Below, piece after piece: positions 1 through 64,000 of a stretch of DNA of 64,000 nucleotides (positions are counted from its first letter, which is position 1; each line of letters starts with the position of its first letter). The stretch lies in the IMG/VR virus record IMGVR_UViG_3300045988_156843. One strand, 5' to 3'. The notes beneath the pieces were generated by a model that was not told the DNA's origin, made no database searches, and saw only the letters and a program-made list of their open reading frames with translations. A program made the translations under genes and the position numbers. Origin of the DNA: a virus.

Positions 1-330
1 GAAGCAGAAGCACGTATTATCGAGGAGATGACTCCATTTATAACAGGAGAATTTAAAGTGAGTGCTACTAAACAAACTAAATATTCAGAAGTAGTGCCTA
101 GTCAACAAGAAGTCGATGATATTTGGTATAAGGCTAAATTGAATCTCATCACTTTTGATGTAAACAGTGGCAGTGAGAAAAAAAGTCCTACACATATACT
201 TATTCAAGCATGTGACATTCGACAAGCTATTAGTTATATTGATGAACACATGAAAGGAACTATGGCCGACTATGAAATAGAAGCTGTTTCTGATAGTAAA
301 TTAATGGATGTGTATCCGTATGAATCTTAA
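1..330 (+). CDS. DUF4494-like protein, 5' end cut by window edge
   Basis: Frame 1 is open from base 1 (EAEARIIEE precedes the first Met at 28), so the CDS starts upstream of the window. The sequence resembles the Bacteroidota DUF4494 family as I remember it; unverified. Confidence 0.45.
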   Translation, partial: EAEARIIEEMTPFITGEFKVSATKQTKYSEVVPSQQEVDDIWYKAKLNLITFDVNSGSEKKSPTHILIQACDIRQAISYIDEHMKGTMADYEIEAVSDSKLMDVYPYES

Positions 331-341
331 ATATCAATAAA

Positions 342-707
342 ATGGCAAAAAAAGTAGAATCTATAGAAGAATCAACAGACATTTATATAACCGGAGTATG
401 TTGTATATCAAAAATTCCTAAAGATTGTTTTACAAAAAACAACTATGGAACTTCATTCCGGTTTGCTATCGGGAAACGATCTGAATTAGGCAAAAATGGA
501 GAAACGCATTATATGAAATTTTGCGCTTCACAAGAAGAAAAAGCGAGAGGCGTACAAGATATATTCATTGGTAATTTCTGTACAGAATGGATAAGTGATA
601 ATAAATCTCATAATATTTCAACGAAACCACCTGTAAAAGAAAAAACTCAATCACGGACTCATGCTGCTACTACAGATGTAAGCGATGTAGATGATCTCCC
701 CTTTTGA
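342..707 (+). CDS. SSB-like protein with acidic C-terminal tip
   Basis: 121-aa ORF directly upstream of the RecT-like gene. It ends ...TDVSDVDDLPF, like the DDDIPF tip of bacterial SSB. An OB fold cannot be verified by eye. Confidence 0.4.
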   Translation: MAKKVESIEESTDIYITGVCCISKIPKDCFTKNNYGTSFRFAIGKRSELGKNGETHYMKFCASQEEKARGVQDIFIGNFCTEWISDNKSHNISTKPPVKEKTQSRTHAATTDVSDVDDLPF

Positions 708-782
708 ACTTTGGAAGTAATACGCAAATTTAAAGAGAAAGGAATTAATTTAGAAATAGTTGCGTATTCGAAAAATAATTAA

Positions 783-790
783 TATATTTG
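783..790 (+). promoter_or_regulatory. candidate Bacteroidota-type -7 box (TATATTTG)
   Basis: Matches TAnnTTTG, 63 nt upstream of the ATG at 853. No clear -33 TTTG was checked. Confidence 0.25.
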
Positions 791-792
791 TG

Positions 793-826
793 AGACGAAA
801 GAGGACATAAGGTTTTTCTTTCGTCT
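793..826 (+). terminator. stem-loop in leader of RecT-like gene (terminator/attenuator candidate)
   Basis: agacgaaaga (793-802) pairs perfectly with tctttcgtct (817-826), giving a 10-bp stem followed by a T-rich run. Confidence 0.3.
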
Positions 827-852
827 TTCTTCAATTATTAAACAACAATTAT

Positions 853-1713
853 ATGGCAGATAAAAAAAATGAAGTTGCAAAAACAGATGTTGGGCAACAA
901 GTCATTAACAGAATTGATCAATTGTGTCAAATAGGATTTAACATGCCTAATGATTACAATTATGTAAATGCTATCAAAGGAGCCATGCTGATGCTTCCTG
1001 AGATTAAAGATAAATCAGGGAAAAGTGCATTGGAAATATGTAAGAATAACAATAGTATTCAAAGTGCTCTCTTTAAGATGGCTACAAAGGGGCTAGATGT
1101 CTCAAAGAAACAGGGATATTTGATACTCCGTGGAGATAAACTTTGTTTTGAAGAAAGTTATTTTGGAGTATGTTTGCAGGCTAGACGTATTTCTAAACAT
1201 TATGAACCTATTGCAAACATCATTTATAAAGGAGATACTTTTAAATTTGAAGTAGATCCTGCTACTGGAAGAAAACGTATTATTGAACATACTCAAACTC
1301 TTGAATCTATTGATGGAGAAATGCTTGGCGCTTATGCTATGGTAACAAACGATAAAGGTGAGACAGATATTGAAATCATGTCTATTGCACAAATTCGTAA
1401 ATCATGGAGTAAAAGTTCATCTCAGCAGCAGCTTGTGCATAAGGAATTCCCGGATCAAATGGCTAAAAGAACTGTAATTAAAAGGGCGGCAAAAATGTTG
1501 ATTAATTCATCATTAGGTGATAATGCTTCTATTAATGATGACTTAGAAGATGCGAGTGCTATTTTAGATGCATCTAAACAAATAGATCAACCATTCGTTG
1601 AATATGAGGAAATCGTGGAAGAAGAAACACCTTCTTCTCCAATCAATGAATATGCTGATGTACAACAATCGGAATCTGCAACATCTCAAACTCCTGATGA
1701 TGAAAATTTTTAA
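853..1713 (+). CDS. recT: RecT-family single-strand annealing protein
   Basis: 286 aa with a RecT-like core (QSALFKMATKGLDVSKKQGYLILRG ... QMAKRTVIKRAAKML) and an acidic C-terminal tail. It is clustered with SSB-like, MBL-fold and RuvC-like genes. Confidence 0.65.
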   Translation: MADKKNEVAKTDVGQQVINRIDQLCQIGFNMPNDYNYVNAIKGAMLMLPEIKDKSGKSALEICKNNNSIQSALFKMATKGLDVSKKQGYLILRGDKLCFEESYFGVCLQARRISKHYEPIANIIYKGDTFKFEVDPATGRKRIIEHTQTLESIDGEMLGAYAMVTNDKGETDIEIMSIAQIRKSWSKSSSQQQLVHKEFPDQMAKRTVIKRAAKMLINSSLGDNASINDDLEDASAILDASKQIDQPFVEYEEIVEEETPSSPINEYADVQQSESATSQTPDDENF

Positions 1714-1799
1714 TCATGGATGATGACTTTGATTCCTCTTGGGAAGAAATGAGTCCTGATTGGATAGATTGTGGAGATTTTTAGTAAATAAATCAATTT

Positions 1800-1847
1800 A
1801 GTCCCATTTTGTTTAGGTAGTAATACCTATTCGGATGGGACTTTTTA
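1800..1847 (+). terminator. rho-independent terminator candidate
   Basis: agtcccat (1800-1807) pairs with atgggact (1835-1842), with an inner aggta/tacct stem, followed by TTTTT. Confidence 0.45.
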
Positions 1848-1857
1848 AATTAAGACT

Positions 1858-2136
1858 ATGGCAGGAAAGAATGACAAATGGTTAATGTTTCGTAACTACA
1901 TGATTAATGAACTTGGTATTACGAAAGAAGATATTAGAGAATGGATTCAAGATGCAGTTAGAATAGAAGCTAAAAAGATGGCGGAAGATACTTTTGCAAG
2001 GGAAAACCCTGAACAAATGATTAGGCGTATAGTTTATGATTCCGGTTATTTTAACACTAATAGTTTCAATAGGACTGTTATTGAAACAGCAGCTAAAGCT
2101 TTAGTGGATAGATTTGATGTTGTACTAAAAAAATAA
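1858..2136 (+). CDS. hypothetical protein
   Basis: ATG-started ORF in a same-strand gene array; no motif recognised. Confidence 0.5.
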   Translation: MAGKNDKWLMFRNYMINELGITKEDIREWIQDAVRIEAKKMAEDTFARENPEQMIRRIVYDSGYFNTNSFNRTVIETAAKALVDRFDVVLKK

Positions 2137-2145
2137 TGGGAAATT

Positions 2146-2400
2146 ATGGAAAAGAAAGAAGAATTATTGGAAAGATTAGTGAATGAATTTGCAGCGTACA
2201 ACAGATTAACTGCTGTTAGAATTGCAAAAGAGAATTTATTTTCTTGGGGAAAATCAGATGAAGAGATAGTGAAAGAGATGAAATCTTCATCAGAAAGAAT
2301 CCTTAAATGGGGATATTCAACCGATGAAGATTTTCCTCTTGATCCACCGAAAACAACAACTGTAAAGATTACATCATGCTCAAAAAACTTGCTTGAGTAA
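2146..2400 (+). CDS. hypothetical protein
   Basis: ATG-started ORF 9 nt after the previous stop; no motif recognised. Confidence 0.5.
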   Translation: MEKKEELLERLVNEFAAYNRLTAVRIAKENLFSWGKSDEEIVKEMKSSSERILKWGYSTDEDFPLDPPKTTTVKITSCSKNLLE

Positions 2401-2434
2401 TGTTTCCTTATTAAATATCTAAAATTGAATAACC

Positions 2435-2737
2435 ATGACACCAAGAGCATTGCTAACAGAACTGAAAGCCTTAGATAATGATATATATTATCAGATGGGT
2501 AGATATAAACAATATACTATTGATTTTATAAATGATTTATGTGAAGAATTAGAAGAATTTATAGAAGGAAACTTAGGAGTACTGGATTTTTCTGAATTAA
2601 AAGGAAGTTTAAATTATCATATCTCTTCCGTAATGGAAATATGTGATAAGGAATTATTGGATTATGAAATATTTAAAAAAGCATACTCAATTATAAACAA
2701 AGAAACATATGATAACGGAGGTAAAAATACAAAATGA
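2435..2737 (+). CDS. hypothetical protein
   Basis: ATG-started ORF in a same-strand array; no motif recognised. Confidence 0.5.
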   Translation: MTPRALLTELKALDNDIYYQMGRYKQYTIDFINDLCEELEEFIEGNLGVLDFSELKGSLNYHISSVMEICDKELLDYEIFKKAYSIINKETYDNGGKNTK

Positions 2738-2876
2738 CATTGAAGATTTGTTTAATAATCTTAGCCCTGCGGAAAAGGCTAAATTTTGTGATATAGCCTT
2801 AGACTGGATGGATGATGCAGAAATATTTGAAGTGTTAGACAAGAGGAATCCGAATTGGAGCGATTTTGGTCGGTAA
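2709..2876 (+). CDS. small hypothetical protein (55 aa, below ORF-track cutoff)
   Basis: Hand translation from ATG 2709 gives MITEVKIQNDIEDLFNNLSPAEKAKFCDIALDWMDDAEIFEVLDKRNPNWSDFGR*. It fills an otherwise empty 150-nt gap and has protein-like composition. Confidence 0.35.
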   Translation: MITEVKIQNDIEDLFNNLSPAEKAKFCDIALDWMDDAEIFEVLDKRNPNWSDFGR

Positions 2877-2888
2877 AAAAAGAATAAA

Positions 2889-3605
2889 ATGGATCGAATA
2901 ATTATTTTAGGTAGTAGTAGTAAGGGGAATTGCTATTTACTTGAATGTGATGGAAAATTTCTTATTATAGAAGCTGGAGTAAATTTCGTAAAGTGTGTTC
3001 TTCCGGCAGTAGATTATCATGCTGAAAAAATTGCTGCTTGTATATCTACACATCGCCATACAGATCATTCTATGCATCTTCCTGAAATAGTTAGAAGAGC
3101 TATTCCTGTTTATAGCCATCCGGATGTGGCAGAATTATATAAAGGAGTAATCCCATTACATGCTAATCGGAAATACCGAATTGGGAAGTTTATGGTTACT
3201 CCTATACCAGTTGAACATTCGGTTCCCTGTTATGCTTATTTAATAGAGCATAAAAATATAGGTAAGCTATTGTTTGCAACTGACCTTCAATATTTTAAAT
3301 ATCGAATAAAAGATCTTGATCATCTGTTTATTGAAGCTAATTATGGCAATGATATATTAGATGATAATGCAGGAGAAGATAAATGGAGTAGTAGTGCATA
3401 TAAATCCCATTTGGAAATACATCAAACTATAGATATTATAAAACATAATATTTCTTCAAAATTAAAAACAATTTGCTTGCTTCATCTAAGTGATGATAAT
3501 AGTAATAGTAATCTTTTTAAAAAAATGGTATGGGATGAGATCGGAAGAATATGTTATATAGCTGAAAAAGGATTAGAAATAGAATTAAATAAGGAGGAGT
3601 TTTAA
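2889..3605 (+). CDS. metallo-beta-lactamase-fold hydrolase (probable nuclease partner of RecT)
   Basis: Contains the HRHTDHS motif (HxHxDH) after an N-terminal beta-strand segment (IIILGSSSKGNCYLLE). Length 238 aa. Confidence 0.75.
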   Translation: MDRIIILGSSSKGNCYLLECDGKFLIIEAGVNFVKCVLPAVDYHAEKIAACISTHRHTDHSMHLPEIVRRAIPVYSHPDVAELYKGVIPLHANRKYRIGKFMVTPIPVEHSVPCYAYLIEHKNIGKLLFATDLQYFKYRIKDLDHLFIEANYGNDILDDNAGEDKWSSSAYKSHLEIHQTIDIIKHNISSKLKTICLLHLSDDNSNSNLFKKMVWDEIGRICYIAEKGLEIELNKEEF

Positions 3606-3838
3606 TGATTAAACCTAAATGTTGGAAATTGTGTGATTATCTGCAATCCATTTATGAATGGACGCAGGAAAATGAAAATAAGAATCCTATTTTTTATTAT
3701 TTTCCAATAACGCAATTGGATATTGGGAACCAAATGGAATTAGTTAAATGGGCATTTGAAAAAAATATTCCAGTAGTTGATTTATTATGGATGATGTTAG
3801 AAAATAAAAAGAAGCAAAATTATGGAAACGAAAAATGA
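3605..3838 (+). CDS. hypothetical protein
   Basis: ATG overlaps the previous stop (TAATG), with AAGGAGGAG upstream; no motif recognised. Confidence 0.5.
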   Translation: MIKPKCWKLCDYLQSIYEWTQENENKNPIFYYFPITQLDIGNQMELVKWAFEKNIPVVDLLWMMLENKKKQNYGNEK

Positions 3839-4749
3839 AAAAAGAACAAGACGTAAAATCAATAGCTTTTGATTTTGAGTTAAGCGTTTCGAAGAAAGAA
3901 TTTGATAAACTTTTTCGGAAAATGGCTCATATTAAAGCAGAAGAGGAATCTCTTAACGAAGAAACTGATAAAAAGAATAAAAATAAAATTATGGAAAATA
4001 AATGTTATATAGGGAAAACTTTTAATAGATTAACTATTCTATCTTATAAAGAGCCTAGATTGTATAAAAGGAAAAATGGGGTAATAGAAAATATTAAAAG
4101 AGTGGAATGTAAATGCTCTTGTGGAAAAATAGTATTAGTTGATTTAAAATCAGTAATATATGGGAATACGAAAAGTTGTGGATGCTCATCAAAAAAACTA
4201 ATATTTAATAATGGGATAAATGATTACGATGATATTACATACAGAAATGGTAGAGATATTAAAAGCTACTCTGTTTGGCATAGTATGCTACAAAGATGTT
4301 ATGATGACAAATATCATATAAAGCATCCTTCTTATGAAGGTTGTACAGTTTGTGACGAATGGCTTTACTTTTCCAACTTTAAAAAGTGGTTTGATGAAAA
4401 TTATATTGAAGGTACACAACTAGATAAGGATATATTTTCAAAAAACAAAGTCTATTCTCCTGGAACTTGTTGTTTTGTACCAAGAGAAATTAATATATTA
4501 ATGTCACAAATAGAACGTTTTAATAATGGAATTATAGGTGTGCATTACGATAAAATAAATGGGAAATATAAATCTGTTTTTAGGAATAAAACACTTGGAA
4601 GGTACAATTCTAAAGAAGAAGCGAGTTTTGCTTATGTGAAAGCTAAAAAAAGATATATTAAAGAGAGAGTAATGTATTTCCTTTCAATAGGAAAGATAGA
4701 TAAACGTATAAGTGATAAAATAATCAAAAAATATTGTGAAAATGAATAA
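3835..4749 (+). CDS. zinc-ribbon plus AP2-like DNA-binding protein (homing-endonuclease-associated architecture, no nuclease motif seen)
   Basis: Has FNRLTILS...CKCSCGK...TKSCGCS cysteine clusters and a C-terminal AP2-like segment (IIGVHYDKINGKYKSVFRNKTLGRYNSKEEASFAYVKAKK). Confidence 0.45.
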   Translation: MKKEQDVKSIAFDFELSVSKKEFDKLFRKMAHIKAEEESLNEETDKKNKNKIMENKCYIGKTFNRLTILSYKEPRLYKRKNGVIENIKRVECKCSCGKIVLVDLKSVIYGNTKSCGCSSKKLIFNNGINDYDDITYRNGRDIKSYSVWHSMLQRCYDDKYHIKHPSYEGCTVCDEWLYFSNFKKWFDENYIEGTQLDKDIFSKNKVYSPGTCCFVPREINILMSQIERFNNGIIGVHYDKINGKYKSVFRNKTLGRYNSKEEASFAYVKAKKRYIKERVMYFLSIGKIDKRISDKIIKKYCENE

Positions 4750-5233
4750 AATATATTGCGGTTTAGATAATGGTGTAAGTGGAAGTATTGGATTTGTTGG
4801 AGAGGATATTTATCCTTTTTTTGTAAAAACACCAACAAAACAAGAACAGGACTATACAAAATCTAAGAAAAATATCACTCGTCTTGATTATAGTGCATTC
4901 ATGAATCTATTTAGTTCTTACAATAGGAATGATATTGTTGTATTAATGGAAAGACCTTTGGTAAATCCGAGCAAATTTACCGCAACAACATCTGCGCTAA
5001 GATGCCATGAAGCAGAATTAATTATGATTGAAACTATGGGTCTTAAATATATGTTCATTGATAGTAAAGAGTGGCAAAAAGAATTGCTGCCTAAAGGAAT
5101 TGTCGGAAGTGAAGAACAAAAGAAAGCCTCATTAGATATAGGTAATAGGCTATTTCCTATGTTTAATGACTTCAAACACCCAGATAGAGATGGAATATTA
5201 ATAGCAGAATATGGAAGAAGAAAAAATTTATAA
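4742..5233 (+). CDS. RuvC-like Holliday junction resolvase
   Basis: Has an N-terminal CGLDNGVSGS acidic motif, MERP, and C-terminal DRDGILIAEYG, the RNase H-like resolvase pattern. The ORF-track start at 4736 is GTG; the first ATG is at 4742. Confidence 0.55.
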   Translation: MNKIYCGLDNGVSGSIGFVGEDIYPFFVKTPTKQEQDYTKSKKNITRLDYSAFMNLFSSYNRNDIVVLMERPLVNPSKFTATTSALRCHEAELIMIETMGLKYMFIDSKEWQKELLPKGIVGSEEQKKASLDIGNRLFPMFNDFKHPDRDGILIAEYGRRKNL

Positions 5234-5468
5234 ATTTGAAATGATGGAAAAAGAGAAAATTAGATATTTTATGGTTAATTACATGTGCAATAGGAATGCT
5301 AAAACCATTTATGGAAGAAACCTATTAAAAATTACGGGTGCTTTGAATACATCTGATATTGAGAGACGATGTGCTGCTGCTAATAAAGTCGAAAAATGTA
5401 TAATAACAAATATATATCAGATGACAAAAGAAGACTTTGAAGCAAGTAGTATGGAGGCTAAAGAATGA
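5211..5468 (+). CDS. hypothetical protein
   Basis: ORF in a same-strand array; no motif recognised. Confidence 0.45.
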   Translation: MEEEKIYKFEMMEKEKIRYFMVNYMCNRNAKTIYGRNLLKITGALNTSDIERRCAAANKVEKCIITNIYQMTKEDFEASSMEAKE

Positions 5469-5707
5469 AAGAATTAATAATGTCAATCATAGCATTCATC
5501 ATAATAGCTGTCTTTGTTGGGCATTTGGAGATTAATTTATCTCCATTTAGCATCAAATTACCAATGTGGCATAGAGTGATATGTATGATCTTACTTATTA
5601 TTACATATATATTATGGAATTTCGGAGAAAGGAAAGATGCCTATTCAAAAGGATTGCAAAAAGGTATGGAAATAAATTTGGAACAAATTAAAGAAAAAAG
5701 GAAATGA
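5465..5707 (+). CDS. small membrane protein
   Basis: Two hydrophobic stretches (IMSIIAFIIIAVFVGHL and VICMILLIITYILW). Start overlaps the previous stop. Confidence 0.5.
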   Translation: MKELIMSIIAFIIIAVFVGHLEINLSPFSIKLPMWHRVICMILLIITYILWNFGERKDAYSKGLQKGMEINLEQIKEKRK

Positions 5708-5937
5708 CAGAAATTGACTTTCTAAACAATAAAAGATTGCAACTATTAAATATTGCGTTCAAAATGCAAAATTTATACGGTCATGATCATGATATAACAA
5801 ACGAGGCTTATAATAACATTAAATCATTCGAAAATGAATGTTCGCATATGTTTGAGGTATATTTCGATTCAGACTTGGCTTCATTTGCATACTTAAAAGA
5901 AGAAGAAGAAGTAGAACAAAAAGAAAATAAAAACTAG
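5704..5937 (+). CDS. hypothetical protein
   Basis: Overlapping ATGA junction with the upstream ORF; no motif recognised. Confidence 0.5.
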   Translation: MTEIDFLNNKRLQLLNIAFKMQNLYGHDHDITNEAYNNIKSFENECSHMFEVYFDSDLASFAYLKEEEEVEQKENKN

Positions 5938-5942
5938 AATAA

Positions 5943-6206
5943 ATGAAAGATAGTATTTATATTTTAGAAGGATTAGCTACACATTATCCTTCTGATGCCT
6001 ACCCTATTACAGTGGAAAAAAAGCAATGGATAGGTATAGGAGAAGTTGGTAAAGAGAAACTCAAAAAAATAATGAATGAAGTTTCAAAAGTATGGGAGAA
6101 AGTATATACTGAATCAGATGTTAATATATATTTTGCTATATATACAACCACTGAGATTAATGGATTAATCTATAAGAATGAACCAATCGTAAAATTGATT
6201 GTATAA
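5943..6206 (+). CDS. hypothetical protein
   Basis: ORF in a same-strand array; no motif recognised. Confidence 0.5.
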   Translation: MKDSIYILEGLATHYPSDAYPITVEKKQWIGIGEVGKEKLKKIMNEVSKVWEKVYTESDVNIYFAIYTTTEINGLIYKNEPIVKLIV

Positions 6207-6292
6207 ATGGTTTATGAAAGATATATTTGAATTTTTAATATTTCTCGTAGTCATTCTTTGTGTATGTATTTTTTTATTAAAAAAGATAATAG

Positions 6293-6535
6293 ATGGAAAC
6301 TTCTTTGATAAATGAACTTCTTAAGATTACGAAAGAAAATAATGAGATGCTAAAAAAGATAGTTTCTCATATAGAAAATATTAATGAAGATGAGTATAAG
6401 ACTAAACATCTATTGCAAGAATTTATTAATAACGTGGTAGCCGATCTTTTTGCTGATGCATTATTACAGCCAAAAGGGAGAGGACATGTTAGCAGTGATG
6501 ATATAATGAAATTTATCAATGAAATGAAAATGTGA
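6293..6535 (+). CDS. hypothetical protein
   Basis: ORF in a same-strand array; no motif recognised. Confidence 0.5.
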   Translation: METSLINELLKITKENNEMLKKIVSHIENINEDEYKTKHLLQEFINNVVADLFADALLQPKGRGHVSSDDIMKFINEMKM

Positions 6536-7146
6536 TGGCAGATAGAAGTAATTGGGGAGTAAGGTATGGAGAAGCCTTATATAGGATAGAAATTGTTATG
6601 CTTATTATAGAAAGTTTTAAATACTATCAAGAAGTAGAAACTGAAAAGGCTGCAATGAAATATCTTAAATACTCAAAAGATTATAAATCATGCGAACAAG
6701 CGGCAGACATGATAAGAATGTTATTTAACAGAGATGTAAATCCTAGCGAATTAATGCACACAGAGGATGATATATCTAATTCTTTAATTGATAGTTATAT
6801 AAAACTACAAGATTCCCTAAGGTACTTCCCAAGCCCTCGTTATCCTTATGAAAAAGAAGATATATTATCTATTTTAGCTTATTTATATCATCATAATTAT
6901 TGGCTAAGGATGAAATGCTATGATTACAGTATATTCTCATGTAAAGTATTTGATGTATTTCATGGGAAAAGAATGATTCACAGCAGAGGTGTAAAATGGT
7001 TAATTAACGAGAGCAGTGAATATTGTTTATGGAATGGTAAAACAAGGCATGTAGATACTATGGCGTTTAGACACACTTTTCGAGAAATAGAGAAAGCCTT
7101 TAATGAAATAATAGAGAAACGTAGGAAAAGAAAGGAGAAGAAATGA
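6535..7146 (+). CDS. hypothetical protein
   Basis: The ORF-track start at 6532 is GTG. ATG 6535 overlaps the previous stop (TGATG). Basic C-terminus (KRRKRKEKK). Confidence 0.5.
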   Translation: MADRSNWGVRYGEALYRIEIVMLIIESFKYYQEVETEKAAMKYLKYSKDYKSCEQAADMIRMLFNRDVNPSELMHTEDDISNSLIDSYIKLQDSLRYFPSPRYPYEKEDILSILAYLYHHNYWLRMKCYDYSIFSCKVFDVFHGKRMIHSRGVKWLINESSEYCLWNGKTRHVDTMAFRHTFREIEKAFNEIIEKRRKRKEKK

Positions 7147-7583
7147 CTGAACAAGAATTAATAGACTATACTTTATCCTTAATTCCCAAAGAAGAAAAAG
7201 ATAGAGTATTCAGACAAGAATGTTGTGGTATAGATAATAGTTTTATTGGTTTTTTAGAACCGTATTATTATCTATCAAAGATAATACCAAAGAACTATAC
7301 TGTATTCGATTTTGGTGCAGCCTATAACCCTCAATGTTATTTCTTCACTAAACATAAGAAATATATAGCTATATCTCCAATGGAAATAGATGGAAAGGAA
7401 ATGTTTAAAGCTCCAAATTGTGAAATATACAGATGTACAACTGGGTATTTTTTGAATCATTATTATAAAAAAGAGGGGAAACAATTCGCTATTGTGAATA
7501 ATGTTCCTAATTGGTACAAAGAAGATTCAATGAATTTAGCAAAAACGTTTTTTAGAAATTGTTACACCTTTTATACTGAATAG
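7143..7583 (+). CDS. hypothetical protein
   Basis: ATGA overlap with the upstream ORF, with AAGGAGAAG upstream. The weak VFDFGAAYNP stretch is not enough to call a methyltransferase. Confidence 0.5.
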   Translation: MTEQELIDYTLSLIPKEEKDRVFRQECCGIDNSFIGFLEPYYYLSKIIPKNYTVFDFGAAYNPQCYFFTKHKKYIAISPMEIDGKEMFKAPNCEIYRCTTGYFLNHYYKKEGKQFAIVNNVPNWYKEDSMNLAKTFFRNCYTFYTE

Positions 7584-7586
7584 TTT

Positions 7587-7865
7587 ATGACAGGAGAAAA
7601 CTTTTTGGCATTCATCATAGGGATGCTTATCGGATATGCATTAGTTTATATTGGGATTAAGACCAATGAACGCTTGAATGGAGTAAAGAAAAAACTAGAA
7701 AATAAAGAACCTTTAGTCTTTGATGGCGTTGATGATTTTGTTAAATGCGGAGAAAAGGGATTGAAAGCCTACACTGTTATCAAAGGAGAAGGTTTGTCGG
7801 CAGGGAAAGGACATAGCCATATTATTATTTTAGAAAACAAAGTAAATAAAAAAAGAGACGAATAA
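7587..7865 (+). CDS. membrane-anchored small protein
   Basis: N-terminal TM segment (FLAFIIGMLIGYALVYIGI). Last gene before the twin terminators. Confidence 0.5.
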   Translation: MTGENFLAFIIGMLIGYALVYIGIKTNERLNGVKKKLENKEPLVFDGVDDFVKCGEKGLKAYTVIKGEGLSAGKGHSHIIILENKVNKKRDE

Positions 7866-7970
7866 ATTTGGTAGTATGAAATATTATTCGGATATTTGCC
7901 GATGTATTAGAAGTAGTGAGCTAATGCGGACATACAATAGACGTTTTAACGTGATAAAAATATATGCTTA

Positions 7971-8011
7971 AATCCGTACTGTTCTCACTACCTTGACAGT
8001 ACGGATTTTTT
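7971..8011 (+). terminator. rho-independent terminator 1
   Basis: aatccgtactgt (7971-7982) pairs perfectly with acagtacggatt (7996-8007), giving a 12-bp stem followed by TTTT. Confidence 0.7.
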
Positions 8012-8013
8012 AT

Positions 8014-8048
8014 GCCGTATTGGAATATTTCTAATACGGCTTATTTTT
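8014..8048 (+). terminator. rho-independent terminator 2 (tandem)
   Basis: gccgtatt / aatacggc form an 8-bp stem (8014-8040), followed by ttattttt. Confidence 0.6.
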
Positions 8049-8358
8049 GTATCGGCTAGAAACCTCGATTAATAAGTCTTTCGCCAAGAGTAAAGCGCAC
8101 GTTTAGGCAGCAGGGGATTTGGAACAGTAGCGTGCATGTGGTATAGACACATAAGTTCTAAAAGTAGATTCATCTATATTAATAATCTGCCACGATTGAA
8201 GGGAATGATGGCGACAGGAATGTTGTTAGAATTTGGATAACTTCAAGTGTAAATTTGATTTTGGAGAATTTTATTTCTTTCTCTAAAGGGGATTTACACT
8301 CTTTCAGCTAAATTCAAGCTCTTGGAATAGATGTTATTAAGCATATATAAATTGTATT
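8049..8358 (+). other. long untranslated region / candidate structured RNA or leader
   Basis: ~310 nt with no ORF longer than about 34 codons on either strand, and visibly G+C-richer than its flanks. Contains local stems gcacg/cgtgc, atgtg/cacat and gtgtaaat/atttacac. No known RNA family recognised. Confidence 0.25.
8250..8257 (+). promoter_or_regulatory. candidate -7 box (TAAATTTG)
   Basis: Matches TAnnTTTG 100 nt upstream of ATG 8359. A TTTG sits at 8232-8235, but the spacing is shorter than canonical. Confidence 0.2.
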
Positions 8359-9744
8359 ATGACAACAGAAAATATTAAATCATTAATAGATAAATATGAA
8401 GATAGAAAATTTTTCGAGAAAGACCCTGTTTCTTTCCTTTGGAAGTATAAAGACAAGCGAGATATTGAAGTCGCAGCGGTCATTTGTTCTACTCTAGCTT
8501 TCGGCAACCGTCAACAAATCTATAAGGCTTGCGAGAAAACGTTGGCTATCATGGGAGAATCACCGTATGAATGGGTCATGTCTCAAAAATATCCGTTATC
8601 ATTTGGTGAAGATAAATGTTGGTATAGAATGCTTACTAATTTTGATTTAGCAAATATCTGCTATTTCTTAAAGCAGATATATACGAATTTCGATTCACTC
8701 GAAGAATGTATTACTCATGCTATGAAAAGTGTAGGGATATTTGGCACATACAACGAAGCGTTAACCAACATATTTTATGGATGTAAAGGAATACCCAAAG
8801 ACAACAAATCCTGCTGTAAACGCCTGTGTTTAATGCTTAGATGGCTTGTTCGCCAAAACAGTCCTGTTGATGTAGGGATATGGAAATCGTTAGATCAGTC
8901 TAAATTATTGATTCCATGTGACGTTCATGTGCTTAATAAAGCTAGAGAGTTAGGCTATATTAAACGTAAGAGTAACGACATGAAAACTTGTATAGAGTTG
9001 ACAAATAAATGTCGAAAAATTGTGCCTAGTGATCCTGCATCTGTAGATTTTGCTTTATTTGGAATGGGATATGAAGAAGCTCATCCAAAAGAATTTGAAG
9101 AGTCAGATCCAAAAATTCCATTGACTCCTCAACAAATTATATTAATAAGCACATATGCAGTATTGTATGTCAATGAATTATGTAATGTTTGCGTTCTCGA
9201 CTTAAATACAATGATGCCTAATCGTGACTCAGAAACAAAGAAGATATATAAGGCAGCATTTAAAAGAGTCCGGGAATATCAGAAAATAGTAAATAAGATA
9301 TCCTCAACATCGGGTAACATATACTCTAATTTTTGTGATCTTTTTGATGTATATGTAATGCCTGTATTAAAAGAATATCAAGAATCAATTGAAGAATATC
9401 TTGATACTCTTCCGGGAGAATTCGGAAATACTTATTTTTTATCTCACGTAGAGGTAGCAAGAAGTATGACGCATTATTCTATATGGGAAACTGCATATAG
9501 AGTCGCAGATTCTTTCAAATATACAAATAATGCTATATCTTTGTCGAAGTATAAGCAGAAAGAGCTTTTCAGCATACTAACTAATTTAACAAAATGGTGT
9601 TTTAGAAAAGCACCGGACATTGATTATAATTATCAACCCAAAATAGTAGCAGCATATGAAAAGCTAGACTCTATACTAACCAACCCTGAGATTATTTCAA
9701 AATGTATAATTAAAGCTCAAGAATTAGAAGATGGAATTGAATGA
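8359..9744 (+). CDS. TIGR02757/DUF2400-family (HhH-GPD glycosylase superfamily) protein with ~215-aa C-terminal extension
   Basis: The N-terminal ~245 aa resemble TIGR02757 proteins as I recall them (DPVSFLWKY...DIEVAAVICSTLAFGNRQQI...PYEWVM...CKRLCLMLRWLVR...IPCDVHV). The rest has no recognisable motif. Confidence 0.65.
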   Translation: MTTENIKSLIDKYEDRKFFEKDPVSFLWKYKDKRDIEVAAVICSTLAFGNRQQIYKACEKTLAIMGESPYEWVMSQKYPLSFGEDKCWYRMLTNFDLANICYFLKQIYTNFDSLEECITHAMKSVGIFGTYNEALTNIFYGCKGIPKDNKSCCKRLCLMLRWLVRQNSPVDVGIWKSLDQSKLLIPCDVHVLNKARELGYIKRKSNDMKTCIELTNKCRKIVPSDPASVDFALFGMGYEEAHPKEFEESDPKIPLTPQQIILISTYAVLYVNELCNVCVLDLNTMMPNRDSETKKIYKAAFKRVREYQKIVNKISSTSGNIYSNFCDLFDVYVMPVLKEYQESIEEYLDTLPGEFGNTYFLSHVEVARSMTHYSIWETAYRVADSFKYTNNAISLSKYKQKELFSILTNLTKWCFRKAPDIDYNYQPKIVAAYEKLDSILTNPEIISKCIIKAQELEDGIE

Positions 9745-10057
9745 ATATCAATTAAAAGCATTAGAAACAGCGAATTATCCACAAGAGTATAAGATTGTTT
9801 ATCCCACTTTAGGATTAACTGGAGAAGCAGGAGAAGTTTCGGATAAAGTAAAAAAAGTTATTCGTGACAACAATCATGAATTCTCAGATGACAGAAAAAG
9901 AGAAATCGCAAAAGAAATTGGAGATGTACTTTGGTATTGCGCTACCTTATCACATGATTTAGGTTACACTTTAGATGAGATAGCTGAAATGAATTATAGC
10001 AAACTCAAATCTCGTAAGGAAAGGAATATGATAAATGGCAATGGTGACAATAGATAA
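9731..10057 (+). CDS. mazG: MazG-like nucleoside triphosphate pyrophosphohydrolase
   Basis: 108 aa with the LTGEAGEVSDKVKK...EIGDVLWY pattern (EExxE/D metal site plus a helical pair) typical of the small MazG/YpjD family. Confidence 0.8.
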   Translation: MELNEYQLKALETANYPQEYKIVYPTLGLTGEAGEVSDKVKKVIRDNNHEFSDDRKREIAKEIGDVLWYCATLSHDLGYTLDEIAEMNYSKLKSRKERNMINGNGDNR

Positions 10058-10059
10058 TC

Positions 10060-10281
10060 ATGAGTAATACTGGACATAAATGGATATATCGTAAAACAAT
10101 GTCTCGTCTTAAAGAACCAATAAGATATAAAGTCCGTGTATACCATAAAGGTAAAAGTATTGATGTCGGCATGTTTAGAACATTAGAAGATGCTCTGAAA
10201 AGACGTAATCAATATATCAAAGATAATAATATAAGCGAACTTGCATTGAAGAAATATAATAGGCACTTAGATACAACTTAA
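10060..10281 (+). CDS. AP2-like DNA-binding protein
   Basis: 73 aa. YKVRVYHKGKSIDVGMFRTLEDALKRRNQY fits the AP2 beta-sheet plus helix pattern. Confidence 0.45.
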   Translation: MSNTGHKWIYRKTMSRLKEPIRYKVRVYHKGKSIDVGMFRTLEDALKRRNQYIKDNNISELALKKYNRHLDTT

Positions 10282-10304
10282 CACATAATTGACTATCTTT
10301 GCGT

Positions 10305-11483
10305 ATGCAGCGAGTAGAACGATATATTATCATTGGAGACAGTCGTTTGGATAATCTTTGCTTCTTATCCAAGAACTTGTATAACTACGTGAATTATCTG
10401 ATACGTCAGGAGTTTACGCAGAATGGGAAGATGTTGTCTGAATATGAAGTTACTACAAGGCTTGCTAAAGAAAAACAGGCTGACTATATCGTTCTACCGT
10501 CACAGACAAGTCAACAGATAGTTAAGTTGCTATTCAAGAACTGGAAGTCGTTCTTCAAGCTGTGCAAGTGCAAGGACAAGTTGAAAGGAAAACCGAAACT
10601 TCCAAAGTACAAGCATAAGACGAAAGGACGGAACATAGTCGTATTCACCTCGCAACAATGCAAGTTGAAGGACGGATACATCCACTTCCCGAAGAAAGCA
10701 AACATACAACCGTTAAGAACAAGGGTGACTAACTTGTGCCAAGTGAGGATTATACCTCAATGTAGTTGCCACATAATAGAAGTAGTATATGAAAAAGAAT
10801 GTATTAAAACCATCGGACTAGAGCCGGATTCTTATTTGAGTATTGATTTAGGATTGAATAATCTTGTAACTTCATGCGATTCACTCAATCACAAGAGTTT
10901 TATCGTAAATGGCAGACCGTTGAAATCCATTAACCAATACTTTAACAAGAAAAGAGCATTACTCATGAGCTATATAGGGAACAGAGGTACGAGTAATAGA
11001 ATAGGTAAGCTGACATTTAAGAGAAATTGTAAAGTAAATGACTATATGCATAAAGCATCACGTTTTATTGTAAACTATTGTATAGAACATCATATCGGTA
11101 CTATTGTAATAGGAAACAATAAAGACTGGAAGCAAAACTGCAATATGGGAAAGAGAAACAATCAGAACTTTGTAAGCATACCATTTGAAAAGCTTATATC
11201 CATGATACAGTATAAATCCGAAGAAGTGGGAATAAGAGTAGTCATAACAGAAGAGAGCTATACTTCTAAAGTTGACCACTATGCCGGAGAAGAGATGTGT
11301 CACCATGATAGTTACTTGGGTAAACGAATAAAAAGAGGTCTATACCGTAGCAGTACAGGGAAAATTCTGAATGCTGACCTTAACGGAGCGATAGGAATTT
11401 TAAGAAAAGTATCTCACGAAAGCTATATGCAAGTAGTGAGTAGAGGTGGAGTGGAGACACCATCGAGAATACACCTAGTGTAG
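10305..11483 (+). CDS. tnpB: TnpB RNA-guided endonuclease (IS200/IS605 OrfB family)
   Basis: RuvC triad in context: SIDLGLNN (D at 10845-10847), ITEESYTSK, NADLNGAIGILRK. The usual CxxC..CxxC zinc ribbon is replaced by ...HYAGEEMCHHDSYLGKRIKRGLYRSSTGKILNADLNGA, as in a known TnpB subgroup. The ORF-track start at 10299 is TTG; the first ATG is at 10305. Confidence 0.8.
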   Translation: MQRVERYIIIGDSRLDNLCFLSKNLYNYVNYLIRQEFTQNGKMLSEYEVTTRLAKEKQADYIVLPSQTSQQIVKLLFKNWKSFFKLCKCKDKLKGKPKLPKYKHKTKGRNIVVFTSQQCKLKDGYIHFPKKANIQPLRTRVTNLCQVRIIPQCSCHIIEVVYEKECIKTIGLEPDSYLSIDLGLNNLVTSCDSLNHKSFIVNGRPLKSINQYFNKKRALLMSYIGNRGTSNRIGKLTFKRNCKVNDYMHKASRFIVNYCIEHHIGTIVIGNNKDWKQNCNMGKRNNQNFVSIPFEKLISMIQYKSEEVGIRVVITEESYTSKVDHYAGEEMCHHDSYLGKRIKRGLYRSSTGKILNADLNGAIGILRKVSHESYMQVVSRGGVETPSRIHLV

Positions 11484-11531
11484 ACTCGTAAATAAATACC
11501 ATAATACACGTAACGAAAATAAAGATTTAAC
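11350..11531 (+). ncRNA. expected omega-RNA (reRNA) region of tnpB
   Basis: Placed by analogy only. TnpB guide RNAs derive from the 3' end of tnpB plus the right end of the element. I could not define the scaffold or the guide boundary. Confidence 0.3.
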
Positions 11532-11933
11532 ATGGGAAAGTATTTTACAATCGAAGAATTATGTCGGTCAAATACAGCCGATGCAAAAGGAATAGACAAT
11601 ACTCCTAATAACGCTCAAAAAGAGAGATTAAAAGATTTAATAGAAAATGTATTAGACCCTTTAAGAGAGGCATACGGAAAACCTATTTACGTCAATAGTG
11701 GATTCAGAAATGATAAGCTAAATAAAGAAGTTGGAGGTGTAGTAACAAGTCAACACAGAAGGGGGGAAGCTGCGGATATTAGTGCAGGATCAATTAAAGA
11801 AAATGAAAAATTATTTAATTTAATTCAGGAATTAAATCTCCCCTTCGACCAATTAATCAATGAATCAAATTTTAGTTGGGTACACGTTTCCTATTCACAG
11901 GAAAGACAAAGGAAACAGATATTAAAACTTTGA
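11532..11933 (+). CDS. peptidase M15 (VanY/D-Ala-D-Ala carboxypeptidase-like) endolysin
   Basis: SGFRNDKLNKEVGGVVTSQHRRGEAADI and a later WVHVS motif give the H/D/H zinc-site pattern of M15 phage lysins. Confidence 0.8.
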   Translation: MGKYFTIEELCRSNTADAKGIDNTPNNAQKERLKDLIENVLDPLREAYGKPIYVNSGFRNDKLNKEVGGVVTSQHRRGEAADISAGSIKENEKLFNLIQELNLPFDQLINESNFSWVHVSYSQERQRKQILKL

Positions 11934-11940
11934 TTATAGA

Positions 11941-11964
11941 TAGGCTACTACGGTAGCCTATTTT
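11941..11964. terminator. bidirectional terminator between convergent genes
   Basis: taggctac-tacg-gtagccta forms a perfect 8-bp stem (11941-11960), followed by tttt. It overlaps the 3' end of the minus-strand ORF. Confidence 0.55.
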
Positions 11965-12133
11965 CTTTTAGTCTTCTAAGATCAATAATTTCATCTAAAA
12001 GTTTAAATCTTAGATCTTCAAATTCGCAATGTGGCAAATCTTTTATCAGATTCTTGATCGCTTGATTAATCTCGTAGTCTTTTCTGATGATTGTTAACTT
12101 GATAGAATCATATTTCACCTTCTTGCATTTCAT
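11948..12133 (-). CDS. hypothetical protein
   Basis: Last ORF of the minus-strand cluster; ATG overlaps the upstream stop. Confidence 0.45.
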   Translation of the reverse strand: MKCKKVKYDSIKLTIIRKDYEINQAIKNLIKDLPHCEFEDLRFKLLDEIIDLRRLKENRLP

Positions 12134-12300
12134 AATTTCTGTTTTTCGTTAGTAAGAATAGCATTTATTTTTTCTTCTGTAAAGCCAAACTGCTTTGCAA
12201 ATTTCATAAAAGACTTCTTTTGCTTTTCGGGAATAAGTGCAAACATAGAGTTGATAGGTTTATCACTCTGTAATGCTTTCTTGAAATCTTTGTTTTTCAT
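12130..12300 (-). CDS. small hypothetical protein (56 aa, below ORF-track cutoff)
   Basis: Hand translation gives MKNKDFKKALQSDKPINSMFALIPEKQKKSFMKFAKQFGFTEEKINAILTNEKQKL*. The TGA overlaps the ATG of the next gene, and the ORF fills a gap. Confidence 0.4.
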   Translation of the reverse strand: MKNKDFKKALQSDKPINSMFALIPEKQKKSFMKFAKQFGFTEEKINAILTNEKQKL

Positions 12301-12304
12301 ATTA

Positions 12305-12718
12305 TCATTTCTTTATTCTACAACAATCACATAAATATTTCTTTGCCGAATTCCAGGTCTTATCTATGATGTAATCACCTAAATATTGTATTTCCTCACC
12401 ATGAGGGCTTATATCATAAGTAAGGCATATATGGTCTGCTAAGTGTCCTGATTCATGAGACCAAGTTTTTTCAAACTCTTTTGCACTGCTCGTTCTACCT
12501 ATAACAATTACACTTTTATGCGCTAAGTGATTAGAAAATGTAAGTCCATTATTATATCCACATGTAGTTAGATTTTTATAAGCTCTTTTGAGTGATTCTT
12601 CCCCACATTCTATATATTCTAATTCTTCCATTACATCTTCAAAATATTTACAAATATAATCGTAAAAGATAGTAACAGTCCAATCGTATTTAGATAAGTA
12701 TATTGTTTTTATTTCCAT
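12305..12718 (-). CDS. minimal HExxH zincin-like protein
   Basis: WSHESGHLADHI is an HExxH motif. Similar in layout to 55545..55937. An alternative ATG at 12736 lies inside the intergenic hairpin, so 12718 is preferred. Confidence 0.45.
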   Translation of the reverse strand: MEIKTIYLSKYDWTVTIFYDYICKYFEDVMEELEYIECGEESLKRAYKNLTTCGYNNGLTFSNHLAHKSVIVIGRTSSAKEFEKTWSHESGHLADHICLTYDISPHGEEIQYLGDYIIDKTWNSAKKYLCDCCRIKK

Positions 12719-12728
12719 AATATTAAAA

Positions 12729-12747
12729 AGGCACATTTTAAGTGCCT
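12729..12747 (-). terminator. intergenic stem-loop
   Basis: aggcac / gtgcct form a 6-bp stem with a 7-nt loop between two minus-strand genes. Confidence 0.3.
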
Positions 12748-12751
12748 AAAC

Positions 12752-13162
12752 TTAAAGCATATCTTCCCAATTAATAGCTACACCCATACCCATCATATCA
12801 GCGAAGAAATGACGAAACGCTTTTTCGGTAGATGGATAGTCTGGATCATCGATATAGTCTTTTACGAATAGTGCTAACATTTGCTCGTTTTGTATAGACG
12901 ATCCCATATAATCTGCCCTAGCCATGTTTACTGCATATACTGCATTATAACCATTGTCTTTTTCCAATGTCACATTATATCTTTTCAACAGTTCGTCTAA
13001 CTTTTCTTTTGTAATAGGTGTGATTTTGCCTTCTTTTGTTTTCATCATAGAGACTGCCCAATCACACATTTTTTTAGAAAAATTAAATCCATAATTTTGT
13101 AGATAAATCCGCATATCTTCTGGGATATTATCATACAAATCAAAACTTGCTCCTTTATACAT
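12752..13162 (-). CDS. hypothetical protein
   Basis: 136-aa ORF in the minus-strand cluster; no motif recognised. Confidence 0.5.
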   Translation of the reverse strand: MYKGASFDLYDNIPEDMRIYLQNYGFNFSKKMCDWAVSMMKTKEGKITPITKEKLDELLKRYNVTLEKDNGYNAVYAVNMARADYMGSSIQNEQMLALFVKDYIDDPDYPSTEKAFRHFFADMMGMGVAINWEDML

Positions 13163-13176
13163 AATTAAAAAGTTTG

Positions 13177-13203
13177 TAGGGCACTATAATTTTTAGTGCC
13201 CTA
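13177..13203 (-). terminator. intergenic stem-loop
   Basis: tagggcact / agtgcccta form a perfect 9-bp stem. On the minus strand it is followed by caaacttttt. Confidence 0.4.
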
Positions 13204-13210
13204 ATTAATA

Positions 13211-13486
13211 CTAGCGTCTGCGTGAACGTGAGCGTCTGCCCCGCCTTTCGCCCATCATCTCTTCATCTTCGTATTCGTCATAACGGTTGCCATAAGAACC
13301 GCTACCACCACGACTTCCACCACCATAGGAGCCACCACCTTGTCCGCCACGTTCTCCCATTGATTCCATTTCGTCCCAAAGGGTTTCAAAATCTTCTTTT
13401 AGGCATTCAAGACTTTCTTTGAAGTCTTTAAAGGCTTTTCCTAATCCACCTTTTCTTTCGCCTTCCATTATTTCAATCATTCCCAT
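13211..13486 (-). CDS. Gly-rich protein with acidic core and Arg-rich tail
   Basis: 91 aa containing GERGGQGGGSYGGGSRGGSGSYG, then DEYEDEE, then RRGRRSRSRRR. The G+C-rich codons stand out from the background. Confidence 0.5.
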   Translation of the reverse strand: MGMIEIMEGERKGGLGKAFKDFKESLECLKEDFETLWDEMESMGERGGQGGGSYGGGSRGGSGSYGNRYDEYEDEEMMGERRGRRSRSRRR

Positions 13487-13493
13487 AATAATA

Positions 13494-14024
13494 TTATTTA
13501 GAATTTGTTGTTTTAGGTTTATTAGACGTATTCATTTCAATTAAAAGAGATTTTATATCTCCCAATCCATCTTTTACAGATTTTACCTCTTGCTCTAATG
13601 AATTAATCCTGTCTTCTTGTTGCTTCTCTTTCGCAAATTGAGGATTTAGTTCTTTTAAAATACTATCACAAGATTCTATAACAGATTTATGATATGGAAC
13701 GCTTTCCACAATTTGCTTACTAGTTTGCATCATTGCTTCAACTTCCGAAATGATAGCCTCTTTCTTTTCGGAAACAATCACATTTGGATAAGCAAACATT
13801 TCACCATTTGCAGGTAATTTCTGAAAGTCTAAGACCTCTTCACCACATCTAACCTTAATGTCTATAAGCATTTCTGGTTGAGGGCTATAAGGTATTGACG
13901 GATTATAAGTAGGATATTTAGGAACAGGTGAACTTACAGATTCGATCTGTCCTATTTTAACTGTAGGTCTTTCTCCTTTGGAAAGAACATATATAAAACC
14001 ACCTTGTCTACTTGATGAAAACAT
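13494..14024 (-). CDS. hypothetical protein
   Basis: 176-aa ORF with a C-terminal coiled-coil-like segment; no motif recognised. Confidence 0.5.
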   Translation of the reverse strand: MFSSSRQGGFIYVLSKGERPTVKIGQIESVSSPVPKYPTYNPSIPYSPQPEMLIDIKVRCGEEVLDFQKLPANGEMFAYPNVIVSEKKEAIISEVEAMMQTSKQIVESVPYHKSVIESCDSILKELNPQFAKEKQQEDRINSLEQEVKSVKDGLGDIKSLLIEMNTSNKPKTTNSK

Positions 14025-14051
14025 ATAATAAACTTTTTTAATTTGTTTTAC

Positions 14052-14077
14052 ATAGACGGGATTTTACTCCCGTCTAT
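14052..14077 (-). terminator. intergenic stem-loop
   Basis: atagacggga / tcccgtctat form a perfect 10-bp stem with a 6-nt loop. No adjacent U-run on the minus strand. Confidence 0.35.
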
Positions 14078-14081
14078 AAAT

Positions 14082-14570
14082 TTACTTACTTGCTACTGAT
14101 GTAGATGCAGGAGTTGTTCCGCCTGTCTGAAAATTGACAAAACGTATAATCCCCTCTCTTTTATTGATAAAAGCAAAGACCTCTTTTGAGTTTGTTATAT
14201 CAGAACCAATAACATTTGAACTGTTATGATCTATAACATTTACTTTACTTTCACCATTATTGGAAGAAGAACTCCCTACATTTGTACTATTATTGGACGT
14301 TGGAATAGCAATCGTTACAGGCAGTGCTTCACCACCTGTTGGAACTGCTTGATTAACTTGCACAGTCACATAACATTCACAAGGAAGCTGATTATACAGA
14401 CATTTGTCAATCCCATAGTCTACACTCGTCTCTGATAAGGCTACGTTTGTTGTCGGCAACTCAAATATACAGAGTTGTTTCAAACAAGAACGTTGTCTTG
14501 CCGGAATAGCCGGACCGGGACCACCTGTCCACCAGTAAGGATTGAACGGATTTAAAGGATTACCATACAT
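14082..14570 (-). CDS. Cys- and Ser/Asn-rich hypothetical protein
   Basis: The ORF-track start at 14591 is TTG. ATG 14570 is preceded by AAGGAGG at a 7-nt spacing. No motif recognised. Confidence 0.5.
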   Translation of the reverse strand: MYGNPLNPFNPYWWTGGPGPAIPARQRSCLKQLCIFELPTTNVALSETSVDYGIDKCLYNQLPCECYVTVQVNQAVPTGGEALPVTIAIPTSNNSTNVGSSSSNNGESKVNVIDHNSSNVIGSDITNSKEVFAFINKREGIIRFVNFQTGGTTPASTSVASK

Positions 14571-14584
14571 AGATACCTCCTTTC

Positions 14585-15595
14585 TTAGCAACCACAGTTA
14601 TTATAAGGTGTCGCATTTACATTTACAGGCACACTATAATTAACTGGAATCATGCTACCCATCGCAGGAATGTAAGGAATTGTTACCGTTTCCGGTTGAC
14701 GGCATTCAATTTTAGCCAAACGAGAACTCAGATCACTAAGAGCTGCATTTACAGGAGCGATAGTTTGTGCTTGGAATGCCTGAATGTTTCTTGTTTGAGC
14801 ATCGTTAGAAATTTGAGCAAGCAAAGTACTCTTATCTTCACGAAGCTTATCAATTTTATCAAGCAAGTTCTGATTCTGCATAGCATCCAATTTAGACAAG
14901 ATAGCTTGCGTATTAGCAGTTGCTCCATCACGTAAAGCCAAAGTGTTCTGATTTGCAGTGTTAACCAATGTATTGGTCTGATTGCAAATAGACAATTGAT
15001 TTTCATAGCCTTGCGTAGTAATAGCATTCTGCGTCTTGCAACAACAATCTGCAATAGCTTGTGCAATCTGACAGTTTCCTGCTTGAATGCTATTGATAAT
15101 CTGTTGGCTTGACATACCTACTTGATTACCAACTCCTTGAATCTGAGTCATAACGCTGTTAATAGACTGCTGAATCTGTCCAACTGAACAGTTCAAATTG
15201 GTAGCTAATGTATTAATAGCTTGACCATTTCCCTGAATAGCACTCATTAGTAATTCCCTTCCTGCATCATTGTTAATCAAATTTGGAATACCAGCGACAC
15301 CATATCCGCCACCATTTCCACCATCGTTACAACCATTATTACCCCAACCATTACGACCGAAAAGAGGGAAAAGGAAGAATAAGAAGATAATCCATAAGAA
15401 CCATGAGCCATCTCCACCAAATCCATTACCATTACCCTTGCTGTTCAAAGCCATCAACAAGTTAGGGTCAATACCCTTTTGCTGCAAAAGTGGAGCAAGC
15501 ATAGCCATCATACCACTTCCGCTTCCACTCCCTGTTTCGGGAGTATAAACAACTGTCTTTGATTCCATAAAATTACATTTAATATAGCTCGACAT
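14585..15595 (-). CDS. Gly/Asn-rich single-pass membrane protein with Q/N-rich coiled coil and Cys clusters
   Basis: Has GSGSGSG and GNGNGFGGDG flanking a TM segment (WFLWIIFLFFLFPLF). A long Q/N-rich helical region follows, with DCCCK and a C-terminal NNCGC. Confidence 0.5.
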   Translation of the reverse strand: MSSYIKCNFMESKTVVYTPETGSGSGSGMMAMLAPLLQQKGIDPNLLMALNSKGNGNGFGGDGSWFLWIIFLFFLFPLFGRNGWGNNGCNDGGNGGGYGVAGIPNLINNDAGRELLMSAIQGNGQAINTLATNLNCSVGQIQQSINSVMTQIQGVGNQVGMSSQQIINSIQAGNCQIAQAIADCCCKTQNAITTQGYENQLSICNQTNTLVNTANQNTLALRDGATANTQAILSKLDAMQNQNLLDKIDKLREDKSTLLAQISNDAQTRNIQAFQAQTIAPVNAALSDLSSRLAKIECRQPETVTIPYIPAMGSMIPVNYSVPVNVNATPYNNCGC

Positions 15596-15714
15596 TGAAC
15601 TATGCTTAAATGAGCGAATTTTATCCGAATAATACTAGCCAGTTTATTACGGTTGTAACAAATTGAATATCAACGATATTTAAAATATTCTTGAATACAT
15701 TTTGATAATAGTGA

Positions 15715-16071
15715 ATGTTTTCATACATTTGTGAAAACTTTATTTCACTCATGGAGTTAGACGAAAAACAAAGAGAATTAATTGATAATATAGAATATGA
15801 AGTAGCTAAATACTTTGGAGTTACGCAACAAGATATTATCAATAAGCAGACAAGAGAAAGTGTAAGCAATGCTAGATATTTCATCTTTTATATCTTGCAT
15901 TTCAAATTAGGAATGACTCCTAGAGCAATTGCTAGAGAATATTTCTATAATCCTAGATCTGTAAAAATGGGATATGCCAAGATTAAGCATAGACTCAAAT
16001 ACTATGCCTACTACAGTAATATATTAGAAGAGTTAATGGAAAAAATAAAACCGTTTTTGCCCAATCATTAG
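15715..16071 (+). CDS. DnaA domain IV-like helix-turn-helix protein
   Basis: VAKYFGVTQQDIINKQTRESVSNARYFIFYILHFKLGMTPRAIAREYFYNPRSVKMGYAKIK parallels the Bac_DnaA_C pattern (R..v..aR.iamYl....g.s...Ig..f.r.hstV.ha..ki). It is a lone plus-strand gene inside a minus-strand block. Confidence 0.55.
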   Translation: MFSYICENFISLMELDEKQRELIDNIEYEVAKYFGVTQQDIINKQTRESVSNARYFIFYILHFKLGMTPRAIAREYFYNPRSVKMGYAKIKHRLKYYAYYSNILEELMEKIKPFLPNH

Positions 16072-16084
16072 AGCAAAAACGGTT
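16049..16084. terminator. bidirectional terminator between convergent genes
   Basis: aaccgtttttgc (16049-16060) pairs perfectly with gcaaaaacggtt (16073-16084). It lies between the DnaA-IV-like gene and the tape measure stop. Confidence 0.55.
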
Positions 16085-16107
16085 CATAAGAAATCCTGAA
16101 AACAAAC

Positions 16108-19100
16108 TTAAATCAAAGCTTTTACAGCCAATCCTCCTAGCGGATGATTTCCTCCTGCAGTTACTACACTATTCAAAACATCATAGATGTTTCTGAGTAT
16201 TGCAGTTTGTGCTACAAGTTCTCCATACATCGGATTAAGTTTTGGATCAACGCTTGTAAATGCCAAATATAAATTTTTCAACTGCAAATTACTATCTGCA
16301 GTGAAGAATCTTATTGAATTCAATAACGCCTCAACGATCTGTGCCGTTTCTTCTGTTACTGATTGTATTCCTTTTTGAAGACCACTAAGTTCAGTGTCTC
16401 CGGTGGATGGGAGTTTAAAACTATCTGAAATGGATTTCCAAAATTCATTAAGTAAAGGCATAGTCTTATTAATCTCTTCTCTTAACTTATCCAATTCTTC
16501 ATCTGTCAGATTGCTTCCACTTGCTAAGAAACCATCCATCATATCCATAATTGGTTTTAGAAATTTTTCAGTTCCCTTTAACATCAATTGTTTAGCGATG
16601 ACATTATTTATATATTCATCCCATTTATCAGTTAATGCAGAAAGTCCATCTCCAGTTTCCCGATATGCATCTAACCATGCATCTGCAAAATCTTGCGCTG
16701 CTGATTTGATATTTTGTTCAGATCCGAACCCTCCTAATTCTTCAGTCTGTTTGTTTCTGAGATTAGCCTGTTCTTCCCGAAGATCTTCAATAGTATTTCT
16801 CCATTCCTTAATTCGATCATTATCTGTTTTTTTCTTGTCTTCTTCGGCAGCAATCATTCTCTCATAACTTTGAATTTGTTGTTCAATATTACGTTGAGCA
16901 TTCTCGTTGCTAGCATTTAGAGTGTCGATTGCATAAGCCTTTTCAATATCTTTTCCTAACTTTTCGTAAGCTCTTTGCAGATCTTCTACAGCTTTTATTT
17001 CTTTTTGTATCGTCTGCTCTCTTCTTGCGTCATGTTGCTTATTTAAAGTAGTAAAGACAGTTGTAATAGAACCAATAGCGTCAGCTACAGCTCCGGCAAT
17101 ATTACCACTTTTAAAGTTATTCCAAGAAGACATTACTCTTTCATTAACATTCCCAAGTAATTCTCCGGCTTGTTGAACTTCTCTCCATCCACCCACATTA
17201 GTATCAATTCCACGACTTTCAGCAAGTTCCTTGAATTGATTCATAAGATCGAGTGTTGCATTAATGGACTGATAAATTCCAGTAACGATTTTATCAACCA
17301 TGCCCATTGCTGAACCAAGTCCACCGGATACTTTCCCGATTTGCCCTGAGATATTGCTTAATTTCCCTTGAGAAATGTTTAATTGATTATTAGTATCCCC
17401 CAAATTAGAATTAGCTAATTGAAACTCTTCATTTGCAGCAGCTAACTCATCTTTATAACCGGGCTGAAGAAAATCTCCTGACTCTCCTGCTTCCTGTATT
17501 TCTTTTAATCTTTGAGTAGCATCTGCAACTTCTTTAATTCTTTCTGCTTGTTCTACAATAAGCTGATTCTGTCTTTCTTTTTCTGCTTGATATTCCTTTT
17601 CTAAATTAACTAATTGACGATATTCAGCAAAAGCATTTTTAGCGAAGGGAGATTTATTCTTTTGAATTTGATCCTGTATCTTAGCAATAGCGTCAGAATA
17701 AACTTTTAAATCAGTTGCATTTAGATTTCCTGCCGATTCTGAGATGAATTGCTGCATTTTTTGAATCAATGCTTCTAATTCTGTCGTAGTATAAGCAGAA
17801 AGATCGCCCATTGCCTGTAAATACTCCGGTGTTTGTTTAAACTTCTCAAGATTCAGCTTGCTAACTTCTTTGTTTACTTTGTCTGTCACATTCTTAACAA
17901 TAGTAACATATTGATCTGCATTAAGCTGATCTTTATTAAACATGTCAGTTGCAAGGTTAATTTCCAACCCTCCTGATTTTTGAACCTGCTTGATTTTATC
18001 GACAGAATTTGCTAAGTATTCAACAAAATTATTTAATCGTTTACGTGTCTCCTCTTTATCTTTATCAGTAATTTTTTTCTGAATATTAAAATAAGAATCA
18101 AGTTGTTTTTGTCCTAAAGAAGCAGGATCAGGATAAACTTCTTCTAATTTCTTTCTGATTTTGTCAAGAGTTGTTGGAGCAATATCAAACATTTTAGCCA
18201 CAGCATCCATGTCTAATCCTTTGTTTTCCAATGATATGTATAATTCATAGTCATTAAACATAGAATCAAACTGCCTTTCAATATCTTTTATACCTTCTAC
18301 GGTAGCTGTTACTGTAGCCGTAGCTCTAAGTTCTGAAGAATATTGATCATATGCCTGTCTAATAGAAAGAGCGATTTTCTCTCCTAATGTCTGACCTATT
18401 GAGTCTGCTTCATTAGCAATTGATATTTTATCAAATCCAATACTTGTAATAGGCTTTTTAAACAGATTACTGAATGTATCCCCAAATGTCTTTTGAAGTG
18501 TCTTAGTTGCCTCCATCTCTCCTTGAGTCTGACGAAGTTTCTCATACTGAGATTGCAATTGCTTTAACAGTGAGAGTTGAGCTTTAAGTCTTCTTTCTTC
18601 TGCGGACTCAGATTTTCTATCGGCTTTTTTATCAATGTAACCAAAAAGTAAAGCAATCTGTTTTTGTTCTTCTCCGGCTGCTTTTGCTAATCTCACTGCT
18701 TCTTCTTTTACTTTAGCAATATGAGGCGTAAGATTTACAATAGATTTTTCATTTTCTTTAGCTGCATCAATTAATGCTTGTCCTGCTTTGTAAATCTTAT
18801 CTCTATATTCTTCTACAGTTGTTTCATCAGTAACAACAGGTAATTTTAAAGCGGTTTTATCTTTAAAATCTTTCTTGTTATTATATTTATTTACAACTTC
18901 AGCTAATGCTTTTTGTTTTTCATCTAATTCCTTTTCTACTTTCTTTTCATCATAATTAAATTCAATATTAAAATCTTGTTTGATTCTATTTTTTAAAAAA
19001 GAACGGGCAAATACGCTTTCAGCACCTGCGGATGATTTAATAAATACTGCCATTCTTTTCATTAAATCTTGCTGTTGCTCTTTTGTAAGCTGTTTGAATT

Positions 19101-21831
19101 CATTAAGAGTTATATTAGCTTCTTTCAAGGCGTTATCTCTTAGTGATTCATAAGAATCATTCATTGCTTCAAGCTGAACTTTTCTATTTTTATTAGCTTC
19201 TTCTAAATCATCCAATGAATCACTTGCATTTTTTCTAAGAATATTTAAAGTTCGATTCGATGTTGATGAGTGACGAGCAATAGCTTCTGAATAAGCTATT
19301 AATAATTTTGTCTTCTTTTTAATATCATCATTGCTATTTAATACTAATTCTGTATTTTGTTTTAAATAATCCGGAATATTACTATCTGTTTTAAACAGAA
19401 ATTTCAACTCAGATGTTAAAGCTTTATATGTACTTTGTAAATCAGATGATGTTTTTTTCTGTTTATCTAATGATTCAGTGTAAGCCTCTGCTTGTTCTTT
19501 GAAAGAATTACCTACTAATCGAACATCAGCCTGCATTAACTTATTTAATGTAATTGTTCTATCTAACTCTTCATTATACTTTTTCTGTTCGTTGGCTAAT
19601 GATTTTATTCCATCCTTATTTTGAATAACTTTAGCATAAACTTCCGGATATTGAATTTTTAATTGATTCAGCAATTTGTCAGTTTTCTCTCGTTCTGTAT
19701 TTGCTTTATTCTCAGCTTCTGTATATTCATCTGTACCCTTCTTGGTATTTTTTAAAGCTTCTTCTGCTTTTTCCTGAGTACTAATTTGTCGTTGAACACT
19801 TTTTGTTAGAGATTCAAGTTTTTCTTTTTGAGTAGTTAATTGATTATTTAAAATATCATATGTAGCTCTTGTCCGATCTAATTTATCAGTTAAATCTTTT
19901 ACATAATAAGCTGCTCCTGCTATAACTGTAGCTAAAACTACCCACGGATTAGCTCTTAAAAAAAGTGTGACACCTTTTAATGCCTGAAAGGTTTTCCCTA
20001 AAGCTGCTGCCAACCCTCCTTGTGTAATAGTAGTTGCTATTGTAGATGCTGCGAATCCGCCATTAGCTGCTGTTGCTATAGCTATTTTTGCAGCATATGT
20101 AATAAAACCAATAGATGCGGCATTTAATGCTATACCAAAATATCTCCAATTAGCGACAATCTCATTAATAATATTTATAAATCCTTTTAGTACACCATCA
20201 TTTGCTTTACCGATTTCATTAAACATTACATCAAAATTATCCTTCAAATTAGATATCATTCCGGCTAGAGTTTCCGCTTGGATTTCCTGCATATTATAGA
20301 ATATACCTCCGGCAGATGTTATTCGTTGAAATACTTTTTCGACATCTCCAAAAGCAACCATTCTTTTAGTAATTCTAGATTGCACTTCTCCTACTGACAC
20401 CATACGACCTTCAAGTTCTGTATAGATATCAGCTAGCTCTCCAAGAATATTAACTCCGGCTTCAGTAAATTGACGTACTTCACTAGCTCTCAAGTAATTA
20501 GCAGCTTTTACCTGTCCATAAGCAAGTATAAGACGTCCCATGTCAACACCAAGTCCGGCTGATACATCAGCAAGCATTTTTGTCGTATCATAGAGCTTAT
20601 CAGATTCAATACGATACGCAGCCAACTGCTTGGTGTAGGTGACTAATTCCTTTACTTGGAATGGAGATTTAACAGCTAATGCTACAGTTTTTTCAAATAA
20701 TGCATTAGCCTCATCTTTATTTTGAAGAATTGCCTGTAAAGCTCTTTGTTGTAACTCAAACTCTCCACGAACTTCAATTAGTTTTTCAACATATCCCGTA
20801 ATAGCAGAAACACTGAATAATAATGCAACTTTACGTGTAAGCTGACCTGTTGTATTAAGAACACTGGATTGTTCCTTTTTCAGCTTATTCATACTGTTTG
20901 CAGCATCAACATTTGCTTTTTTTAATCGGTCTGTTTCAGAAGCTATTTTGGATAATTCCACAGTATAATCTTTCCCTGTACGAGTAAGAGAACGTTGTGC
21001 ATTTGCCAATGCTTCAATTTTTCTTGCTCTTTGAACAATGGTTACTTCGCTTCTATTTAGTGCTCGTGCATATTCTTCTTCTGCTTTTGCAGCAGCTTGG
21101 CTAGCCTTATTATTAATAGAATCATCTCGTTTTTTCTGCGCAATAGCGGCTTTATCTAATGCAGTAAAAACTTTATTGGCAGCAACAGCTAATTGATCTT
21201 CAGCCTTAACTTGTCTCTGAATTGCTGATTGCCCATCTCTAAACGAACGATTCAATTGTTCCATTTCTGCCTTTTGCTTTTGGGCAGCAAGAGATGTTCC
21301 ATTTATATTATCAAGATAATTTTTCCAATATATTTCATTTTGTTTTAATTCTGCCCGTTGAAGTTCTAATACTCTTATCTGAGCTTCAATTTCCGGAATT
21401 ACCGTATTAGCAGTGTTCCCTAAAGTTAATGTATCTTTAGGAATAACTCCACTAATTTTAGCAGCAGCTAATTTCTGAGAAGCAGTTGTGGCATCTTCTA
21501 GATACTTCTTCATTGTATCTAGTTTCTTATTGACATTATCGATTGGCGAATCTGCTACTTTATCTAATTGAGTAGATACCTTTGCTATATTATTAGCTAA
21601 CCTCTCGTAATTGTTGCTTGACTCTTTAGGAATAATATTCTGCATCCCTGCTTTTGCTTGTTTTAATCTTTCGATAAATGGATCAACTCCACTTGCCATT
21701 TGAGCAAAAGCCTCTTTAACAGCTTTCTGAGTTTTCTCACTTGTCTCAGCAATCTGTTCTATCTTTTCGTCTGCCGTATTGAGTTTCTTTAAAACTTCTT
21801 CCGGTATTTCTAATATATATCCGTCTGCCAT
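16108..21831 (-). CDS. tail tape measure protein
   Basis: 1907 aa and the longest ORF of the tail module. It is rich in coiled-coil sequence (Q/E/K/A/L) with a central hydrophobic Gly/Ala block (AAKIAIATAANGGFAASTIATTITQGGLAAALGK). Lies immediately downstream of the frameshifted chaperone pair. Confidence 0.85.
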   Translation of the reverse strand: MADGYILEIPEEVLKKLNTADEKIEQIAETSEKTQKAVKEAFAQMASGVDPFIERLKQAKAGMQNIIPKESSNNYERLANNIAKVSTQLDKVADSPIDNVNKKLDTMKKYLEDATTASQKLAAAKISGVIPKDTLTLGNTANTVIPEIEAQIRVLELQRAELKQNEIYWKNYLDNINGTSLAAQKQKAEMEQLNRSFRDGQSAIQRQVKAEDQLAVAANKVFTALDKAAIAQKKRDDSINNKASQAAAKAEEEYARALNRSEVTIVQRARKIEALANAQRSLTRTGKDYTVELSKIASETDRLKKANVDAANSMNKLKKEQSSVLNTTGQLTRKVALLFSVSAITGYVEKLIEVRGEFELQQRALQAILQNKDEANALFEKTVALAVKSPFQVKELVTYTKQLAAYRIESDKLYDTTKMLADVSAGLGVDMGRLILAYGQVKAANYLRASEVRQFTEAGVNILGELADIYTELEGRMVSVGEVQSRITKRMVAFGDVEKVFQRITSAGGIFYNMQEIQAETLAGMISNLKDNFDVMFNEIGKANDGVLKGFINIINEIVANWRYFGIALNAASIGFITYAAKIAIATAANGGFAASTIATTITQGGLAAALGKTFQALKGVTLFLRANPWVVLATVIAGAAYYVKDLTDKLDRTRATYDILNNQLTTQKEKLESLTKSVQRQISTQEKAEEALKNTKKGTDEYTEAENKANTEREKTDKLLNQLKIQYPEVYAKVIQNKDGIKSLANEQKKYNEELDRTITLNKLMQADVRLVGNSFKEQAEAYTESLDKQKKTSSDLQSTYKALTSELKFLFKTDSNIPDYLKQNTELVLNSNDDIKKKTKLLIAYSEAIARHSSTSNRTLNILRKNASDSLDDLEEANKNRKVQLEAMNDSYESLRDNALKEANITLNEFKQLTKEQQQDLMKRMAVFIKSSAGAESVFARSFLKNRIKQDFNIEFNYDEKKVEKELDEKQKALAEVVNKYNNKKDFKDKTALKLPVVTDETTVEEYRDKIYKAGQALIDAAKENEKSIVNLTPHIAKVKEEAVRLAKAAGEEQKQIALLFGYIDKKADRKSESAEERRLKAQLSLLKQLQSQYEKLRQTQGEMEATKTLQKTFGDTFSNLFKKPITSIGFDKISIANEADSIGQTLGEKIALSIRQAYDQYSSELRATATVTATVEGIKDIERQFDSMFNDYELYISLENKGLDMDAVAKMFDIAPTTLDKIRKKLEEVYPDPASLGQKQLDSYFNIQKKITDKDKEETRKRLNNFVEYLANSVDKIKQVQKSGGLEINLATDMFNKDQLNADQYVTIVKNVTDKVNKEVSKLNLEKFKQTPEYLQAMGDLSAYTTTELEALIQKMQQFISESAGNLNATDLKVYSDAIAKIQDQIQKNKSPFAKNAFAEYRQLVNLEKEYQAEKERQNQLIVEQAERIKEVADATQRLKEIQEAGESGDFLQPGYKDELAAANEEFQLANSNLGDTNNQLNISQGKLSNISGQIGKVSGGLGSAMGMVDKIVTGIYQSINATLDLMNQFKELAESRGIDTNVGGWREVQQAGELLGNVNERVMSSWNNFKSGNIAGAVADAIGSITTVFTTLNKQHDARREQTIQKEIKAVEDLQRAYEKLGKDIEKAYAIDTLNASNENAQRNIEQQIQSYERMIAAEEDKKKTDNDRIKEWRNTIEDLREEQANLRNKQTEELGGFGSEQNIKSAAQDFADAWLDAYRETGDGLSALTDKWDEYINNVIAKQLMLKGTEKFLKPIMDMMDGFLASGSNLTDEELDKLREEINKTMPLLNEFWKSISDSFKLPSTGDTELSGLQKGIQSVTEETAQIVEALLNSIRFFTADSNLQLKNLYLAFTSVDPKLNPMYGELVAQTAILRNIYDVLNSVVTAGGNHPLGGLAVKALI

Positions 21832-21839
21832 TTTTCTTC

Positions 21840-22046
21840 TTATTGAGGTAATACAGGTATTCCAAAGTCATTAAACAGTTGCATTGGATTGTCAATATGC
21901 ACTGCATTTCTTCTTTTTTTCTCTTCTTCTGATAGATAAATGATGTGGGTTGAATCATATTTAGCTAGCAGAATTTGTGGTACTGTCAATTCCCACATAT
22001 ATTGTTGAACCGTTACAGATGGAAATGTTTTTAAGAAGTCAAACAT
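21840..22046 (-). CDS. tail assembly chaperone, T part (expressed as G-T fusion by -1 frameshift)
   Basis: Its reading frame stays open upstream to the T9 slippery run inside the G ORF (checked codon by codon). Located directly upstream of the tape measure. Confidence 0.65.
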   Translation of the reverse strand: MFDFLKTFPSVTVQQYMWELTVPQILLAKYDSTHIIYLSEEEKKRRNAVHIDNPMQLFNDFGIPVLPQ

Positions 22047-22072
22047 TTCACCATAAGATGTTCTAGCTATTA

Positions 22073-22546
22073 TTATTTCTGTTCGGTCGTCTTCATTTTT
22101 CTCTCCAAGACTATCATCCTGAACGTCTGTATCGAGTTGATAATCGAAAAAAAAACATCCACATTTATCAGATTTAAAACTTCAAACAGAAGTTGCCCCC
22201 AATCTCTAGATTCACATTCCCACAGTAAGACATCTATAAATCTCTCTAGATTTTCTTCAATTGCCTTTTTATCATTGAGAATAGCTAATGCAAGAATTTT
22301 ACATACAACAGGAAACTCTTGCGATAATCCTTGCAATATATCTCCAAAAGTAGCTTTTTCTATCTTATTAATTTTAGTGGCTTCTTCCGCTATCTTCCAT
22401 TGCGTTCCCGGTTTTAAAGCAGTTATTTCAAACTCTGTATTTTGCAATTTTACCAAAGTCGGGCTATTCGTCATGATTTTGACAAGTCGCTCCATTGCTT
22501 CATCTGATACAGGATCTCTAAATGTTTTTCTTTTTATCTCTTCCAT
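22073..22546 (-). CDS. tail assembly chaperone, G part
   Basis: 157-aa acidic ORF between the tail tube and the tape measure. Contains a T TTT TTT slippery site 26 codons before its stop. Confidence 0.65.
   Translation of the reverse strand: MEEIKRKTFRDPVSDEAMERLVKIMTNSPTLVKLQNTEFEITALKPGTQWKIAEEATKINKIEKATFGDILQGLSQEFPVVCKILALAILNDKKAIEENLERFIDVLLWECESRDWGQLLFEVLNLINVDVFFSIINSIQTFRMIVLERKMKTTEQK
22147..22155 (-). promoter_or_regulatory. -1 programmed ribosomal frameshift slippery site
   Basis: The plus-strand A9 is gat gtt ttt ttt tcg on the coding strand. A slip to the -1 frame reads FDYQLDTDVQDDSLGEKNEDDRTEIIIARTSYGE with no stop into the ATG of 22046. Confidence 0.6.
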
Positions 22547-22555
22547 AACTTATTA

Positions 22556-22593
22556 TTAAAAAAGGGAAGGAGTCTAACTCTCCCTCCCTTTTT
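22556..22593 (-). terminator. terminator after major tail gene (bidirectional shape)
   Basis: gggaaggag (22564-22572) pairs with ctccctccc (22580-22588) with one mismatch. It is flanked by an A-run and a T-run. Confidence 0.55.
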
Positions 22594-22685
22594 ATTTTAC
22601 AATACTGTTCCTGTTTTAACTTTTTTACTAGAACTAGAATCTCCGTTTATACTTCTTAGGGAATTAGTCGGAGAAGCTGATTCCC

Positions 22686-23234
22686 TTACGCTCCCCCCTG
22701 TGCTGCAGTTTCAACATAGAACGGAGTCATGTCAGAACCTGTTCCAACTCTTCCTGCGTAACAAGTACCACTGATTTCACCCTGCACGATACCTGTTTTC
22801 AAAGTAGAAGCAGTAATTTTAGGACTAAGCTTTACACGTGGGCAAACCAGTGCGCCAAGTGTACCAAATACTACACGTACTTTTGCCCATTTAGGAGAAT
22901 AAGTATTAGGTGCACAATATGCATCTTTTCCTTCAACGGTCACTTTCTTAAATCCGAAAAGTCCAGTCAAGATGTCATCCTGAATATCACCACTGGTTGT
23001 AGCAAAGGTATACCGTCCCAAAACTACGTTTTCGAACAGAGGCTCATCCGATACTTCATTGTCTGTCGCATTGATAGTATTATCATCTTGCGTGATAGAT
23101 GTACTATCAGCTACAATTTTAGTCAAGTCATAAACTTCACTACCGGGAGTCAATCCTTCACTGTCGGTAAAAGGAGTAATTTCTACTTTTGTTACTCCAC
23201 CCAATATGATGGGTTTTGTTAAATCTATAGCCAT
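22686..23234 (-). CDS. major tail (tube) protein candidate
   Basis: 182-aa ORF immediately upstream of the chaperone pair and followed by a strong terminator. Called from position only. Confidence 0.5.
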   Translation of the reverse strand: MAIDLTKPIILGGVTKVEITPFTDSEGLTPGSEVYDLTKIVADSTSITQDDNTINATDNEVSDEPLFENVVLGRYTFATTSGDIQDDILTGLFGFKKVTVEGKDAYCAPNTYSPKWAKVRVVFGTLGALVCPRVKLSPKITASTLKTGIVQGEISGTCYAGRVGTGSDMTPFYVETAAQGGA

Positions 23235-23251
23235 ATTAATAAGTTATTTAA

Positions 23252-23650
23252 TTAAATAATTGTTGTATGTATTCTCACTATGTTAACATGCATATTTTTA
23301 GTTGAATCATAATCGGTACGAGTTTCTTCACGAAACAGGCGATAATGCAAATTAGTTTCTTGTTGCTCTTGAATTATTTCATCCAATCTGTTTTCCATTC
23401 TTGACATCACGGCAACATTCTTCTTCCCATTAGCCATTGGTTTTGCATACAGCCAAATCTCAACATATCCTTCATTTACGGCTCCCTTATTTTTTATTCC
23501 ATTATCACATGAAATAACCGCCATATCTTTCCAGTCATCCGGTCTGTTAGGCGGAAGGGTAGAAGGATATACATTTTCTGAAATATCTCCATCTAAGATA
23601 GAGTTATAAAATGTTTCTATTGATGATATAGTAGTGTATGCTGAACTCAT
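23252..23650 (-). CDS. neck / tail terminator-like protein (positional)
   Basis: 132-aa ORF in the head-tail joining block between the capsid and tube genes. Confidence 0.35.
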   Translation of the reverse strand: MSSAYTTISSIETFYNSILDGDISENVYPSTLPPNRPDDWKDMAVISCDNGIKNKGAVNEGYVEIWLYAKPMANGKKNVAVMSRMENRLDEIIQEQQETNLHYRLFREETRTDYDSTKNMHVNIVRIHTTII

Positions 23651-23651
23651 A

Positions 23652-24125
23652 TTATAATGGGCTTACTTCGTCACGTTGAATTTTTAAAATTTTCACGTTA
23701 TCACTAATTTTTCTTGCTAACTCTTTCAAGTCATCGCCTACCGTAAATATAACTTTATATTTATGTCTTAACGGATCTTGTCCGGCTTCCAATATTCCTC
23801 CATAAAACATGGTTACTACAACTACTAATTGCATCCCATTGCTTTGAGGTCTAAAGGTTCCCAAAAATTCTTCTACAGATCTTCTACCAGTTATATATTC
23901 ATGCTGATATGGATCATATTTGGCTGTAGTAGCCATTTTAGTAAAAAACCTTTTTGTACCCGGATATAATTCTCTTTTATAAAAAACAGCACTTCCGTAA
24001 CTATCATGGAGATTCTGAGTTTTAGTTTTATCATAATCAGCTTGTATATAAGCACTTTCGATCAGCCTTTGACCATCGTCTGCTAATTTCATAGCTAATT
24101 TATTTATAAAACTATACTGAGCCAT
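23652..24125 (-). CDS. head-tail joining protein (positional)
   Basis: 157-aa ORF, tightly coupled to its neighbours. Confidence 0.35.
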   Translation of the reverse strand: MAQYSFINKLAMKLADDGQRLIESAYIQADYDKTKTQNLHDSYGSAVFYKRELYPGTKRFFTKMATTAKYDPYQHEYITGRRSVEEFLGTFRPQSNGMQLVVVVTMFYGGILEAGQDPLRHKYKVIFTVGDDLKELARKISDNVKILKIQRDEVSPL

Positions 24126-24477
24126 TTAAATTACTTGATGTATTATCTGTTAAATATACAGCACAACCTGAAAGTTGTGTTGGAAAAAGTCCAATAACCA
24201 TTCCATCTACACGCATTCCATACATATTCCCTCTGAATAAGACACCTCTTGTGATTTTGATTCCTACAGATTTATCAAAAGGGAAATAAACATTGAAAGA
24301 TGCTTTAATGCTATTACCAGAATCACTTTTCTGTGCCTCCTGAATATCGCATTTAGTCTTTAGCAATATTAAATCTTCTTCCTTCTGTTGGTCTAATGGT
24401 TTGCTTTCATCTATCCAAGTAGTATAGAATTCTCCATCATAAGGATATTCTTCTGTTTCGTGCCTGTCTATGATCAT
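24112..24477 (-). CDS. head closure / adaptor protein (positional)
   Basis: 121-aa ORF with overlapping junctions on both sides. Confidence 0.35.
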   Translation of the reverse strand: MIIDRHETEEYPYDGEFYTTWIDESKPLDQQKEEDLILLKTKCDIQEAQKSDSGNSIKASFNVYFPFDKSVGIKITRGVLFRGNMYGMRVDGMVIGLFPTQLSGCAVYLTDNTSSNLNGSV

Positions 24478-24839
24478 CAGTCGTATTCGTTAATCCATGA
24501 AACTCCTCCGCTTGAGACAAGCTCTAACTTGTCATCATCATACTTCTTATATAATCCAATCATGAGATTATAAATATCTGTTTTCGTATCATATCTTTGA
24601 CTCCCAATCGTTTTCGTGTATGCTCCGTGTTGGTTCGTCTGACTTGCTGTATAGTTAGGAGATGTATATATAACAAATAATAAATCAGCCAATAACAGGT
24701 CTTTCTGTTTTTGAGTTAATGATTTAAAATCAGTAATATCACTTACATCTCTCTCCATTGCGATACGGGTTAGAACCGCCTTGTCAAAGACAAAGGCGGT
24801 CAAACCTTCTAGATATGTTATAATGTCAAATTGAGCCAT
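24477..24839 (-). CDS. head-tail connector protein (positional)
   Basis: 120-aa ORF directly downstream of the capsid gene. Confidence 0.35.
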   Translation of the reverse strand: MAQFDIITYLEGLTAFVFDKAVLTRIAMERDVSDITDFKSLTQKQKDLLLADLLFVIYTSPNYTASQTNQHGAYTKTIGSQRYDTKTDIYNLMIGLYKKYDDDKLELVSSGGVSWINEYD

Positions 24840-24840
24840 A

Positions 24841-26013
24841 TTAAGAATCTGCTACGGTTGTATCAACAATGACATGATATAAGAATTCGGTCAATGCAGG
24901 AGTAGCACTCATCATCAAACGAGTTTCCCATGATTTATATTGACCATCAGCCATCGTAAAATTAGCCAAACGTGAGAATCCATCAATGTTTGCAAATACG
25001 GAGTCAATTACTTTATTTCCATATTTATTTGCTAACTTTTCGTCAAGAATAGAAGTATGCATGATCAATCCGGCATCTCCTGCGGGGCGCAATACAGCTA
25101 CTTTCTCGTCCCAACCATGTACCATCTCATCACCTGCCCAATTTGAGTTTTTCTCTTTTTCTACTACAATATCGATAGGAGAAAGACCGTCATATGCTTT
25201 TACGGCAGCATTAAACATATCATCAAGAATAATAGCGATATCCGGAGCCGCAACAGGACTATTAGTGTTTAAGTTGCGTAAATATCCTACCCATTCCTTG
25301 ACTTGTGCATTTTTCAAAAATACATCCTGATACATTTTCTTTGTAATCTGCCATTTCATAGCACCAGTGTATCCTGTTCTATCACGGAATTTCTTCTCTA
25401 TAATAACCATTTGGTCAAACAACTTGGCATCCGGGGCAGTCCAAACTTTAGCTCCTGCTTTTTCAAAGTTTTTTTCGGGGATTTCAGCCTTCTGTTGAGG
25501 CCCAGTAATACCCATTCCTGCGGTGTAGACAATTTTACCTGTGGAAATTAACTGTGCAGAAAGATGGTTCAATGTTTGATCTTTCTGATCAATCAAGAAC
25601 TGAACATCCTTTGTCCACTCACGTATAATATCAGCATCACTTCCAAATTCTGCAAATTTATCTTCTTTATACTGACGCTCCATAGCGGTTTCAGCAATAG
25701 CTCTTGAAATAAAATCAGGAATACTTCCAGTATAGAAAGAAAGACCTTGTTTATTAAATGGATGAGCATCACCAAGAGGAGCACGCCAGTCCATCAAAGG
25801 AGCACTCGTTGTTTGTCTCTGATTAACCTTATATGTCGCAGTCCCATCTGCTGCAGTAGGAGTTGCGTTCGGGTTTACAGAGAACTGACTTCTCCACCAA
25901 TTATAGTTAATGTCGATCAATCCCGAATCATCAATGACTGATTGCAAAAGTTGACGACCATCTCCACTTCTAAAAAGAGCAGCATAACGACTGCTATCAA
26001 AATCAAATCTCAT
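24841..26013 (-). CDS. major capsid protein
   Basis: 390 aa, downstream of the scaffold-like and 245-aa head genes. An AAAGGAGAAA ribosome-binding-like sequence lies upstream. The overall layout resembles lambda Nu3-D-E order. Confidence 0.65.
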   Translation of the reverse strand: MRFDFDSSRYAALFRSGDGRQLLQSVIDDSGLIDINYNWWRSQFSVNPNATPTAADGTATYKVNQRQTTSAPLMDWRAPLGDAHPFNKQGLSFYTGSIPDFISRAIAETAMERQYKEDKFAEFGSDADIIREWTKDVQFLIDQKDQTLNHLSAQLISTGKIVYTAGMGITGPQQKAEIPEKNFEKAGAKVWTAPDAKLFDQMVIIEKKFRDRTGYTGAMKWQITKKMYQDVFLKNAQVKEWVGYLRNLNTNSPVAAPDIAIILDDMFNAAVKAYDGLSPIDIVVEKEKNSNWAGDEMVHGWDEKVAVLRPAGDAGLIMHTSILDEKLANKYGNKVIDSVFANIDGFSRLANFTMADGQYKSWETRLMMSATPALTEFLYHVIVDTTVADS

Positions 26014-26027
26014 AGTTTCTCCTTTCT

Positions 26028-26765
26028 TTAGATTTCAAACCAACCGTCAACATTTGACTTATTTAATTTTTTAACGACTTCCGGAGTAGGTGACATTAAT
26101 ATTTCGTACATCAATGCATGAAGAGTTGGAGTAAGATAATATCTTGCACCATCAAAATCTTCATCATTTTCAGCCGGAGCATATTTAAAGTCATAGTCGC
26201 ACGGCAACACTGCATTCGGATTCTGTACTAGCATTTTAGCATCTGTGCCATCTTTATCTCCTTCAACGAGGATATCTCCTGCTGTCAAAGTTCCGATAGC
26301 TGCGCTAAAAGTAAGCTTCCAAACGTCAGCATTACTGTTAGTCGTTTTCTCTACAGCAACAACAGTGTGAGCCGTTCCTGCAGTAGCAAATTCAGCCGGA
26401 GCTTTCATCAAAACATCACCAATTGAAGGCTGATGTCTGAATCCATCTCTTTTAATAAAAACAGTTGTTGCTGACGAAGCAGCCTGTACTTCAAATGTTT
26501 TTAGCAAAATAACTTCTGCCTGCGTATGTTTATTGGCTTTTCCGTTACCATTCCATCGATATTCCACCAAATCTCCTGCGTACATTTTACCCATTCTTTT
26601 AAATGGATTTTTTACAAGTCCACCTGTAGTTGGGAATACCTGATGATTTTTGATATCTACGATAGGAACAAAGACTTCTCTCGTCCCACCGATCTGACCT
26701 CGCATTTGGTTCGTAACTCTACCATAGTAGACCGCACCATAGGTATTTAAAAGATCGTTTTCCAT
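26028..26765 (-). CDS. head protein (decoration-like by position)
   Basis: 245-aa ORF between the scaffold-like and capsid genes; no motif recognised. Confidence 0.3.
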   Translation of the reverse strand: MENDLLNTYGAVYYGRVTNQMRGQIGGTREVFVPIVDIKNHQVFPTTGGLVKNPFKRMGKMYAGDLVEYRWNGNGKANKHTQAEVILLKTFEVQAASSATTVFIKRDGFRHQPSIGDVLMKAPAEFATAGTAHTVVAVEKTTNSNADVWKLTFSAAIGTLTAGDILVEGDKDGTDAKMLVQNPNAVLPCDYDFKYAPAENDEDFDGARYYLTPTLHALMYEILMSPTPEVVKKLNKSNVDGWFEI

Positions 26766-26766
26766 C

Positions 26767-27378
26767 TTATTCTTTTTGGGGTTTTAAATCATTCCACATC
26801 TCTTTCATCTCAGTAAACTTTGTCGAAGGACTAAGAGGAGTAACAACATCAGGAATTTCAGCACGATTCAAATTGTAAAACTCTAGTGCAGATTTTGCTT
26901 TTTCTTGCACATCAAGATCTTCCGTAATGCTCGTTTCAGCTAAATATTTATTAATCCATTTATCATCTTTGATGCCTTTTTCTTTCATCGCTGACTTTAA
27001 ACTGTTTTTAATACTAGCTAATTGCTTTTCCTTTTTATCTGCTAACACCTGTTTTTCAAGTTCTGCAAGTTTGTTTTGCATTTCGATATAGGCTTCATCT
27101 GTTTTTGCATCTGCGCCTTTACCTTTTCCCTTGTCATCCTGCGGCTTATAAGCTTTGACGAATTCTGCATAATCATGCTCCATGTTTGAATTTGTCTCCT
27201 GAAAAGCAGGGAACACCTTCGACACAAAATCATCTAATTCAGATTCATCATTTGTCAATAATGGAATTAGGGCTTCTAATTGCTTATTGATTGTTCTTTC
27301 TGACATGCGTAGGGTTTTCCCACCTTGTGTCAATTTCCCTTTGAGGTTTTCAAAGGCTTGTTGTTGAGTAAACTTCAT
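26767..27378 (-). CDS. scaffolding protein candidate
   Basis: 203 aa, highly charged and helical (K/E-rich), and the first gene of the minus-strand head operon. Confidence 0.45.
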   Translation of the reverse strand: MKFTQQQAFENLKGKLTQGGKTLRMSERTINKQLEALIPLLTNDESELDDFVSKVFPAFQETNSNMEHDYAEFVKAYKPQDDKGKGKGADAKTDEAYIEMQNKLAELEKQVLADKKEKQLASIKNSLKSAMKEKGIKDDKWINKYLAETSITEDLDVQEKAKSALEFYNLNRAEIPDVVTPLSPSTKFTEMKEMWNDLKPQKE

Positions 27379-27515
27379 AAGTCTATTAAGATTGAATTAA
27401 TAATCGCATACAAAATAAAAGCATTATTCTATTGAAAAAGAGTGAAGAGTACAACAAAACATTCACTGGTGAACGTTTTTATTCCGAGGCTAAATATTCA
27501 TAGAATATATAATAC

Positions 27516-27523
27516 TATTTTTG
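27516..27523 (+). promoter_or_regulatory. candidate -7 box (TATTTTTG) for packaging operon
   Basis: Matches TAnnTTTG 20 nt upstream of ATG 27543, in the 164-nt divergent intergenic region. Confidence 0.25.
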
Positions 27524-27542
27524 CATGTAAATATTGCACCTC

Positions 27543-29159
27543 ATGTCAGAAAACAGCGAAAATAAACTCAAAATAATACGTCCGCAAAAAGGCTTCCAAG
27601 AAAAATTCGTTCGAAGTAACGTAGATTTTGTTGTAGGTGGAGCCGCTATGGGGGTTGGCAAATCTTTCGCTGCATTACTGATGGCGGCAGAACCTTCTCT
27701 TGACCCTAATTTTCGTATGGTTTTTATTCGTAAGAATATACAAGATACAAAAGTAGGTGGTGGTGGTGTTGATGAGATTGAAAAGATTTATGGAGATGCT
27801 GTAAAGGTCAAACGGTCGGAAAATCCTCGTGCTACATTTAAGAATGGAGCTTTTGTCGATTTTACTCACATGGATAATGAAAATCCCGAAGACGTTCTAG
27901 AACGTGTAAAAGGATGGCAATATGGGGTTATTTATTTTGATGAAGGAACAGGATTTGAATGGAGTACAATTCGATTGGCTTTTTCTCGTAATCGTAGTTC
28001 CGGGAAATGGAATGGCAAGATCAGAATTACCTGTAATCCTAAAAAGAATCATTGGCTTAGAATTTGGCTTGATTGGTATATTGATCCTATAACTGGTTAT
28101 CCAATTCCGGAAAGAGATGGAGTTGTTAGATACTTTTATATTAAAGGAGACAATATAAAAGATGTAGCATTTGGAGATACTCCGGAAGAAGTTTACGAAC
28201 AATGTAAACATCAAATTGATGGGCATCTTAAAAAATTGAATGCTAGAGGAGGAAAGTTTACTTATAAGGATTTCATTAAGACTACTACTTTCTATGGCGG
28301 TTCACTGGATATGAACGAGGAACTGCTTAAGACTAATCCGGGATATGTGGCAAGCGTTGCTGCAATGGGCGAAAAACAAGCATTAGCCAATCTTGCAGGA
28401 AACTGGAATGTAGATATTTTAGATGAATCTGAATCACCTATTCCAAGTTGGGCTGCACGTGAATGCTTAATGGCTGATCCACAAGTGAACGGAAATAAAT
28501 GGATTACGGCAGACTTAGCTGATTATGGAACTGATAATTTTATTGCGTTAGTATGGGATGGATTACACATATATGATATGCTAGTATTAGGAAAGACTAC
28601 TCCTGCCCAAAATGCTAATCAATTGAAATTACTCGCAGCTAAACATGACATACCGGATTCTCATATTGTATTTGACGGTACAAACGGAAGATACATATTA
28701 GATTATATACCCGATGCAATTCCTTTCATCTCATCTTATCCTCCTGTTGGATTATATGCGAGAGCAGCAGCTAATAGAAAGGATGAAGCATATCTCAGAT
28801 TAAAATTTCTTATCACTGAACGAAAAATATCATTTTCTAATGATGTAGCCAATCGTAAATATTATCACGCAAAATTGAAAACGGAAGTCTTAATAGAGAC
28901 TGAATTTATTGAAGAATGTTCCGTTGTTCGTTTTCAAGAACAGCCGGGCGGCAAAAAAAGATTGGCGACTAAAAAAGAAATGAATCAGATGCTTGGTAAA
29001 GGAAGATCAATGGATTTACTTGATGCTATAGCAATGAGAATGTTCCCGTTAGCTGAATATCAATATGGGACAGAACTTGAAAAAACGGCAATAGATCAGC
29101 GAGATGAAATTGAATGTGATTCAAATGAGAGTGTTTATGAAGATTCTTTTTGGGCTTAA
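27543..29159 (+). CDS. terL: terminase large subunit
   Basis: Walker A-like GGAAMGVGKSFAALL, Walker B-like VIYFDEGT, and a C-terminal nuclease-sized domain. The ORF-track start at 27534 is TTG; ATG is at 27543. Confidence 0.8.
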   Translation: MSENSENKLKIIRPQKGFQEKFVRSNVDFVVGGAAMGVGKSFAALLMAAEPSLDPNFRMVFIRKNIQDTKVGGGGVDEIEKIYGDAVKVKRSENPRATFKNGAFVDFTHMDNENPEDVLERVKGWQYGVIYFDEGTGFEWSTIRLAFSRNRSSGKWNGKIRITCNPKKNHWLRIWLDWYIDPITGYPIPERDGVVRYFYIKGDNIKDVAFGDTPEEVYEQCKHQIDGHLKKLNARGGKFTYKDFIKTTTFYGGSLDMNEELLKTNPGYVASVAAMGEKQALANLAGNWNVDILDESESPIPSWAARECLMADPQVNGNKWITADLADYGTDNFIALVWDGLHIYDMLVLGKTTPAQNANQLKLLAAKHDIPDSHIVFDGTNGRYILDYIPDAIPFISSYPPVGLYARAAANRKDEAYLRLKFLITERKISFSNDVANRKYYHAKLKTEVLIETEFIEECSVVRFQEQPGGKKRLATKKEMNQMLGKGRSMDLLDAIAMRMFPLAEYQYGTELEKTAIDQRDEIECDSNESVYEDSFWA

Positions 29160-29169
29160 AATATAAATC

Positions 29170-29736
29170 ATGGAAGCAAAGGATTTAAAAAAAATAATAG
29201 AGGATTGCGCTAAGATGAAGTACGAAATAACTGTTAGAGATATTTCGTATATCGTTTTATTTAATGAATATAACAGTTCTACAATTGCCTATAAATCCAT
29301 TTTTGGGGACGGAGAAGAAGATGTGATTTCAAAATATCATAAGTCAAAAACAATAAAGTTTCTCAAAACATATATTGATGCTAATTTTAAAAATAAGAAG
29401 CAAACCAAAAATGTAGATGAAGAAGACATTCAGGCTGAATATGAAGATATCACATTTGAAGAAAACAAAGAAGCTATGGTACGTCTATTGGCAAAAATAC
29501 CGGAAGCTATCAAAAATGGAATGTCTATAAAAGATGCATTAAAATTAGAAGCGGATGTTCGTACTAGACTTAACGACAAATTCTCTGTTGCTGAAAAAGT
29601 AGAACAGCAATATATAATTGTAGAACAAAAATATAATGATATTTGCCCATATTGTCGGCATGAAATTGCCGTCCCAACTAAAGAGGTTTTAATGCAGAAG
29701 TATAATTTAATTGAAAATCCAAACAAGAATGCCTGA
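29170..29736 (+). CDS. hypothetical protein with C-terminal CxxC
   Basis: 188-aa ORF between terminase and portal, containing CPYCRHE. Function not called. Confidence 0.5.
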   Translation: MEAKDLKKIIEDCAKMKYEITVRDISYIVLFNEYNSSTIAYKSIFGDGEEDVISKYHKSKTIKFLKTYIDANFKNKKQTKNVDEEDIQAEYEDITFEENKEAMVRLLAKIPEAIKNGMSIKDALKLEADVRTRLNDKFSVAEKVEQQYIIVEQKYNDICPYCRHEIAVPTKEVLMQKYNLIENPNKNA

Positions 29737-31252
29737 TTATAAAGAACAAATAAAGCAACTTCTTTCAGAACCGGAAAGATTATTAAGAAAGAAGCCTTTT
29801 TTTAGAGGATATGACATGAATTCATGTGCTCGTTTATATCCAACTAAAGTTGATATAAATGAGACCGTTAAAGTTGAACTTCCGGCTATAAAGAAAAGAG
29901 TGATTCATCAAAGCGAGTTTCTAAAAGAACTAGAGCCACTAAATCACCGTGTTCTATACGATCAAAATGTGCCTTCTATTACTATGAAGCTAGACAAAGA
30001 ACAAGGTGGAGGATTTGTCGAGATCAAATATCAGAAGATGGCTGTCCCATTCCAAAAAAATATAAAAGACAAACAGGTACAGCATCTGTGTGGAAATAAA
30101 ATGGAATTTACAATAGTTGACGAAAACCCGACAGATCAACAACAACAGGATTTTATTACATTTAAACAATATTGGGATCTGAGGAACCAAGATGGAATGA
30201 AAAGAAAGTTAGCAGATGCACAATTATCTGTTGGAGATGCCGGATTGTTATACTACTTTGACCAAGACAAACAAATCAAATCTAGGCTTATATCTTACAT
30301 GGATGGTTTTGTTTTGATTCCACATAATGATGAAAATGGGGATCGCATCATGGAGGCTGTTTATTATCCCAAAGATGATGTTGAGTATATTGATTGTTAT
30401 GATAAAGAAAACTTATATCGTTTTATCCGTGATGATTATGCTGTAGATACTAATAAATATGGATGGAGATTAGTCGAGACTAAATCTCATGGATTCTCTG
30501 AAATTCCTCTTGTAACAAAAAGAGGCGATGTCGCATGGAATGACGGACAAAGCGTTATTGAATCTTACGAAATTTTATATAATATTTTTAATGTTATTCA
30601 AAAAAGACATGGATGGGGGATTCTGTATATTAAAGGTCGCTTTGATGAAACAGGGAAGAAAATTGCCGGATCTGTTATTCTTAATGACAAAACGGCAGGA
30701 ACTGATGCTTCAGGTAATGATGCCAAGTTCTTGACACCTCCTTCTCCGCAGGGAACGATTGACACATTACAGTTAATGGAAGAAACAATACAGAAAGCTA
30801 CAAGTACAACTTTCTTGCTTCCTAAAGATGTTAAAATGACTGGAGATATTTCCGGCATTGCTATTATGCTTACTCAATCAATGGACATTGAAAAGGGGTT
30901 GGAACATGCTGCTGAATATCAGAATGTTGCAGATAAAATGTGCCGTTTGTTTAAAGAGGGATTGGCTAAAGAACTTGTGTATAAAAAGATTCAGCCCACT
31001 GCAATTACTGATTTTGAAAATCTAAAAATTAATGCTAAATTTGTGGTTTGGAGACCTCAGTCTGAAACTGATTTAGTACAGAGATTGGCTACTGGAATTA
31101 GTAATGGTATGATATCTAAGGACACAGCTATAGAAAAGAATCCTGATTCTAAACCGGATGAAAAAGCAAGATTGGAAAAGCAAAAAGAAAAAGAGATTGC
31201 AGATCAAGAACGGCAATTAGAAATAACATCAAAATATAGTAACAAAAAATAA
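29729..31252 (+). CDS. portal protein
   Basis: ~507 aa, adjacent to the terminase, with an acidic/helical C-terminus typical of SPP1-type portals. The ORF-track start at 29711 is TTG; ATG 29729 overlaps the previous stop. Confidence 0.65.
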   Translation: MPDYKEQIKQLLSEPERLLRKKPFFRGYDMNSCARLYPTKVDINETVKVELPAIKKRVIHQSEFLKELEPLNHRVLYDQNVPSITMKLDKEQGGGFVEIKYQKMAVPFQKNIKDKQVQHLCGNKMEFTIVDENPTDQQQQDFITFKQYWDLRNQDGMKRKLADAQLSVGDAGLLYYFDQDKQIKSRLISYMDGFVLIPHNDENGDRIMEAVYYPKDDVEYIDCYDKENLYRFIRDDYAVDTNKYGWRLVETKSHGFSEIPLVTKRGDVAWNDGQSVIESYEILYNIFNVIQKRHGWGILYIKGRFDETGKKIAGSVILNDKTAGTDASGNDAKFLTPPSPQGTIDTLQLMEETIQKATSTTFLLPKDVKMTGDISGIAIMLTQSMDIEKGLEHAAEYQNVADKMCRLFKEGLAKELVYKKIQPTAITDFENLKINAKFVVWRPQSETDLVQRLATGISNGMISKDTAIEKNPDSKPDEKARLEKQKEKEIADQERQLEITSKYSNKK

Positions 31253-31270
31253 TGATAAGGAGGAATAATT

Positions 31271-31531
31271 ATGTATCAGAACATTATAACAAAAGTAACA
31301 GAAATAAAAGAAGCGACTTTAGTAGATGATATTCATCCATTTTACGTATTTTTATTTTCCAAAGAAGGGGAATCTAATACTGCAATTGTAAATGGGTTGC
31401 CTACATATCAGAAAGAAATGACTGATCTTCCACTTACGTCAATGATGTGGAATCCTATCGCTTTAATTAAAATCAATGTAACAAGTGAGCTTCTAACTGA
31501 TTATAGAATCTTTATTGGTTATATCGAATGA
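31271..31531 (+). CDS. hypothetical protein
   Basis: AAGGAGGA lies 6 nt upstream of the ATG; no motif recognised. Confidence 0.5.
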   Translation: MYQNIITKVTEIKEATLVDDIHPFYVFLFSKEGESNTAIVNGLPTYQKEMTDLPLTSMMWNPIALIKINVTSELLTDYRIFIGYIE

Positions 31532-33582
31532 GTGGAGGAGCTAAAGGAATAGGGCTAGGTATTGACTTCGCTATAGGAAATCAATACAAGCGTAAAGGTG
31601 GTAAATCATATATTGATCCGGCTGTCCTATCTAGCGTTGTTTCAGTAATTTCCACCTATGGTAAGACGAATGAAGATGCAGACCGAAGTATTCTAAAAGA
31701 TAAGACCGGGAAAGGTAATGATTTTAAATTGCTGAACTTCGGATTTGCGGGGAATAGTGGGTATGGGCTGTATAGTACTGATTTTACTAAATGGACTAAG
31801 AGACAAATAAATGATTTAGAAGTATCTCCAAATAAAATATCAGTAAGCAATAAAGATAGTGAAACAGCATTAGTAATATGGTTGGATGTAAACAAGAATA
31901 GATATGTGATTCCATCTTATAAAATAAAAGTTAGTAAATTAACAAAAACTATAACTTATTATTACATAGACGAAGCAAATCCAAGTATTAGAAGTACTTT
32001 TTCTATTAATAAAGAAGGAACATACATACTACCTATTTCACGAAACGATTTATATAATGGGGAAGAAAATACTAATATAGGTTTTGGAATATTCCCTCAT
32101 GAATCTTTCACTATCGAGCAACTCCCCGACTTCGAAGGCTGGCTATGTACAGACGGAGTAGACGACATAATCGAGTCCGTCAAGCCCGTCTCTGAGATGT
32201 TGGAGGGTAGCAATGAGATTACGGTGGTGAGTATTATTCATCAGATATCCTTACGTGGCATCTCAGATATTCCATTAACTAATTATATCAGAGAATCTAA
32301 TATTGGATATGTAAGAAATGAGCTTAGAGTTTCTCTTAATAAAACAGGAATATACGGTTATACATGCTTTAATATTCAAAGTCCTATTTCTAGCAATTCC
32401 TCAGTAATAAACAATATATTAGGAGATAAAGAAGATTATAGATTAGGTACGTATGGGAAGATATCAAACGCAAAGCTTAGTGTGCAAGGATTTATAGATA
32501 GTAGTGGTGCAATTATAGATACATCTCAAGTCGCCTACGCAGGTGGCTTTATCGCCAACAAAGTCCTAACCACCGACGAAATTAACCAAATTATCGCCTA
32601 CTTCAACCTTGACCGTCCGGGACAGATCATCAAGCCTCAGTTGTACTGCAACATCAAGAAGCAGGGTATCACTAATGATAATCACGCAGAGTTTAACGAT
32701 CAGTTGATTGACTTTGTAGGAGGTCACAACATTCAGCTAAACAATATCGGTTGGAAAGGAGAAAGTGGAATAATTGATGGTGCGTTATATCTAGACGGTA
32801 TCTCCGACTTCGGCAAGGCTACCGGATTGCCTATTTTGAAGGACTATACGGTAGTGGCGGATAGAAAGATATTGGGGAATAATGAAGGTGGTACTTTGTC
32901 TAAATCTTATTCCGCAGGCAATGGTGCTTTTATATTTGAAACTGGAAGTGTAATCTATTCGTTTGGTACTGGTACAAGTGGAAGCGGAGTTCAAAGTAAG
33001 AGAATGTTATCCTACCTCTCAAAATACATTTATAATGGTAATCCTGTCCAAGCAGGTGCAGGCATTGACAGTGATTCTATGTGGTTAGGAACACTGAGAG
33101 ACAACGATACTAGATTTGCTAAATTAGCATTACGGTCTCTCCTGCTATTCTCATACACCCTTTCTGAGTTCCTCCTTGAACGCCAATTGAAGAAGTACAA
33201 TGCAGGCACTTTGTATCCGGGTATGGTTGAGTTTAGACCGATTGTAAAGAGTAATATTGAATCATATACAATCTCATTTTATTTAATTGATAACCATGGG
33301 AATCAACTATCACTACTAGAGAATGGTAAGTACTACGACTTTAGTGATAAGAATAGATTGAGCTTAGTAAAAGGAGTTATTAAATTAGATAATGAATATA
33401 TAGACAGTATATCAAGTGTTAAGGCAAATGGGATAAAAGTCGATATTAACGATGGTTCTTTTTACTTTCCGGTAACTAAGTCTCCTCAGAAAATAGATAT
33501 TACCATAGATAGAAAAGAAGTGTTAAGCAATATTAAGAATTCAACATGGATTTCAAATGAACAATTAATTAAAAATAAATAA
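31528..33582 (+). CDS. LamG/concanavalin-like lectin-fold structural protein
   Basis: Two LamG-like signatures (GWLCTDGVDDIIE and GALYLDGISDFGKATG). The gene shows alternating G+C-rich and A+T-rich patches. Confidence 0.45.
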   Translation: MSGGAKGIGLGIDFAIGNQYKRKGGKSYIDPAVLSSVVSVISTYGKTNEDADRSILKDKTGKGNDFKLLNFGFAGNSGYGLYSTDFTKWTKRQINDLEVSPNKISVSNKDSETALVIWLDVNKNRYVIPSYKIKVSKLTKTITYYYIDEANPSIRSTFSINKEGTYILPISRNDLYNGEENTNIGFGIFPHESFTIEQLPDFEGWLCTDGVDDIIESVKPVSEMLEGSNEITVVSIIHQISLRGISDIPLTNYIRESNIGYVRNELRVSLNKTGIYGYTCFNIQSPISSNSSVINNILGDKEDYRLGTYGKISNAKLSVQGFIDSSGAIIDTSQVAYAGGFIANKVLTTDEINQIIAYFNLDRPGQIIKPQLYCNIKKQGITNDNHAEFNDQLIDFVGGHNIQLNNIGWKGESGIIDGALYLDGISDFGKATGLPILKDYTVVADRKILGNNEGGTLSKSYSAGNGAFIFETGSVIYSFGTGTSGSGVQSKRMLSYLSKYIYNGNPVQAGAGIDSDSMWLGTLRDNDTRFAKLALRSLLLFSYTLSEFLLERQLKKYNAGTLYPGMVEFRPIVKSNIESYTISFYLIDNHGNQLSLLENGKYYDFSDKNRLSLVKGVIKLDNEYIDSISSVKANGIKVDINDGSFYFPVTKSPQKIDITIDRKEVLSNIKNSTWISNEQLIKNK

Positions 33583-33588
33583 ATAATT

Positions 33589-35535
33589 ATGGAAATAATC
33601 AAAGACATAGCAGCTACGCAAGAAGTTGAATGGGGCACTCTAGCAGATGCAATTGATAGGAATTTCAATGAAGCATCTACAGGAATTCAAACAGTTGCTC
33701 AGAAGGTGGATCTTCTTGACATGGCTTCTCCAAACTATTGTGTGGGAGAATGGCAAAATGGAGAATTAAGTCCTACATCAGTTAATACGATTGGTGATAC
33801 AAGTATACTTGACAAATGGGATTTCTATCTAATAGATACTACAGACAATACAGGTGAGACTAATCATCCTGTAGGAAAATTGAAAAGAAACAATCTTCTT
33901 CGATTTGTAGACGGTAGTTTTGCTCCTGTTATTGGAATCACAGAAGCTATGAGAGCCGAATGTGATGTTGAACTGTATTTAGATAATACCCAAACAAATA
34001 AATACTGTGATGCAGGGGCATTTGATGCAGAAGCATTCTATAATCAATATGGGATGACGCAGAAACTCTACAATGCGACAGGTGAAGAAGTTCGTATTTT
34101 ACGACCTTATGAGACCACTGAAACTAAATATACAATAGGTTTAGGAAGAGCAGATAAGATTTATCTATTAGATAACGTTGTCGGAAAAAGTGGGAAAAGA
34201 TGGAAAGGGATATTTGCAAGTCCGACAACATGGGATGGAATAGATACAACTCTTTGGGGGCTTGATCCGACTGCCATATCTCCTTGTCCTGTATGCACTA
34301 TTGGCAATAAGACACGTTCTTTCTTTTATGTATATGAAGGTGAATCTAATTGTAAATCTTCAAATGGTATAAATAATCGTTGTACGATGTTTAGTAACGG
34401 AAGAACATATCCAAGAGTTAATGATATGAATCAAGTCAACGACATGACGTGGAGTCGTGCAAATAATGCAGATCCCGATGCACCTTATCCTTTTGCAGAA
34501 GGAGGATATCATGCGTTGAATACTTTCATCAATTGTTTGGAAATTCGTTATGGAACTAAATATCTACACAAGGAATCATTATTTTCCGGTGGTATTTGTT
34601 CTAATGATTCTGTAAGCGAAGCAGGATGGACAAAGACGGGAGGCATTCGTTACAAAAAGACGGCAGATAGCACATGGAAATACGCTAATTGGAATACGAC
34701 TCCATCGGATATGTTCTATAATGCTAGTGGGGGTAAGACTAATATGAATGAATTCCTAAGTAATTATTGTCCTAAAGAACAATGTATGGAGAGTCAAATG
34801 GCAGCATCGTTTGCCGTTGAGACTGGAGTGCAGGAAGGTGAAGAATTTGAATTCTATGGAGCTACCTATTATTACCGCAATATAGTGGATACAAAAGGAT
34901 TAGCTGATGGAGAAATGAATGTAAAGGTATATAAGAAGATGTCTCAAACATTTAATGCATATGACGAGTTGGGTGCAGAAACATCTTTTGATGTAGAAGT
35001 AATCTTGCGTATGGCTTTATATGCAGGTGCTAATTTATCCGGTGATGTATTTGCTTACTGCGGAGGAGGATATGAACAGGTTGGAACATGTGTGAATGCT
35101 GCTTCAGCATCTGTTAACAATCCAGTTGATATTTATTTGGAACCGGATCAAAAAAAATGGTTGAAAGAAACAAGTGTAACTAAAACCAATCTTGGTACTT
35201 TTGATTTTGAAAAATCCTATATGAAATTAGGCAGTAGTACAAACTTGGGAGATAGTTACGCAAAAGAGCGAGAAAATTATGCTGCATGGAAGACTGCAAA
35301 AGGCGGTAGTCTGTCAACTGGAGAATGTTATTATGCTTGGGATAACAATTATTGGAGTAGTACAGCTATGCAGCGTGTTAGAATTGCGGCTCGGTTTCGT
35401 GGTCATGCTTATTCTGCTGTTTGCTCGCCTCGTAATTTGTATGCGCATTACGCTGCTTCTAATGCGACTCGTAACATTGCCGGGTTTGCCCAAGTTAGGA
35501 TATCAGTAAACGCAGTTCCGATGCAATCGGAATAA
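33589..35535 (+). CDS. DGR target protein (variable C-terminal C-type-lectin-like domain; probable receptor-binding protein)
   Basis: The last ~50 codons contain the VR, which matches the downstream TR except at TR adenines. The C-terminal placement of VR is typical of Mtd-like targets. Confidence 0.85.
   Translation: MEIIKDIAATQEVEWGTLADAIDRNFNEASTGIQTVAQKVDLLDMASPNYCVGEWQNGELSPTSVNTIGDTSILDKWDFYLIDTTDNTGETNHPVGKLKRNNLLRFVDGSFAPVIGITEAMRAECDVELYLDNTQTNKYCDAGAFDAEAFYNQYGMTQKLYNATGEEVRILRPYETTETKYTIGLGRADKIYLLDNVVGKSGKRWKGIFASPTTWDGIDTTLWGLDPTAISPCPVCTIGNKTRSFFYVYEGESNCKSSNGINNRCTMFSNGRTYPRVNDMNQVNDMTWSRANNADPDAPYPFAEGGYHALNTFINCLEIRYGTKYLHKESLFSGGICSNDSVSEAGWTKTGGIRYKKTADSTWKYANWNTTPSDMFYNASGGKTNMNEFLSNYCPKEQCMESQMAASFAVETGVQEGEEFEFYGATYYYRNIVDTKGLADGEMNVKVYKKMSQTFNAYDELGAETSFDVEVILRMALYAGANLSGDVFAYCGGGYEQVGTCVNAASASVNNPVDIYLEPDQKKWLKETSVTKTNLGTFDFEKSYMKLGSSTNLGDSYAKERENYAAWKTAKGGSLSTGECYYAWDNNYWSSTAMQRVRIAARFRGHAYSAVCSPRNLYAHYAASNATRNIAGFAQVRISVNAVPMQSE
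35386..35494 (+). repeat. DGR variable repeat (VR)
   Basis: Hand alignment to 35641-35749 gives 97/109 identical. All 12 mismatches lie opposite TR adenines. Confidence 0.9.
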
Positions 35536-35550
35536 AGGGGATGCAATCCC
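35516..35550 (+). promoter_or_regulatory. twin GCA-loop hairpins downstream of VR (candidate DGR target-recognition element)
   Basis: ttccgat-GCA-atcggaa (35516-35532, spanning the stop codon) and gggat-GCA-atccc (35538-35550). They start 22 nt after the VR end. Confidence 0.4.
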
Positions 35551-35640
35551 TGCAAATCCTATAGACATCTGATAAGTTATGCAATGGGACATAACCTCTA
35601 AAACAGATTGGATAGGTTGAAATAATGGATAAAGAGTTTT

Positions 35641-35749
35641 GCGGCTCGGTTTCGTGGTAATGCTAATAATGCTAATTGCTCGCCTCGTAATTTGAATGCG
35701 AATAACGCTGCTTCTAATACGAATCGTAACAATGCCGGGTTTGCCCAAG
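35641..35749 (+). repeat. DGR template repeat (TR)
   Basis: Non-coding copy of VR with 27 adenines. In the VR frame it reads as 12 AAY codons plus one ACG. Confidence 0.9.
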
Positions 35750-35895
35750 AAGGTTCTTTTATTATCGTCAAACTCTTTATTCGTGTCTTGGAACGACAAA
35801 TTATTATAAGACAATGTACTTGTGGATACATTTTGTATTTGAGAAGTACGGTAGTGGAAATAAACATTACCTTTTATGCCCAACTTGCTATAAAA

Positions 35896-37269
35896 ATGAA
35901 AAATAGAATAGTTGACATATTTGATAATATTACAGAAAAGGATGTAAATCTTGCGATTGATCGTGCTATTCATAAACATATGAATAAAAGAGAAGTCATA
36001 TCCTTTTTAGACAACAGACCGTCTAATTGCAAACAATTATATTCCGCATTAAAAGATGGATCATACATTAATATATTATCATATAAATATTTAGAAAAGA
36101 CAAATAAAAATGGTAAAGACAGGGACATCAGTAGTCCAACATTAGAAACTAGGATATACCAACATTTACTATTAAATTTGTTAGAACCTACATATTATCA
36201 GAAAGACAATAATTATGGTTTAAATTGCAAAAAGAAATCCGGTATAACTGCAACTGATAAAAAAAGATCTGTTGTACATAAGATGAAAAATATCTTTTAT
36301 GATCGATTGGATTTAAGTTATTGTTTAGTGATAGATCAAAGGAAGTGCTACGAACATATTAAGGAGAAATATTTCAGGAAAGCTATAAAGAAAATAGTTG
36401 CTGATAAAAAACTGATAGATTTTGCCGTAAATATATGTTTTGTAAATAATAAACTTCCGATTGGAACGCCAACTTCACCATTTGCTCATCATATCTTGAT
36501 GTTATCTTTTGATTATTTTGCAAAGAGTTTAACAAAAGAATGTGTAAGATACGCTGATGATAACTTTTTAGCTTTTCATACTAAAGAGGAAGCTCAACAG
36601 GCTAAATGGAGAATCAAGAACTTTTGGTGGTATGAATTAGGGATGCGTGCTAAAAGACATACAGTTAAAATACAGCCATTATCTATTCCTTTAGATTTTT
36701 GTGGCTATAAGTATTATAGAAATAACAATTCAAAAACTTCTCATAATAAAGGATATACAAAAATTAGAAAAAGAGTAGCTGACGATGCCAAACGCTGCAA
36801 TAATGATAGAAGTTGGGGATCTTACTTCGGATTATTAAAACATGCAGACACATGGTCATTAATGCGCAAAATAGAAAATAAAATGAGACTTACGGAACTT
36901 ACTAACAAGATCAAGATTGATCGCAAAATGGATGCTAAGAATATCCTTCCTAAAGAATTACTAGGCGAGGTTATATCCATTTATGAATATGAGATTAGAT
37001 ATGATTCTAAAGGCAATGCCAATTGGATTAAATGTTTAATTGGTATGGATGAAAAGGATGAAGATGGAGAATCTACTGGGAGAACAATCGCAAGAGAATT
37101 TCATGGAAACTTTCAAGGGATCATACAATATATTATCTTGTGCGAAAAGGCTTTTGGAAAGAAACAATTATTACCTTTGGAAGATGTTGAGATTGAGAAT
37201 CAATGTGGATACATATTCAAAGGAAGTACTAATCAATTAGAATATATAAGTAAAGATGAGAACAATTAA
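35896..37269 (+). CDS. DGR reverse transcriptase
   Basis: RT motifs VIDQRKCYEHI, LPIGTPTSPFAHHIL, VRYADDNFLAF (YxDD) and FCGYKY. The first ATG after the TR is at 35896; the longer track ORF from 35692 is just the TR read in frame. Confidence 0.85.
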   Translation: MKNRIVDIFDNITEKDVNLAIDRAIHKHMNKREVISFLDNRPSNCKQLYSALKDGSYINILSYKYLEKTNKNGKDRDISSPTLETRIYQHLLLNLLEPTYYQKDNNYGLNCKKKSGITATDKKRSVVHKMKNIFYDRLDLSYCLVIDQRKCYEHIKEKYFRKAIKKIVADKKLIDFAVNICFVNNKLPIGTPTSPFAHHILMLSFDYFAKSLTKECVRYADDNFLAFHTKEEAQQAKWRIKNFWWYELGMRAKRHTVKIQPLSIPLDFCGYKYYRNNNSKTSHNKGYTKIRKRVADDAKRCNNDRSWGSYFGLLKHADTWSLMRKIENKMRLTELTNKIKIDRKMDAKNILPKELLGEVISIYEYEIRYDSKGNANWIKCLIGMDEKDEDGESTGRTIAREFHGNFQGIIQYIILCEKAFGKKQLLPLEDVEIENQCGYIFKGSTNQLEYISKDENN

Positions 37270-37657
37270 TTATGTAGCTATTCCGGCTTTTGAATCGGAA
37301 GATATTAATAGAGATAAAACTGAATGGAAAAACGGTCAGTGTATTTCTATAGACGAAGGGAATTTTGTGACTTTATACATTGGTCATCATACTGAAGAAA
37401 CGATAACTCTTGAGAATGGTTCTGAATATACTCCCATGAAAGCATTTCCTATTAGAGTCATGAAACCAGTAAACAGGGATATGGCTATTAACGCAGCAGA
37501 GATGGAAGCTTATTGCCTTAATTCTGCAATGGAAGTAGCTAGCTTTTCTGCTTCAATGGCTCGGAAACATCGTGAGAATCCAAAAGATCAGGAAGTAAAA
37601 GAGCATGATGCATTTATATCTTGGGTGAAAGAAGAATTAACAAAAATAGGATATTAA
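37256..37657 (+). CDS. hypothetical protein translationally coupled to the RT
   Basis: Overlaps the RT end by 14 nt. 133 aa with a helical C-terminal half. Not Avd-like by eye. Confidence 0.5.
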   Translation: MRTINYVAIPAFESEDINRDKTEWKNGQCISIDEGNFVTLYIGHHTEETITLENGSEYTPMKAFPIRVMKPVNRDMAINAAEMEAYCLNSAMEVASFSASMARKHRENPKDQEVKEHDAFISWVKEELTKIGY

Positions 37658-37674
37658 CTTAAAAATTAACAATT

Positions 37675-38019
37675 ATGAAATATATCGTATTTCCGGTAAA
37701 GAAATTAAATGAAGTACCACAGGAGATTCTTGATGAATTACATTTAGTTCCTCGCAAAAACAATAATGGGACTGAAGTAATAATGAAATTGAGTCATTAT
37801 GAATTACTCTTTCCTGTTGCTGCATTACTTCCATTGACTGATGATGAGACTCCACTTGAGCCTGTGTATCCATATCCGGTATATGAAAATGAAGAATTAT
37901 CAGCCTTATTGTCATCATCCGAATGGTCGGGAGAGGAGGTTATAGCTCCTGTTTTGGAAACTATATCACCTAAGACGTCTACGAGATCAACAAAATCCAA
38001 GAAAACTACTGTATTATAA
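37675..38019 (+). CDS. hypothetical protein
   Basis: 114-aa ORF with a basic S/T/K tail; no motif recognised. Confidence 0.45.
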   Translation: MKYIVFPVKKLNEVPQEILDELHLVPRKNNNGTEVIMKLSHYELLFPVAALLPLTDDETPLEPVYPYPVYENEELSALLSSSEWSGEEVIAPVLETISPKTSTRSTKSKKTTVL

Positions 38020-38065
38020 ATTTATTTGTTATCTTTGTATACAATAACGAATAATATATTTCTGT

Positions 38066-38434
38066 ATGGATTGGACAAACATATTAATGTTGATATTCGG
38101 TAGTGGTGGGGCTATTGCCGGAGTTTCGTCTTGGATTAAGACAAGACCGGAAAAGATATCTTATGAAATAAAGAATCTTCGGGAAGTTATAGATGAAGTG
38201 AAAGAAAATCGTGAAGAAGACAAAAAAGAGTATGAGAACAACAAACTAAAGTTGGAGAGAAGATTAGGGGAAATGGAAATTAGAAATTCAGTTTTAGAGA
38301 AATCGATTCAACAATGGTTTAAATGTCATCACTTACCGCAAAATGGAATTTGTCCAGTCGCAGATTTTGTAGATAAATCAGAAGAACTCATAAAGAAAAG
38401 AGTTGATGAGATAAATGCAAAGAAACAATTATAA
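38066..38434 (+). CDS. membrane-anchored coiled-coil protein
   Basis: N-terminal TM segment (ILMLIFGSGGAIAGVSSWI) followed by a charged coiled coil. A weak hairpin (38439-38470) follows. Confidence 0.5.
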   Translation: MDWTNILMLIFGSGGAIAGVSSWIKTRPEKISYEIKNLREVIDEVKENREEDKKEYENNKLKLERRLGEMEIRNSVLEKSIQQWFKCHHLPQNGICPVADFVDKSEELIKKRVDEINAKKQL

Positions 38435-38541
38435 AACATGCCCGGCAGTCCAAAAGGAATCTACCGGGCACTACGTTTTATTTCATAAATTAAAAGTTCT
38501 CATTTGCAAATATAGATATATATTCGAATATAACAAATAAA

Positions 38542-41500
38542 ATGGTCGAAAAACTCTCAATATTTTCATTGGGACAGGACGGTAGCAAAACTCCTTTCCC
38601 TAACAATGGAGCACAAGCTGTAATAGCTGACTACCAATTTGTATCCGGGAGAATGGGTTCAATTAGCCTTTCGGCTACTTTAATGTATCCTCGTTGTCTT
38701 GATAATGAATGGGATGAGACACAGTTTGTTGAATTTAGGGGAGAAAAATATTATATCTTCACCACTCCTTCTTCTTCCAAATCCAATACCGATTTAAGAT
38801 GGAAGCATGACCTTGTATTTACTTCAGAAAGAATTCAGCTTGACAATACATATTTTTATGATGCGGTATCATCTGATGCTGCCAATATAGATCAATACGT
38901 TAGTAATAGCACTAAGTTCACATTTTATGGTGATATAAATGAGTTTGCTAAACGTATGAACTATTCTTTAAAATATTCAGGTCTAAAATATTCCATTGTT
39001 GTAGATGAAGGAATTAGCTCAGAAGGTAAACTGATGACTTTTGAAGATAAGTTTTTCAGTGAAGTCTTACAGCTAGTTTTTGAAACATATGAATTACCAT
39101 ATTATTTTGCAGGCAGAGTAATACATATTGGATTTTCCAGTAATGCGATAACTCAGACATTTAAATATGGGCATGACAACCAACTCCTTTCAATCACTAA
39201 GACAAACGCTAATTATCGTATAATTAATAGATGTACGGGTGTTGGTAGTGATGAGAATATTCCATATTACTATCCGAATGATAATCCAAAAGGAGATATA
39301 GGCGTACAAGCTGATGCAAATAATACTGCAATTAAACAAGCGGACATTCGGATTTCTGACAAAGATTTGTTTGCAGAGAAGGTAAATATAAACGAGACTA
39401 TAGAATATCGTGAAGGTGAAGCCGCAAATGCATATAGCTATAATTTGTGGTCTGACACTGGAATGCAGTATCAATATACTCTTAAGAATCAAGTAGAAAT
39501 CCCACGTGTTGAAGTAATAAATACTGTTCCAAAAACAGGAGTATGGAAGGGGACTATCCGGATGCGATTAAAAATGTATCGTGAAGGAAAGATGAGAGTG
39601 GGAATTCAGCCATTAATGAGACGGGTTTGGAAGAATGCAAATCCCCCTACCAAAGATTGGCAACCCGAAGGTCTTGAAATGAAATTTTCAGATGCGGAAA
39701 ACAACAACCTGACTTATACAAAGTTAAATACATGGGATTATAGTTTAGGTGATCTTGCAATAGGAGAATATAATTTAGATTTTATATTTCCATTCCAAAC
39801 CAATGAGTTTATAGACTATTATAAAGTCTATGCTGTCATTAAAGCAATCAGCATTGGATATGATGGCAAATATTGGTTTTTAAATAATGCGGTAGTATCT
39901 CTTCCTGCTATTGGTATTAGTATTACTAAAACTCCTGCTGTGGGAGATAAGTTTAAGCAAATTGAATTAAAGACAGATTATATTCCATATGCTCAGAATC
40001 TGATGCCTCCTATCTATAGAGAGAGCAAGGGATTGCAGCACTTTTACAATGCTAAGAATAATACATATAAGATTCCCGGTACAAATGAATATTATACGTT
40101 TGAAAACGAATATACTGAAGGGAATCCTAAAGAAATAATTGTAAAATTTGAAAATATTAAACCTTCAATTAAGGGAGTTAGGAATGCTGCCGGACAATTG
40201 ATTGGAGAGATTGCGGCTATTGCATTTGACGATGAGGATAATGACGAATTAGATAAAAAAACAAATGCATATCTACATCCATATTTCTATGTAAAATTAA
40301 GGAAGACAGATGGTACATATGGATTCAATCTATTCGAGCAAGGTATTTCAAGCGGTGAGATGACTCTTTCCATGACAAGTGGTAAATGTGCTGCTTGTAA
40401 TTTCATAGTAGAAGTAAAAGAGGAAGGTGAAGGTGAAAAAGCAATATTTCAGAATCCAGTACAAGTTGATAGCAATGGAAATATTGTTCCCGGTAACGCT
40501 GCAGAGAAAATTAACAAAAAAAATATTCAGGAAAGACAGCAGAATACTAGGACAAATGAAGTTTGGTTAGCTTTAAAAAAAGATGATTCGACTTTCAATA
40601 TAGTTATGCCTAATGAAACGAATAACTATAAGCCGGAAGCCGGAGACTCTTTTGTTATTCTAAATATTAAGCTACCACAAGCATATATATTAAGCGCAGA
40701 GAACGATCTGAAAGAAGAGATCATTCGATATATGGCTCAGAACAATAGCGAAAAATTTAATTTCTCAATAACATTTAGCCGTATATATTTAGAAAATCAT
40801 CCGGATATTCTTGCTCAATTAAATGAGAATGCTCGTTTGCAAATTGAATATAATTCTCAAAAGTATGAATTATATGTATCTAATTATACATACAAAGTTT
40901 CCAATAATGAGATATTGCCGGAAATTACTGTTGAGCTTTCAGATACGATTACAATACGAAAGGGAACATTACAAAAATCTATTTCCGCAGTCCAACAAAG
41001 TCTATTAAGCACTATCGGTTCTATTGACTTTCTGAAAATGGGATTAAAATACTTTCTTCGTAAAGATGTGCCTGATACTGCATTAGAACATATTACATTT
41101 AATGATGGCATTCTTGTAAGAGGTAAAAATGCCATTATTGAAGAATCAGCCAATGTTATATATGAGGAAGACGGTAATGCTATCTATGAGGAATATTCAG
41201 AACCTATAATGCCTATAGCTGAGGCTAATACATTAGGATCTCTTGATAATGTAGATGCTATTGTTGATGGGACTGTAAACGATAAAGTTCTTCTTGTTAA
41301 GAATCCCGGAAGTACGCAGTGGACTCAGGAAAAAATGTCCATCAATGTGGATAGTATTATCTATATATCTACACAGACATTATTGGATAGTACTAGAACG
41401 ACAGATTTAACTTTGAGCGCAGAAGATCATCAGGCAATTATCAAACTCTATGGAGATAAAAATGTATCCAAAAATACAGTTGTTTATAGAGGGAAAGAGA

Positions 41501-42363
41501 AACTAGGAAATCAGTATTTGGTAGCTCTTTCAATGTATGCCAATTTTTCTATCATTCCTGCATCTGAAGAAGGTGTCATGGATGTAGCTTATGTAAATCC
41601 GTCAGACGGTTTTCTTTATGCATTTAAAATTAAAACAAATGAAAATCGCAGTATTGCTACCGTTCCGGAAAAGAAATCAAGTGGAGGAGAAATTATCATT
41701 GATAGTGCTCTTTCTACAGAATCAGAAAATCCGGTAATGAATAAGATCATAACTCAATATATTAATGAGCTTATGGATGCTGTATTCCAAATAAGTATGA
41801 CTTCTTTTAGTGGAGGAGGCACTTATGAAATCGGAAGCAGTACAAAACCTGTATTGAGTTGGGTTATTAAAAGAAAAGGAGAAGAGGTTAATCCTACCAA
41901 TGCAACTGTGAACGGTAACAAGGAAGGTGTAGCGGCTAATTTTAAGTCTTATACATCTCCGGTTGAAATTACATCTAATAAATCATATACTGTAATAGCA
42001 TATTATAATTCTCAATCAGTGACTAGATCGGCATCATATTCATTTCTCAGTAAAAAGTATTTTGGAGTTTCTCCAAATACGACTTTGACAAATGATGAAA
42101 TATTAGCATTAAGCGGATGGGCATGGGCTAATAGTAGAACTATGAGCGAGTCCCTATTTGATTGCACAGGGGGTCGTTATCCATATTATGTAATTCCTGC
42201 AAGCATTTATTCAGGACTTGAAGTATGGGTAGGTCAGTTTAGAAATACAGACATAGTTGTTACTGATCAAAATGTAGTCAATGCACAAGGTTATACGGTA
42301 GCTTACAAAGTTGTGAGATTAAATACTATACAGTACGGTAAATTATACATATCATTCAAATAA
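38542..42363 (+). CDS. large tail/baseplate-fibre protein
   Basis: 1273 aa. It shares two modules with the next fibre gene: the FLRKDxxD...ITFNxGI..G region (from 41053) and IDSALSTESENPVMNKIIT (41698-41754). Confidence 0.55.
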   Translation: MVEKLSIFSLGQDGSKTPFPNNGAQAVIADYQFVSGRMGSISLSATLMYPRCLDNEWDETQFVEFRGEKYYIFTTPSSSKSNTDLRWKHDLVFTSERIQLDNTYFYDAVSSDAANIDQYVSNSTKFTFYGDINEFAKRMNYSLKYSGLKYSIVVDEGISSEGKLMTFEDKFFSEVLQLVFETYELPYYFAGRVIHIGFSSNAITQTFKYGHDNQLLSITKTNANYRIINRCTGVGSDENIPYYYPNDNPKGDIGVQADANNTAIKQADIRISDKDLFAEKVNINETIEYREGEAANAYSYNLWSDTGMQYQYTLKNQVEIPRVEVINTVPKTGVWKGTIRMRLKMYREGKMRVGIQPLMRRVWKNANPPTKDWQPEGLEMKFSDAENNNLTYTKLNTWDYSLGDLAIGEYNLDFIFPFQTNEFIDYYKVYAVIKAISIGYDGKYWFLNNAVVSLPAIGISITKTPAVGDKFKQIELKTDYIPYAQNLMPPIYRESKGLQHFYNAKNNTYKIPGTNEYYTFENEYTEGNPKEIIVKFENIKPSIKGVRNAAGQLIGEIAAIAFDDEDNDELDKKTNAYLHPYFYVKLRKTDGTYGFNLFEQGISSGEMTLSMTSGKCAACNFIVEVKEEGEGEKAIFQNPVQVDSNGNIVPGNAAEKINKKNIQERQQNTRTNEVWLALKKDDSTFNIVMPNETNNYKPEAGDSFVILNIKLPQAYILSAENDLKEEIIRYMAQNNSEKFNFSITFSRIYLENHPDILAQLNENARLQIEYNSQKYELYVSNYTYKVSNNEILPEITVELSDTITIRKGTLQKSISAVQQSLLSTIGSIDFLKMGLKYFLRKDVPDTALEHITFNDGILVRGKNAIIEESANVIYEEDGNAIYEEYSEPIMPIAEANTLGSLDNVDAIVDGTVNDKVLLVKNPGSTQWTQEKMSINVDSIIYISTQTLLDSTRTTDLTLSAEDHQAIIKLYGDKNVSKNTVVYRGKEKLGNQYLVALSMYANFSIIPASEEGVMDVAYVNPSDGFLYAFKIKTNENRSIATVPEKKSSGGEIIIDSALSTESENPVMNKIITQYINELMDAVFQISMTSFSGGGTYEIGSSTKPVLSWVIKRKGEEVNPTNATVNGNKEGVAANFKSYTSPVEITSNKSYTVIAYYNSQSVTRSASYSFLSKKYFGVSPNTTLTNDEILALSGWAWANSRTMSESLFDCTGGRYPYYVIPASIYSGLEVWVGQFRNTDIVVTDQNVVNAQGYTVAYKVVRLNTIQYGKLYISFK

Positions 42364-42369
42364 ACAGTC

Positions 42370-45300
42370 ATGGCAGATATACCCGGAACCAATGTCGCCT
42401 CCATGATAACTCCGTTTACAACGCAGGATATCATCGCTACACATAGTGAAACATATGGACAAGGAGGCTATAGAAGTGAGAAAACAGTTGCAGATATGAA
42501 CGCAATTATTGCGTCCCGTAGAAAAGAAGGTATGATTGTTCATGTCTTAGATGAAGACAAGGATTATATCTTAAAGGACGGTAAATTTGTTGTGAAGACA
42601 AGTGAGGTCATTGTCGATTCAGCATTGAGCACTACTTCTCTTAATCCCGTTCAAAATAAAGTAATTACCAATGCTTTAGATTCCAAACAAAACTCTTTGG
42701 TTAGCGGAACTAGCATAAAGACCATTAATAGTGTATCTTTGTTAGGTTCCGGCAATATAAATATACCTGTTATAACAGTAGATAGTGCAACAAGTTCTAC
42801 ATCTACAAATCCTCTACAAAATAGGGTTATAACAGCTTCCATTACTGATATAAATACTAAATTAACGCCAATATCTACAGCATGGAACAAGAAAAATACA
42901 GCTAATGGTTTTCTTGTATTGGATACAGCAGGATTAGTTCCTAGCAGTAATCTTCCTTCCTATGTCGATGATGTATTGGATGTGTATGCTACATATGATC
43001 AATCAGCAACTGGAACTATATCAAATGTTAAATTATATACAGATTCATCTAAAACGATTGCAGTAGTTCCGGAAACAGGAAAGATATACATTGATGTTTC
43101 ATCCGGCAAACCTCCATATCAATTCAGATGGTCAGGTACAGCATATGTTACATTGAATACCGGAGGACTTATTATTGGTACTATATCCGGTACAGCATTT
43201 GATGGTGGAAAAGGACAAGAATTATATTCTGAATATGCAGGAAGCCGAAAAACTATTTATCAAAGAGCATATTCCTTCTTCAATGCCATTACTCCTGCTT
43301 CAGATAAATTCATGCAAAATATATCAGCATCTTATACTGCCACTGCCATATCACTGACTAAAGCATATAAGAACTTTGCAGGGACATCATCATCAGAATC
43401 ATTAACTATAAATGCTGCTACTACAAGTAATGCAGGAGTAATGTCTGCAGCAGATAAAACTAAGTTAGATTCATATCAAGCCTCAACAGGAGCTACTCCG
43501 AATTCAATTGCCAAGAGAGATGAGAATGGAGACCTTACAATGCGGTATCCAATTACTAATGCCGGAGTAGATAATAGCTCATCTATTGATTATGTCGTAT
43601 ATATAAGCAATTCTGCTACAAAGTTTATGAGACATTGTTCATTGTCTCATTTTACCGATGTAATGCGATTGGTTACAACAACAAGTAGAGGATTAATGTC
43701 TCCGGCTGACAAAAAGAAACTGGAAGATATTGATACAGAGAAATTCCTTCGAAAAGATATTGATGATATAGCAAATGGAAATATTACTTTCAATAATGGT
43801 ATTTATGTGAAAGGTTCATATGCTAACCTTCAATCAATTTTTGAACAAGGAGGAAATTCTATCCTTGAACAAGGAGAAAACGGGATTATAGAAACAGCAG
43901 AGACACAAGCAGCACCAACTGATATTACATTAGCTGATTTAGCTAATGTTGATGGCACAGTTAACGAACCTGCATACAAGAGGATGATTTTAACTAAACT
44001 TGCCGGAGCTACGACATGGACACAAGAATACATTGATCCTCTTATTGAAATTACAGAAGCTCCTAGCAATAATTTATATTATGCTAGAAGAAATAAAGCA
44101 TGGGTTAATTTTACTCCTTTTTCCGGTAATTATTCAGATTTATCGGGAAAACCGACTATTCCTACTAAATTAGCAAATCCATATGCATTAACCTTTTCCG
44201 GAGCAGTAACTGCAACATATGACGGATCAGGCGCAGTCAATGTAAATATACCTGTCGGTGGAGGAGGTGGTGGCGGAAGCGTTATCGTAGATAGCTCTCT
44301 TAGTACAACTTCGGTAAATCCTGTACAGAATAGGGTTATAACAAATGCTATTAATAATGCCAATAGTAGCATACAAACCAATGCTGATAATATTGAAGCG
44401 ATAATGGCTATTATCGCCAATATACCATCTATAAGTATAGATACTGCATTGAGCACAACAAGTACCAATGCTGTTCAGAATAAGGTGATAACTGCCGCCT
44501 TAAATTCCAAACAGAATACACTTGTGTCAGGTACTAATATTAAAACGATTAACAGTCAAAGTATTGTAGGATCAGGAAATGTCAATCTCACTTATTCTTT
44601 TTCTCAGATAACTTCTAAACCAACTACCTTATCGGGATATGGAATTTCGGATGCATATACAATGACGCAAGTAAACAATGCCTTTGTATCTTTAAGCGGA
44701 AATGTAATTAGAACATCAGGGAAGCTATCAATGGCAGCAGACGTATTTGCAGATGATGGCTCCACAGGTGGTCTTGATATGAGAAATTCGAATATTGTAG
44801 GTGTAAATGGTATATATTTTAAAGATGCATCAGATAGTGACGGTGAATATATCAATTTTTACAGAGATTCTACTCATGTTGATTCTTTATATGCATTAAA
44901 TGGAGAATTACGATTTAAACCTAATAGAGTATTAGGTGCTATAACGACTGCATCAAATATAATTCTTCATACGGGGAATTATACATCATATGTACCTACA
45001 AAAACAGGGACGGGAGCAACAGGGACTTGGGCAATAAGCATTACAGGAACAGCCGAGTTATCTAAAGCTACAAATTTAATCAATGGATCATATACAGGAA
45101 GTGGAGGAAAACAACCGCCATCTTATATACCATCAGGGAAGATTAGATTTAACATGATGAATACTGTTGTTGGTACTGACTCTAACTATAAGGATTTCAT
45201 ATTAATGGACAGTTATACTGGTAATGATGTTCCTTATGTTACTGCAATTGGAGTAAGAAAAACTTCAACTCCTGAAGCATATATAATGTCAGGTGCAAAA

Positions 45301-47337
45301 GGCAATACAACAGAAGCTAATTGGGTTAAGACTACTTTATTAAGTGCTCTTAACTACAATAACTATGCACCATCTAAAACCGGATTAGGTGCTAGTGGCA
45401 CATGGAATATTAATGTATCAGGATCAGCAGCCTCAGTTGCATGGGTAAATGTTTCCAATAAACCTAATTTTGCAGCAGTTGCAACTTCCGGTTCATATAA
45501 TGACTTAACTAATAAACCTACAATTACAAATATAACAGTTGACTCAGCCTTATCGACTACTAGCACTAATCCATTGCAAAATAAAATTATCACTACTGCA
45601 CTAAATGGCAAGCAAGCAAATCTTGTTTCGGGAACAAATATTAAGACTGTAGGAGGACAGAGTCTACTTGGAAGTGGTAATATTGCATTTCCTACAATAA
45701 CTGTTGATTCTGCTTTAAGTTCCACTTCAACGAATCCTTTGCAAAACAAGGTAATTAATAGTCAATTTGAATCTGTTACTACAGGAATGCAGTTAATTAT
45801 GAATTTATACAATGAGATTAAAACAAGTGCTTTAACCTCTTCTAGTGTTGTTACGTCTATTACTACAGAAAATAGTGATAGTACATCACTAGTAACATCT
45901 GTTAAATCCGTTGTTAGCTATATAAGTGATAATTTAATTGATCCTATAACTCCTATACTTACGGCTTATCTAACTCAAAATACCAAAAATGGTATGTTGA
46001 TTTTGGATTCAAATGGTAAAGTTCCTAGCAATTTATTGCCGGGCACATTGTTAACATTAGGAACAACATCTACTACGGCTTTTAGAGGTGATTATGGTAA
46101 CATCTTATTTACTAACTTTGGATCGGGAACAAATCTAACAGGTACTCAGCGTGCTAGAAACTTCTTTGGAAAAATTGATGTTTCTAATTTACATTTCTTA
46201 TCAGGTGGTTATACTTGGACACAAACAGATTCAGAAATAGAAATAGAATTTGAACAATATAATTTTACTGGTACTAAAAGTACATCCTCTCCTTTGATTA
46301 ATTTCCCAATAGCTACAACAGCGAAAGCCGGACTACTTGGAGGAGATCAATGCTCTTATTTAGTTTCTCTTAATACCGAATACAATAATATAGCAAATAA
46401 AGCAAATTATATAAAGGCTAGAAAGTTTTTTGGTAGCATAAATACCTCTACTGAATATTATTTAACTTCAGCTATAACTTTAAGTACTGATGCAAATGTG
46501 ATCGATATTGAGTTTCCTAAACATAATTTTGATGGAAGCAATGAAGAATATGAATATATCACTCTTCCTGCTGTTACATTAAATAACGCAGGAATATTAA
46601 CATCTACCCAATTTACTAATTTATCAAATAAACAGGAGAAATTAGTTTCCGGCACAAGTATCAAAACCATCAATGGGCAATCATTATTGGGAAGTGGTAA
46701 TATTAATATTTCAGGTGGGGGATTGAACTCATATACAACTACTCTTGATATTTTTAATATATCAAATGGTCGAACTATTACTTCTACAGAATTTGCAGAA
46801 GTAGGAAGAATTGTGACGGCTGTAAGAGAAGGAAAACAAATATTATATAACTATCAGGTGGCTGAATTTGGTACAGGAGTATTAAACTGCCATTTAGCGG
46901 ATGATTTAACTTGTCTATCATGGGTAGTTACAAGTTATACTGATACTGAAATATTCTATATCGATCCAACATTATCTACTGATAAATGGGCAAGAATATC
47001 ATTAGTAAAATCAGATTTTTCAAATATAACTTCCAAATCCTTCGGCTCCTCATCAAGTTACTACAAGCTTCCGGATGGGTTGCTGATTCAGTGGGGGTAT
47101 AGCACTAATTCAGGTATAGGCAAAGTGATATATTATCCAATATCCTTTTTTAATACTTATTACTCTGTGCATTTAACTGGAACTAGATCTGTACACAGTA
47201 ATTACATATATTCTTTTGATATATATACTAAAAGTGTAAGCTCTTTCACAATGGATTCCGTTTATCAGAACGTTGATTCAGATGCCGGAGGATTTAGCAT
47301 AGCTTTTTACTGGTTTGCTATTGGTAGATGGAAGTAA
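42370..47337 (+). CDS. long tail fibre with invertible C-terminal tip
   Basis: 1655 aa with repeated VDSALSTTSxNPxQNxVIT and LVSGTxIKTxNxxSxxGSGN modules. The C-terminal ...LPDGLLIQWG...W.AIG.WK tip is like common phage fibre tip domains. Confidence 0.8.
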   Translation: MADIPGTNVASMITPFTTQDIIATHSETYGQGGYRSEKTVADMNAIIASRRKEGMIVHVLDEDKDYILKDGKFVVKTSEVIVDSALSTTSLNPVQNKVITNALDSKQNSLVSGTSIKTINSVSLLGSGNINIPVITVDSATSSTSTNPLQNRVITASITDINTKLTPISTAWNKKNTANGFLVLDTAGLVPSSNLPSYVDDVLDVYATYDQSATGTISNVKLYTDSSKTIAVVPETGKIYIDVSSGKPPYQFRWSGTAYVTLNTGGLIIGTISGTAFDGGKGQELYSEYAGSRKTIYQRAYSFFNAITPASDKFMQNISASYTATAISLTKAYKNFAGTSSSESLTINAATTSNAGVMSAADKTKLDSYQASTGATPNSIAKRDENGDLTMRYPITNAGVDNSSSIDYVVYISNSATKFMRHCSLSHFTDVMRLVTTTSRGLMSPADKKKLEDIDTEKFLRKDIDDIANGNITFNNGIYVKGSYANLQSIFEQGGNSILEQGENGIIETAETQAAPTDITLADLANVDGTVNEPAYKRMILTKLAGATTWTQEYIDPLIEITEAPSNNLYYARRNKAWVNFTPFSGNYSDLSGKPTIPTKLANPYALTFSGAVTATYDGSGAVNVNIPVGGGGGGGSVIVDSSLSTTSVNPVQNRVITNAINNANSSIQTNADNIEAIMAIIANIPSISIDTALSTTSTNAVQNKVITAALNSKQNTLVSGTNIKTINSQSIVGSGNVNLTYSFSQITSKPTTLSGYGISDAYTMTQVNNAFVSLSGNVIRTSGKLSMAADVFADDGSTGGLDMRNSNIVGVNGIYFKDASDSDGEYINFYRDSTHVDSLYALNGELRFKPNRVLGAITTASNIILHTGNYTSYVPTKTGTGATGTWAISITGTAELSKATNLINGSYTGSGGKQPPSYIPSGKIRFNMMNTVVGTDSNYKDFILMDSYTGNDVPYVTAIGVRKTSTPEAYIMSGAKGNTTEANWVKTTLLSALNYNNYAPSKTGLGASGTWNINVSGSAASVAWVNVSNKPNFAAVATSGSYNDLTNKPTITNITVDSALSTTSTNPLQNKIITTALNGKQANLVSGTNIKTVGGQSLLGSGNIAFPTITVDSALSSTSTNPLQNKVINSQFESVTTGMQLIMNLYNEIKTSALTSSSVVTSITTENSDSTSLVTSVKSVVSYISDNLIDPITPILTAYLTQNTKNGMLILDSNGKVPSNLLPGTLLTLGTTSTTAFRGDYGNILFTNFGSGTNLTGTQRARNFFGKIDVSNLHFLSGGYTWTQTDSEIEIEFEQYNFTGTKSTSSPLINFPIATTAKAGLLGGDQCSYLVSLNTEYNNIANKANYIKARKFFGSINTSTEYYLTSAITLSTDANVIDIEFPKHNFDGSNEEYEYITLPAVTLNNAGILTSTQFTNLSNKQEKLVSGTSIKTINGQSLLGSGNINISGGGLNSYTTTLDIFNISNGRTITSTEFAEVGRIVTAVREGKQILYNYQVAEFGTGVLNCHLADDLTCLSWVVTSYTDTEIFYIDPTLSTDKWARISLVKSDFSNITSKSFGSSSSYYKLPDGLLIQWGYSTNSGIGKVIYYPISFFNTYYSVHLTGTRSVHSNYIYSFDIYTKSVSSFTMDSVYQNVDSDAGGFSIAFYWFAIGRWK
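42613..45759 (+). repeat. six in-frame copies of a 57-nt fibre module
   Basis: VDSALSTTS.NP.QN.VIT-type copies at 42613-42669, 42778-42834, 44287-44343, 44437-44493, 45538-45594 and 45703-45759. They are conserved at the protein level but diverged in nucleotide sequence. Confidence 0.8.
47026..47097. repeat. left 72-bp inverted repeat of the invertible fibre-tip segment
   Basis: Identical to the reverse complement of 47581-47652 at 72/72 positions. It encodes ITSKSFGSSSSYYKLPDGLLIQWG in frame. Confidence 0.95.
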
Positions 47338-47580
47338 TTATTTCCAATTACCTATAGCTAACCATGTGAAATTCCATGCTGTTTCATTAACATTGCCGCC
47401 TTGTGCTATATATCTAGTTAAAACAGAAAACGAAGAACCTGATCTAGAGTAAAACATAGGAGAATATACGATTTTTTCCGTTTGATTAACAGCTTCTCCC
47501 GTGAATTGTATAGTATAATATGCAGTTTTAAAAGTAGTAGGCATATATATAGTTTTAATACCTGCTCCACCTGCAATTGT
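47098..47580. mobile_element. invertible segment carrying two tail-to-tail fibre-tip cassettes
   Basis: 483 bp between perfect inverted repeats. It holds the expressed tip (47098-47337) and a silent antiparallel tip (47580-47338) with zero spacer. Confidence 0.7.
47338..47580 (-). other. silent alternative fibre C-terminal cassette (80 aa)
   Basis: In frame with the right inverted repeat and has no ATG (the track start is a TTG inside the repeat). A TAA lies two codons upstream of the repeat. Homologous to the active tip (TIYMPTTF.. vs VIYYPISF.., FTWLAIGNWK vs FYWFAIGRWK). Confidence 0.75.
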
Positions 47581-47652
47581 CCCCCACTGAATCAGCAACC
47601 CATCCGGAAGCTTGTAGTAACTTGATGAGGAGCCGAAGGATTTGGAAGTTAT
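47581..47652. repeat. right 72-bp inverted repeat
   Basis: Reverse complement of 47026-47097, 72/72. Confidence 0.95.
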
Positions 47653-47687
47653 GAATTAAAATAGTATTTTTACAAAAAATATGAGAA

Positions 47688-48242
47688 ATGATGTATTGGA
47701 AACAAGGCTTTTACGATGAACCTGTAGAGGGAAGCCTAGAAATAACAGATGAATACTGGCGAGAGCTTTTGACTGGGCAGGAGAATGGTTTGGAAATCCA
47801 TGAAGATTCTAATGGGTATCCAATGCTGAGACAACATGTATATACTTTAGAAGAAGCAGTACAAATGAAGGAAATAGAAATTAATGCTTATGACTCTTCT
47901 GACAAGGTAAACTGTTTTATACTTGATGGGGAATCCGGATGGCTTAATAAAGCAGATCGAGCAGGATTAATCAACTCTATTAACATAGAAAAAGATGCAG
48001 GAAGAACCGAAACAAAAATTTGGTTTAACAATAAAAAACATCCTCTTCCAGTAGATTTTGCTTTAGATATGATTAAAAAAATAGAATTATACGCTATTGA
48101 CTGCAATGATACGACTGAAGAGCATTTGGCTATTATAAAAGAATTTGCTACTGTTCAACAAGTACAGACATTTGATGTTACTAAAGATTATCCTGAAATA
48201 TTAACGTTTAAAAGTAAAAAAGATGAAGAAAGTATTTTATAA
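47688..48242 (+). CDS. tail fibre assembly protein-like (DUF4376-like)
   Basis: 184 aa directly after the fibre. The central/C-terminal region resembles DUF4376 of fibre assembly proteins as I recall it; unverified. Confidence 0.4.
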   Translation: MMYWKQGFYDEPVEGSLEITDEYWRELLTGQENGLEIHEDSNGYPMLRQHVYTLEEAVQMKEIEINAYDSSDKVNCFILDGESGWLNKADRAGLINSINIEKDAGRTETKIWFNNKKHPLPVDFALDMIKKIELYAIDCNDTTEEHLAIIKEFATVQQVQTFDVTKDYPEILTFKSKKDEESIL

Positions 48243-48654
48243 CTCATGGTTAGCTAAGGCTATCTTATTTCCACAGTTTTCTACAATTACTATTATGGCT
48301 TGGGTATTTACTAAATATCGTTCCCTTAAACAAGCCGTTATTAATCATGAATGCACACATGCTCGTCAATGGACTGAATTAGCTATTGCTTCAGGAATAC
48401 TGATTTGGCTTGGAATATTGATCTTTGGTTATTCGGCATGGTATTTATTATTTGCGGCAGTAGTCTTTTATATTTGGTATGGCTTAGAATATGGGATTCG
48501 TTTTTTGATTTCTACTATTTTAGATGATGGGTGTACGGCACATGATATATATAAAAGCGTTTCTTTTGAACAAGAAGCCCGTTTTTCTGAGGAAGATAAT
48601 AATTATCTAGAAAATAGCAATTATTTCGCATGGACTAAATTTTTATTTAAATAA
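48223..48654 (+). CDS. membrane protein with HExxH..Q motif
   Basis: INHECTHARQW is followed by two TM helices (LAIASGILIWLGILIFGY and LLFAAVVFYIWYGL). Zincin-like, reminiscent of DUF4157. Confidence 0.4.
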   Translation: MKKVFYNSWLAKAILFPQFSTITIMAWVFTKYRSLKQAVINHECTHARQWTELAIASGILIWLGILIFGYSAWYLLFAAVVFYIWYGLEYGIRFLISTILDDGCTAHDIYKSVSFEQEARFSEEDNNYLENSNYFAWTKFLFK

Positions 48655-48660
48655 TACATA

Positions 48661-50610
48661 ATGGCATATACATATGACAGTGGAGTAGAAAGAGCAGTCT
48701 ACTCCACAAAAAAAACAGGAAGAATATTGCCAAACGGGGCAGCAGAGATGACTGAGGATTTTGATTCCGGTTTTTCCGGTCATGGCTTTAAAATATGGAA
48801 GACAGACGATGGATTTTATAAGATTGAAGCTGATGAATTAATGATTAGAAAATCATTAACAGCATTTGAACTTATCATTTCTCAGATACGTGCCATTAGA
48901 GGAAGTTATGCGATTACTCAAGGAAATGCGAAAATTAAGCATGTTGATACTTATACAGAAGGAGGTAAAGGGTATTATCGTATTGAAATAGAAGATGAGG
49001 TAAATACTATATTTGAACATGATTTTATTCGCTGCCAAAAAGGGAATAAGGAATATCATGTAGAAGTATCTAGCGTACATCAAGGTTATATTAATGTTCT
49101 TATGAGTGAATTTACTTCAGGATCAGATGGTGTTGTGGTAAATCCTCCGGAAGCAGGAGATGAAATTGTACAGTTTGGTAATTCTTCTAGAGATGCTGCA
49201 TACGCTAACCGACATTCGGCTATTTATATGTCTGTAGACAATGGTGAGCCTAAAATTGATTTAATGACTAACATCTATACAAAAAATTGGGATGATACAT
49301 TAAAGGTACGTATAGGTGGAGATCTGCCCGGTACAGATGGAGAACGAGGATTCTTTGCTGTTAATGGAAAACTTATGGGTGTAGATGAAGCCGGAGAAAC
49401 AGTATATCAGATTAATCCTGATGGTAGTGGTTTTTTTGCTAGAGGTAAATTTTCGTGGACAGCAGATGGTGCTCCTTCTTTCTCAGGCAGTATATTCCTT
49501 CGAATAGATAATAATAATGTATGGAGAGTAACTGAAAACGGAGAGAATATCATTGGTAATGAAGATGGGCAAAGAATAGTTATAAGTCCATCTGATGCAT
49601 CAATGACTTTTTTTAATGCGGAAGGAAATGCTGTTGCTATATATGATGGTAAAACACAAGAAAATCCGGAAGATTTTTTTTCTTCTTCTATTCCAACAAT
49701 AACTATTACAACTCTACCATTCTCAGCAGAAAGTTCTTCTTCTATAAATTATGGAACAATAGTAATATCCAAACCATTTCAAACTACAGCAGCAATTAAT
49801 ATGACATGCAATTTTAATATCTCAGTTAGTCATATGTATGCTGATGAATATATATGGTTTAACCTTAATGTTAAAACATATTCAGATTCAAGTTTGAAAA
49901 ATCTTATTAGTACAAAAAAAATATATGGAGAGACATATGGAAGTGGTAGTAATCCTTCTTATAATATTACTAGAGATGTAATATTGACAGAAATAGGATA
50001 TAATGTTATCTCATTTGATCTTAGATTTATGGTAGGATATCAAAGTAGTGTGTCTTTCTCTATGAATAGTTTAACTCCTATAGTTACTGCAAATAAATAC
50101 ATTTCAAATTACTTTGCAAATGGATTGATTTTAGGTACTTCAGGGAATAATAAATTTGTTGTTTATAATGGAGAACAAGGCGGACTACCCACAATACGTT
50201 TTAATGCAGAAAATTCGCTATTTGGATTAGGATTTAGCAGATATGGAATAATGACTAAAAGAAATGGCTTTTGGGGTATGATGCCAAGCATTATAAGTTG
50301 TGGATTAATTCAGACTGAAGGAAGTTATTATCGTTTTGCTCATTTTTCATCTTATGATAATAATATACCTTCATTATCTAAATCATCTACAGGAATGGTA
50401 ACATTAACAATTCCAAGCGATTGGGATCAAGATCAAGTAAATGATACTAGTTGTTATATATTAACGACACCGAGGATTAGGCCTTCATATAGACAAATTT
50501 ATGTTTCAGCAAATTGGGATAACTCTACAAAGAAAATTTATTTTTATATAAAAGTTGACAATAGTACTTATTATGATGGAGATTTTTATTTTGAAATAAA
50601 ACGTTATTAA
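48661..50610 (+). CDS. tail-associated structural protein
   Basis: 649-aa last gene of the fibre operon, followed by a terminator. Contains three 8-nt homopolymers. Confidence 0.45.
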   Translation: MAYTYDSGVERAVYSTKKTGRILPNGAAEMTEDFDSGFSGHGFKIWKTDDGFYKIEADELMIRKSLTAFELIISQIRAIRGSYAITQGNAKIKHVDTYTEGGKGYYRIEIEDEVNTIFEHDFIRCQKGNKEYHVEVSSVHQGYINVLMSEFTSGSDGVVVNPPEAGDEIVQFGNSSRDAAYANRHSAIYMSVDNGEPKIDLMTNIYTKNWDDTLKVRIGGDLPGTDGERGFFAVNGKLMGVDEAGETVYQINPDGSGFFARGKFSWTADGAPSFSGSIFLRIDNNNVWRVTENGENIIGNEDGQRIVISPSDASMTFFNAEGNAVAIYDGKTQENPEDFFSSSIPTITITTLPFSAESSSSINYGTIVISKPFQTTAAINMTCNFNISVSHMYADEYIWFNLNVKTYSDSSLKNLISTKKIYGETYGSGSNPSYNITRDVILTEIGYNVISFDLRFMVGYQSSVSFSMNSLTPIVTANKYISNYFANGLILGTSGNNKFVVYNGEQGGLPTIRFNAENSLFGLGFSRYGIMTKRNGFWGMMPSIISCGLIQTEGSYYRFAHFSSYDNNIPSLSKSSTGMVTLTIPSDWDQDQVNDTSCYILTTPRIRPSYRQIYVSANWDNSTKKIYFYIKVDNSTYYDGDFYFEIKRY

Positions 50611-50614
50611 CAGA

Positions 50615-50638
50615 AAAGGGAGCTTAATTGCTCCCTTT
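50615..50638. terminator. bidirectional terminator between convergent operons
   Basis: aaagggagc-ttaatt-gctcccttt forms a perfect 9-bp stem. Confidence 0.65.
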
Positions 50639-50643
50639 CTTAT

Positions 50644-51117
50644 TTAGTCCAATTTATTGATTCTTCCAATATATGGTTTTTCCGGTTTCGTCTTTTTGGG
50701 CACTACTTTATTTTTCTTCTTAGCCTCCCTCTCAGCGTCTAGTTCTGCTTTCAAAGCTAGAATCTCGGACTTTTTAAAACCGATCTTCTGATTGCGGAAC
50801 TTATGCTGTTTAATACCCTTTTTCTTCATGAGATTACTGAAGCCAACTCTATTAGAAGAATAATGAAGTATTCGCATGGCAGAATCGTAGTTAAGAAAAT
50901 CATCTTCTCGTACATATTCGCTGTTTACTTTTTCAATACTATTAATTGCTTGTGCTAAATCGTTATCACTGCAATCCTCCGTAAATATGTCAAAGAGTCT
51001 AGAGAAAAGAGTTTCAAATAGAAACTTCTTAATACCGGATAGCTTTCCGATCTCATCTTTGACTAAATCATATGCCTCAGCCTTAATATTTGCAATCTTA
51101 TTTGAACTTGTACTCAT
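50644..51117 (-). CDS. HTH (excisionase/MerR-like) DNA-binding protein candidate
   Basis: The C-terminal half (LNYDSAMRILHYSSNRVGFSNLMKKKGIKQHKF..IGFKKSEI) resembles HTH_17-type domains. The track start at 51165 is TTG; ATG is at 51117. Confidence 0.35.
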   Translation of the reverse strand: MSTSSNKIANIKAEAYDLVKDEIGKLSGIKKFLFETLFSRLFDIFTEDCSDNDLAQAINSIEKVNSEYVREDDFLNYDSAMRILHYSSNRVGFSNLMKKKGIKQHKFRNQKIGFKKSEILALKAELDAEREAKKKNKVVPKKTKPEKPYIGRINKLD

Positions 51118-51484
51118 AATTCTTTTTCTCTTTTTTAAGTTTACGAACTTTTCTAAAATGAGCAATACCGAGTATTACTGTAATTATTATAGAAACTATC
51201 CATGTAGATGTTACTAACCAAAGATAAATTTCCGTATTAGGAATAATATCATATGCATTGTCAATGCAAGCTATAGAGTCAGTAAATACCATATTAACTG
51301 GAATAGCTCTTGCAAACTTACAATGGAATTTCTTATCTTCCGATGCAAGTAGAAATAGACAATAATCCAATAAAATGACGTACCAGTCAGCGTTGATTAA
51401 TACACCATTCCATGCATTTATATACACTACAATCATGTATATAGCAATAAAGAAAATCGTAAATCGAACTATAATTCTATTCAT
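51098..51484 (-). CDS. multi-pass membrane protein
   Basis: Four hydrophobic segments in 128 aa. Confidence 0.45.
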   Translation of the reverse strand: MNRIIVRFTIFFIAIYMIVVYINAWNGVLINADWYVILLDYCLFLLASEDKKFHCKFARAIPVNMVFTDSIACIDNAYDIIPNTEIYLWLVTSTWIVSIIITVILGIAHFRKVRKLKKEKKNYEYKFK

Positions 51485-51538
51485 TACTTCTTTTTATTTA
51501 CTACTAGTACAACCTTTTCGGTTAATAATCCCGGAGCC

Positions 51539-51934
51539 TTACTTCTTAGCTTCGGTTTTATTGCAGCCGAAGATTTGTTTTTCTTGACTACCTTCGTGGT
51601 TGTCTTTATCCGAACCGCTTTGGTCATTGTTATATTCCAAATTAATTAATAAATCTATAAAATGTTTTGCTTTCTTCAAGTCTTCAAGTCCATTTTTATC
51701 TCTGAACCTCGTAATATACTTAACCACACTTCCTTGAAAAAAATCAAGTTTATTAGCATGAATGTACTCTATTGGTTGGATTGCATATTTTTTATAATGT
51801 GTGCCTCCTTCTTGGTAGTTTAAAGATTCTATATATTCAACATTTGCATTCGGATGATCAGGATATATCCATCCACCCGGAAATGGAGTTACAGAGCTTT
51901 CACTCCATATTTTCTGTTCCTTCTTGTTTCCCAT
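51539..51934 (-). CDS. DUF3310-family protein
   Basis: GGTHYKKYAIQPIEYIHANKLDFFQGSVVKYITRFRDKNGLEDLKKAKHFIDLLI matches the DUF3310 signature (HY..i.pi.yi....f..gn.iKY..R...K.g..DL.KA.hy). Confidence 0.75.
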   Translation of the reverse strand: MGNKKEQKIWSESSVTPFPGGWIYPDHPNANVEYIESLNYQEGGTHYKKYAIQPIEYIHANKLDFFQGSVVKYITRFRDKNGLEDLKKAKHFIDLLINLEYNNDQSGSDKDNHEGSQEKQIFGCNKTEAKK

Positions 51935-52529
51935 TTTCTTCCTTTATAGCTTCTTTTTTGAAATCTTCAATAGCTGAAACAACATTGTTAAATTCTGTAT
52001 CTTCTTCAGGAGTTTCATCCTGTAATGGTGTTTCTAATTTTTCAATAAAAAAATCATTTTGTTTTTGAGCAATATAAGTAGCGATATCTAACCAAAATTT
52101 GTCATCGCAAAAGCATATTAATGGAGTCATAATAATACTCATTGTTGCATTAAAAAAAACAGAAAAAGTATCCTTTTCTTCATCGGATAATTCACTATTA
52201 TTTTCATGAGTATTTATGATAAATTTCAGTTGCCCATATAATGTCTGTTGCATCGGATAAACTACCATTTCAAATCCGGCAACCTTTACAACAATACAAT
52301 TTTTCATTAAGATCAACTTAAAATGCCCAAAATCATACTCTTTTACTATATCATCTATTTGAAGATATACTAAAGTAGGCTTAATGTCTAATTGACCTTT
52401 AATGGAAATTATATCATTAATTAATTTCTCTGCATGATGAGCATCATTACAAAGCACCTTTAACTTTTGAATTTTTGATTTAAAAGTCTTCTGCAGGTTT
52501 TCCCGATTTGTTGTCTCCTTCTGTTTCAT
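51900..52529 (-). CDS. hypothetical protein
   Basis: 209-aa ORF in the minus-strand early array; no motif recognised. Confidence 0.45.
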   Translation of the reverse strand: MKQKETTNRENLQKTFKSKIQKLKVLCNDAHHAEKLINDIISIKGQLDIKPTLVYLQIDDIVKEYDFGHFKLILMKNCIVVKVAGFEMVVYPMQQTLYGQLKFIINTHENNSELSDEEKDTFSVFFNATMSIIMTPLICFCDDKFWLDIATYIAQKQNDFFIEKLETPLQDETPEEDTEFNNVVSAIEDFKKEAIKEENGKQEGTENME

Positions 52530-53088
52530 TTTCTATTTCTGATTTATTTTCTTCTACTACTCCTTCTTTTTCTTCTTCATCATTTTTTTCTTTAGAAGAA
52601 ATAACTTCAGAGGTTTTAGATATTTCCGGTTCAAACTGACCTAGCTGATATGCATTCATTGTACGCCATGTATTCATACGGGTAATCTGTTCTTTAATAC
52701 AGCATTTAAGGAAATATTTCTTGACTTCTTCTTTTTTCATGGCATTAACTTCTGCCTCATTCATATCCGGATTTCGGCTAAGAATAAAATCAATCATGTC
52801 CTTTTTATTCTTTACTTCCGGAATGTATTTTTCAGTAAGGTATACATATGGATATATTCCGAGTAATTCATGATATACTCCTACTCCTCCGATTTCTTTT
52901 AAAACTCGGACTTCATCGTATGAAAACAAATCATGTTCAGCTATGGCATAGTCGATTTTTCCTGTTTTACGCAGTATCTTTACTATGGCTTTAACCCATG
53001 TTTTATCCGGATTATTAATTTCCGGTAATTGCGGCAATTTTGCCGTTGTCAACATCTCAAATAGAGATTCTTCTGTTACATTTCTCAT
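52480..53088 (-). CDS. hypothetical protein with long acidic tail ending in Phe
   Basis: 202 aa, ending ...EEEKEGVVEENKSEIENETEGDNKSGKPAEDF. Confidence 0.45.
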   Translation of the reverse strand: MRNVTEESLFEMLTTAKLPQLPEINNPDKTWVKAIVKILRKTGKIDYAIAEHDLFSYDEVRVLKEIGGVGVYHELLGIYPYVYLTEKYIPEVKNKKDMIDFILSRNPDMNEAEVNAMKKEEVKKYFLKCCIKEQITRMNTWRTMNAYQLGQFEPEISKTSEVISSKEKNDEEEKEGVVEENKSEIENETEGDNKSGKPAEDF

Positions 53089-53630
53089 TTTCCAAATAAT
53101 TTATATCCAACTTGAAAATTATATAATGGCTTATTCTGATATATTCCGATGCCTGCTCCAAACGAAAGTGATTTTGGCGAATTAATGGTCAAGTTAATAC
53201 TAGGTATCACTTTAGAATCATAGTTCGAAATTTGAGCGTTTAAATAGCCATTCCACGATTTTTTATAAATAGTTCTTATTTCGGTATTCGTTACCTTTTT
53301 TTCAATTGTCTTATTAAAGACGTTTATCTTTTCTAATGAAGGATTTACACCACGTATCCATGCCTCATATCGCCCTTCCTCTTTGTAATATTTTTCTTCA
53401 ATCGGCAGAGATACTTTATTGGAATCCTTAATATAAACATATAACGTATCAATTATTTTTTTATATTTATATTTAGGAGATTCAATTGTTATTGTATCTG
53501 TTTTATAAATAGTAATGGTATCCGTTTTATAGATAGTTTTCATTGAGGGTTTCGACTGATCTAGAAAGAAGGTTACTATCCATGATAAAACAAGGATACC
53601 AATTACTATATATGGCAAATATTTATTCAT
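53085..53630 (-). CDS. membrane-anchored protein with tandem IYKTDTIT duplication
   Basis: N-terminal TM segment. The two 24-nt copies (53487-53510 and 53511-53534) differ only at synonymous positions. Confidence 0.5.
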   Translation of the reverse strand: MNKYLPYIVIGILVLSWIVTFFLDQSKPSMKTIYKTDTITIYKTDTITIESPKYKYKKIIDTLYVYIKDSNKVSLPIEEKYYKEEGRYEAWIRGVNPSLEKINVFNKTIEKKVTNTEIRTIYKKSWNGYLNAQISNYDSKVIPSINLTINSPKSLSFGAGIGIYQNKPLYNFQVGYKLFGK

Positions 53631-54078
53631 CTAACATAGTATCAATGATATCAATCATATCAACATATATATTACATTCTCTCATACATTGATCTATATC
53701 AGTTCGTGTACCATGAAATATTACTTGAATTAGATTATTAGTCTTTTCAACCAAAGTATGAGCAAATTTATTTTTTAATAGCTCAAGTTCTTGTCTATCT
53801 TTTGAGTTAGATTTACTTTTAGTATGTTTGAAATTATCAATATCTTCATCTATTGATCTTGAATCGTCTTTGGACATATCTGCTAATGGAGCTTTAAACT
53901 TTTCTGCATCATTATATTCGAACCATTTTTGAAAATCATCAAAAGTCTTTGGACTTTGAAAGATAATCTTACCCTCTTTTATCCCTTTATTATATAAATA
54001 AAAAGGTATTTTTAACTTAGTTGCTTCATCATAAGCATTTGATAACAAATGCTCGTTAATCTGCTTTAATGTTTTCAT
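53623..54078 (-). CDS. hypothetical protein
   Basis: 151-aa ORF in the array; no motif recognised. Confidence 0.45.
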   Translation of the reverse strand: MKTLKQINEHLLSNAYDEATKLKIPFYLYNKGIKEGKIIFQSPKTFDDFQKWFEYNDAEKFKAPLADMSKDDSRSIDEDIDNFKHTKSKSNSKDRQELELLKNKFAHTLVEKTNNLIQVIFHGTRTDIDQCMRECNIYVDMIDIIDTMLDE

Positions 54079-54080
54079 TT

Positions 54081-54515
54081 TTAAAGTGTATTTCTTGTTT
54101 GACCATTAATATTTTTTAATTTAAATGTAGCAATAATATATTTAATATCACCATAAAGTTGATCCTCAGAAGGAGTAATCGCTTCAATGAGTATAAAGTT
54201 AACATATTTGTTACGCACATCATCATGATAAATGATTTCTCCGGAACTAATGTATTCTACGAAATTATCGTAAGTTGCTCTACGATTGTCTCCTTTGAAA
54301 ACTAGTGTTAATTCAAGATCAGTATTTTCTCTAATTGGCTTGCTTGCTTGATAATAATTCAATTTATCTGTTTCAGCAAAACTTTCAGTATATACGGATT
54401 TTATTTTCCCGTAATCTGAAAGACCTTTAAATTGTTTATATAGAAGTCCGTTCCAATGATTTTCTATATTATATTCGGTATCCTCACCAACTTTTTTCAT
54501 ATAAAAATTAGCCAT
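54081..54515 (-). CDS. hypothetical protein
   Basis: The track start at 54545 is TTG; the first ATG is at 54515 (MANFYMKK...). No motif firmly recognised. Confidence 0.45.
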   Translation of the reverse strand: MANFYMKKVGEDTEYNIENHWNGLLYKQFKGLSDYGKIKSVYTESFAETDKLNYYQASKPIRENTDLELTLVFKGDNRRATYDNFVEYISSGEIIYHDDVRNKYVNFILIEAITPSEDQLYGDIKYIIATFKLKNINGQTRNTL

Positions 54516-55035
54516 TTGACTCCTCCTTTCCCATATATCTTTCAATTATAACACTTGTATTGATTACATCACCAGTAATCAATGGATCTCCACCATATAG
54601 ATATAAATAACACCGGGAATTTTGTCCTAATTCAATATTAATTTGAGATTTCCCAACAATATAAATTTTACATATAAGATAATCTGCTATTTTAAGAGTT
54701 GTATTTGAATCTATAACACATAGCAAGGTAGTCGATACATCAAATGCATTTTCGTTAAATTCACAAACCATAGCACTAGAATATCCATTGCCCTTAGCAT
54801 TCTTATATTCACAGATATATTTCCCATTTATAAATGGCTTAAATTTCTCTGATATGTATTGTGGAGAAAGTCCCCAACCCTCACTAATGGACTGCGCCAT
54901 ATATGAAACGGCATTTGAGTCGCAAGCAAGTTCGAAAAGTTCTCGTTTGGTTTTATGTTCTGACCATTTATCAGTATAACCTTCACAAAGACTTCTTTTT
55001 ATTGAATTTTCTCTAAATTGTTTTAAATCAGTCAT
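54508..55035 (-). CDS. hypothetical protein
   Basis: 175-aa ORF in the array; no motif recognised. Confidence 0.45.
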   Translation of the reverse strand: MTDLKQFRENSIKRSLCEGYTDKWSEHKTKRELFELACDSNAVSYMAQSISEGWGLSPQYISEKFKPFINGKYICEYKNAKGNGYSSAMVCEFNENAFDVSTTLLCVIDSNTTLKIADYLICKIYIVGKSQINIELGQNSRCYLYLYGGDPLITGDVINTSVIIERYMGKEESNG

Positions 55036-55072
55036 CTTGAAAATGATTAATGCACAAAAATAAATAAATTAA

Positions 55073-55543
55073 TCAACTAGACAAAATTTTGATTGCCTTT
55101 ATTACGTCACGTTTGGATATTCCACGTAAAGCATGAGTTTTTATGAAATGCTTCTTTTGAGAAAGCAACATATCTGAATCATCATCAAGGATTACATAAT
55201 TGGTCACATCTTCATGTTCTTTTAACCATTGATTGATTTCTAAACCACGACATGCAGCATAATGTGTTTCTCTTTCTCCATATTTGAAACCATACATTCT
55301 TGAAGTAATGCCTACAATATATTCGGGATACGGGAAAGGATTATGTCCGTAAACTTTTTCTTGATTTGTGATTTTTTCTAATGTCTGCTCCAAAGTATAT
55401 CTTCTCCAAGAAGAAGAAATCACAATTTTAGCTCCGGTTGCATCACAAATCTGTTTAACTAGTTCGACCTTTTCATTATCAATCGCCCAATTACTTTTTA
55501 ATGTGGTTATCACACCGTCAAAGTCGAGGAATATTATCTTCAT
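55073..55543 (-). CDS. HAD-superfamily phosphatase
   Basis: Has motif I (IFLDFDGVITT), motif II-like (VISSSWR) and motif IV (VILDDDSD). Confidence 0.7.
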   Translation of the reverse strand: MKIIFLDFDGVITTLKSNWAIDNEKVELVKQICDATGAKIVISSSWRRYTLEQTLEKITNQEKVYGHNPFPYPEYIVGITSRMYGFKYGERETHYAACRGLEINQWLKEHEDVTNYVILDDDSDMLLSQKKHFIKTHALRGISKRDVIKAIKILSS

Positions 55544-55544
55544 A

Positions 55545-55937
55545 TCAAATTTTATTAATTTTTGCTTGGTTAATACAATCGGTAGCCCATCCTACAATAT
55601 ATGCACAAGTCTCATCTTCACCAATATTAAATCCCATAGACATTCCTAAATCTTTATGTATTGCAGTAGCTACATGTAATGCTTCATGCGCCATATCCTT
55701 AACAGTCATATACTCCTTTTTTCTAAAAACGACACAGATGCCATAATCACCATTGTCACAGGAAGAGCATCTAAAAGTTATAGCCTTGTTATTATCAAAA
55801 TCCTCTTGACTTATTTTACCATCATCACTTTCCCTATTCTCGAAATTTTCATTAATAAATAAAGCCGAATCTGTAATAACCACATATAACTTTCTTGGAT
55901 ATATATGATTTACAAAACAATGTATTTTATTTTTCAT
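55545..55937 (-). CDS. minimal HExxH zincin-like protein (paralogue-like of 12305..12718)
   Basis: DMAHEALHVATAI is followed by GEDETCAYIVG. The other gene has the same order of elements (SHESGHLADHI ... GEEIQYLGD). Confidence 0.45.
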   Translation of the reverse strand: MKNKIHCFVNHIYPRKLYVVITDSALFINENFENRESDDGKISQEDFDNNKAITFRCSSCDNGDYGICVVFRKKEYMTVKDMAHEALHVATAIHKDLGMSMGFNIGEDETCAYIVGWATDCINQAKINKI

Positions 55938-56193
55938 CTTCTAACAATTTAGAAATAAATATATCTTTTGCCTTAATCATAACATCAGTCGGTATATCAA
56001 ATCTAGTCATTTCTGACATATAATCCCATGCATCTGCTACCTTTGCTATAAGATCATCTTCTACTATAGCTAATGCTCCATATGCTTTACCAATAGACAC
56101 CGCTAAAGAAACATATCCCGTTGTATCCATTCTCTCATTTTTGTTCAAATCTAAAGTATTATCCTCGATATACTTTTTTGCTTTTTTATTCAT
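55927..56193 (-). CDS. hypothetical protein
   Basis: 88-aa ORF directly downstream of the primase-helicase. Confidence 0.45.
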   Translation of the reverse strand: MNKKAKKYIEDNTLDLNKNERMDTTGYVSLAVSIGKAYGALAIVEDDLIAKVADAWDYMSEMTRFDIPTDVMIKAKDIFISKLLEDEK

Positions 56194-56205
56194 AATGTTA
56201 TTCTT

Positions 56206-58317
56206 TTAAAATGGTAATTCATCCGTTGGTTCCGAGAATGGTAAATTATCGCTTGAATATTCTCGTTGATAGCCATTATATATATGATCATTATTTTCTT
56301 TGAAAATAGGAATAGCCGGAGAAGGATTTTCCCAACCATAATGGATATTCTCATTTTCTTCATTCATAAAACGTCTGCTAGGAATATCATAATACATTCC
56401 ACACATATAATCGACAATGCCATACATTCTGTTTTTAGCTACTTCTAATACATTGCCATAGTCCATCATTGCTGTTATCGCTTCTTTTCCAAAAAACTCT
56501 CCCCCTCTTTTTTCAAAATCCTTGTTAACACGATGAATGATAAATACATTAGATGCAGCATTAGTTAAATCAGCCGTACCGCTAATAGAATCCTTTCTTA
56601 AGAAGTCTACCTGTTTTCGTGGATGACATACTAATATCAGATGTATATTGTTCTTCTTAGAAAATTCGCATATCTGCAAAATAAGCTCTTTCTGTTTGTT
56701 ATTCTTATCTCCTTCAAACAGATCAATATCTAGAGTAAAAAGATTATCCAAAATAAGCAACTCTACACCATTGTCAACCATTTCCTTCATATCATTAAAT
56801 AGTTGCGCCCATTTGCTTCCATATTCATTGTTATAAAGGAAAAACTTATCATCAAGCCAATTATCTATCTTATCTATGACAGATGGATTTATATAAAATT
56901 TCCCAATATTCTTTCTTGATTCTAATAAATTCTCCCTTCCGGCTGCAACCATTTCAAGCCATGTTTTTAATACTCCCGGTACAAGTTCTCCACTCCATAA
57001 TGCTGCTTTATGACCATTGTTCACAACATTCAATATCAATGTATTCAACCATGATGATTTACCACTTGAATTAGTACCTGAAAGCAGGGAAACCTCACCT
57101 AAATTTAGTCCTACAATAGCCCTATCTAAAGAGTGAAACCCTGTTTTTAGACTGATGATATTATTCAAATCTATTTTAGGTATATCCTTCATTCTAAACC
57201 ATTTTTTACCTAATTCAGGAGTCTCTTCTTTTACCTTCTGTTCCTTTTTAGACGTATATTGATTTCTTTGATATGGGATAGCAGTATTATGTGCTTGCGA
57301 TTTAATGTCGTAAGCATTAGGTTCAAATTTCAATCTTAAATCTCGCCATGTGTACTGACTACATGAATTATGAAAACATGTAAATCCTATACCATCTTTA
57401 GATACAAAAATAGCTGAATCAGGAGCTTTGTGAGATGGATCAAATGGACATTCAGAAAGGACTATTTTTCTTGTTCCATCGCCCATTGTTATATCCTTAT
57501 GAACTTTTATACCATAATTGGATATAAAATTATCTATATCAAATTGCTCCCTATTCCCTAAATTATACCTATTTATAGGTTCAGTCTTAGGTAACATATC
57601 TGCCAAATTCTTAAATAATGATATATCATTAGACTGTATACATTCAGGTACAACAAGTATTTTGCTTAACCTATGCGGTCTTTTGGGTGTATTTCCTCCT
57701 TTTCTTGAATATGTACCATACAATTTTGTAACTCTTGCTGGATTAAAGACTTTCAAGTCTACATCTACATATTCATCAGTGAATTTACTTCCCAAATATT
57801 TAAGGAAATTAGATAATATCAATGTGTTTTCAGGAGTATTTTCTAATTTATCAACTTTAAACATTAGATGATAACCATTTCCTGACATAGACACTATAGG
57901 AGAAAAGAATCCTCTTTCTCTCAAAAATCTCCTAACAGACAAAGCCATCTGCCTTGCTCTTTCTAATTCTTCATCAGTCGTAGCTATTTCCTTTACACCT
58001 CCTTCTCGTACTGGATCTAAGTCTACTAATACCCAATTCCTATATTTGATATCATTATCTTTTATAGCTTCACAACCCTTAATCATTTTGTTATATTGAG
58101 GGTAGCCATCCATAGCATCTTTTAGTTGATTAAAGATAAAGTAAATATTGTATTTATCATCAAAACGCAATATATTTTCTATTGCCTTATCTGCATCTCT
58201 AAATATGCCGGAATAAATATCATATTTGTTGAGAGGATTGAATAATCTAATCTCAAATAAATCTGTATCAGAATCCCTAAATACAGAAAGAGTCCTTTTT
58301 ATCTCATTAACGTCCAT
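56206..58317 (-). CDS. bifunctional primase-polymerase (AEP) / SF4-like helicase
   Basis: AEP motifs VLVDLDPV (DxD), SGNGYHLMF and NPARVTKLYGT, plus Cys/His cluster CPFDPSHK...CFHNSC. Walker A is SGTNSSGKSS and Walker B is LLILDNL. Ends ...SEPTDELPF. Confidence 0.8.
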   Translation of the reverse strand: MDVNEIKRTLSVFRDSDTDLFEIRLFNPLNKYDIYSGIFRDADKAIENILRFDDKYNIYFIFNQLKDAMDGYPQYNKMIKGCEAIKDNDIKYRNWVLVDLDPVREGGVKEIATTDEELERARQMALSVRRFLRERGFFSPIVSMSGNGYHLMFKVDKLENTPENTLILSNFLKYLGSKFTDEYVDVDLKVFNPARVTKLYGTYSRKGGNTPKRPHRLSKILVVPECIQSNDISLFKNLADMLPKTEPINRYNLGNREQFDIDNFISNYGIKVHKDITMGDGTRKIVLSECPFDPSHKAPDSAIFVSKDGIGFTCFHNSCSQYTWRDLRLKFEPNAYDIKSQAHNTAIPYQRNQYTSKKEQKVKEETPELGKKWFRMKDIPKIDLNNIISLKTGFHSLDRAIVGLNLGEVSLLSGTNSSGKSSWLNTLILNVVNNGHKAALWSGELVPGVLKTWLEMVAAGRENLLESRKNIGKFYINPSVIDKIDNWLDDKFFLYNNEYGSKWAQLFNDMKEMVDNGVELLILDNLFTLDIDLFEGDKNNKQKELILQICEFSKKNNIHLILVCHPRKQVDFLRKDSISGTADLTNAASNVFIIHRVNKDFEKRGGEFFGKEAITAMMDYGNVLEVAKNRMYGIVDYMCGMYYDIPSRRFMNEENENIHYGWENPSPAIPIFKENNDHIYNGYQREYSSDNLPFSEPTDELPF

Positions 58318-59237
58318 TAATCATGATCCCATTTTTGTTGTTCCTTATTCCATACATATTTCCGTCCCTGACAAAATACTGTTGCATTATCCGGTCGAGT
58401 ATCTTTTGTATATCCATCACAAAGATTATCAAAAGCCCACGGATAAAAGCATATATATCTTTGTGATGGCTCATTCCATCGAACATCTGAGCCATTGGTG
58501 TTAGGATGATATTCATTTTCATCATAGTCAGGTTCATCAGTAAATAATTCCCATGAGCGATTATTTATATATGTTTGAAGATTCTTAGGATTAGGATAAA
58601 AAGAATCAGCATCCTTTGCTTCTTTCCTTTTTCTATTTTCAGCATCTATTGCTTTGTTTAGTATTGGAATAACATCATGCCAATCCTTATGCTTCTTTAC
58701 TAATAAATCCAATTCTGTTTTCAGACCTCTTTTAGCACCGGGATATTTTTTTCGAAATTCTTCAAATACTGATTTCTCTTCTTCTGTCGGATAAAAAAGC
58801 ACTTTCTTAGATACGTTAGTATCTTCTTTTATTCCTTCTTTATTTAATTCATGTAAGTTATTAATTATATCTTTATTTAATTGTGGTTGATTTTCCGTAT
58901 GCGGATTTTCCGTATGCGGATTTTCCGTATGCGGATTTTCCGTATGCGGCTCCTCATAAAACATATAATCATTACCCATAAATTTCCCCTTTTCAGTACG
59001 ACATGCTTTTATTGAACAATATCCATTTTCCTTTAATTCAGAAATAATACTATAAATTGAACTTTTCCCTTCCTTCAATATAGCGCATATACCATTAATA
59101 GAGAAATCCCATTCTTCAGGCAATCCCATAACAACTGCTAAAAAACCTTTAGATTTTAGAGATAGTTTTTTATCTCTAAGAAAAACATTGGAGATAGTTG
59201 TATAATTACTATCTTTTTTTCTAAAAATAATATTCAT
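58317..59237 (-). CDS. replication initiator / replisome organiser-like protein
   Basis: N-terminal winged-helix-like domain (YTTISNVFLRDKKLSLKSKGFLAVVMGLPEEWDFSINGI...SSIYSIISELKENGY). A PHTEN x4 linker follows, then a C-terminal domain (FEEFRKKYPGAKRG...) like DnaD/phage conserved C-terminal domains. Confidence 0.55.
   Translation of the reverse strand: MNIIFRKKDSNYTTISNVFLRDKKLSLKSKGFLAVVMGLPEEWDFSINGICAILKEGKSSIYSIISELKENGYCSIKACRTEKGKFMGNDYMFYEEPHTENPHTENPHTENPHTENQPQLNKDIINNLHELNKEGIKEDTNVSKKVLFYPTEEEKSVFEEFRKKYPGAKRGLKTELDLLVKKHKDWHDVIPILNKAIDAENRKRKEAKDADSFYPNPKNLQTYINNRSWELFTDEPDYDENEYHPNTNGSDVRWNEPSQRYICFYPWAFDNLCDGYTKDTRPDNATVFCQGRKYVWNKEQQKWDHD
58891..58950. repeat. four tandem 15-bp repeats (candidate origin iterons) inside the initiator gene
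   Basis: ttttccgtatgcgga x3 plus ttttccgtatgcggc, head to tail. A very A+T-rich stretch lies at 58841-58890 next to them. Confidence 0.85.
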
Positions 59238-59335
59238 AATCCTTAAATTAGATGACCTTAATCTAGTAGAAGTGGGGAAGAGGGATTAAGGAAACCTCTT
59301 TCAAGTGCTAGCTACTTCACTCTATCCCCACTTTG

Positions 59336-59343
59336 CAAATATA
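59336..59343 (-). promoter_or_regulatory. candidate -7 box (TATATTTG on minus strand)
   Basis: Perfect TAnnTTTG about 100 nt upstream of the initiator ATG (59237). Confidence 0.25.
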
Positions 59344-59380
59344 GATATTATTTTGGATAAACCCTTATAGATAACATAAT

Positions 59381-60511
59381 TTAAGCTATAAAAGGACTAT
59401 TCAGCGCAATTTCCGTATCTTCATCCGGATTTTCAATGAATATAGGCTGTCTTTCTCCAGTAACAGCTAATATAACATTCTCAGAATTAATGCCATTTAT
59501 TGTAGAAATTATATATGATATCGTAAAGTCTATAGAAATATTAGATCCTCCATCAGCCTCTATAAAATCTTTCATTTTTATGTTTCCTTCCCAATTCTCA
59601 GAAGAAATATTAAGACCTTTTTCACTAAAGGCAAAATTAACAATTCCTTTGTATTTAGAGTCATGAATATTAGCAGCCTTTTGAAGACAATTCAATATTT
59701 GCTTTTTATTAACTGTAATTTTAAACAAGATCGGATATTTGAGCAATGAATGGAAATTGGGCATTTTATATTCCAATTTTCTGACCATTATCATTGTATT
59801 GTCACAAATAATAATAATATTATTTTCTCCATTTTTAATAGTGACCTTATCTTCTTTTTTTAAGGCTTTTACAATACCACTAAAAGAATTCTTTGGAATA
59901 CCAAACTGAGTTGTGATATTGTTATTTTCCAATTGCATAGAATCATGATACATTTTAAATCCATCTGATGCAAATACATTGACTCTCCCTTCTATGATAT
60001 CAATATTTAGACATCCCATAGAAAGTTTTATATCATCTAAATCACCAAGATACTGGTTGCTATTATTTATCCAATATGAAAGTAAATCAGCTTGAATATC
60101 AAAAGCATCAGACCCTTTATCGCTATTTAATTTCGGATACATATTTGGATCATCACATGGAAAAACTACAGATCCAGTATCTGTGGATATAGTAGATGAA
60201 ATTATTTTTTCTCCTTCTACTGAACTTAATTTCTCTATTACTTCAATAGAAATATATTCATCTGATAGAAGAGATATGTAACTTACAAGATTATTCTTGT
60301 TAATGCAAAAAATACCATTTTCAACATCTGCCTCAACAGGACATACCGTTTTTATAGCATTCTGATTATCATATGATAAGATCCATGCCTTATTCTCCTT
60401 AATTTGAACTCTTATGTCCTCTAATATTGGAAGTATTTTTTTGTTACCGGAGAAGCTACCGCCAATTTCGATAGCTTCTAATAATTGTTTCCTATTAAAT
60501 TTTAGTTTCAT
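59381..60511 (-). CDS. dnaN: DNA polymerase III beta sliding clamp
   Basis: MKLKFNRKQLLEAIEIGGSFSGNKKILPILEDIRVQIKENKAWILSYDNQNAIKT is a typical DnaN N-terminus, and the ~376-aa three-domain length fits. The track start at 60553 is TTG; ATG is at 60511. Confidence 0.8.
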   Translation of the reverse strand: MKLKFNRKQLLEAIEIGGSFSGNKKILPILEDIRVQIKENKAWILSYDNQNAIKTVCPVEADVENGIFCINKNNLVSYISLLSDEYISIEVIEKLSSVEGEKIISSTISTDTGSVVFPCDDPNMYPKLNSDKGSDAFDIQADLLSYWINNSNQYLGDLDDIKLSMGCLNIDIIEGRVNVFASDGFKMYHDSMQLENNNITTQFGIPKNSFSGIVKALKKEDKVTIKNGENNIIIICDNTMIMVRKLEYKMPNFHSLLKYPILFKITVNKKQILNCLQKAANIHDSKYKGIVNFAFSEKGLNISSENWEGNIKMKDFIEADGGSNISIDFTISYIISTINGINSENVILAVTGERQPIFIENPDEDTEIALNSPFIA

Positions 60512-60740
60512 TTTCTTTTGCCTCTTTTTTTTCAGCCAGTTTATATATAACAATCGCAGATAATGCCACTTTTAATTCCATTATACCTTTAATCTTATTA
60601 CCCAATTCATCTATGTCTATTTCCATTTCGCCATTAAATGAATCGATAATATTTACCATTTCTTTATCACCTCCTGATAAAAGAATAAAGCTTTTTATAA
60701 AATCACTATCAATACGAGTTTTTATTACAATTTCATTCAT
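60495..60740 (-). CDS. hypothetical protein
   Basis: The track start at 60776 is TTG; ATG is at 60740 (MNEIVIK...). Confidence 0.4.
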   Translation of the reverse strand: MNEIVIKTRIDSDFIKSFILLSGGDKEMVNIIDSFNGEMEIDIDELGNKIKGIMELKVALSAIVIYKLAEKKEAKENETKI

Positions 60741-60918
60741 CGTTTTTAAATATAAAATTATTACAATAATATCCAATGTATCCCGGTTCTACAAACATAC
60801 CAATTTCTGTGGTTAATTCGTTACTATATTTAATATATACCTGATATCTCATGCATATATCTCTGATTGGACAATTTTCTCCAGTGCAATGTGCTACATC
60901 ATTCATCAGTACCTTCAT
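60733..60918 (-). CDS. small Cys-rich protein
   Basis: 61 aa containing CTGENCPIRDIC. Confidence 0.4.
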   Translation of the reverse strand: MKVLMNDVAHCTGENCPIRDICMRYQVYIKYSNELTTEIGMFVEPGYIGYYCNNFIFKNDE

Positions 60919-60999
60919 TTAATACTTTAACATTGATTAATTTGTCTATGGTATCAATTTTTTTATCAAGATCGCATGCTTTCCTTAAGTTTTCTCTTT

Positions 61000-61164
61000 T
61001 CATTTTTCATCCTCCATAATTATAAAATATACTCCATCAATTTTAACATATGGAATTTTTTTATTCTTAATCCATGATGTTACTGTTTCCCTGACAACTC
61101 CTTTTAGTTCAGCATAATGACGAACTGTTTTTAATTTTGTTATATCTACTTTCTCTATTTTCAT
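61000..61164 (-). CDS. small HTH (excisionase-type) DNA-binding protein, below ORF-track cutoff
   Basis: Hand translation gives MKIEKVDITKLKTVRHYAELKGVVRETVTSWIKNKKIPYVKIDGVYFIIMEDEK*, which fits the HTH_17 pattern (..aa..lgvs..tv..wi..g.ip..kidg...i). Confidence 0.5.
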   Translation of the reverse strand: MKIEKVDITKLKTVRHYAELKGVVRETVTSWIKNKKIPYVKIDGVYFIIMEDEK

Positions 61165-61176
61165 TTTTATTCTCAA

Positions 61177-61359
61177 TTAAAATAGTATTGTATTCCAATA
61201 ATTACGCCAATGCCCGAAACAATCGCATCGGTTTCCATCATTTTCCTTACGGACAAAAGCAAGATTGTTTCTATCAATCAACGGCTTATTGTAAGGATAT
61301 TGTTTTACTCTGATTTTATAGGCTCGTAGAGCAAGCCTACGATTCTTTATTTTATTCAT
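61177..61359 (-). CDS. hypothetical basic protein
   Basis: 60-aa ORF in the array. Confidence 0.35.
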   Translation of the reverse strand: MNKIKNRRLALRAYKIRVKQYPYNKPLIDRNNLAFVRKENDGNRCDCFGHWRNYWNTILF

Positions 61360-61377
61360 CTCTATGTATGTTTTGAA

Positions 61378-61533
61378 TTAATCGACTCTTACAATTTTGC
61401 CACTCTCTAAAATCACATATAACTTGCAGTTGTAATCAATAGAGCTTGCCCATTGATGCGCATATCTTACATATTGATGTAGCTTATATCTGCTTGGGTC
61501 GGAAAGCATCTTTTTTCTAATCCTTTTTTTCAT
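61378..61533 (-). CDS. small hypothetical protein (51 aa, below cutoff)
   Basis: Hand translation gives MKKRIRKKMLSDPSRYKLHQYVRYAHQWASSIDYNCKLYVILESGKIVRVD*. Fills a gap in the array. Confidence 0.3.
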   Translation of the reverse strand: MKKRIRKKMLSDPSRYKLHQYVRYAHQWASSIDYNCKLYVILESGKIVRVD

Positions 61534-61546
61534 TACTTTCTTGTTA

Positions 61547-61825
61547 TTAGTCAATTCTAAATTTCTGATTATGCAGATGTAACATAAGCCCTAAATATTC
61601 TTCCCACTCATCATGGGGTAAAGTTATATGGCATCTGAATTTGTCACAACAATAAGGGCATTCGTGTAGAACCATCATAGCGCCCTGCACTTCGGCAATT
61701 CCTACAATGTTATGTCCATGTTCCGTAGACTTGCATTGACATTTAAGCATTGGTTCATATCTGTATTCTTCCCATTGAGGGATAACAGGGATATTGTATT
61801 GTTCATTTCCAAATATTATCTTCAT
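61547..61825 (-). CDS. Cys/His-rich hypothetical protein
   Basis: Contains CQCKSTEHGH...HECPYCCDKFRCH. Confidence 0.45.
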   Translation of the reverse strand: MKIIFGNEQYNIPVIPQWEEYRYEPMLKCQCKSTEHGHNIVGIAEVQGAMMVLHECPYCCDKFRCHITLPHDEWEEYLGLMLHLHNQKFRID

Positions 61826-61842
61826 ATTTTTATTGTTTTACG

Positions 61843-62124
61843 TTAAATACTAATTGCTTTAAACTCTTGTGGTGAAATCATCTTCTTTGATTTCACAGAA
61901 GAAAAAAACACTTCCGCAGGACAAACACATTCAGGCATTCCTCCTATATTGCAATCATCGGGAATAGTTGTCAATATACATAAACCATCTGCGGGCAAAT
62001 GTTCACAACTTACTCTATCATCCCACTCAATGTACTTTTGTGCTTCCTTTGCGAGAGCTTCACATCTATGCCTATAATTTATGTAGGCATCATCCGCATC
62101 TTTCAGTAACTTAGATATATTCAT
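61843..62124 (-). CDS. hypothetical protein
   Basis: 93-aa ORF in the array. Confidence 0.45.
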   Translation of the reverse strand: MNISKLLKDADDAYINYRHRCEALAKEAQKYIEWDDRVSCEHLPADGLCILTTIPDDCNIGGMPECVCPAEVFFSSVKSKKMISPQEFKAISI

Positions 62125-62305
62125 TTCTATTTTTATTCGATATAAATTCCTGATAAGCTTTTTCTAATTCCTCGCAATCATATACAGGTTCTTCACTTTC
62201 ACCCATTACAATAGTCCAGCATTGGGATGAATGTCTTGTATAAACATTTTCGCTCGTCTCAACAGTATGGGACACAAACTCTCTTATTTCTTCTATTTTA
62301 ATCAT
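62111..62305 (-). CDS. hypothetical protein
   Basis: 64-aa ORF that overlaps the next gene. Confidence 0.4.
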   Translation of the reverse strand: MIKIEEIREFVSHTVETSENVYTRHSSQCWTIVMGESEEPVYDCEELEKAYQEFISNKNRNEYI

Positions 62306-62332
62306 ATCTTTCTTACTTAGTATTGAGCCTTT

Positions 62333-63340
62333 TCAGGACACGTTAATATTAAATTTTTCTTTTATAAAAGACAGGATGTGTACAATTACATCTACTGTCC
62401 AACCGTTACCAAGCATCCGGTATTGTTGTGTGTCGGAGCATTCCCATTTATACCAATCGGGGATCGTTTGCAATCGGGCGCATTCGGTAGGAGTCAGACG
62501 ACGTATTCTTGCAATCATGCCGTCCCTTAAAATCCTCACATAATTGTCATTATCCCCCATTTTATGGACACGTTGATTAATTGTCCTACATTTCACTGCG
62601 AATGGAAATTCAAATGGTTCAAACTTATAGGGGGTGAAAGTTTCCGTTTTCTTTCTTGATGCAAGACAGGAGACCATTTTATCACTCAGATAAAACTTAT
62701 CGTCCACTTCATCTTCAAGTATATCTTTCAACAAGACTCCTTTATCCACAGGCTGCGGTATGTCCGAATGCAGCTCACCAAACAGTCCATTTCTCCTCGT
62801 CCGGATATTCGTCCAATATATGCGCCTCCGATTCTGTGCTGATACCAAGGCGGAATTGATATGCACACCATATACACCGATAGCCTCGCTTAATACCCTT
62901 TCCCATTTCTTACCCATTTCTACGTTTTCCAACAAGAACAGCACATTCGGATTGTATTTACGAATATCGGTTAGGATACGCATATACTCCCAAAACAGAT
63001 AAGACTCTCCTTCGAATTGAATGCCTTCCTCTTTTAATTCCAGGTAGCGATTTAGGGTGTATATCTCCTCTTTGTCGGCAGTGGACATCCCGACACGTTT
63101 TCCGGCAAAAGAGAATGACTGACAAGGGCTGCCACCTATCAACAAGTCAATAGGCTCCAACTGAGATACATCTACCCGGTTGACATCTCCGAGCTGAATT
63201 GTGTTCGGGAAGTTCAGTTGTGTCTGCTTGATGGCATGCTTGTCTACCTCGGATGCGTAGTACTTTTCCGGGATAATACCAAGCTGTTTTAAGGCTATTT
63301 GCCCACAACTCATGCCGTCAAATAAACTAAGTACTTTCAT
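62333..63340 (-). CDS. DNA (cytosine-5)-methyltransferase
   Basis: Motif I (LSLFDGMSCG), motif IV (GGSPCQSFSFAG), motif VI (LLENV), motif VIII (AQNRRRIYW) and motif X (MLGNGWTV). Confidence 0.9.
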   Translation of the reverse strand: MKVLSLFDGMSCGQIALKQLGIIPEKYYASEVDKHAIKQTQLNFPNTIQLGDVNRVDVSQLEPIDLLIGGSPCQSFSFAGKRVGMSTADKEEIYTLNRYLELKEEGIQFEGESYLFWEYMRILTDIRKYNPNVLFLLENVEMGKKWERVLSEAIGVYGVHINSALVSAQNRRRIYWTNIRTRRNGLFGELHSDIPQPVDKGVLLKDILEDEVDDKFYLSDKMVSCLASRKKTETFTPYKFEPFEFPFAVKCRTINQRVHKMGDNDNYVRILRDGMIARIRRLTPTECARLQTIPDWYKWECSDTQQYRMLGNGWTVDVIVHILSFIKEKFNINVS

Positions 63341-63352
63341 TACTTTTTTTAT

Positions 63353-63664
63353 TTATCGTTCTAACATACATTGTTCACACAGATGCAAAAAATCGTTTCC
63401 TCGCAATTTTGAAGCAACTTCAGAGGATATATCATAAGCAAGCTCGCCTAATTCTTCACCTAAATAATAGGTATCATCTTTAAGACAGGCAAAATCTTCA
63501 TCATTCTCAATTTGCTCTTTGAAGTAGGCAAAACCAGATTCTTCATCACTAAATAAATCAATCCATATCCAACTACTTTTGTTGATACCGTCAAATTGAC
63601 GTTTGAGTAGTTGATATACTACTTTCAAGAAATCTTCTTTCATAATTACTTCATTTTTAATCAT
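63353..63664 (-). CDS. hypothetical acidic protein
   Basis: 103-aa ORF in the array. Confidence 0.45.
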   Translation of the reverse strand: MIKNEVIMKEDFLKVVYQLLKRQFDGINKSSWIWIDLFSDEESGFAYFKEQIENDEDFACLKDDTYYLGEELGELAYDISSEVASKLRGNDFLHLCEQCMLER

Positions 63665-63999
63665 TAGTTAATTACTTTTGCCAACTTATTAAAAGCCTTC
63701 TCTTTATCAAACTTAATCCCATCTTTGAACTCTAATATCAACTGCCAAAATTGTTTTTTATAAACATCACCTGCTTTATAGTCAGTTTTATAATGACATT
63801 CCTGCGGGGTAGTCATTTCCTTAAATGTATTCATCGCATTAAGATATGTGGCTCCCCATTCTGTGAGCTCTACACTAACGGTATCATTCAAATCTATTTC
63901 TATTAACTTACAAATCTCTATTTTGTGAGTTTCTTCCTTTGCAACAAGAGCAGCTTGTAAACTCTCTATCTGGTCTTTTAGAATTTCGATTTCACTCAT
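63664..63999 (-). CDS. hypothetical protein
   Basis: 111-aa ORF whose ATG sits one base from the window edge. The true start could lie beyond the window. Confidence 0.4.
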   Translation of the reverse strand: MSEIEILKDQIESLQAALVAKEETHKIEICKLIEIDLNDTVSVELTEWGATYLNAMNTFKEMTTPQECHYKTDYKAGDVYKKQFWQLILEFKDGIKFDKEKAFNKLAKVIN

Positions 64000-64000
64000 A

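Follow-up and report, generated by a model that had tools for sequence, protein, structure and literature searches.

A tnpB-only element with IS1595-type ends, probably mobilised in trans, upstream of the endolysin gene in a phage genome

The window analysed here is a single 64,000-nt stretch of DNA that we read as originating from a Bacteroides phage, and it carries a gene for a TnpB-family nuclease squeezed between a small gene and an endolysin gene. The stop codon of the upstream gene (10279–10281) lies 23 nt before the tnpB ATG, and 48 nt separate the tnpB stop codon (11481–11483) from the endolysin ATG at 11532, in agreement with the close packing noted in a preliminary description of this DNA. 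Megablast of window positions 9000–13000 against GenBank phages returned no match, and the genomic context was therefore drawn from IMG/VR and metagenomes. The features of the locus are as follows.

10060–10281, plus strand: upstream 73-aa gene, whose native C-terminus (...KKYNTRNENKD, then stop) is replaced by ...KKYNRHLDTT and a stop, as seen by comparison with the empty site
10255–10257, plus strand: candidate TAM, T/AT (the slash marks the left edge of the duplication), formed by the last left-flank base and the first two duplicated-target bases
10256–10261, no strand: target-site duplication, left copy, ATAATA; single copy in empty sites
10262–11500, plus strand: whole tnpB-carrying, non-autonomous IS1595-type element, 1,239 bp, delimited by where homology starts and stops among copies in unrelated flanks
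10262–10285, plus strand: left TIR, GGCACTTAGATACAACTTAACACA, matching the TIR of the transposase-encoding element of contig L056 at 20/24 positions
10305–11483, plus strand: tnpB, 392 aa, with RuvC residues D181, E316/E317 (alternative position) and D358 and no zinc finger
11413–11488, plus strand: conserved RNA helices supported by covariation, interpreted as the 3' portion of an omega/reRNA scaffold
11477–11500, minus strand: right TIR, reverse complement GGTATTTATTTACGAGTCTACACT, 18/24 positions identical to the IS TIR
11501–11506, no strand: target-site duplication, right copy, ATAATA; single copy in empty sites
11503–11522, plus strand: predicted guide, AATACACGTAACGAAAATAA, which matches empty-site alleles and is there preceded by TAT
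11532–11933, plus strand: downstream endolysin, Peptidase_M15_3 by Pfam match

The ORF as a whole spans 10299–11483, with the conserved start at the ATG at 10305. Its product scored 182.5 bits against the NCBIfam model guided_TnpB (NF040570; cut-off 100) and was matched by Pfam OrfB_IS605 (PF01385, 67.5 bits) and Cas12f1-like_TNB (PF07282, 44.2 bits), while an AlphaFold2 model (pLDDT 75) matched AsCas12f, ISFba1 TnpB, ISDra2 TnpB and Fanzor2 (E 1e-10 to 1e-17, TM about 0.5; E 1e-12 to 1e-17 for Cas12f and the two TnpBs), placing the protein in the WED/REC/RuvC fold of TnpB and Cas12f. Family scores and structure-model matches thus bear out the earlier identification of the ORF as a TnpB. The RuvC motifs quoted at that time are present, and none of the residues D181, E316/E317 and D358 varies among 15 relatives with identities as low as 58%, the catalytic motifs being retained in 58–60 of 60 unique copies. 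The glutamate, however, is not located at the canonical RuvC-II position, which holds K273 (tiqmEDL of AsCas12f aligns with ivignnKDW). As judged from alignment and model, the invariant glutamate in EESYTSK is instead at the alternative position defined as Ealt in PMC10711439. PDB searches with the single sequence and with a profile reached only Cas12f and neither ISDra2 TnpB nor Fanzor, and the assignment to Ealt consequently draws on the published definition, on the alignment to Cas12f and on the order of strands in the model. We conclude that the active site is of the alternative-glutamate type seen in the IS607/Fanzor-related lineage. A CxxC...CxxC pattern between E317 and D358 was found in 0/15 relatives, confirming the reported lack of zinc-ribbon cysteines; since the zinc finger is described in PMC10691335 as lost in some large TnpB branches, its lack here is compatible with TnpB membership. 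The ORF is intact and under strong purifying selection (dN/dS 0.05–0.08 against other subfamilies), and judged by its sequence the TnpB is plausibly catalytic.

The gene belongs to a discrete element with imperfect TIRs of approximately 24 nt, which begin with GG on the left and, in inverted orientation, finish with CC on the right. When the 24-nt TIR of the related IS was searched across the whole window, the top two matches were 10262 (plus) and 11500 (minus), exactly the ends of the element, the right TIR being the second-best match. The left TIR provides the final codons and the stop of the upstream ORF, which had no Pfam hit; its last six codons and stop codon are element sequence, as foreseen in the preliminary description, where the left end was expected to overlap the 3' end of the neighbouring gene. 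Boundaries and empty sites seen in relatives likewise support the proposed discrete mobile insertion. Empty-site alleles, looked for by comparison with related phages, exist in close relatives: at the present site the duplicated bases occur only once in L063 and L068, which read GAAATATAATACACG, and sister phages revealed empty sites for four tnpB insertion sites, that of the window included, each with one copy. Moreover, members of one phage lineage carry the element in many different places, and their alternative sites are empty, indicating recent mobility. The duplication of the window copy measures 6 nt, whereas eight further independent tnpB insertion sites each show a perfect 8-bp duplication; the window copy has thus either lost 2 nt or arisen by an atypical event. 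The gene had also been called visibly richer in G+C than the phage. The element is indeed at 37.0% compared to 33.4% for the window, but it is no outlier, as 9.7% of same-size windows across the 64 kb (sd 2.9) are at least as high, and G+C content was rejected as a sign of foreign origin. A perfect 13-nt inverted repeat inside tnpB (10314–10326/10485–10497) was dropped from consideration, being unconserved and restricted to the closest subgroup.

The ends of the element led to a family of transposons in the same phages. Identical types of TIRs and 8-bp duplications flank elements of 2.6–4.7 kb encoding an IS1595-family DDE transposase, and MITEs of 212–220 bp carry the same TIR family with perfect 8-bp duplications. 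In L056, the closest relative of the window, a 2,651-bp element (L056:1329–3979) with TIRs GGCACTTATATACGAC.C.ACAC and duplication TTATATTT encodes a 300-aa DDE_Tnp_IS1595 protein (L056:2096–2998, 145 bits). The TIR sequence GGCAnTTATnTACnAnnnnACAC is common to this and other transposase-bearing elements, including chromosomal copies of Bacteroides fragilis that have the same TIRs, 8-bp duplications and a transposase 81% identical. Transposase-bearing elements and MITEs are found both in this phage lineage and on Bacteroides chromosomes.

Four contigs hold both the transposase and the tnpB element. The two genes were never seen inside one TIR pair. A Pfam scan of 20 large window ORFs identified no transposase or recombinase except RecT (853–1713), and no IS1595 transposase is encoded anywhere in the 64-kb window; this copy therefore depends on a helper and is non-autonomous. 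Mobility mediated by the reverse transcriptase of the phage was considered and rejected, as that enzyme belongs to a diversity-generating retroelement. From these sequence comparisons, we regard the tnpB unit as a non-autonomous IS1595-type element, and the shared ends, the duplication length and the co-residence on four contigs suggest that it is probably mobilised in trans by the IS1595 transposase.

The tnpB lineage itself is restricted to phages. Copies of 57–97% identity were located in phage-like contigs, while the best match among 185,579 species genomes reached 53% identity. The closest cellular or annotated relatives are IS607-family TnpB proteins, with 44–52% identity to copies in Helicobacter and Campylobacter that adjoin serine recombinase genes. 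Scanning about 70 bacterial, archaeal and distant metagenomic relatives (42–63% identity) for TIRs and TSDs gave noise except for L053 and possibly L205, indicating that ends of the IS1595 type are peculiar to the close phage family.

The label IS200/IS605-type given in the preliminary description does not hold, since the element has TIRs and a duplication and its ends match IS1595-family DDE transposons of the same phages and Bacteroides, whereas IS200/IS605 and IS607 elements are without terminal inverted repeats and without target-site duplication (PMC13565253, PMC6188088). The lack of tnpA stated there was confirmed for the window. It could nevertheless be argued that this is a classical solo TnpB of the IS200/IS605 family (IS1341 group), moved in trans by a Y1 TnpA and inserted 3' of a fixed motif of four or five nucleotides that also serves as TAM. 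The matches to OrfB_IS605 and guided_TnpB, the solo gene with a 3' structured RNA and the short conserved T/AT motif at the left junction would all fit. However, TIRs of approximately 24 nt and duplications of 6–8 bp are both foreign to IS200/IS605, the ends are homologous to IS1595-type TIRs, and the conserved motif does not abut the left end but is separated from it by 4–6 duplicated target bases. In addition, neither a Y1 TnpA nor a serine recombinase was seen adjoining any of about 120 related copies, and we consider an IS200/IS605 origin extremely unlikely. An IS607-type explanation, in which the GG would be the crossover site, was rejected as well, because GG and CC are inverted, duplications are present and a recombinase is missing.

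As the element encodes no other gene, and TnpB has historically been annotated as a transposase, TnpB might be thought to act as the transposase of its own element, its RNase H-fold nuclease making staggered cuts that give rise to the 8-bp duplication. The same TIRs and 8-bp duplications are, however, found on gene-less MITEs and on tnpB-free IS1595 DDE elements, so that the ends neither require TnpB nor can be accounted for by it alone. Furthermore, characterised TnpBs such as ISDra2 TnpB cut 15–21 bp away from the TAM and not beside it. There is thus hardly any probability left for TnpB as the transposase. For similar reasons, a TnpB cut followed by fill-in was rejected as the origin of the duplication, which abuts the TAM-like motif and is shared by the gene-less MITEs.

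At the right end of the IS1595-type element, an RNA structure supported by covariation extends over the 3' end of tnpB and the right TIR, as expected for the conserved 3' structured RNA proposed in the preliminary description. The helices pair 11413–11417 with 11436–11440, 11422–11423 with 11429–11430, 11445–11448 with 11458–11461 and 11464–11474 with 11478–11488, the last hairpin being overlapped by the right TIR. Across the alignment 96% of cells are paired in these helices, compared to 27–46% in a control with the partners slid, and compensatory changes were observed at eight pairs; the first helix, located within the coding sequence, accounts for four of these. RNAalifold pairs additional columns back to about 11264, and no Rfam family matched within 10000–11800. 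Empty sites, a 3' structured RNA and membership of the TnpB family, the three points on which the preliminary description had made its reading depend, were accordingly all found.

One part of that description needs correction, namely that the guide would start just past the element. Comparison of the insertion sites suggests that the first two bases of the right duplication copy probably precede the guide, which would begin with the third. The first 16 bases of the guide predicted in this way are unique within the window; they are present exactly in the empty sites of L061–L063, L065, L067 and L068 and with 2–3 mismatches in those of L070–L074, L071-type alleles having three.

Support for this register comes from the insertion sites. 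Matched duplications immediately flank GG...CC at nine independent tnpB insertions (ATAATA, ATTTAATA, ATTTACTT, ATTAGGAT, ATGAGTAA, ATAAAATG, ATGAATAA, ATATTTGT and ATTTGTAT), and a T at -1 together with AT at +1/+2 was observed in 9/9 of them as compared to 0/13 sibling IS/MITE insertions, or 1/20 if both orientations of 10 sites are counted. The control consists of 13 non-tnpB sites of ISs or MITEs with the same TIRs, all with an 8-bp duplication, and many of the contigs stem from one dataset (3300045988). These data suggest a TAT-type TAM that would straddle the left edge of the duplication, unlike the target motif of a TnpA. About half of the distinct flank pairs are without matched duplications; L039, for example, combines the left flank of L038 with the right flank of L041. 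We read such unmatched pairs as recombinants between copies, with decay as an alternative.

The structure as an IS1595-type element could be right while T/AT merely reflects sampling or a preference of the transposase for certain targets, in which case the TAM and the guide register of TnpB may differ from those proposed here. In favour of such a preference, all IS1595-type insertions seen lie in A+T-rich octamers, the TTA start of four transposase-bearing copies hints at a preference of the transposase itself, and the control is small with its 13 sites. On the other hand, the siblings differ from the tnpB copies in the counts given above. The bias is also asymmetric and tied to the 3' end of tnpB, which would not be expected from a dimeric DDE transposase, and the T at -1 is outside the duplication and is thus not carried along by the element. 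An origin of T/AT in transposase preference or sampling is therefore unlikely, though worth keeping in mind. We speculated further whether TnpB and integration may be physically coupled, such that TnpB, by recognising a TAM, would permit IS1595-type integration beside it or direct integration there, rather than the motif being selected only after the fact. We regard such coupling as highly unlikely; if true, it would be a primitive natural link between TnpB and a DDE transposase, by which every new copy is born with a usable guide.

Taken together, we favour the interpretation, at a probability of roughly 0.7, that 10262–11500 belongs, as a tnpB-only, non-autonomous element, to an IS1595-family lineage moving between Bacteroides chromosomes and the phages of these bacteria, with a homing drive that we infer from the predicted guide and TAM. 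According to this model, the element would be moved in trans by an IS1595-type DDE transposase, supplied by a copy in a co-resident phage or by the infected Bacteroides cell. Transcription across the right end would then produce an omega/reRNA whose scaffold ends with the inverted repeat and AU, the first two duplicated-target bases, and whose guide consists of the next 16–20 nt or so (AATACACGTAACG...). TnpB and this RNA would cut element-free alleles that read TAT plus the guide sequence, whereas the occupied locus would be spared, as CCAT stands before the guide there and no more than 4–6 nt match at the left junction. During co-infection, the break might be repaired from the element-bearing genome with the help of the phage RecT, so that the element is copied, or the rival might merely be disadvantaged. 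Homing into empty sites of co-infecting phages via RecT is a plausible prediction. The drive would be gained only by insertions landing beside T/AT, and this limitation would explain why T/AT is found at every tnpB copy but not in the siblings. It has been pointed out that the benefit of the nuclease is less obvious if excision leaves a break anyway (PMC13565253).

The strong purifying selection on tnpB would suit any useful function, and TnpB may instead serve the phage, either as a weapon against related co-infecting phages without copying or as a domesticated regulator, leaving the element as an immobile relic. The window is without a transposase, 2–3 substitutions in the predicted target occur in some empty-site alleles, and there is a precedent, as nuclease-mediated interference between co-infecting phages has been documented for an intron endonuclease (PMC11620839). 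In contrast, the many insertion sites in one lineage with empty alternatives speak for recent mobility, and the catalytic residues are intact, unlike those of known domesticated TnpB regulators. Interference and homing are also compatible, since the same cut yields both. A role solely in the service of the phage is therefore quite unlikely.

TnpBs associated with DDE transposases and flanked by inverted terminal repeats, as well as solo TnpBs mobilised in trans, are described by Altae-Tran et al. (2023, PMC10691335), and a review names ISL2, IS630 and IS1031 as DDE partners (PMC13565253). The non-autonomous element described here resembles these systems in that tnpB is enclosed by symmetrical inverted repeats, its 3' end being no more than 250 bp from a transposon end, and in that the ends of solo copies resemble those of transposase-bearing copies. 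It differs in having as partner IS1595 with an 8-bp duplication, which is absent among the families named in the texts covered, in that tnpB and transposase never share one TIR pair, and in the restriction of the lineage to phages. Among the texts covered by our literature search, no paper linked IS1595 with TnpB.

A comparable situation is known from Spodoptera frugiperda ascovirus, which carries a non-autonomous TIR/TSD transposon with Fanzor as its only gene (Yoon et al., 2023, PMC10711439), and the same study reported that flank bases fixed by the transposase and TSDs were assimilated into the reRNA scaffold. As in Fanzor2*/Fanzor1, a TnpB-family nuclease of the Ealt type has been captured by a cut-and-paste-type TIR/TSD transposon, and the guide-RNA scaffold would include the TIR and perhaps the opening bases of the TSD; as in the ascovirus element, the nuclease is the only gene and the genome is viral. 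Unlike Fanzor2*/Fanzor1, the present element is prokaryotic and resides in a Bacteroides phage, RuvC-I reads DLG (D-hydrophobic-G) instead of DPG, the zinc finger is lost, and most of the duplication appears to be kept in the guide and not in the scaffold. The IS607 TnpBs (Helicobacter pylori IS607, ISXfa1) are the closest cellular and annotated relatives, and the notion of a fixed right-flank base taken up into the reRNA would carry over to the present element, but IS607 inserts at GG without duplication, whereas TIRs and 8-bp duplications without a serine recombinase characterise the element in question. With IS1595 ISs and MITEs it shares TIRs beginning with GG and A+T-rich duplications of 8 bp, and transposase-bearing relatives also carry passenger ORFs; in contrast to these, the present member is without transposase and has an RNA-guided nuclease with a putative guide-RNA gene built over the right TIR. 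Finally, the predicted cutting of a gene-lacking allele in a co-infecting phage followed by copying through recombination, and the position of the gene between conserved genes, resemble free-standing homing endonucleases of the T4 Seg/Mob type, except that recognition here would be RNA-guided and that discrete transposon ends allow the element to move to new sites too.

These observations imply that an Ealt TnpB lineage, sister to the lineage from which eukaryotic Fanzors derive, left its IS607-type context within bacterial viruses. By becoming a transposase-less passenger on an IS1595 TIR/TSD transposon, it would have made the same evolutionary move as proposed for Fanzor2*/Fanzor1. Solo TnpBs in phages should accordingly not be labelled IS200/IS605 by default. 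The model predicts a TAM of nTAT, a guide that starts from the third base of the duplication, and an IS1595 transposase of host or phage as helper. Transposase-bearing, gene-less miniature and tnpB-bearing elements with one set of ends form a natural control set in which only the tnpB-bearing elements are confined to T/AT, and this confinement may be taken as population-level evidence that the TAM of the nuclease shapes which insertions persist.

The open reading frame read as TnpB in the preliminary description proved to be real. It starts at a conserved ATG, and its product scored well above the curated family thresholds in profile searches, both for NCBIfam guided_TnpB (182.5 bits, cut-off 100) and for Pfam OrfB_IS605 and Cas12f1-like_TNB. 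An AlphaFold2 model with 15 relatives as input (pLDDT 75) was structurally closest to Cas12f, ISFba1 TnpB, ISDra2 TnpB and a Fanzor2 (E 1e-10 to 1e-17). The gene and its neighbours are as follows.

10305 (conserved ATG) to stop 11481-11483, + strand: tnpB, 392 aa
Ending at 10281, upstream of tnpB: 73-aa gene
Starting at 11532, downstream of tnpB: M15 peptidase endolysin (profile search)
Neighbour of tnpB: MazG-like gene (profile search)

As had been stated, tnpA is absent from the window, and it is also absent from the sides of all related copies inspected. The claim that the gene is visibly richer in G+C turned out to be weak, as the average for the window is 33.4% (sd 2.9) and the 37.0% of the element is equalled or exceeded by roughly a tenth of the windows. 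The -7 promoter motif of Bacteroides is TAnnTTTG, which is fitted by TATCTTTG in the left end (10294-10301), with 4 nt between its end and the tnpB ATG; retained in most tnpB subfamilies, this motif may be an internal promoter yielding a nearly leaderless tnpB mRNA.

The boundaries of the element were obtained by comparing 57 IMG/VR and 66 metagenome loci, many of whose contigs stem from one large dataset. Homology between copies with unrelated flanks starts at window 10262 (GGCAC...) and stops at 11500 (...TACC), and nine independent insertions carry direct duplications directly outside these ends. The duplication in the window is ATAATA, 6 nt rather than 8, while the other tnpB insertions have ATTTAATA, ATTTACTT, ATTAGGAT, ATGAGTAA, ATAAAATG, ATGAATAA, ATATTTGT and ATTTGTAT. 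Alignment with element-free relatives, as proposed earlier, revealed that the window's site is empty in sister phages, where it reads GAAATATAATACACGTAACG... with the duplicated bases once, and empty sites equal to the reconstructed single-copy sequence were found for three further insertion sites. In the empty allele the upstream gene continues to a stop just ahead of the endolysin ATG; in the window, the native C-terminus ...NTRNENKD* of its protein has become ...NRHLDTT*, encoded by the left end of the element, confirming the suggested overlap of the left end with the neighbouring gene. Since some phages that are empty at this site hold the element elsewhere in the genome (contigs of the related loci L003 and L008), the element has moved within the phage lineage. 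About half of the flank pairs are without a matched duplication, which would follow from recombination between tnpB copies; locus L039 joins the left flank of L038 to the right flank of L041, and contigs _111782, _105130 and _093858 carry two tnpB copies each. The tnpB copies seem to be recombination points between phage genomes (L038, L039, L041, L044). A subfamily of 84% identity (L014-L017, L052, L152-L158, L186-L187) is extended on the left, its left end reaching about 100 nt ahead of the ATG and starting GGTAGTTATATATC or GGCAATTATGTATC; the 8-bp duplication rule also holds for this subfamily.

The ends of the element are imperfect inverted repeats (left GGCACTTAGATACAACTTAACACA; right, as reverse complement, GGTATTTATTTACGAGTCTACACT). 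Elements of the IS200/IS605 and IS607 types are without inverted repeats plus duplication (PMC13565253, PMC6188088), and we therefore looked for other elements with the same ends. In the phage loci compared, the 13-mer GGCACTTATATAC occurs about 16 times far from tnpB, against 0.05 expected. The relative nearest to the window, locus L056 (95% identical in the region they share), and several gut phage contigs contain the following elements.

L056:1329-3979: IS1595-type element, 2,651 bp, bounded by two inverted GGCACTTATATAC-type repeats
L039:10144-10363, L046:3817-4036, L322, L384, L339 and others: MITEs, in gut phage contigs, at least five distinct sites

The L056 element is flanked by a perfect duplication (TTATATTT). 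Its 300-aa product carries DDE_Tnp_IS1595 (145 bits) together with an IS1595 zinc ribbon, and it also has small passenger ORFs of 84 aa, 77 aa (a zinc-ribbon protein), 60 aa and 148 aa (a predicted membrane protein). The insertion site of this element, at the 3' end of a DUF559/PvuRts1I-like endonuclease gene, is represented in the window by an unbroken stretch between 7907 and 8374. Related transposase-bearing elements of 2.6-4.7 kb, with the repeat consensus GGCAnTTATnTACnAnnnnACAC, and the gene-less MITEs of 212-220 bp, with the same repeat family, all have perfect 8-bp duplications. Transposase and tnpB element occur together on four contigs, and annotated transposases of 74-81% identity exist in Bacteroides fragilis, B. 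oleiciplenus and B. finegoldii, the chromosomal copies of B. fragilis having the same inverted repeats and 8-bp duplications. When the whole window was searched on both strands with the 24-nt repeat of the L056 element, the two best matches fell exactly at 10262 (20/24) and 11500 (18/24), and no other position reached 17/24. Having inverted repeats, a duplication and ends that match IS1595-type elements, the element does not bear the IS200/IS605-type label given to it in the preliminary description. Since no IS1595-type transposase is encoded in the 64-kb window, we regard the tnpB unit as a non-autonomous IS1595-type element, and the natural inference is that a transposase of this type, encoded by a phage or by the host, mobilises it in trans. 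Two more distant phage TnpBs (57-63% identity) are bounded by different repeats: L143:4908-6210 by inverted repeats matching at 20/21 positions of ATTAGTCCCTTGAC(G/T)TACAAG, with no obvious duplication at its ends, and L053:5976-7199 by AAAAATATTT ends with duplication ATTAAATT and again a T just before, suggesting that other transposase partners exist within the same TnpB clade.

All nine tnpB insertions with a matched duplication share the signature T|AT, in which AT opens the duplication and T lies just before it, and the same pattern was seen in four further left flanks whose right partner was exchanged. Among same-repeat elements without tnpB, a small control set, it was found at 0/13 sites, or 1/20 when both orientations of ten tnpB-free sites were counted. 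The T is not part of the duplication and hence belongs to the site chosen for insertion, and the bias is tied to the 3' end of tnpB. On the simplest reading, which is inferred from natural variation, (n)TAT would serve as the TAM and the two bases that follow the right end would act as part of the guide-RNA scaffold. The guide would begin with base three of the duplication (for the window, AATACACGTAACG...) rather than just past the element as first supposed. For IS607, Yoon et al. showed that a fixed right-flank base belongs to the scaffold (PMC10711439). The predicted guide is unique in the window. By the same reading, the occupied locus would be protected, since CCAT (in some copies TCAT) precedes the guide there and no more than 4-6 nt match at the left junction. 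The predicted guide is matched exactly by several empty-site alleles; others, among them L070-L074 (equivalent to window 11503-11522; AATAGACGTAATG..., AATACGCGCAACG...), have 2-3 differences from it, which may reflect either escape from cleavage or ordinary divergence. In the sister phages L013, L064 and L066, a deletion at the same site (window 11501-11533) has removed about 30 nt separating the right end from the endolysin start, and the element's terminal ...CCAT supplies the AT of the endolysin ATG. There the predicted guide is GGGTAAATATTTTAC..., and empty alleles with this type of endolysin read TAT|GGGTAAATATT; the nuclease would thus be redirected, through the deletion, to a second site flanked by TAT.

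The structured 3' RNA expected in the preliminary description was recovered in the last ~240 nt of the element (21 diverse copies) as a conserved fold with compensatory changes in eight base pairs and 96% paired cells, against 27-46% with slid partners. Its best-supported helix (11413-17/11436-40) lies within the coding region and covaries at the expense of amino-acid changes, and the right inverted repeat is partly covered by the final hairpin (11464-74/11478-88). No Rfam family matches the structure, which fits a putative omega/reRNA with its scaffold built over the transposon end, as in Fanzors of TIR/TSD transposons (PMC10711439).

The claim of a RuvC triad in the expected contexts held in part. 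D181 (SIDLG), E316/E317 (EESYTSK) and D358 (NADLN) are invariant among 15 relatives down to 58% identity, but the glutamate is off the canonical RuvC-II position, since AsCas12f 'tiqmEDL' aligns with TnpB 'ivignnKDW'. A CxxC...CxxC zinc finger was found in 0/15 aligned relatives, in line with the reported absence of the zinc ribbon, and the invariant glutamates are placed 6-7 residues ahead of the expected start of the first CxxC. Judged from the alignment, this placement corresponds to what Yoon et al. defined as Ealt for the IS607/Fanzor-related lineage (PMC10711439), and here it goes along with a RuvC-I motif of the form D-hydrophobic-G. By its NADxN motif in RuvC-III, this TnpB falls in the clade that Altae-Tran et al. 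call 'derived TnpB' (PMC10691335). With dN/dS of 0.05-0.08 against other subfamilies, about 90% full-length copies and all three motifs kept in 58-60/60 unique sequences, tnpB is functional by evolutionary criteria. The closest annotated relatives are Helicobacter and Campylobacter copies (44-52% identity) adjoining serine recombinases (IS607-type), and none above 53% was found among 185,579 species, one genome each. Since gut viromes and metagenomes contain many copies of 57-97% identity, every one of them in a phage-like context, the lineage looks phage-restricted.

The host phage encodes RecT, large terminase, SPP1-type portal, DnaB-like helicase, beta sliding clamp and C5 cytosine methyltransferase. 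Its portal is only 35% identical to that of Bacteroides phage C3_41T2LP and 28% to that of LoVEphage, indicating an uncultured Bacteroidales phage lineage. It also carries a diversity-generating retroelement, in which 12/12 mismatches between the repeats fall on adenines of the template copy.

853-1713, 27534-31252, 56206-63340: host-phage context genes
33589-37269: diversity-generating retroelement
35384-35494: variable repeat, 111 nt, at the 3' end of ORF 33589-35535
35639-35749: template repeat
35692-37269: reverse transcriptase (RVT_1)

We propose that an IS1595-type DDE transposase would insert the element, leaving the 8-bp duplication, that read-through of the right end would supply the guide RNA, and that TnpB would cut the TAT-guide sites of element-free relatives in co-infection, followed by recombination copying the element in (the phage encodes RecT at 853-1713) or by plain damage to the rival phage. 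Insertions not beside T|AT would lack such drive and hence would not be seen. The general ideas of DDE-associated TnpB, mobilisation in trans and homing between phages are already published: Altae-Tran et al. described six DDE-associated TnpB branches with inverted terminal repeats, as well as solo TnpBs apparently mobilised in trans (PMC10691335), and a 2026 review lists ISL2, IS630 and IS1031 as DDE partners and also considers how homing of the non-restorative kind may proceed among co-infecting phages (PMC13565253). No paper linking TnpB with IS1595 was found in the literature, the supplements of the 2023 survey aside. The nearest parallel is found in an insect ascovirus, whose Fanzor-only TIR/TSD transposon is likewise non-autonomous (PMC10711439); the element in the window is its bacterial-virus counterpart, in an Ealt lineage. 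With transposase, MITE and tnpB elements sharing one common set of ends, the family has a built-in natural control, and the TAM and guide prediction is sharp and testable.

Follow-up and report, generated by a model that had tools for sequence, protein, structure and literature searches.

An Avd-less diversity-generating retroelement with a GxxxSP reverse transcriptase in the structural module of an uncultured tailed phage of about 83 kb

The prototype of the diversity-generating retroelements (DGRs) is that of Bordetella phage BPP-1, with the components Mtd, Avd, TR and Brt. The avd product is a basic protein of about 128 amino acids that forms a four-helix-bundle pentamer. Bordetella bRT is inactive without Avd, and in the BPP-1 RNP the avd 3′ end forms a duplex with the spacer (bioRxiv 10.1101/2023.10.23.563531). 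In vitro, bRT shows about 52% misincorporation at A, with dATP most often misincorporated, and its residues R74 and I181 promote adenine mutagenesis (PMC7826257). Homing is known to require a hairpin that follows the VR, the published consensus being a stem of 7–10 bp with a 4-nt GRNA loop (PMC3240598). Wu et al. 2018 (PMC5758913) reported that an accessory gene is lacking from 29% of DGRs and that about 20% of the DGR RTs are extended at the C-terminus, by up to about 150 amino acids; they also described an avd-less lineage (Lineage 3) confined to Bacteroides and relatives. In 2024, Babkin et al. (Viruses; PMC11054128) described the DGR of crAssE-Sib (GenBank OR575929; Epsilonunovirus, epsilon crAss-like), in which the exception GxxxSP to the DGR RT motif was already published; myDGR was reported to miss the GxxxSP RT clade because of the IGxxxSP motif. 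The crAssE-Sib record's own annotation comprises VR, IMH, TR, IMH* and RT.

We have analysed one stretch of 64,000 nucleotides of viral DNA (IMGVR_UViG_3300045988_156843), hereafter the window, which harbours the following cassette.

33589..35535, plus strand: ORF of the target gene, 648 amino acids, the variable protein of the DGR and putatively a receptor-binding protein of the tail
35384..35494, plus strand: VR, inside the target ORF, encoding residues about 599–635 of the target
35479..35494, plus strand: GC-rich VR 3′ end, GCCGGGTTTGCCCAAG, an IMH-like element directly after which the TR homology stops
35639..35749, plus strand: TR, with 27 A, in the VR frame twelve AAY codons, one ACG and one CAA
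35896..37269, plus strand: RT, 457 amino acids, ATG at 35896, LPIGTPTSP at residues 187–195 and YADD at 219–222
36907..37266, plus strand: RT C-terminal domain, residues 338–457 (about 120 amino acids), acidic (pI 5.0), mixed beta/alpha in the model

The spacer between VR and TR is 144 nt long and that between TR and RT 146 nt. We read this cassette as a working DGR of the Avd-less GxxxSP-RT subtype first described in crAssE-Sib, here located among the structural genes of another tailed phage with a genome of about 83 kb, and put the probability of this reading at about 0.88.

A repeat finder returned VR and TR as a 111-nt direct repeat of 89% identity, i.e., the 109-nt repeat of an earlier note on this DNA extended by two further matching bases at the 5′ end, and in a BLAST search of the TR against the whole window, the VR was its sole partner (E 2.7e-38). 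In a base-by-base comparison, all 12 mismatches over the 111 nt lie at TR adenines (VR positions 35404, 35410, 35413, 35414, 35419, 35420, 35440, 35446, 35449, 35464, 35468 and 35477, with the VR bases C,T,T,C,G,T,T,C,T,G,C,T in that order), the bases being exactly those that the earlier note had given; its translations of both repeats agree as well. With 27 A in the 111-nt TR, the hypergeometric probability of 12 out of 12 mismatches on A by chance is 4.4e-9. In the VR frame, 24 of these adenines fall in the twelve AAY codons, one in the ACG and two in the terminal CAA (Gln); the earlier tally was right in the total, the AAY codons and the ACG and omitted the two CAA adenines, which lie in the GC-rich 3′ end and are invariant in every relative. 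The theoretical repertoire, 15^12 x 4 or about 5e14, had been computed correctly. The bias recurs in 77 related cassettes, where A sites are mismatched in 49% of cases, C in 1.1%, G in 1.1% and T in 3.0%; this family-level rate at A and the accompanying substitution spectrum (A>T 418, A>C 376, A>G 118) are in line with the in vitro figures for bRT (PMC7826257).

We further compared 12 near-identical genomes (RT proteins 99–100% identical, 0–1.1% DNA divergence), all of them assembled contigs and the others from different samples, among which there are 11 VR haplotypes. Nucleotide diversity amounts to 0.151 for the VR; the remainder of the target gene has 0.027, the nearly invariant TR 0.023 and the RT 0.006, and 24 of the 27 TR-adenine positions are polymorphic in the VR. 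In same-lineage contigs, seven distinct VRs show 78 differences from their respective TRs, 73 of them at A; non-A sites account for the other five, and for nine of the 33 polymorphic VR sites in the 12 genomes. TR polymorphism at A sites is also seen in some contigs, and may stem from VR/TR mixing during assembly. TR alleles with TAT for AAT have the T at that site in their own VRs too, and this inheritance shows an information flow from TR to VR. Since VR diversity is 0.15 versus 0.006–0.027 in the flanks, the element is evidently active in this lineage, with ongoing diversification of its VR, where activity is read from differences between assembled contigs as a proxy. The DGR call of the earlier note is thus borne out by the adenine-only mismatches, the variation concentrated in the VR, the inheritance of TR alleles, the 77 loci and the match to bRT, to which we now turn.

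The RT with a YADD box was correctly placed 146 nt after the TR, and the RT HMM search that the earlier note proposed yields Pfam RVT_1 (E 1.6e-11). The best PDB sequence match is Bordetella bRT 8ub7 (E 1.7e-6, residues 26–328), which is also the top PDB match of the RT model in Foldseek (8ub7_A, E 1.6e-14, TM 0.80); hhalign against Brt gives a probability of 97.6%, and residue mapping identifies R76 and I189 as the equivalents of bRT R74 and I181. By these comparisons, the RT shows kinship with bRT. The DGR signature [I/V/L]GxxxSQ in RT domain 4 is absent, the corresponding L-P-I-G-T-P-T-S-P retaining the Ile (I189) but ending in SP, and S194 and P195 are invariant among 73 RT family members. 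We regard [I/V/L]GxxxSQ as a detection heuristic, with an RT that would stand outside the canonical motif class though working as a DGR RT. Because of its IGxxxSP, myDGR would probably fail on this RT. In a family profile search, the group II intron RT 7uim scored 44.5 bits and bRT 42.2 bits, while the best NCBIfam matches, all sub-threshold, are to group II intron and retron models. The earlier note had named an RT outside the DGR clade as evidence against its call; this is not a valid refutation, because the profile scores of this RT against bRT and against group II RTs are about equal, and yet the adenine mutagenesis is plain. In the alignments, the RT C-terminal domain is conserved across the whole RT family and has no counterpart in bRT. 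It has no match in Pfam, PHROGs or PDB sequences, nor is it Avd-like (hhalign versus Avd, 1.3% probability).

That the DGR is complete, as the earlier note had it, is true for VR, TR and RT, but not for Avd or any other known accessory gene. Neither an Avd nor an HRDC domain was found in the ORFs adjoining the cassette or in the 50 small ORFs of the window, beyond which extend some 19 kb of the genome. There is no ORF between VR and TR, and the neighbouring ORFs (133, 114 and 122 amino acids, two of them acidic) have no credible match in Pfam, PHROGs or NCBIfam, the best ones (E 3.3e-4 to 0.04) either falling well short of the family cut-offs or hitting families without an assigned function. 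An Avd-dependent DGR (BPP-1 type, Architecture B) was considered and rejected, there being no avd gene in the cassette.

The GC-rich end of the VR, GCCGGGTTTGCCCAAG, is unchanged across all relatives, its two adenines included, and the homologous 16 nt in crAssE-Sib are annotated as IMH and IMH*. It is followed by two hairpins, which start 22 and 44 nt past the VR and span 22–56 nt.

35516..35532, plus strand: hairpin 1, ttccgat-GCA-atcggaa, overlapping the last codons of the target (stop codon TAA at 35533-35535)
35538..35550, plus strand: hairpin 2, gggat-GCA-atccc

In every relative examined, the GCA loop is invariant and the stems covary; window-type cassettes contain two copies, and crAssE-type cassettes 3–6 in tandem, in variable number. 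In form, these GCA-triloop hairpins depart from the consensus of a 7–10 bp stem and GRNA loop. The GC-rich IMH and the downstream hairpins qualify as putative target-recognition elements at the VR 3′ end. The tandem GCA-triloop hairpins after the VR are a new detail, and they would act in homing.

Furthermore, the TR appears to be enclosed by a structured RNA, in which we distinguish the following elements.

35558..35638, plus strand: 5′ scaffold of the DGR RNA, with helices 35558-63/35611-16 and 35567-71/35604-08 and a hairpin 35576-81/35590-95
35615-22, plus strand: conserved GGTTGAAA in the 5′ scaffold
35625-35636, plus strand: P1 5′ strand, pairing with the P1 3′ strand at 35773-35784
35750..35895, plus strand: TR-RT spacer, 3′ scaffold of the DGR RNA, aligned in 14 diverse relatives
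35785-87/35795-97, plus strand: P1b, in the 3′ scaffold
35805-14, plus strand: conserved TATAAGACAA in the 3′ scaffold
35816-21/35844-49, plus strand: P2, in the 3′ scaffold
35850-56/35865-71, plus strand: P3, followed by a T run and flagged as terminator-like
35876-88, plus strand: conserved ATGCCCAACTTGC in the 3′ scaffold

Across the 14 diverse relatives, the 12 bp of P1 are 98% paired with compensatory changes in nine of the 12 pairs, a level of covariation reached by none of 500 shuffles; in the upstream helices of the 5′ scaffold, RNAalifold shows compensatory changes in 12 of 15 pairs. The predicted pairing of P1 around the TR matches the duplex between avd 3′ end and spacer in the BPP-1 RNP. 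This covarying RNA scaffold, as deduced from the alignments, is likewise newly found.

The target has 1248 homologues; in relatives, its conserved module of about 600 amino acids (residues about 30–640) follows varied N-terminal extensions, and representatives at 50% identity reach 2385 amino acids and match at their C-terminus. No Pfam domain was found in the target, FGE-sulfatase and DUF1566 included, and no sequence-level link to Mtd or any PDB entry. In a Foldseek search with its AlphaFold model (pLDDT 94, pTM 0.89), the DGR variable protein TaqVP of Thermus (5vf4) is the top and only credible PDB match, albeit a weak one (E 1.8e-3, TM 0.25–0.40, rmsd 15 Å). In BFVD, the best matches of the model are a "Receptor binding complex", with E 2e-32, and tail fibres of crAss-like type. 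The target gene occurs in a structural block, after the portal gene and a 684-amino-acid protein of unassigned function and before fibre-like genes, two of which, just downstream, encode much larger proteins (38542-42363 and 42370-47337). A putative receptor-binding function of the target is supported because the cassette is surrounded by portal, tape-measure and fibre-like genes, the model matches receptor-binding and tail-fibre models, and TaqVP is the top PDB match.

The host genome is that of a phage of about 83 kb with a 1907-amino-acid tape-measure protein. Identity with Bacteroides phage C3_41T2LP is as low as 29% for both TerL and MCP, the TerL of LoVEphage is about 29% identical as well, and there is no DNA-level match among GenBank phages. 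From the 29% identities of TerL and MCP, the tape-measure protein and the genome size, it is not a crAss-like podovirus; it is an uncultured tailed phage that probably infects Bacteroidales. The occurrence of this cassette subtype in a non-crAss phage of about 83 kb is also new.

The working mechanism would be as follows. The first step would be transcription of a non-coding RNA some 340 nt long (roughly 35558-35895). Its 5′ and 3′ flanks would pair (P1 of 12 bp plus further helices), leaving the 111-nt TR to loop out from a structured scaffold that the RT binds. The TR would be copied to cDNA from its GC-rich 3′ end, presumably by cis-priming, with misincorporation opposite adenines, and the cDNA would replace the VR, homing being guided by the common GC-rich 3′ end and the two GCA-triloop hairpins. 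Each round could re-randomise up to 12 AAY codons and one ACG, giving about 5e14 possible proteins, in the C-terminal, C-type-lectin-like and presumed ligand-binding part of the 648-amino-acid tail protein, by which the phage may follow changes in host surface structures. The RT C-terminal domain presumably has a role in this. Tentatively, with considerably less confidence than in the DGR itself, we suggest that the domain and the RNA scaffold together replace the Avd pentamer, making a single-protein, self-sufficient IGxxxSP mutagenic RT, and that the tandem GCA hairpins are a distinct homing signal read by the domain. If true, the clade would be a mechanistically separate DGR branch, widespread in Bacteroidales phages and prophages and missed by motif-based finders.

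An ordinary duplication beside an unrelated group II intron or retron RT, with a coincidental A-only pattern, could draw on the sub-threshold NCBIfam matches, on GxxxSP being a motif of group II type and on the profile search that ties bRT with group II RTs. It is effectively refuted by the 12 out of 12 mismatches at A (P 4.4e-9), the 73 out of 78 in the same lineage and the same bias in 77 independent cassettes; moreover, the RT has no maturase/En region, its thumb aligns along the full length of bRT, and no Rfam family reaches its gathering score (the one weak match, to a group II domain-5 model, is on the opposite strand, E 0.026, 21.7 bits versus a gathering score of 61). It is also improbable that the cassette is a relic, in which the VR records past mutagenic homing and turnover has ended, e.g., for want of a required partner. 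Such decay would fit the missing Avd-type accessory gene and the many related epsilon crAss-like cassettes with fragmented or deleted RTs (PMC11054128), and turnover cannot be seen from a single assembled genome; but the RT ORF is unbroken and keeps every catalytic motif, 11 sister contigs with 99–100% identical RT proteins carry 10 further VR haplotypes, the 27 TR adenines are kept in AAY register, and the scaffold helices and hairpins are intact.

A more serious, though still unlikely, alternative leaves the working DGR as it is and concerns its target, which, instead of being the primary receptor-binding protein, could serve as an auxiliary adhesin of the tail (e.g., for glycans such as capsule or mucin) or might not even belong to the virion. 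The two much larger fibre-like proteins lie just downstream, the VR of the crAssE-Sib homologue is said to sit in a cavity and not on a flat face (PMC11054128), and in Quimbyviridae there are DGR targets that do not belong to a structural module (PMC8008677). The position of the gene within the structural block, between the portal side and the fibre-like genes, the BFVD fold matches and the occurrence of the module at the C-terminus of long fibre-like proteins in relatives argue for a receptor-binding protein.

Compared to BPP-1, the cassette shares the adenine-specific transfer from TR to VR, a VR at the C-terminus of a tail protein, a TR-RT spacer of about 140 nt (146 nt here), pairing of RNA upstream of the TR with the spacer, a GC-rich IMH, a hairpin after the VR and the RT fold with equivalents of R74 and I181. 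It differs by having no Avd, an extra acidic RT domain of 120 amino acids and SP for SQ; the BPP-1 hairpin is a single one with an 8-bp stem and GAAA loop, whereas here two have stems of 5–7 bp and a 3-nt GCA loop, and the 648-amino-acid target has no sequence similarity to Mtd and resembles TaqVP more. Global superposition on the C-type lectin folds of TaqVP (Thermus aquaticus) and TvpA (Treponema) is poor (TM 0.25–0.40), and the target is much larger, carrying many insertions and an N-terminal helix. The cassette shares the lack of an accessory gene with the accessory-less DGRs (Architecture A1, TR-RT; avd-less Lineage 3), and a C-terminal extension of the RT with about 20% of DGR RTs, but Lineage 3a has a separate acidic CH1 gene (160–169 amino acids), while the acidic module is fused to the RT here.

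The closest relative is the DGR of crAssE-Sib, and by sequence the cassette belongs to the same GxxxSP, Avd-less type. The two differ in the VR-TR spacer (about 353 nt with 3–6 hairpins in crAssE-Sib, 144 nt with two hairpins here), in the IMH/IMH* mismatch, which is absent from inside the repeat here, in the unrelated ORFs past the RT and in the host genome. They share the order target, VR, TR and RT without avd, the TR length, the GC-rich IMH, the GCA-triloop hairpins and the stem flanking the TR; the RTs are 57% identical over 96% of their length, GxxxSP and C-terminal domain included, and the targets 55% identical over 593 amino acids, with the common VR scaffold xARFxGxAxxxxCSPRxLxAxxAxSNxxRxxxGxAQ.

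With a repeat finder, a single long direct repeat was detected in the region: 111 nt at 35384-35494 recur at 35639-35749 with 89% identity. The upstream copy is the variable repeat (VR) and the downstream copy the template repeat (TR) of the following cassette.

33589-35535, target ORF, 648 aa
35384-35494, VR, inside the target ORF
35639-35749, TR
35896-37269, reverse transcriptase (RT) ORF, 457 aa

The earlier note had stated that VR and TR mismatch exclusively at TR adenines and had listed the VR bases found there; comparison base by base confirmed this for all 12 mismatches (12/12 are A in the TR). The TR contains 27 A in its 111 bases, and the probability that 12 random mismatches would all fall on A is 4.4e-9. 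In the frame of the target, the TR adenines are the first two bases of twelve AAY codons, the first base of one ACG codon and the last two bases of the final codon, CAA; the AAY and ACG codons had been recognised correctly, but the assignment of all 27 adenines to them overlooked the final CAA, the adenines of which are never variable. VR/TR homology stops after the GC-rich GCCGGGTTTGCCCAAG. When the TR was BLASTed against the 64-kb window, the VR was its only partner, and the element therefore has a single target in the window. The RT with a YADD box 146 nt past the TR, likewise reported from the sequence alone, holds up: its ORF starts with an ATG at 35896 and matches Pfam RVT_1. By every functional criterion open to sequence data, the element is a diversity-generating retroelement (DGR), as had been proposed.

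Public contigs were searched with the repeat pattern, with N at each template adenine. Because scans of other collections gave few loci (only four in the metagenome scan with the VR pattern), the population analysis rests on IMG/VR contigs, mostly from dataset 3300045988, their comparison serving as a proxy for read mapping. In each recovered contig of the same lineage, one copy of the repeat, the TR, is nearly constant, and the other, the VR, varies. Of the 78 differences between seven distinct VRs and their own TRs, 73 fall on TR adenines, 34 of them being A>T, 29 A>C and 10 A>G, and the flanks are identical. Some contigs carry a TR allele in which TAT replaces one AAT, and the T is kept in their VRs; this shared T fits the prediction of TR-to-VR copying. 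Twelve genomes with RT proteins 99-100% identical were used to estimate diversity.

Pairwise DNA diversity among the 12 genomes.
VR, 0.151
Target gene outside the VR, 0.027
TR, 0.023
Spacers, about 0.01
RT, 0.006

Eleven VR haplotypes occur in the 12 genomes, and the VR is polymorphic at 24 of the 27 TR adenine positions. An initial count of polymorphic sites was inflated by two or three more divergent members and by mosaic flanks, the pairwise diversity being the cleaner measure. The 90%-identity cluster of the target protein has 651 members, and the full-length ones that were read vary mainly at Asn-templated positions. These observations support the activity of the element in the lineage of the window.

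The TR itself is polymorphic in loci L015, L020, L022, L023 and others, at 35659, 35671, 35674, 35700, 35730 and 35732; several of these sites are adenines, with changes such as AAT to TAT at 35674 and AAT to ATT at 35732. The variants could be real TR alleles, in keeping with the T retained in the VRs of the TAT contigs, or they could come from the mixing of VR and TR reads in assembly. Some assemblies collapse the VR onto the TR, fusing the target ORF with the RT ORF; one protein (P0131; 1141 aa, locus L012) consists of the target N-terminus, the TR-encoded peptide and then the RT, and the 651-member target cluster includes RT sequences (clusters of P0001, P0005 and P0076). In this phage group, a practical effect of carrying both VR and TR is therefore the occurrence of chimeric contigs and inflated protein clusters.

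In all, 465 RT homologues of about 450 aa are detectable; one is encoded on each of at least 211 IMG/VR contigs. Seventy-seven cassettes with enough upstream sequence hold a TR/VR pair in the same order: the target, ending in the VR, is followed after 144-366 nt by the TR and, after about another 90-230 nt, by the RT. In these 77 cassettes, 49% of the A in the TR are mismatched in the VR, as compared to 3.0% of T and 1.1% each of C and G, and the mutation spectrum of the family is A>T 418, A>C 376 and A>G 118. Both the A-mismatch rate and the spectrum resemble those of bRT, the RT of the Bordetella phage BPP-1 DGR, which in vitro misincorporates at about 52% of adenines, dATP most often (PMC7826257).

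Amongst solved structures, bRT is also the best match of the window RT by sequence (8ub7_A, E 1.7e-6, residues 26-328 aligned) and the top Foldseek match of its model (pLDDT 84; 8ub7_A, E 1.6e-14, TM on target 0.80), followed by group II intron RTs. The profile of the RT family aligns with Brt over the whole length at 97.6% probability. When PDB sequences were searched with the profile, bRT reached 42.2 bits and a group II intron RT 44.5 bits, about equal scores, so that a place of the RT inside the DGR RT clade is only tentative. Domain 4 reads LPIGTPTSP, with the terminal SP invariant in 73 relatives; it thus ends in SP, whereas the signature DGR motif, [I/V/L]GxxxSQ, ends in SQ, the group II and retroviral RTs having QGxxxSP (PMC7826257). 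The window RT nevertheless retains the DGR-type Ile, I189, and an Arg, R76, equivalent to I181 and R74, which promote adenine mutagenesis in bRT (PMC7826257).

After the thumb, the RT carries a C-terminal domain of about 120 aa (residues 338-457), conserved across the family and absent from bRT; it is mixed beta/alpha in the model and acidic, with a pI of 5.0 against 9.7 for the RT core. Searches of Pfam, PHROGs and PDB sequences found nothing matching this domain, and it shows no likeness to Avd, the accessory protein of the Bordetella element, without which bRT is inactive (bioRxiv 10.1101/2023.10.23.563531). The extra domain is a candidate for what lets reverse transcription proceed without Avd. 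There is no ORF in the VR-TR interval, and the three small ORFs after the RT gave only weak matches, none credible, far below the family cut-offs of Pfam, PHROGs and NCBIfam; the first of them (133 aa) is not conserved in crAssE-Sib, an epsilon crAss-like phage with a published GxxxSP, Avd-less DGR (OR575929; PMC11054128). Fifty small window ORFs, scanned as a batch against Pfam, yielded no Avd-like or HRDC family. An accessory-less DGR is not new in itself: Wu et al. reported that 29% of DGRs are without accessory genes, that C-terminal extensions of up to about 150 aa occur on about 20% of DGR RTs, and that one avd-less lineage is restricted to Bacteroides and relatives (PMC5758913). As for its class, the element belongs to the published GxxxSP, Avd-less subtype and not to the canonical motif class.

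In the folded TR region, a stem forms between the bases immediately preceding the TR and a stretch that lies about 20 nt after it; this TR-flanking stem is present, with different sequences, in at least nine variant cassettes. The figures below for P1, its neighbouring helix and P3 were read from an alignment of 14 diverse relatives.

Helices of the RNA scaffold around the TR.
35558-63/35611-16 and 35567-71/35604-08, two upstream helices, compensatory changes in 12/15 predicted pairs
35625-35636/35773-35784, P1, 98% paired, compensatory changes in 9/12 pairs
35785-87/35795-97, 3-bp helix next to P1
35850-56/35865-71, P3 hairpin, 80% paired

In the analysis of the 14 relatives, none of 500 shuffles reached the observed covariation, and structure variants in which every 3′ partner was slid by 1-3 columns scored far lower. 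A candidate helix in the spacer, P2, is 42% paired in the MAFFT alignment, where it is partly out of register; its stems covary by eye. Conserved unpaired motifs are GGTTGAAA, GTGTCyNGGAryGAC, TAWAAGACAA and ATGCCCRRCTTGC. P3, followed by TTTTAT (35850-35878), resembles an intrinsic terminator and is located 18 nt before the RT start codon, and this same hairpin with its T run occurs in most relatives; these elements could mark the end of a discrete, TR-containing non-coding RNA, with RT expression limited to read-through. A sigma-70 promoter scan was uninformative for a Bacteroidales phage. The scaffold arrangement parallels that of the Bordetella RNP, whose spacer is wrapped around the RT and paired with the avd 3′ end, which precedes the TR (bioRxiv 10.1101/2023.10.23.563531). 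Rfam has no family matching the TR region; a group II intron domain-5 match at 35928-35976 (-), with E 0.026 and 21.7 bits against a gathering score of 61, lies on the strand opposite the RT and is almost certainly due to chance.

Two small hairpins with a GCA loop follow the VR.

35516-35532, ttccgat-GCA-atcggaa, 22 nt past the VR, overlapping the last target codons
35538-35550, gggat-GCA-atccc, 44 nt past the VR

The GCA loop is kept, with changing stem sequences, in every relative examined. DNA mini-hairpins in which a C-G pair closes a GNA triloop are unusually stable. In crAssE-type cassettes, GCA-triloop hairpins occur in tandem, three to six of them, in variable copy number; in the VR-TR spacers of L001 (8405-8490), L045, L074, L082 and L087, the number varies from 2 to 6 copies between otherwise near-identical contigs. 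A hairpin after the VR is a known homing requirement; in its published consensus form, a single GC-rich stem of 7-10 bp carries a GRNA loop of 4 nt and lies at a distance of 4-34 bp from the VR (PMC3240598). We consider the GCA hairpins of the window a variant of this post-VR homing signal.

The target protein has no match in Pfam, PHROGs or NCBIfam, nor amongst PDB sequences with either single sequence or profile, and hhalign against Mtd gave nothing. Its homologues number 1248; the 50%-identity representatives are up to 2385 aa long and carry the conserved module, about 600 aa, at the C-terminus, a placement consistent with distal binding modules on fibres that differ in length. The only credible PDB match of the target model (pLDDT 94, pTM 0.89) is the Thermus DGR variable protein TaqVP (E 1.8e-3, probability 0.93, TM up to 0.43), a weak one at the whole-protein level. 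Amongst predicted viral structures, it matches a model named "Receptor binding complex" (E 2e-32), many "tail collar fibre" models and proteins of the crAss-like phages cr6_1 and cr55_1, both of which encode an RT. From these fold matches and the placement of the module, we infer a receptor-binding role, which is well motivated.

The window is part of a tailed phage.

16108-21831, tape-measure protein, 1907 aa
24841-26013, major head protein
27534-29159, terminase
29711-31252, SPP1-type portal
38542-50610, fibre-like proteins
Opposite strand, replication module

Near-identical IMG/VR contigs measure 82-84 kb. TerL and the head protein are only ~29% identical to those of the Bacteroides phages C3_41T2LP and LoVEphage, and megablast of the cassette against GenBank phages found no match at the DNA level. 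Assemblies named Bacteroides sp. ET336, Candidatus Phocaeicola faecipullorum and Bacteroidales bacterium carry homologues of the target or the RT. The scan of genome contigs found a single short MAG contig, 5.9 kb long and with a 100% identical RT (L013; CAMDJC010000090.1); its bin, the MAG "uncultured Odoribacter sp.", either points to the host or reflects an artefact of binning. The host probably belongs to the Bacteroidales.

Elsewhere in the window, a 394-aa ORF (10299-11483, +) matches the phage transposase family phrog_506 (E 7e-51); it sits at the switch in gene orientation and is possibly an insertion sequence within the phage genome. The tail-tip architecture is essentially unannotated: the 684-aa protein directly upstream of the target (31528-33582, +) has no Pfam or PHROGs match, and the downstream 1273-aa and 1655-aa proteins (38542-47337, +) have PHROG matches to families of unknown function only, the former also with a sub-threshold ricin-type lectin match. 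In the batch scan of small ORFs, with families assigned at batch level rather than per ORF, one ORF matched the "Swiss Army Knife" RNA-repair HAD domain (E 1.8e-25) and others MazG, Peptidase_M15_3, DUF4494 and DUF7841.

The outlines of how DGRs work are well understood, and gut Bacteroidales phages are known to be rich in them; the find of a DGR in a gut phage is no surprise and of modest interest. The clade to which this one belongs offers three handles on Avd-independent mutagenic reverse transcription: the additional RT domain, which is conserved, the RNA scaffold, which covaries and has defined helices, and the hairpin signal, which is distinct. All three are relevant to tools for DGR-based directed evolution.

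The nearest annotated relative is crAssE-Sib, whose record (OR575929) already marks VR, IMH, TR, IMH* and RT in the same order; its RT is 57% and its target 55% identical to those of the window, while the phage backbones are unrelated. The atypical GxxxSP, Avd-less DGR is, thus, not confined to epsilon crAss-like phages, and since the cassette also occurs in an unrelated tailed phage, with homologues spread across contigs and assemblies, it moves between phage lineages. The authors of the crAssE-Sib paper described the GxxxSP motif in the RT, placed the VR in a cavity and reported that myDGR missed the cassette because of this motif (PMC11054128); virome surveys may therefore under-count the clade, as at least one motif-based finder reportedly misses it. 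Within the literature searched, what appears to go beyond the crAssE-Sib description is the occurrence outside crAss-like phages, the population evidence of activity, the RNA scaffold, the hairpin array and the conserved acidic RT domain.

Follow-up and report, generated by a model that had tools for sequence, protein, structure and literature searches.

The closest described counterparts of the locus examined here are the G segment of bacteriophage Mu, inverted by Gin, and the P segment of e14, inverted by Pin, where inverted repeats lie within a fibre gene and a constant N-terminus can be completed by either of two C-terminal parts in antiparallel arrangement. The arms of Mu measure 34 bp and carry a 26-bp gix site, the invertase gene and an enhancer abut the segment, each tip is accompanied by its own chaperone (U or U') inside the segment, and in populations, as at the present locus, one orientation predominates. 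The C segment of P1, inverted by Cin, follows the same principle with long coding repeats (about 0.6 kb, much exceeding the recombinase site) that flank alternative fibre ends, the cin gene being adjacent and the cix sites lying at the repeat ends. Mpi of Bacteroides fragilis acts in trans on distant inverted repeats and shows no such adjacent gene arrangement, while the S-layer genes of Campylobacter fetus (sap) undergo a RecA-dependent inversion in which conserved inverted coding DNA swaps the variable remainder. Among gut phages of Bacteroidales, BV01-like Phocaeicola vulgatus phages have been described as carrying a tail-fibre shufflon with a 10-bp core, TGGGAGAACT, and an adjacent recombinase (preprint PMC13596623).

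The locus described in this work lies in a window of 64 kb (the whole stretch of DNA that was analysed), which represents all but ~19 kb of a phage genome of ~83 kb (82-86 kb). It belongs with the host-range switches of the Mu/P1 style, in a new setting, constituting an architectural variation on a known type. The reading preferred here, at a probability of roughly 55%, is that of a working two-cassette inversion switch for the receptor-binding tip of the fibre, with a 247-aa serine recombinase as its most likely catalyst.

Architecture of the fibre-tip locus

The elements on which the argument depends are the following.

853-1713, plus strand: RecT-family single-strand annealing protein (Pfam RecT, E 6.6e-30)
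42370-47337, plus strand: tail-fibre gene, 1655 aa, from the ORF list (Pfam Gp53-like_C at residues 1566-1653, E 2.9e-14)
46996-47025, plus strand: decayed outer extension of the repeat (partner 47653-47682; 18 of 30 outer positions match)
47026-47097, plus strand: left repeat arm, always translated (ITSKSFGSSSSYYKLPDGLLIQWG)
47098-47337, plus strand: tip cassette A, 79 aa and stop (expressed orientation here; in the silent slot in the related assemblies L197 and L014)
47338-47580, minus strand: tip cassette B, 80 aa and stop (silent here; in frame with the right arm)
47581-47652, minus strand: right repeat arm, partner of the left arm in the perfect 72-bp inverted repeat
47656-47658, minus strand: TAA closing the silent frame, two codons upstream of the right arm (by translation)
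47688-48242, plus strand: fibre-assembly (chaperone)-like gene, 184 aa (phrog_188 'tail fiber assembly protein', E 2.5e-5, a weak match)

A sequence-only reading of this DNA had proposed a fibre-tip switch built on a perfect 72-bp inverted repeat, and re-computation of the left arm against the reverse complement of the right arm returned identity at 72 of 72 positions. The left arm was likewise confirmed as 24 in-frame codons of the fibre gene, so that the product comprises a constant body (residues 1-1552), the arm (residues 1553-1576) and tip A (residues 1577-1655); as a whole, the fibre has a weak PDB match to 4mtm, a 'putative tail fiber protein'. Within the tip family the motif GLLIQWG is invariant, and it is precisely there that the left arm ends; at the inner edges of the repeat, identity stops abruptly. 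On the outer side, the arms continue into the weaker 30-nt extension, with which they amount to 102 nt at 88% identity overall. This pair is the sole inverted repeat with a long perfect stretch in the 64-kb window, the others being six pairs of 23-33 nt with 78-87% identity.

The segment between the arms measures 483 bp (627 bp for the whole invertible unit, arms included), and its translation bore out the two antiparallel, in-frame cassettes, whose stop codons lie tail to tail with zero spacer, as well as the TAA reported to close the silent frame. The silent cassette had also been said to have no ATG, a statement which holds for its head and not elsewhere, since internal Met codons are present. 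The two tips share 35% protein identity (BLASTP E 2e-11), and in alignment their DNA can be seen to have diverged far more than that of the repeat. Both score above the gathering threshold of Pfam PF21882 (Gp53-like_C, 24.9 bits), with 53.8 bits for A (E 2.9e-14) and 48.2 bits for B (E 1.6e-12), and the family-wide motifs Y-K-x3-G-L-L-I-Q-W-G and F-x-W-x-A-I-G-R-W-K have been found in the tips. The structure predicted for tip A from a 10-sequence alignment reached a mean pLDDT of 51.6, too poor for a fold search. Tips A and B probably have different receptor specificities.

The gene next to the switch had been regarded as fibre-assembly-like rather than as an invertase, an assignment with which the phrog_188 match agrees, though weakly, and its location outside the invertible unit, in a single copy, was verified. 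Homologues with 45-53% identity occur as mirrored pairs beside the tip cassettes in L003- and L170-type phages, the only relatives in which this Mu-like pairing has been detected. When compared to Mu, the arms here are 72 bp long and have no gix-like core, ~80 residues are swapped, the chaperone-like gene would be shared and lies outside the segment, and it is this gene, rather than an invertase gene with an enhancer, that directly adjoins the switch, the recombinase being ~27 kb away. The resemblance to P1 lies in the long coding repeats, whereas neither an adjacent recombinase nor a defined crossover site was found here.

The BV01-like shufflon and the systems of L003-type phages resemble this locus in that Bacteroidales gut phages alter the distal end of the fibre by inversion. 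These systems hold 3-5 cassettes and short sites, whereas the phage in the window has two cassettes and 72-bp arms, a single repeat pair in place of the three or more cassettes with short sites in both orientations that characterise a shufflon. A diversity-generating retroelement (DGR) acting on the fibre tip would be expected to show template and variable repeats differing at adenines, while the arms found here are identical and inverted. A true DGR does occur elsewhere in the window (VR 35384-35494, TR 35639-35749), its target being another gene.

Orientation and cassette variation among relatives

Both orientations were counted across samples, and the comparison of related contigs lends support to the Mu G and P1 C logic that had been proposed for the locus. 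Tip A is expressed in 32 of ~35 related assemblies and flipped in three (L197, L184 and L014), which are independent and derive from different samples. L197 (ENA ERZ28575001), a 69-kb scaffold, runs through both arms with the fibre body joined to an expressed tip B and with A silent; its positions 2336-2971 correspond to window positions 47652-47017 inverted, at 99.2%, between collinear flanks at 96.9% and 99.8%. Judged by this alignment, L197 is an exact inversion of the window's own A|B segment. The 85.7-kb scaffold L184 also passes through both arms, carrying an expressed B-family tip and a silent tip of a fourth family, D, and in both scaffolds the arms are perfect and the flanks collinear. 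In L014, the last 597 nt equal positions 2312-1716 of L002 inverted, at 100% identity. L197 and L184 were obtained from a collection of assemblies, neither having turned up in the metagenome-contig scans. The first flipped-junction pattern, which required G at repeat position 72, gave no match in viral and metagenome contigs, and L014 was missed by it because tip C has A at this position. Protein searches with the chimeric queries 'body plus B' and 'body plus C' found no flipped protein of this phage, and a look-up of the hypothetical 'silent A' ORF and of a 649-aa neighbour returned no record. It was these chimeric queries that brought to light the L003-type relatives and the tip C common to both kinds of phage.

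At least four tip families occupy the silent slot, and decay of the silent cassette, which was looked for in the relatives, was encountered in L185 alone, where a +1 frameshift lies within an A run. A dN/dS of 0.25 was obtained for silent B versus B', and of 0.20 for expressed A versus A'. On these ratios, the silent cassettes evolve as coding sequence does, under protein-level constraint. Alleles B, B', B'', C and D re-assort with A and A', and A/A' mosaics exist. Tip C is ~85-90% identical (by eye from the sequences) to silent cassettes of the L003-type phages, and a common cassette pool is therefore indicated. In L003, the flipping site is a 17-bp sequence, AAGTTCTCTCGGGACTA, that is absent from the window, and the unit itself contains the mirrored chaperones. 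Inversion of L003 across this 17-bp site yields the arrangement of L175.

The skew in orientation (32:3) calls for caution regarding the switch, and it would fit an absence of programmed switching. On that account, the minus-strand cassette would be a stored or decaying spare tip from a past duplication or capture, and the flipped genomes would be rare accidents, or the choice of an assembler at a repeat longer than its k-mer. The frameshift in L185 is in line with such decay, as are L018, L021 and L190, in which the changes in B are all non-synonymous. Assembly artefacts are suggested by several contigs that break at the repeat, with c162030 ending 37 nt into the right arm, L014 ending 53 nt into the distal arm and, perhaps, locus L012 ending at the last base of the left arm (which may be a storage-chunk boundary and not a contig end), and by common assembler k values being below the 72 bp of the repeat. 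However, the three flipped assemblies are independent and come from different samples, and two of them are long scaffolds that span both arms between collinear flanks. The dN/dS of the silent slot is like that of the expressed one, four unrelated tip families have been found intact in it, and a precise in-frame cassette design is kept in every relative. An explanation without programmed switching is consequently regarded as improbable.

Candidate catalysts and the evolution of the arms

The sequence-only reading had emphasised that no recombinase was in sight. This is correct for the 64-kb window, where neither a Resolvase nor a Phage_integrase domain was detected by Pfam among 62 ORFs, and incorrect for the genome, the claim having arisen because the window edge cuts off the rest of it. 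The omitted ~19 kb were rebuilt from close relatives (97-99% identical) and scanned for invertases, which revealed a 247-aa small serine recombinase (ORF L129:5198-5941; Pfam Resolvase E 1.2e-25). The data thus favour the suggestion, made among others at the time, that the invertase is encoded elsewhere. On the reconstructed map, the gene lies ~10.7 kb past the right end of the window and ~27 kb from the switch, and its product contains the motifs YIRCSTDKQ and SRLGRS, with the catalytic Ser close to the N-terminus as in the Gin/Hin/Cin/Pin-type enzymes. The protein was found in every close relative whose corresponding region was fetched, with 98-100% conservation in five relatives and 70-77% in a sister clade. 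It is the sole protein with a Resolvase or Phage_integrase domain in the reconstructed genome (Pfam, ORFs of at least 70-100 aa); a tyrosine-type, Rci-like Phage_integrase domain was found neither in the window nor in the rest of the genome taken from relatives.

The best NCBIfam match of the recombinase is the Mpi master DNA invertase family (NF009949, E 3.8e-27). Its score of 95.3 bits falls far below the 272-bit equivalog cut-off, and its 247 residues compare with a model of ~200 positions. As far as these profiles indicate, the protein is a relative of the Mpi family and not an equivalog. The two also differ in their targets, Mpi flipping promoters and the present segment consisting of coding ends, and the Mpi repeat consensus has no match near the repeat or in the arms. 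Among PDB entries, the protein matches Gin best (3uj3/4m6f, E 3e-8), and, as in Mu, a small serine recombinase is encoded by the phage.

From these observations we infer a link between the recombinase and the switch. Recombination between the 72-bp arms would turn the intervening segment around, so that the constant 1576-residue part of the fibre would receive tip B in place of tip A and the last ~80 residues would be exchanged, while the chaperone-like gene downstream would stay put and serve both tips. The catalyst would most likely be the 247-aa invertase-type serine recombinase, acting in trans as Mpi does in Bacteroides. Tip A would be carried by most phage genomes, and a minority with another tip could prevail once the host surface is altered. 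It is probably homologous recombination or gene conversion, through phage RecT or host RecA, that keeps the arms identical and imports tips from other phages. Against the invertase link, the recombinase is remote, lacking the adjacency seen for Gin, Cin and Pin, and 72 bp of perfect identity exceeds what a serine invertase needs. The absence of a gix/hix-like core from the repeat, noted previously, was upheld: neither AAACC-NN-GGTTT nor a gix/hix/cix-like 26-bp dyad occurs in the 72-bp arm, where the best half-site symmetry is 7/13. Nothing convincing was found in the way of extra repeat copies or local inverted repeats near the recombinase. A homologue with 38% identity is also present in Bacteroides phage B124-14, within its early region, and no comparable inverted repeat was found in the 38 kb that hold the tail-fibre gene of this phage.

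These same features, namely the remote recombinase, the B124-14 homologue and arms with no recognisable recombinase core, fit a switch that is real and driven by homologous recombination instead of an invertase, a possibility to be taken seriously even though it is the less probable one. RecT, the presence of which was corroborated, with a partner nuclease, or else host RecA, would cross over anywhere in the 72-bp arms at replication, gene conversion would maintain their identity, and the recombinase would be otherwise employed. The sap inversion provides a model, but it is a bacterial system in which the homology extends over ~600 bp and the 5' ends are the parts exchanged. The sharp repeat edges beside far more diverged DNA follow a pattern of concerted evolution, and in c161584 and L186 the perfect repeat has grown to 81 nt, 9 nt outward into the extension, with loss of the minus-strand TAA. 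This growth reads as a gene-conversion signature. Furthermore, cassettes have clearly been exchanged by homologous recombination, as seen in tip C relative to the L003-type phages and in the A/A' mosaics, and a low flip frequency (3/35) suits a slow, homology-driven process.

Other observations argue for site-specific recombination. An invertase-type enzyme is kept under conservation in the genome, inversion of the related tip modules takes place at a site of 17 bp, a length insufficient for homologous recombination, and no characterised fibre-tip inversion is known to proceed without a site-specific recombinase. Private arm mismatches, confined to the right arm, persist in several relatives (positions 11, 30 and 46 in L001; 35 in L018, L021 and L190; 61 in L188), and homogenisation of the arms is therefore not continuous. 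A crossover in the inner third of the arm, suggested by mismatches clustering in the outer 46 nt, was dropped as an explanation in view of the L188 mismatch at position 61. The left arm has no variable sites across 13 relatives, an invariance that carries no significance, given that the flanks themselves vary at no more than 1.7%. Tentatively, the switch may be free of an invertase, its gene-converted 72-bp coding arms being crossed over by the RecT system of the phage. If so, a probably virulent and very prevalent gut phage would possess a programmed, homology-driven host-range switch, drawing tips from a pool common to shufflon-bearing phages, alongside a DGR on a second tail protein.

A host enzyme could also be considered, given that Bacteroidales encode many invertases acting in trans and are the likely hosts, as indicated by the B124-14 recombinase homologue, a DUF4494 protein and the human gut origin. 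A tyrosine-type or Mpi-type invertase of the host would then flip the segment during phage replication. This is very unlikely, as the phage has an invertase-type enzyme of its own, the arms have no Mpi consensus, and reliance on whichever host had been infected would make an unreliable switch.

Occurrence and biological significance

The phage, which is uncultivated, is very common in human-gut metagenomes. In the assembly collection, 858 indexed blocks contain its exact chaperone protein and 194 contain the 143-aa neighbour of that protein. DNA and protein searches of the INPHARED phages with the switch region, both tips and the L003 region gave no match, nor did a search of GTDB genomes with the repeat, from which no host assignment could hence be made; the phage likely infects Bacteroidales.

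For those who scan genomes, the locus carries the lesson that a verdict of 'no recombinase' reached on a partial window does not count as evidence that the genome lacks one. It also indicates how little a fibre switch may require, namely a domain of ~80 residues, a common chaperone and a distant recombinase. In this phage, two independent routes of tail-protein variation are brought together, a DGR on one protein and inversion on the fibre tip, the latter with at least four tip families. It thus constitutes a good natural system for understanding how gut phages track the phase-variable surfaces of Bacteroidales.

Architecture of the switch and its two fibre tips

The fibre-tip inversion switch in this phage is real and naturally active. 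Direct alignment of 47026-47097 with the reverse complement of 47581-47652 gives a match at 72 of 72 positions, with a sharp drop of identity at the inner edges of these arms and a weaker 30-nt extension on their outer side, which brings the repeat to 102 nt at 88%. The other inverted repeats in the 64-kb window comprise six pairs of 23-33 nt with 78-87% identity, and no second one with a long perfect stretch was found there. The left arm lies within the tail-fibre gene:

42370-47337, plus strand, fibre open reading frame of 1655 aa
47026-47097, plus strand, left arm, 24 in-frame codons corresponding to fibre residues 1553-1576

The 483 bp inside the arms consist of two fibre ends with abutting stop codons: tip A, of 79 aa, is on the plus strand and expressed, and tip B, of 80 aa, is on the minus strand and silent. 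The reading frame of tip B is continuous with the right arm and is shut by a TAA two codons upstream. The match and the translation together uphold the sequence-only reading of a perfect 72-bp inverted repeat around two tail-to-tail, in-frame tips. The two ends share 35% protein identity, their DNA has visibly diverged far more than the repeat, and each separately passes the Pfam Gp53-like_C model. The arm terminus coincides exactly with the invariant GLLIQWG motif of the tip family.

Both orientations and the silent slot in related genomes

Pattern scans and exact-protein look-ups in IMG/VR and ENA human-gut metagenomes yielded the same phage in about 35 assemblies (flanks 96-99% identical), counted without de-duplication across the collections. 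The repeat is present in all of them. The constant fibre body is followed by tip A or its allele A' in 32 assemblies, while three others differ:

L197, ERZ28575001 from sample SAMN10093316, 69-kb scaffold running through both arms, expressed B and silent A
L184, ERZ28622055 from sample SAMEA7766669, 85.7-kb scaffold, expressed B-family allele and silent D
L014, 6.1-kb contig with coverage 2.5, expressed C and silent A

The comparison proposed in the sequence-only reading, a search of related contigs for the opposite orientation, has thus returned three flipped assemblies against 32 unflipped. Positions 2336-2971 of L197 correspond to window 47652-47017 inverted, at 99.2% identity and with collinear flanks, and this exact inversion makes it the predicted flipped form of the window's own A and B pair. 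Tip D is a fourth family, approximately 30% identical to the other tips. The final 597 nt of L014 are those of the relative L002 inverted, with 100% identity; taken alone, this contig could reflect an assembler choice, since the repeat is longer than common k values and the contig ends within the distal arm. An assembly artefact is a far less ready explanation for the two long scaffolds, and natural inversion has occurred exactly at the arms.

Among the relatives, the silent slot holds B, one of several B alleles, C or D. Slot alleles re-assort, A being found with B, C or B' and A' with B or B', and A/A' mosaic sequences also occur. Disabling mutations in the silent cassettes of relatives had been named beforehand as a sign of a decaying duplication; a single one has been detected among the approximately 35 relatives, at L185:5040-5430, where an additional A in an A6 run shifts the frame of a silent B' by +1, whether through true mutation or homopolymer error, and all other silent cassettes are open and in frame. 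Silent tips are under coding constraint, as seen between B and B' (dS 0.43, dN 0.106, ratio 0.25), with a dN/dS ratio of 0.20 between the expressed A and A', and this constraint might date from a time of expression in donor phages. That the segment is a static relic which does not switch is, alongside the flipped scaffolds, improbable. Tip C (L002:2015-2314) is, by an estimate made by eye, about 85-90% identical to silent cassettes (P0015-P0018) of L003-type phages, a different lineage, so that the two switch designs seem to draw on a common pool of tips, which appear to be joined at the GLLIQWG boundary.

The fibre body itself (window 42370-47025) ranges from 948 to 2212 aa in otherwise near-identical relatives (L178-L197), a spread that probably reflects internal repeats being gained and lost, and direct-repeat families occur at 42778-44518 and 43419-43714.

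A recombinase outside the window and candidate agents of inversion

A Pfam scan of the 62 window ORFs detected RecT, TnpB, C5 methylase, DnaB, sliding clamp, portal, terminase and reverse transcriptase domains, with no Resolvase or Phage_integrase domain among them. Complete relatives measure 82-86 kb, and the approximately 19 kb absent from the window were rebuilt from the close relatives L129 and L108, where reversed L129 leads from window 59322-64000 on to L108, which then reaches window position 1. This region contains the following gene:

L129:5198-5941 (IMGVR 3300045988_162030), outside the window, small serine recombinase of 247 aa, Pfam Resolvase E 1.2e-25

The gene belongs to a series of small early-type ORFs and lies about 10.7 kb past the right window end (64000). 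Its product carries YIRCSTDKQ and SRLGRS motifs. Its top NCBIfam match is the Mpi master DNA invertase family (E 3.8e-27, scoring 95 bits where the cut-off is 272), and its top PDB matches are Gin invertase structures. The protein is conserved at 98-100% identity across five relatives and at 70-77% in a sister clade that includes IMGVR 3300045988_123660, _103167 and _116002. No further Resolvase or Phage_integrase domain was found by Pfam in the reconstructed genome, for which ORFs down to 70-100 aa were covered. The scan of the remaining phage genome suggested earlier has therefore revealed a phage-encoded, invertase-type enzyme in close relatives; the earlier statement that no recombinase is recognisable holds for the 64-kb window and fails for the reconstructed genome, the absence being a window-edge effect.

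Inverted repeats of about 1.1 kb (L129:121-1216 and 12816-14296; 85-88% identical), probably inverted paralogous genes, bracket 12.7 kb that include the recombinase. Several contigs end near them, and gene order near the right copy looked alike in four relatives compared by coordinates. In the sister clade, the gene directly upstream of the recombinase (L141:4997-5962) is built from some 50 tandem 18-nt units encoding hexapeptide repeats and is open in several reading frames.

We assign a probability of about 0.55 to invertase-catalysed switching, in which the 247-aa enzyme would catalyse inversion between the arms and homologous recombination would act as a maintenance process. The enzyme is the candidate catalyst because it is the sole such enzyme in the reconstructed genome and the repeat the sole such repeat in the window. 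To our knowledge, every characterised fibre switch uses a site-specific recombinase. The contig L175, from a different sample than L003, is a precise inversion product of L003 between 17-bp AAGTTCTCTCGGGACTA copies, which also counts in favour of the enzyme. Nonetheless, about 27 kb separate it from the switch, a symmetry scan found no dyad-symmetric core in the 72-bp arm, and no Mpi-like consensus was found there. Phage B124-14 of B. fragilis carries a 38%-identical homologue in its early region, which also speaks against a link to the switch; no comparable repeat was found in the 38 kb of B124-14 holding its fibre gene. The arms themselves bear marks of a homology-type process: their perfect identity and sharp edges, an outward stretch of the repeat by 9 nt with loss of the TAA in c161584 and L186, and private mismatches confined to the right, untranslated arm, among them A35G in L018, L021 and L190. 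Switching driven by RecT-mediated homologous recombination alone is less probable than the invertase reading, yet a serious rival. Flipping by an invertase of the host, which is probably a member of the Bacteroidales, has a low probability beside the enzyme encoded by the phage's own relatives.

Related systems and diversification of tail proteins

The switch follows the same logic as Mu G/Gin and P1 C/Cin. Of seven features listed for the Gin-type family, three fail in this phage, since its recombinase lies away from the segment, a gix-type site is lacking, and the segment holds no per-tip chaperones. Shared with that family are inverted repeats around alternative C-terminal parts, the occurrence of both orientations, and a small serine recombinase, here encoded in close relatives. 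A shufflon reading was ruled out, given only two cassettes and the absence of a tyrosine recombinase. Biologically, the switch comes closest to a BV01-like fibre shufflon (2026 preprint, PMC13596623) and to the L003/L170-type phages, which have multi-cassette, Mu-like mirrored modules. In that of L003, AAGTTCTCTCGGGAC precedes each cassette:

L003:8547-12040, fibre end and chaperone facing a second chaperone and four to five Gp53-like_C cassettes

Inversions are unmentioned in two papers on abundant gut phages (PMC8008677; PMC12636319), and viral invertons have been called poorly understood in a 2026 methods paper (PMC13501310).

The phage is very prevalent in the human gut. In a public assembly collection, 858 blocks index its exact chaperone-like protein (window 47691-48242) and 194 blocks the protein of 143 aa next to it (window 48223-48654); the contigs examined come from ENA metagenome assemblies. 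A TnpB ORF (OrfB_IS605 and Cas12f1-like TNB) occupies window 10299-11483; in the relative from ERZ13405088, a TnpB ORF (L195:1805-2980) directly adjoins the right arm on its outer side, separating the switch from the chaperone-like gene. The window also carries a diversity-generating retroelement:

33589-37269, textbook diversity-generating retroelement
33589-35535, target ORF of 648 aa, with the variable repeat at its 3' end (35384-35494)
35639-35749, template repeat
35692-37269, reverse transcriptase ORF (Pfam RVT_1 E 2e-11; phrog_1423 E 1e-34)

All 12 differences between template and variable repeat fall at template adenines. With this element beside the inversion switch, the phage diversifies its tail proteins by two separate routes. 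The absent recombinase was the feature that made the switch look extraordinary, and it fails once the whole genome is inspected; the kind of switch is already known, and what is new is its architecture.
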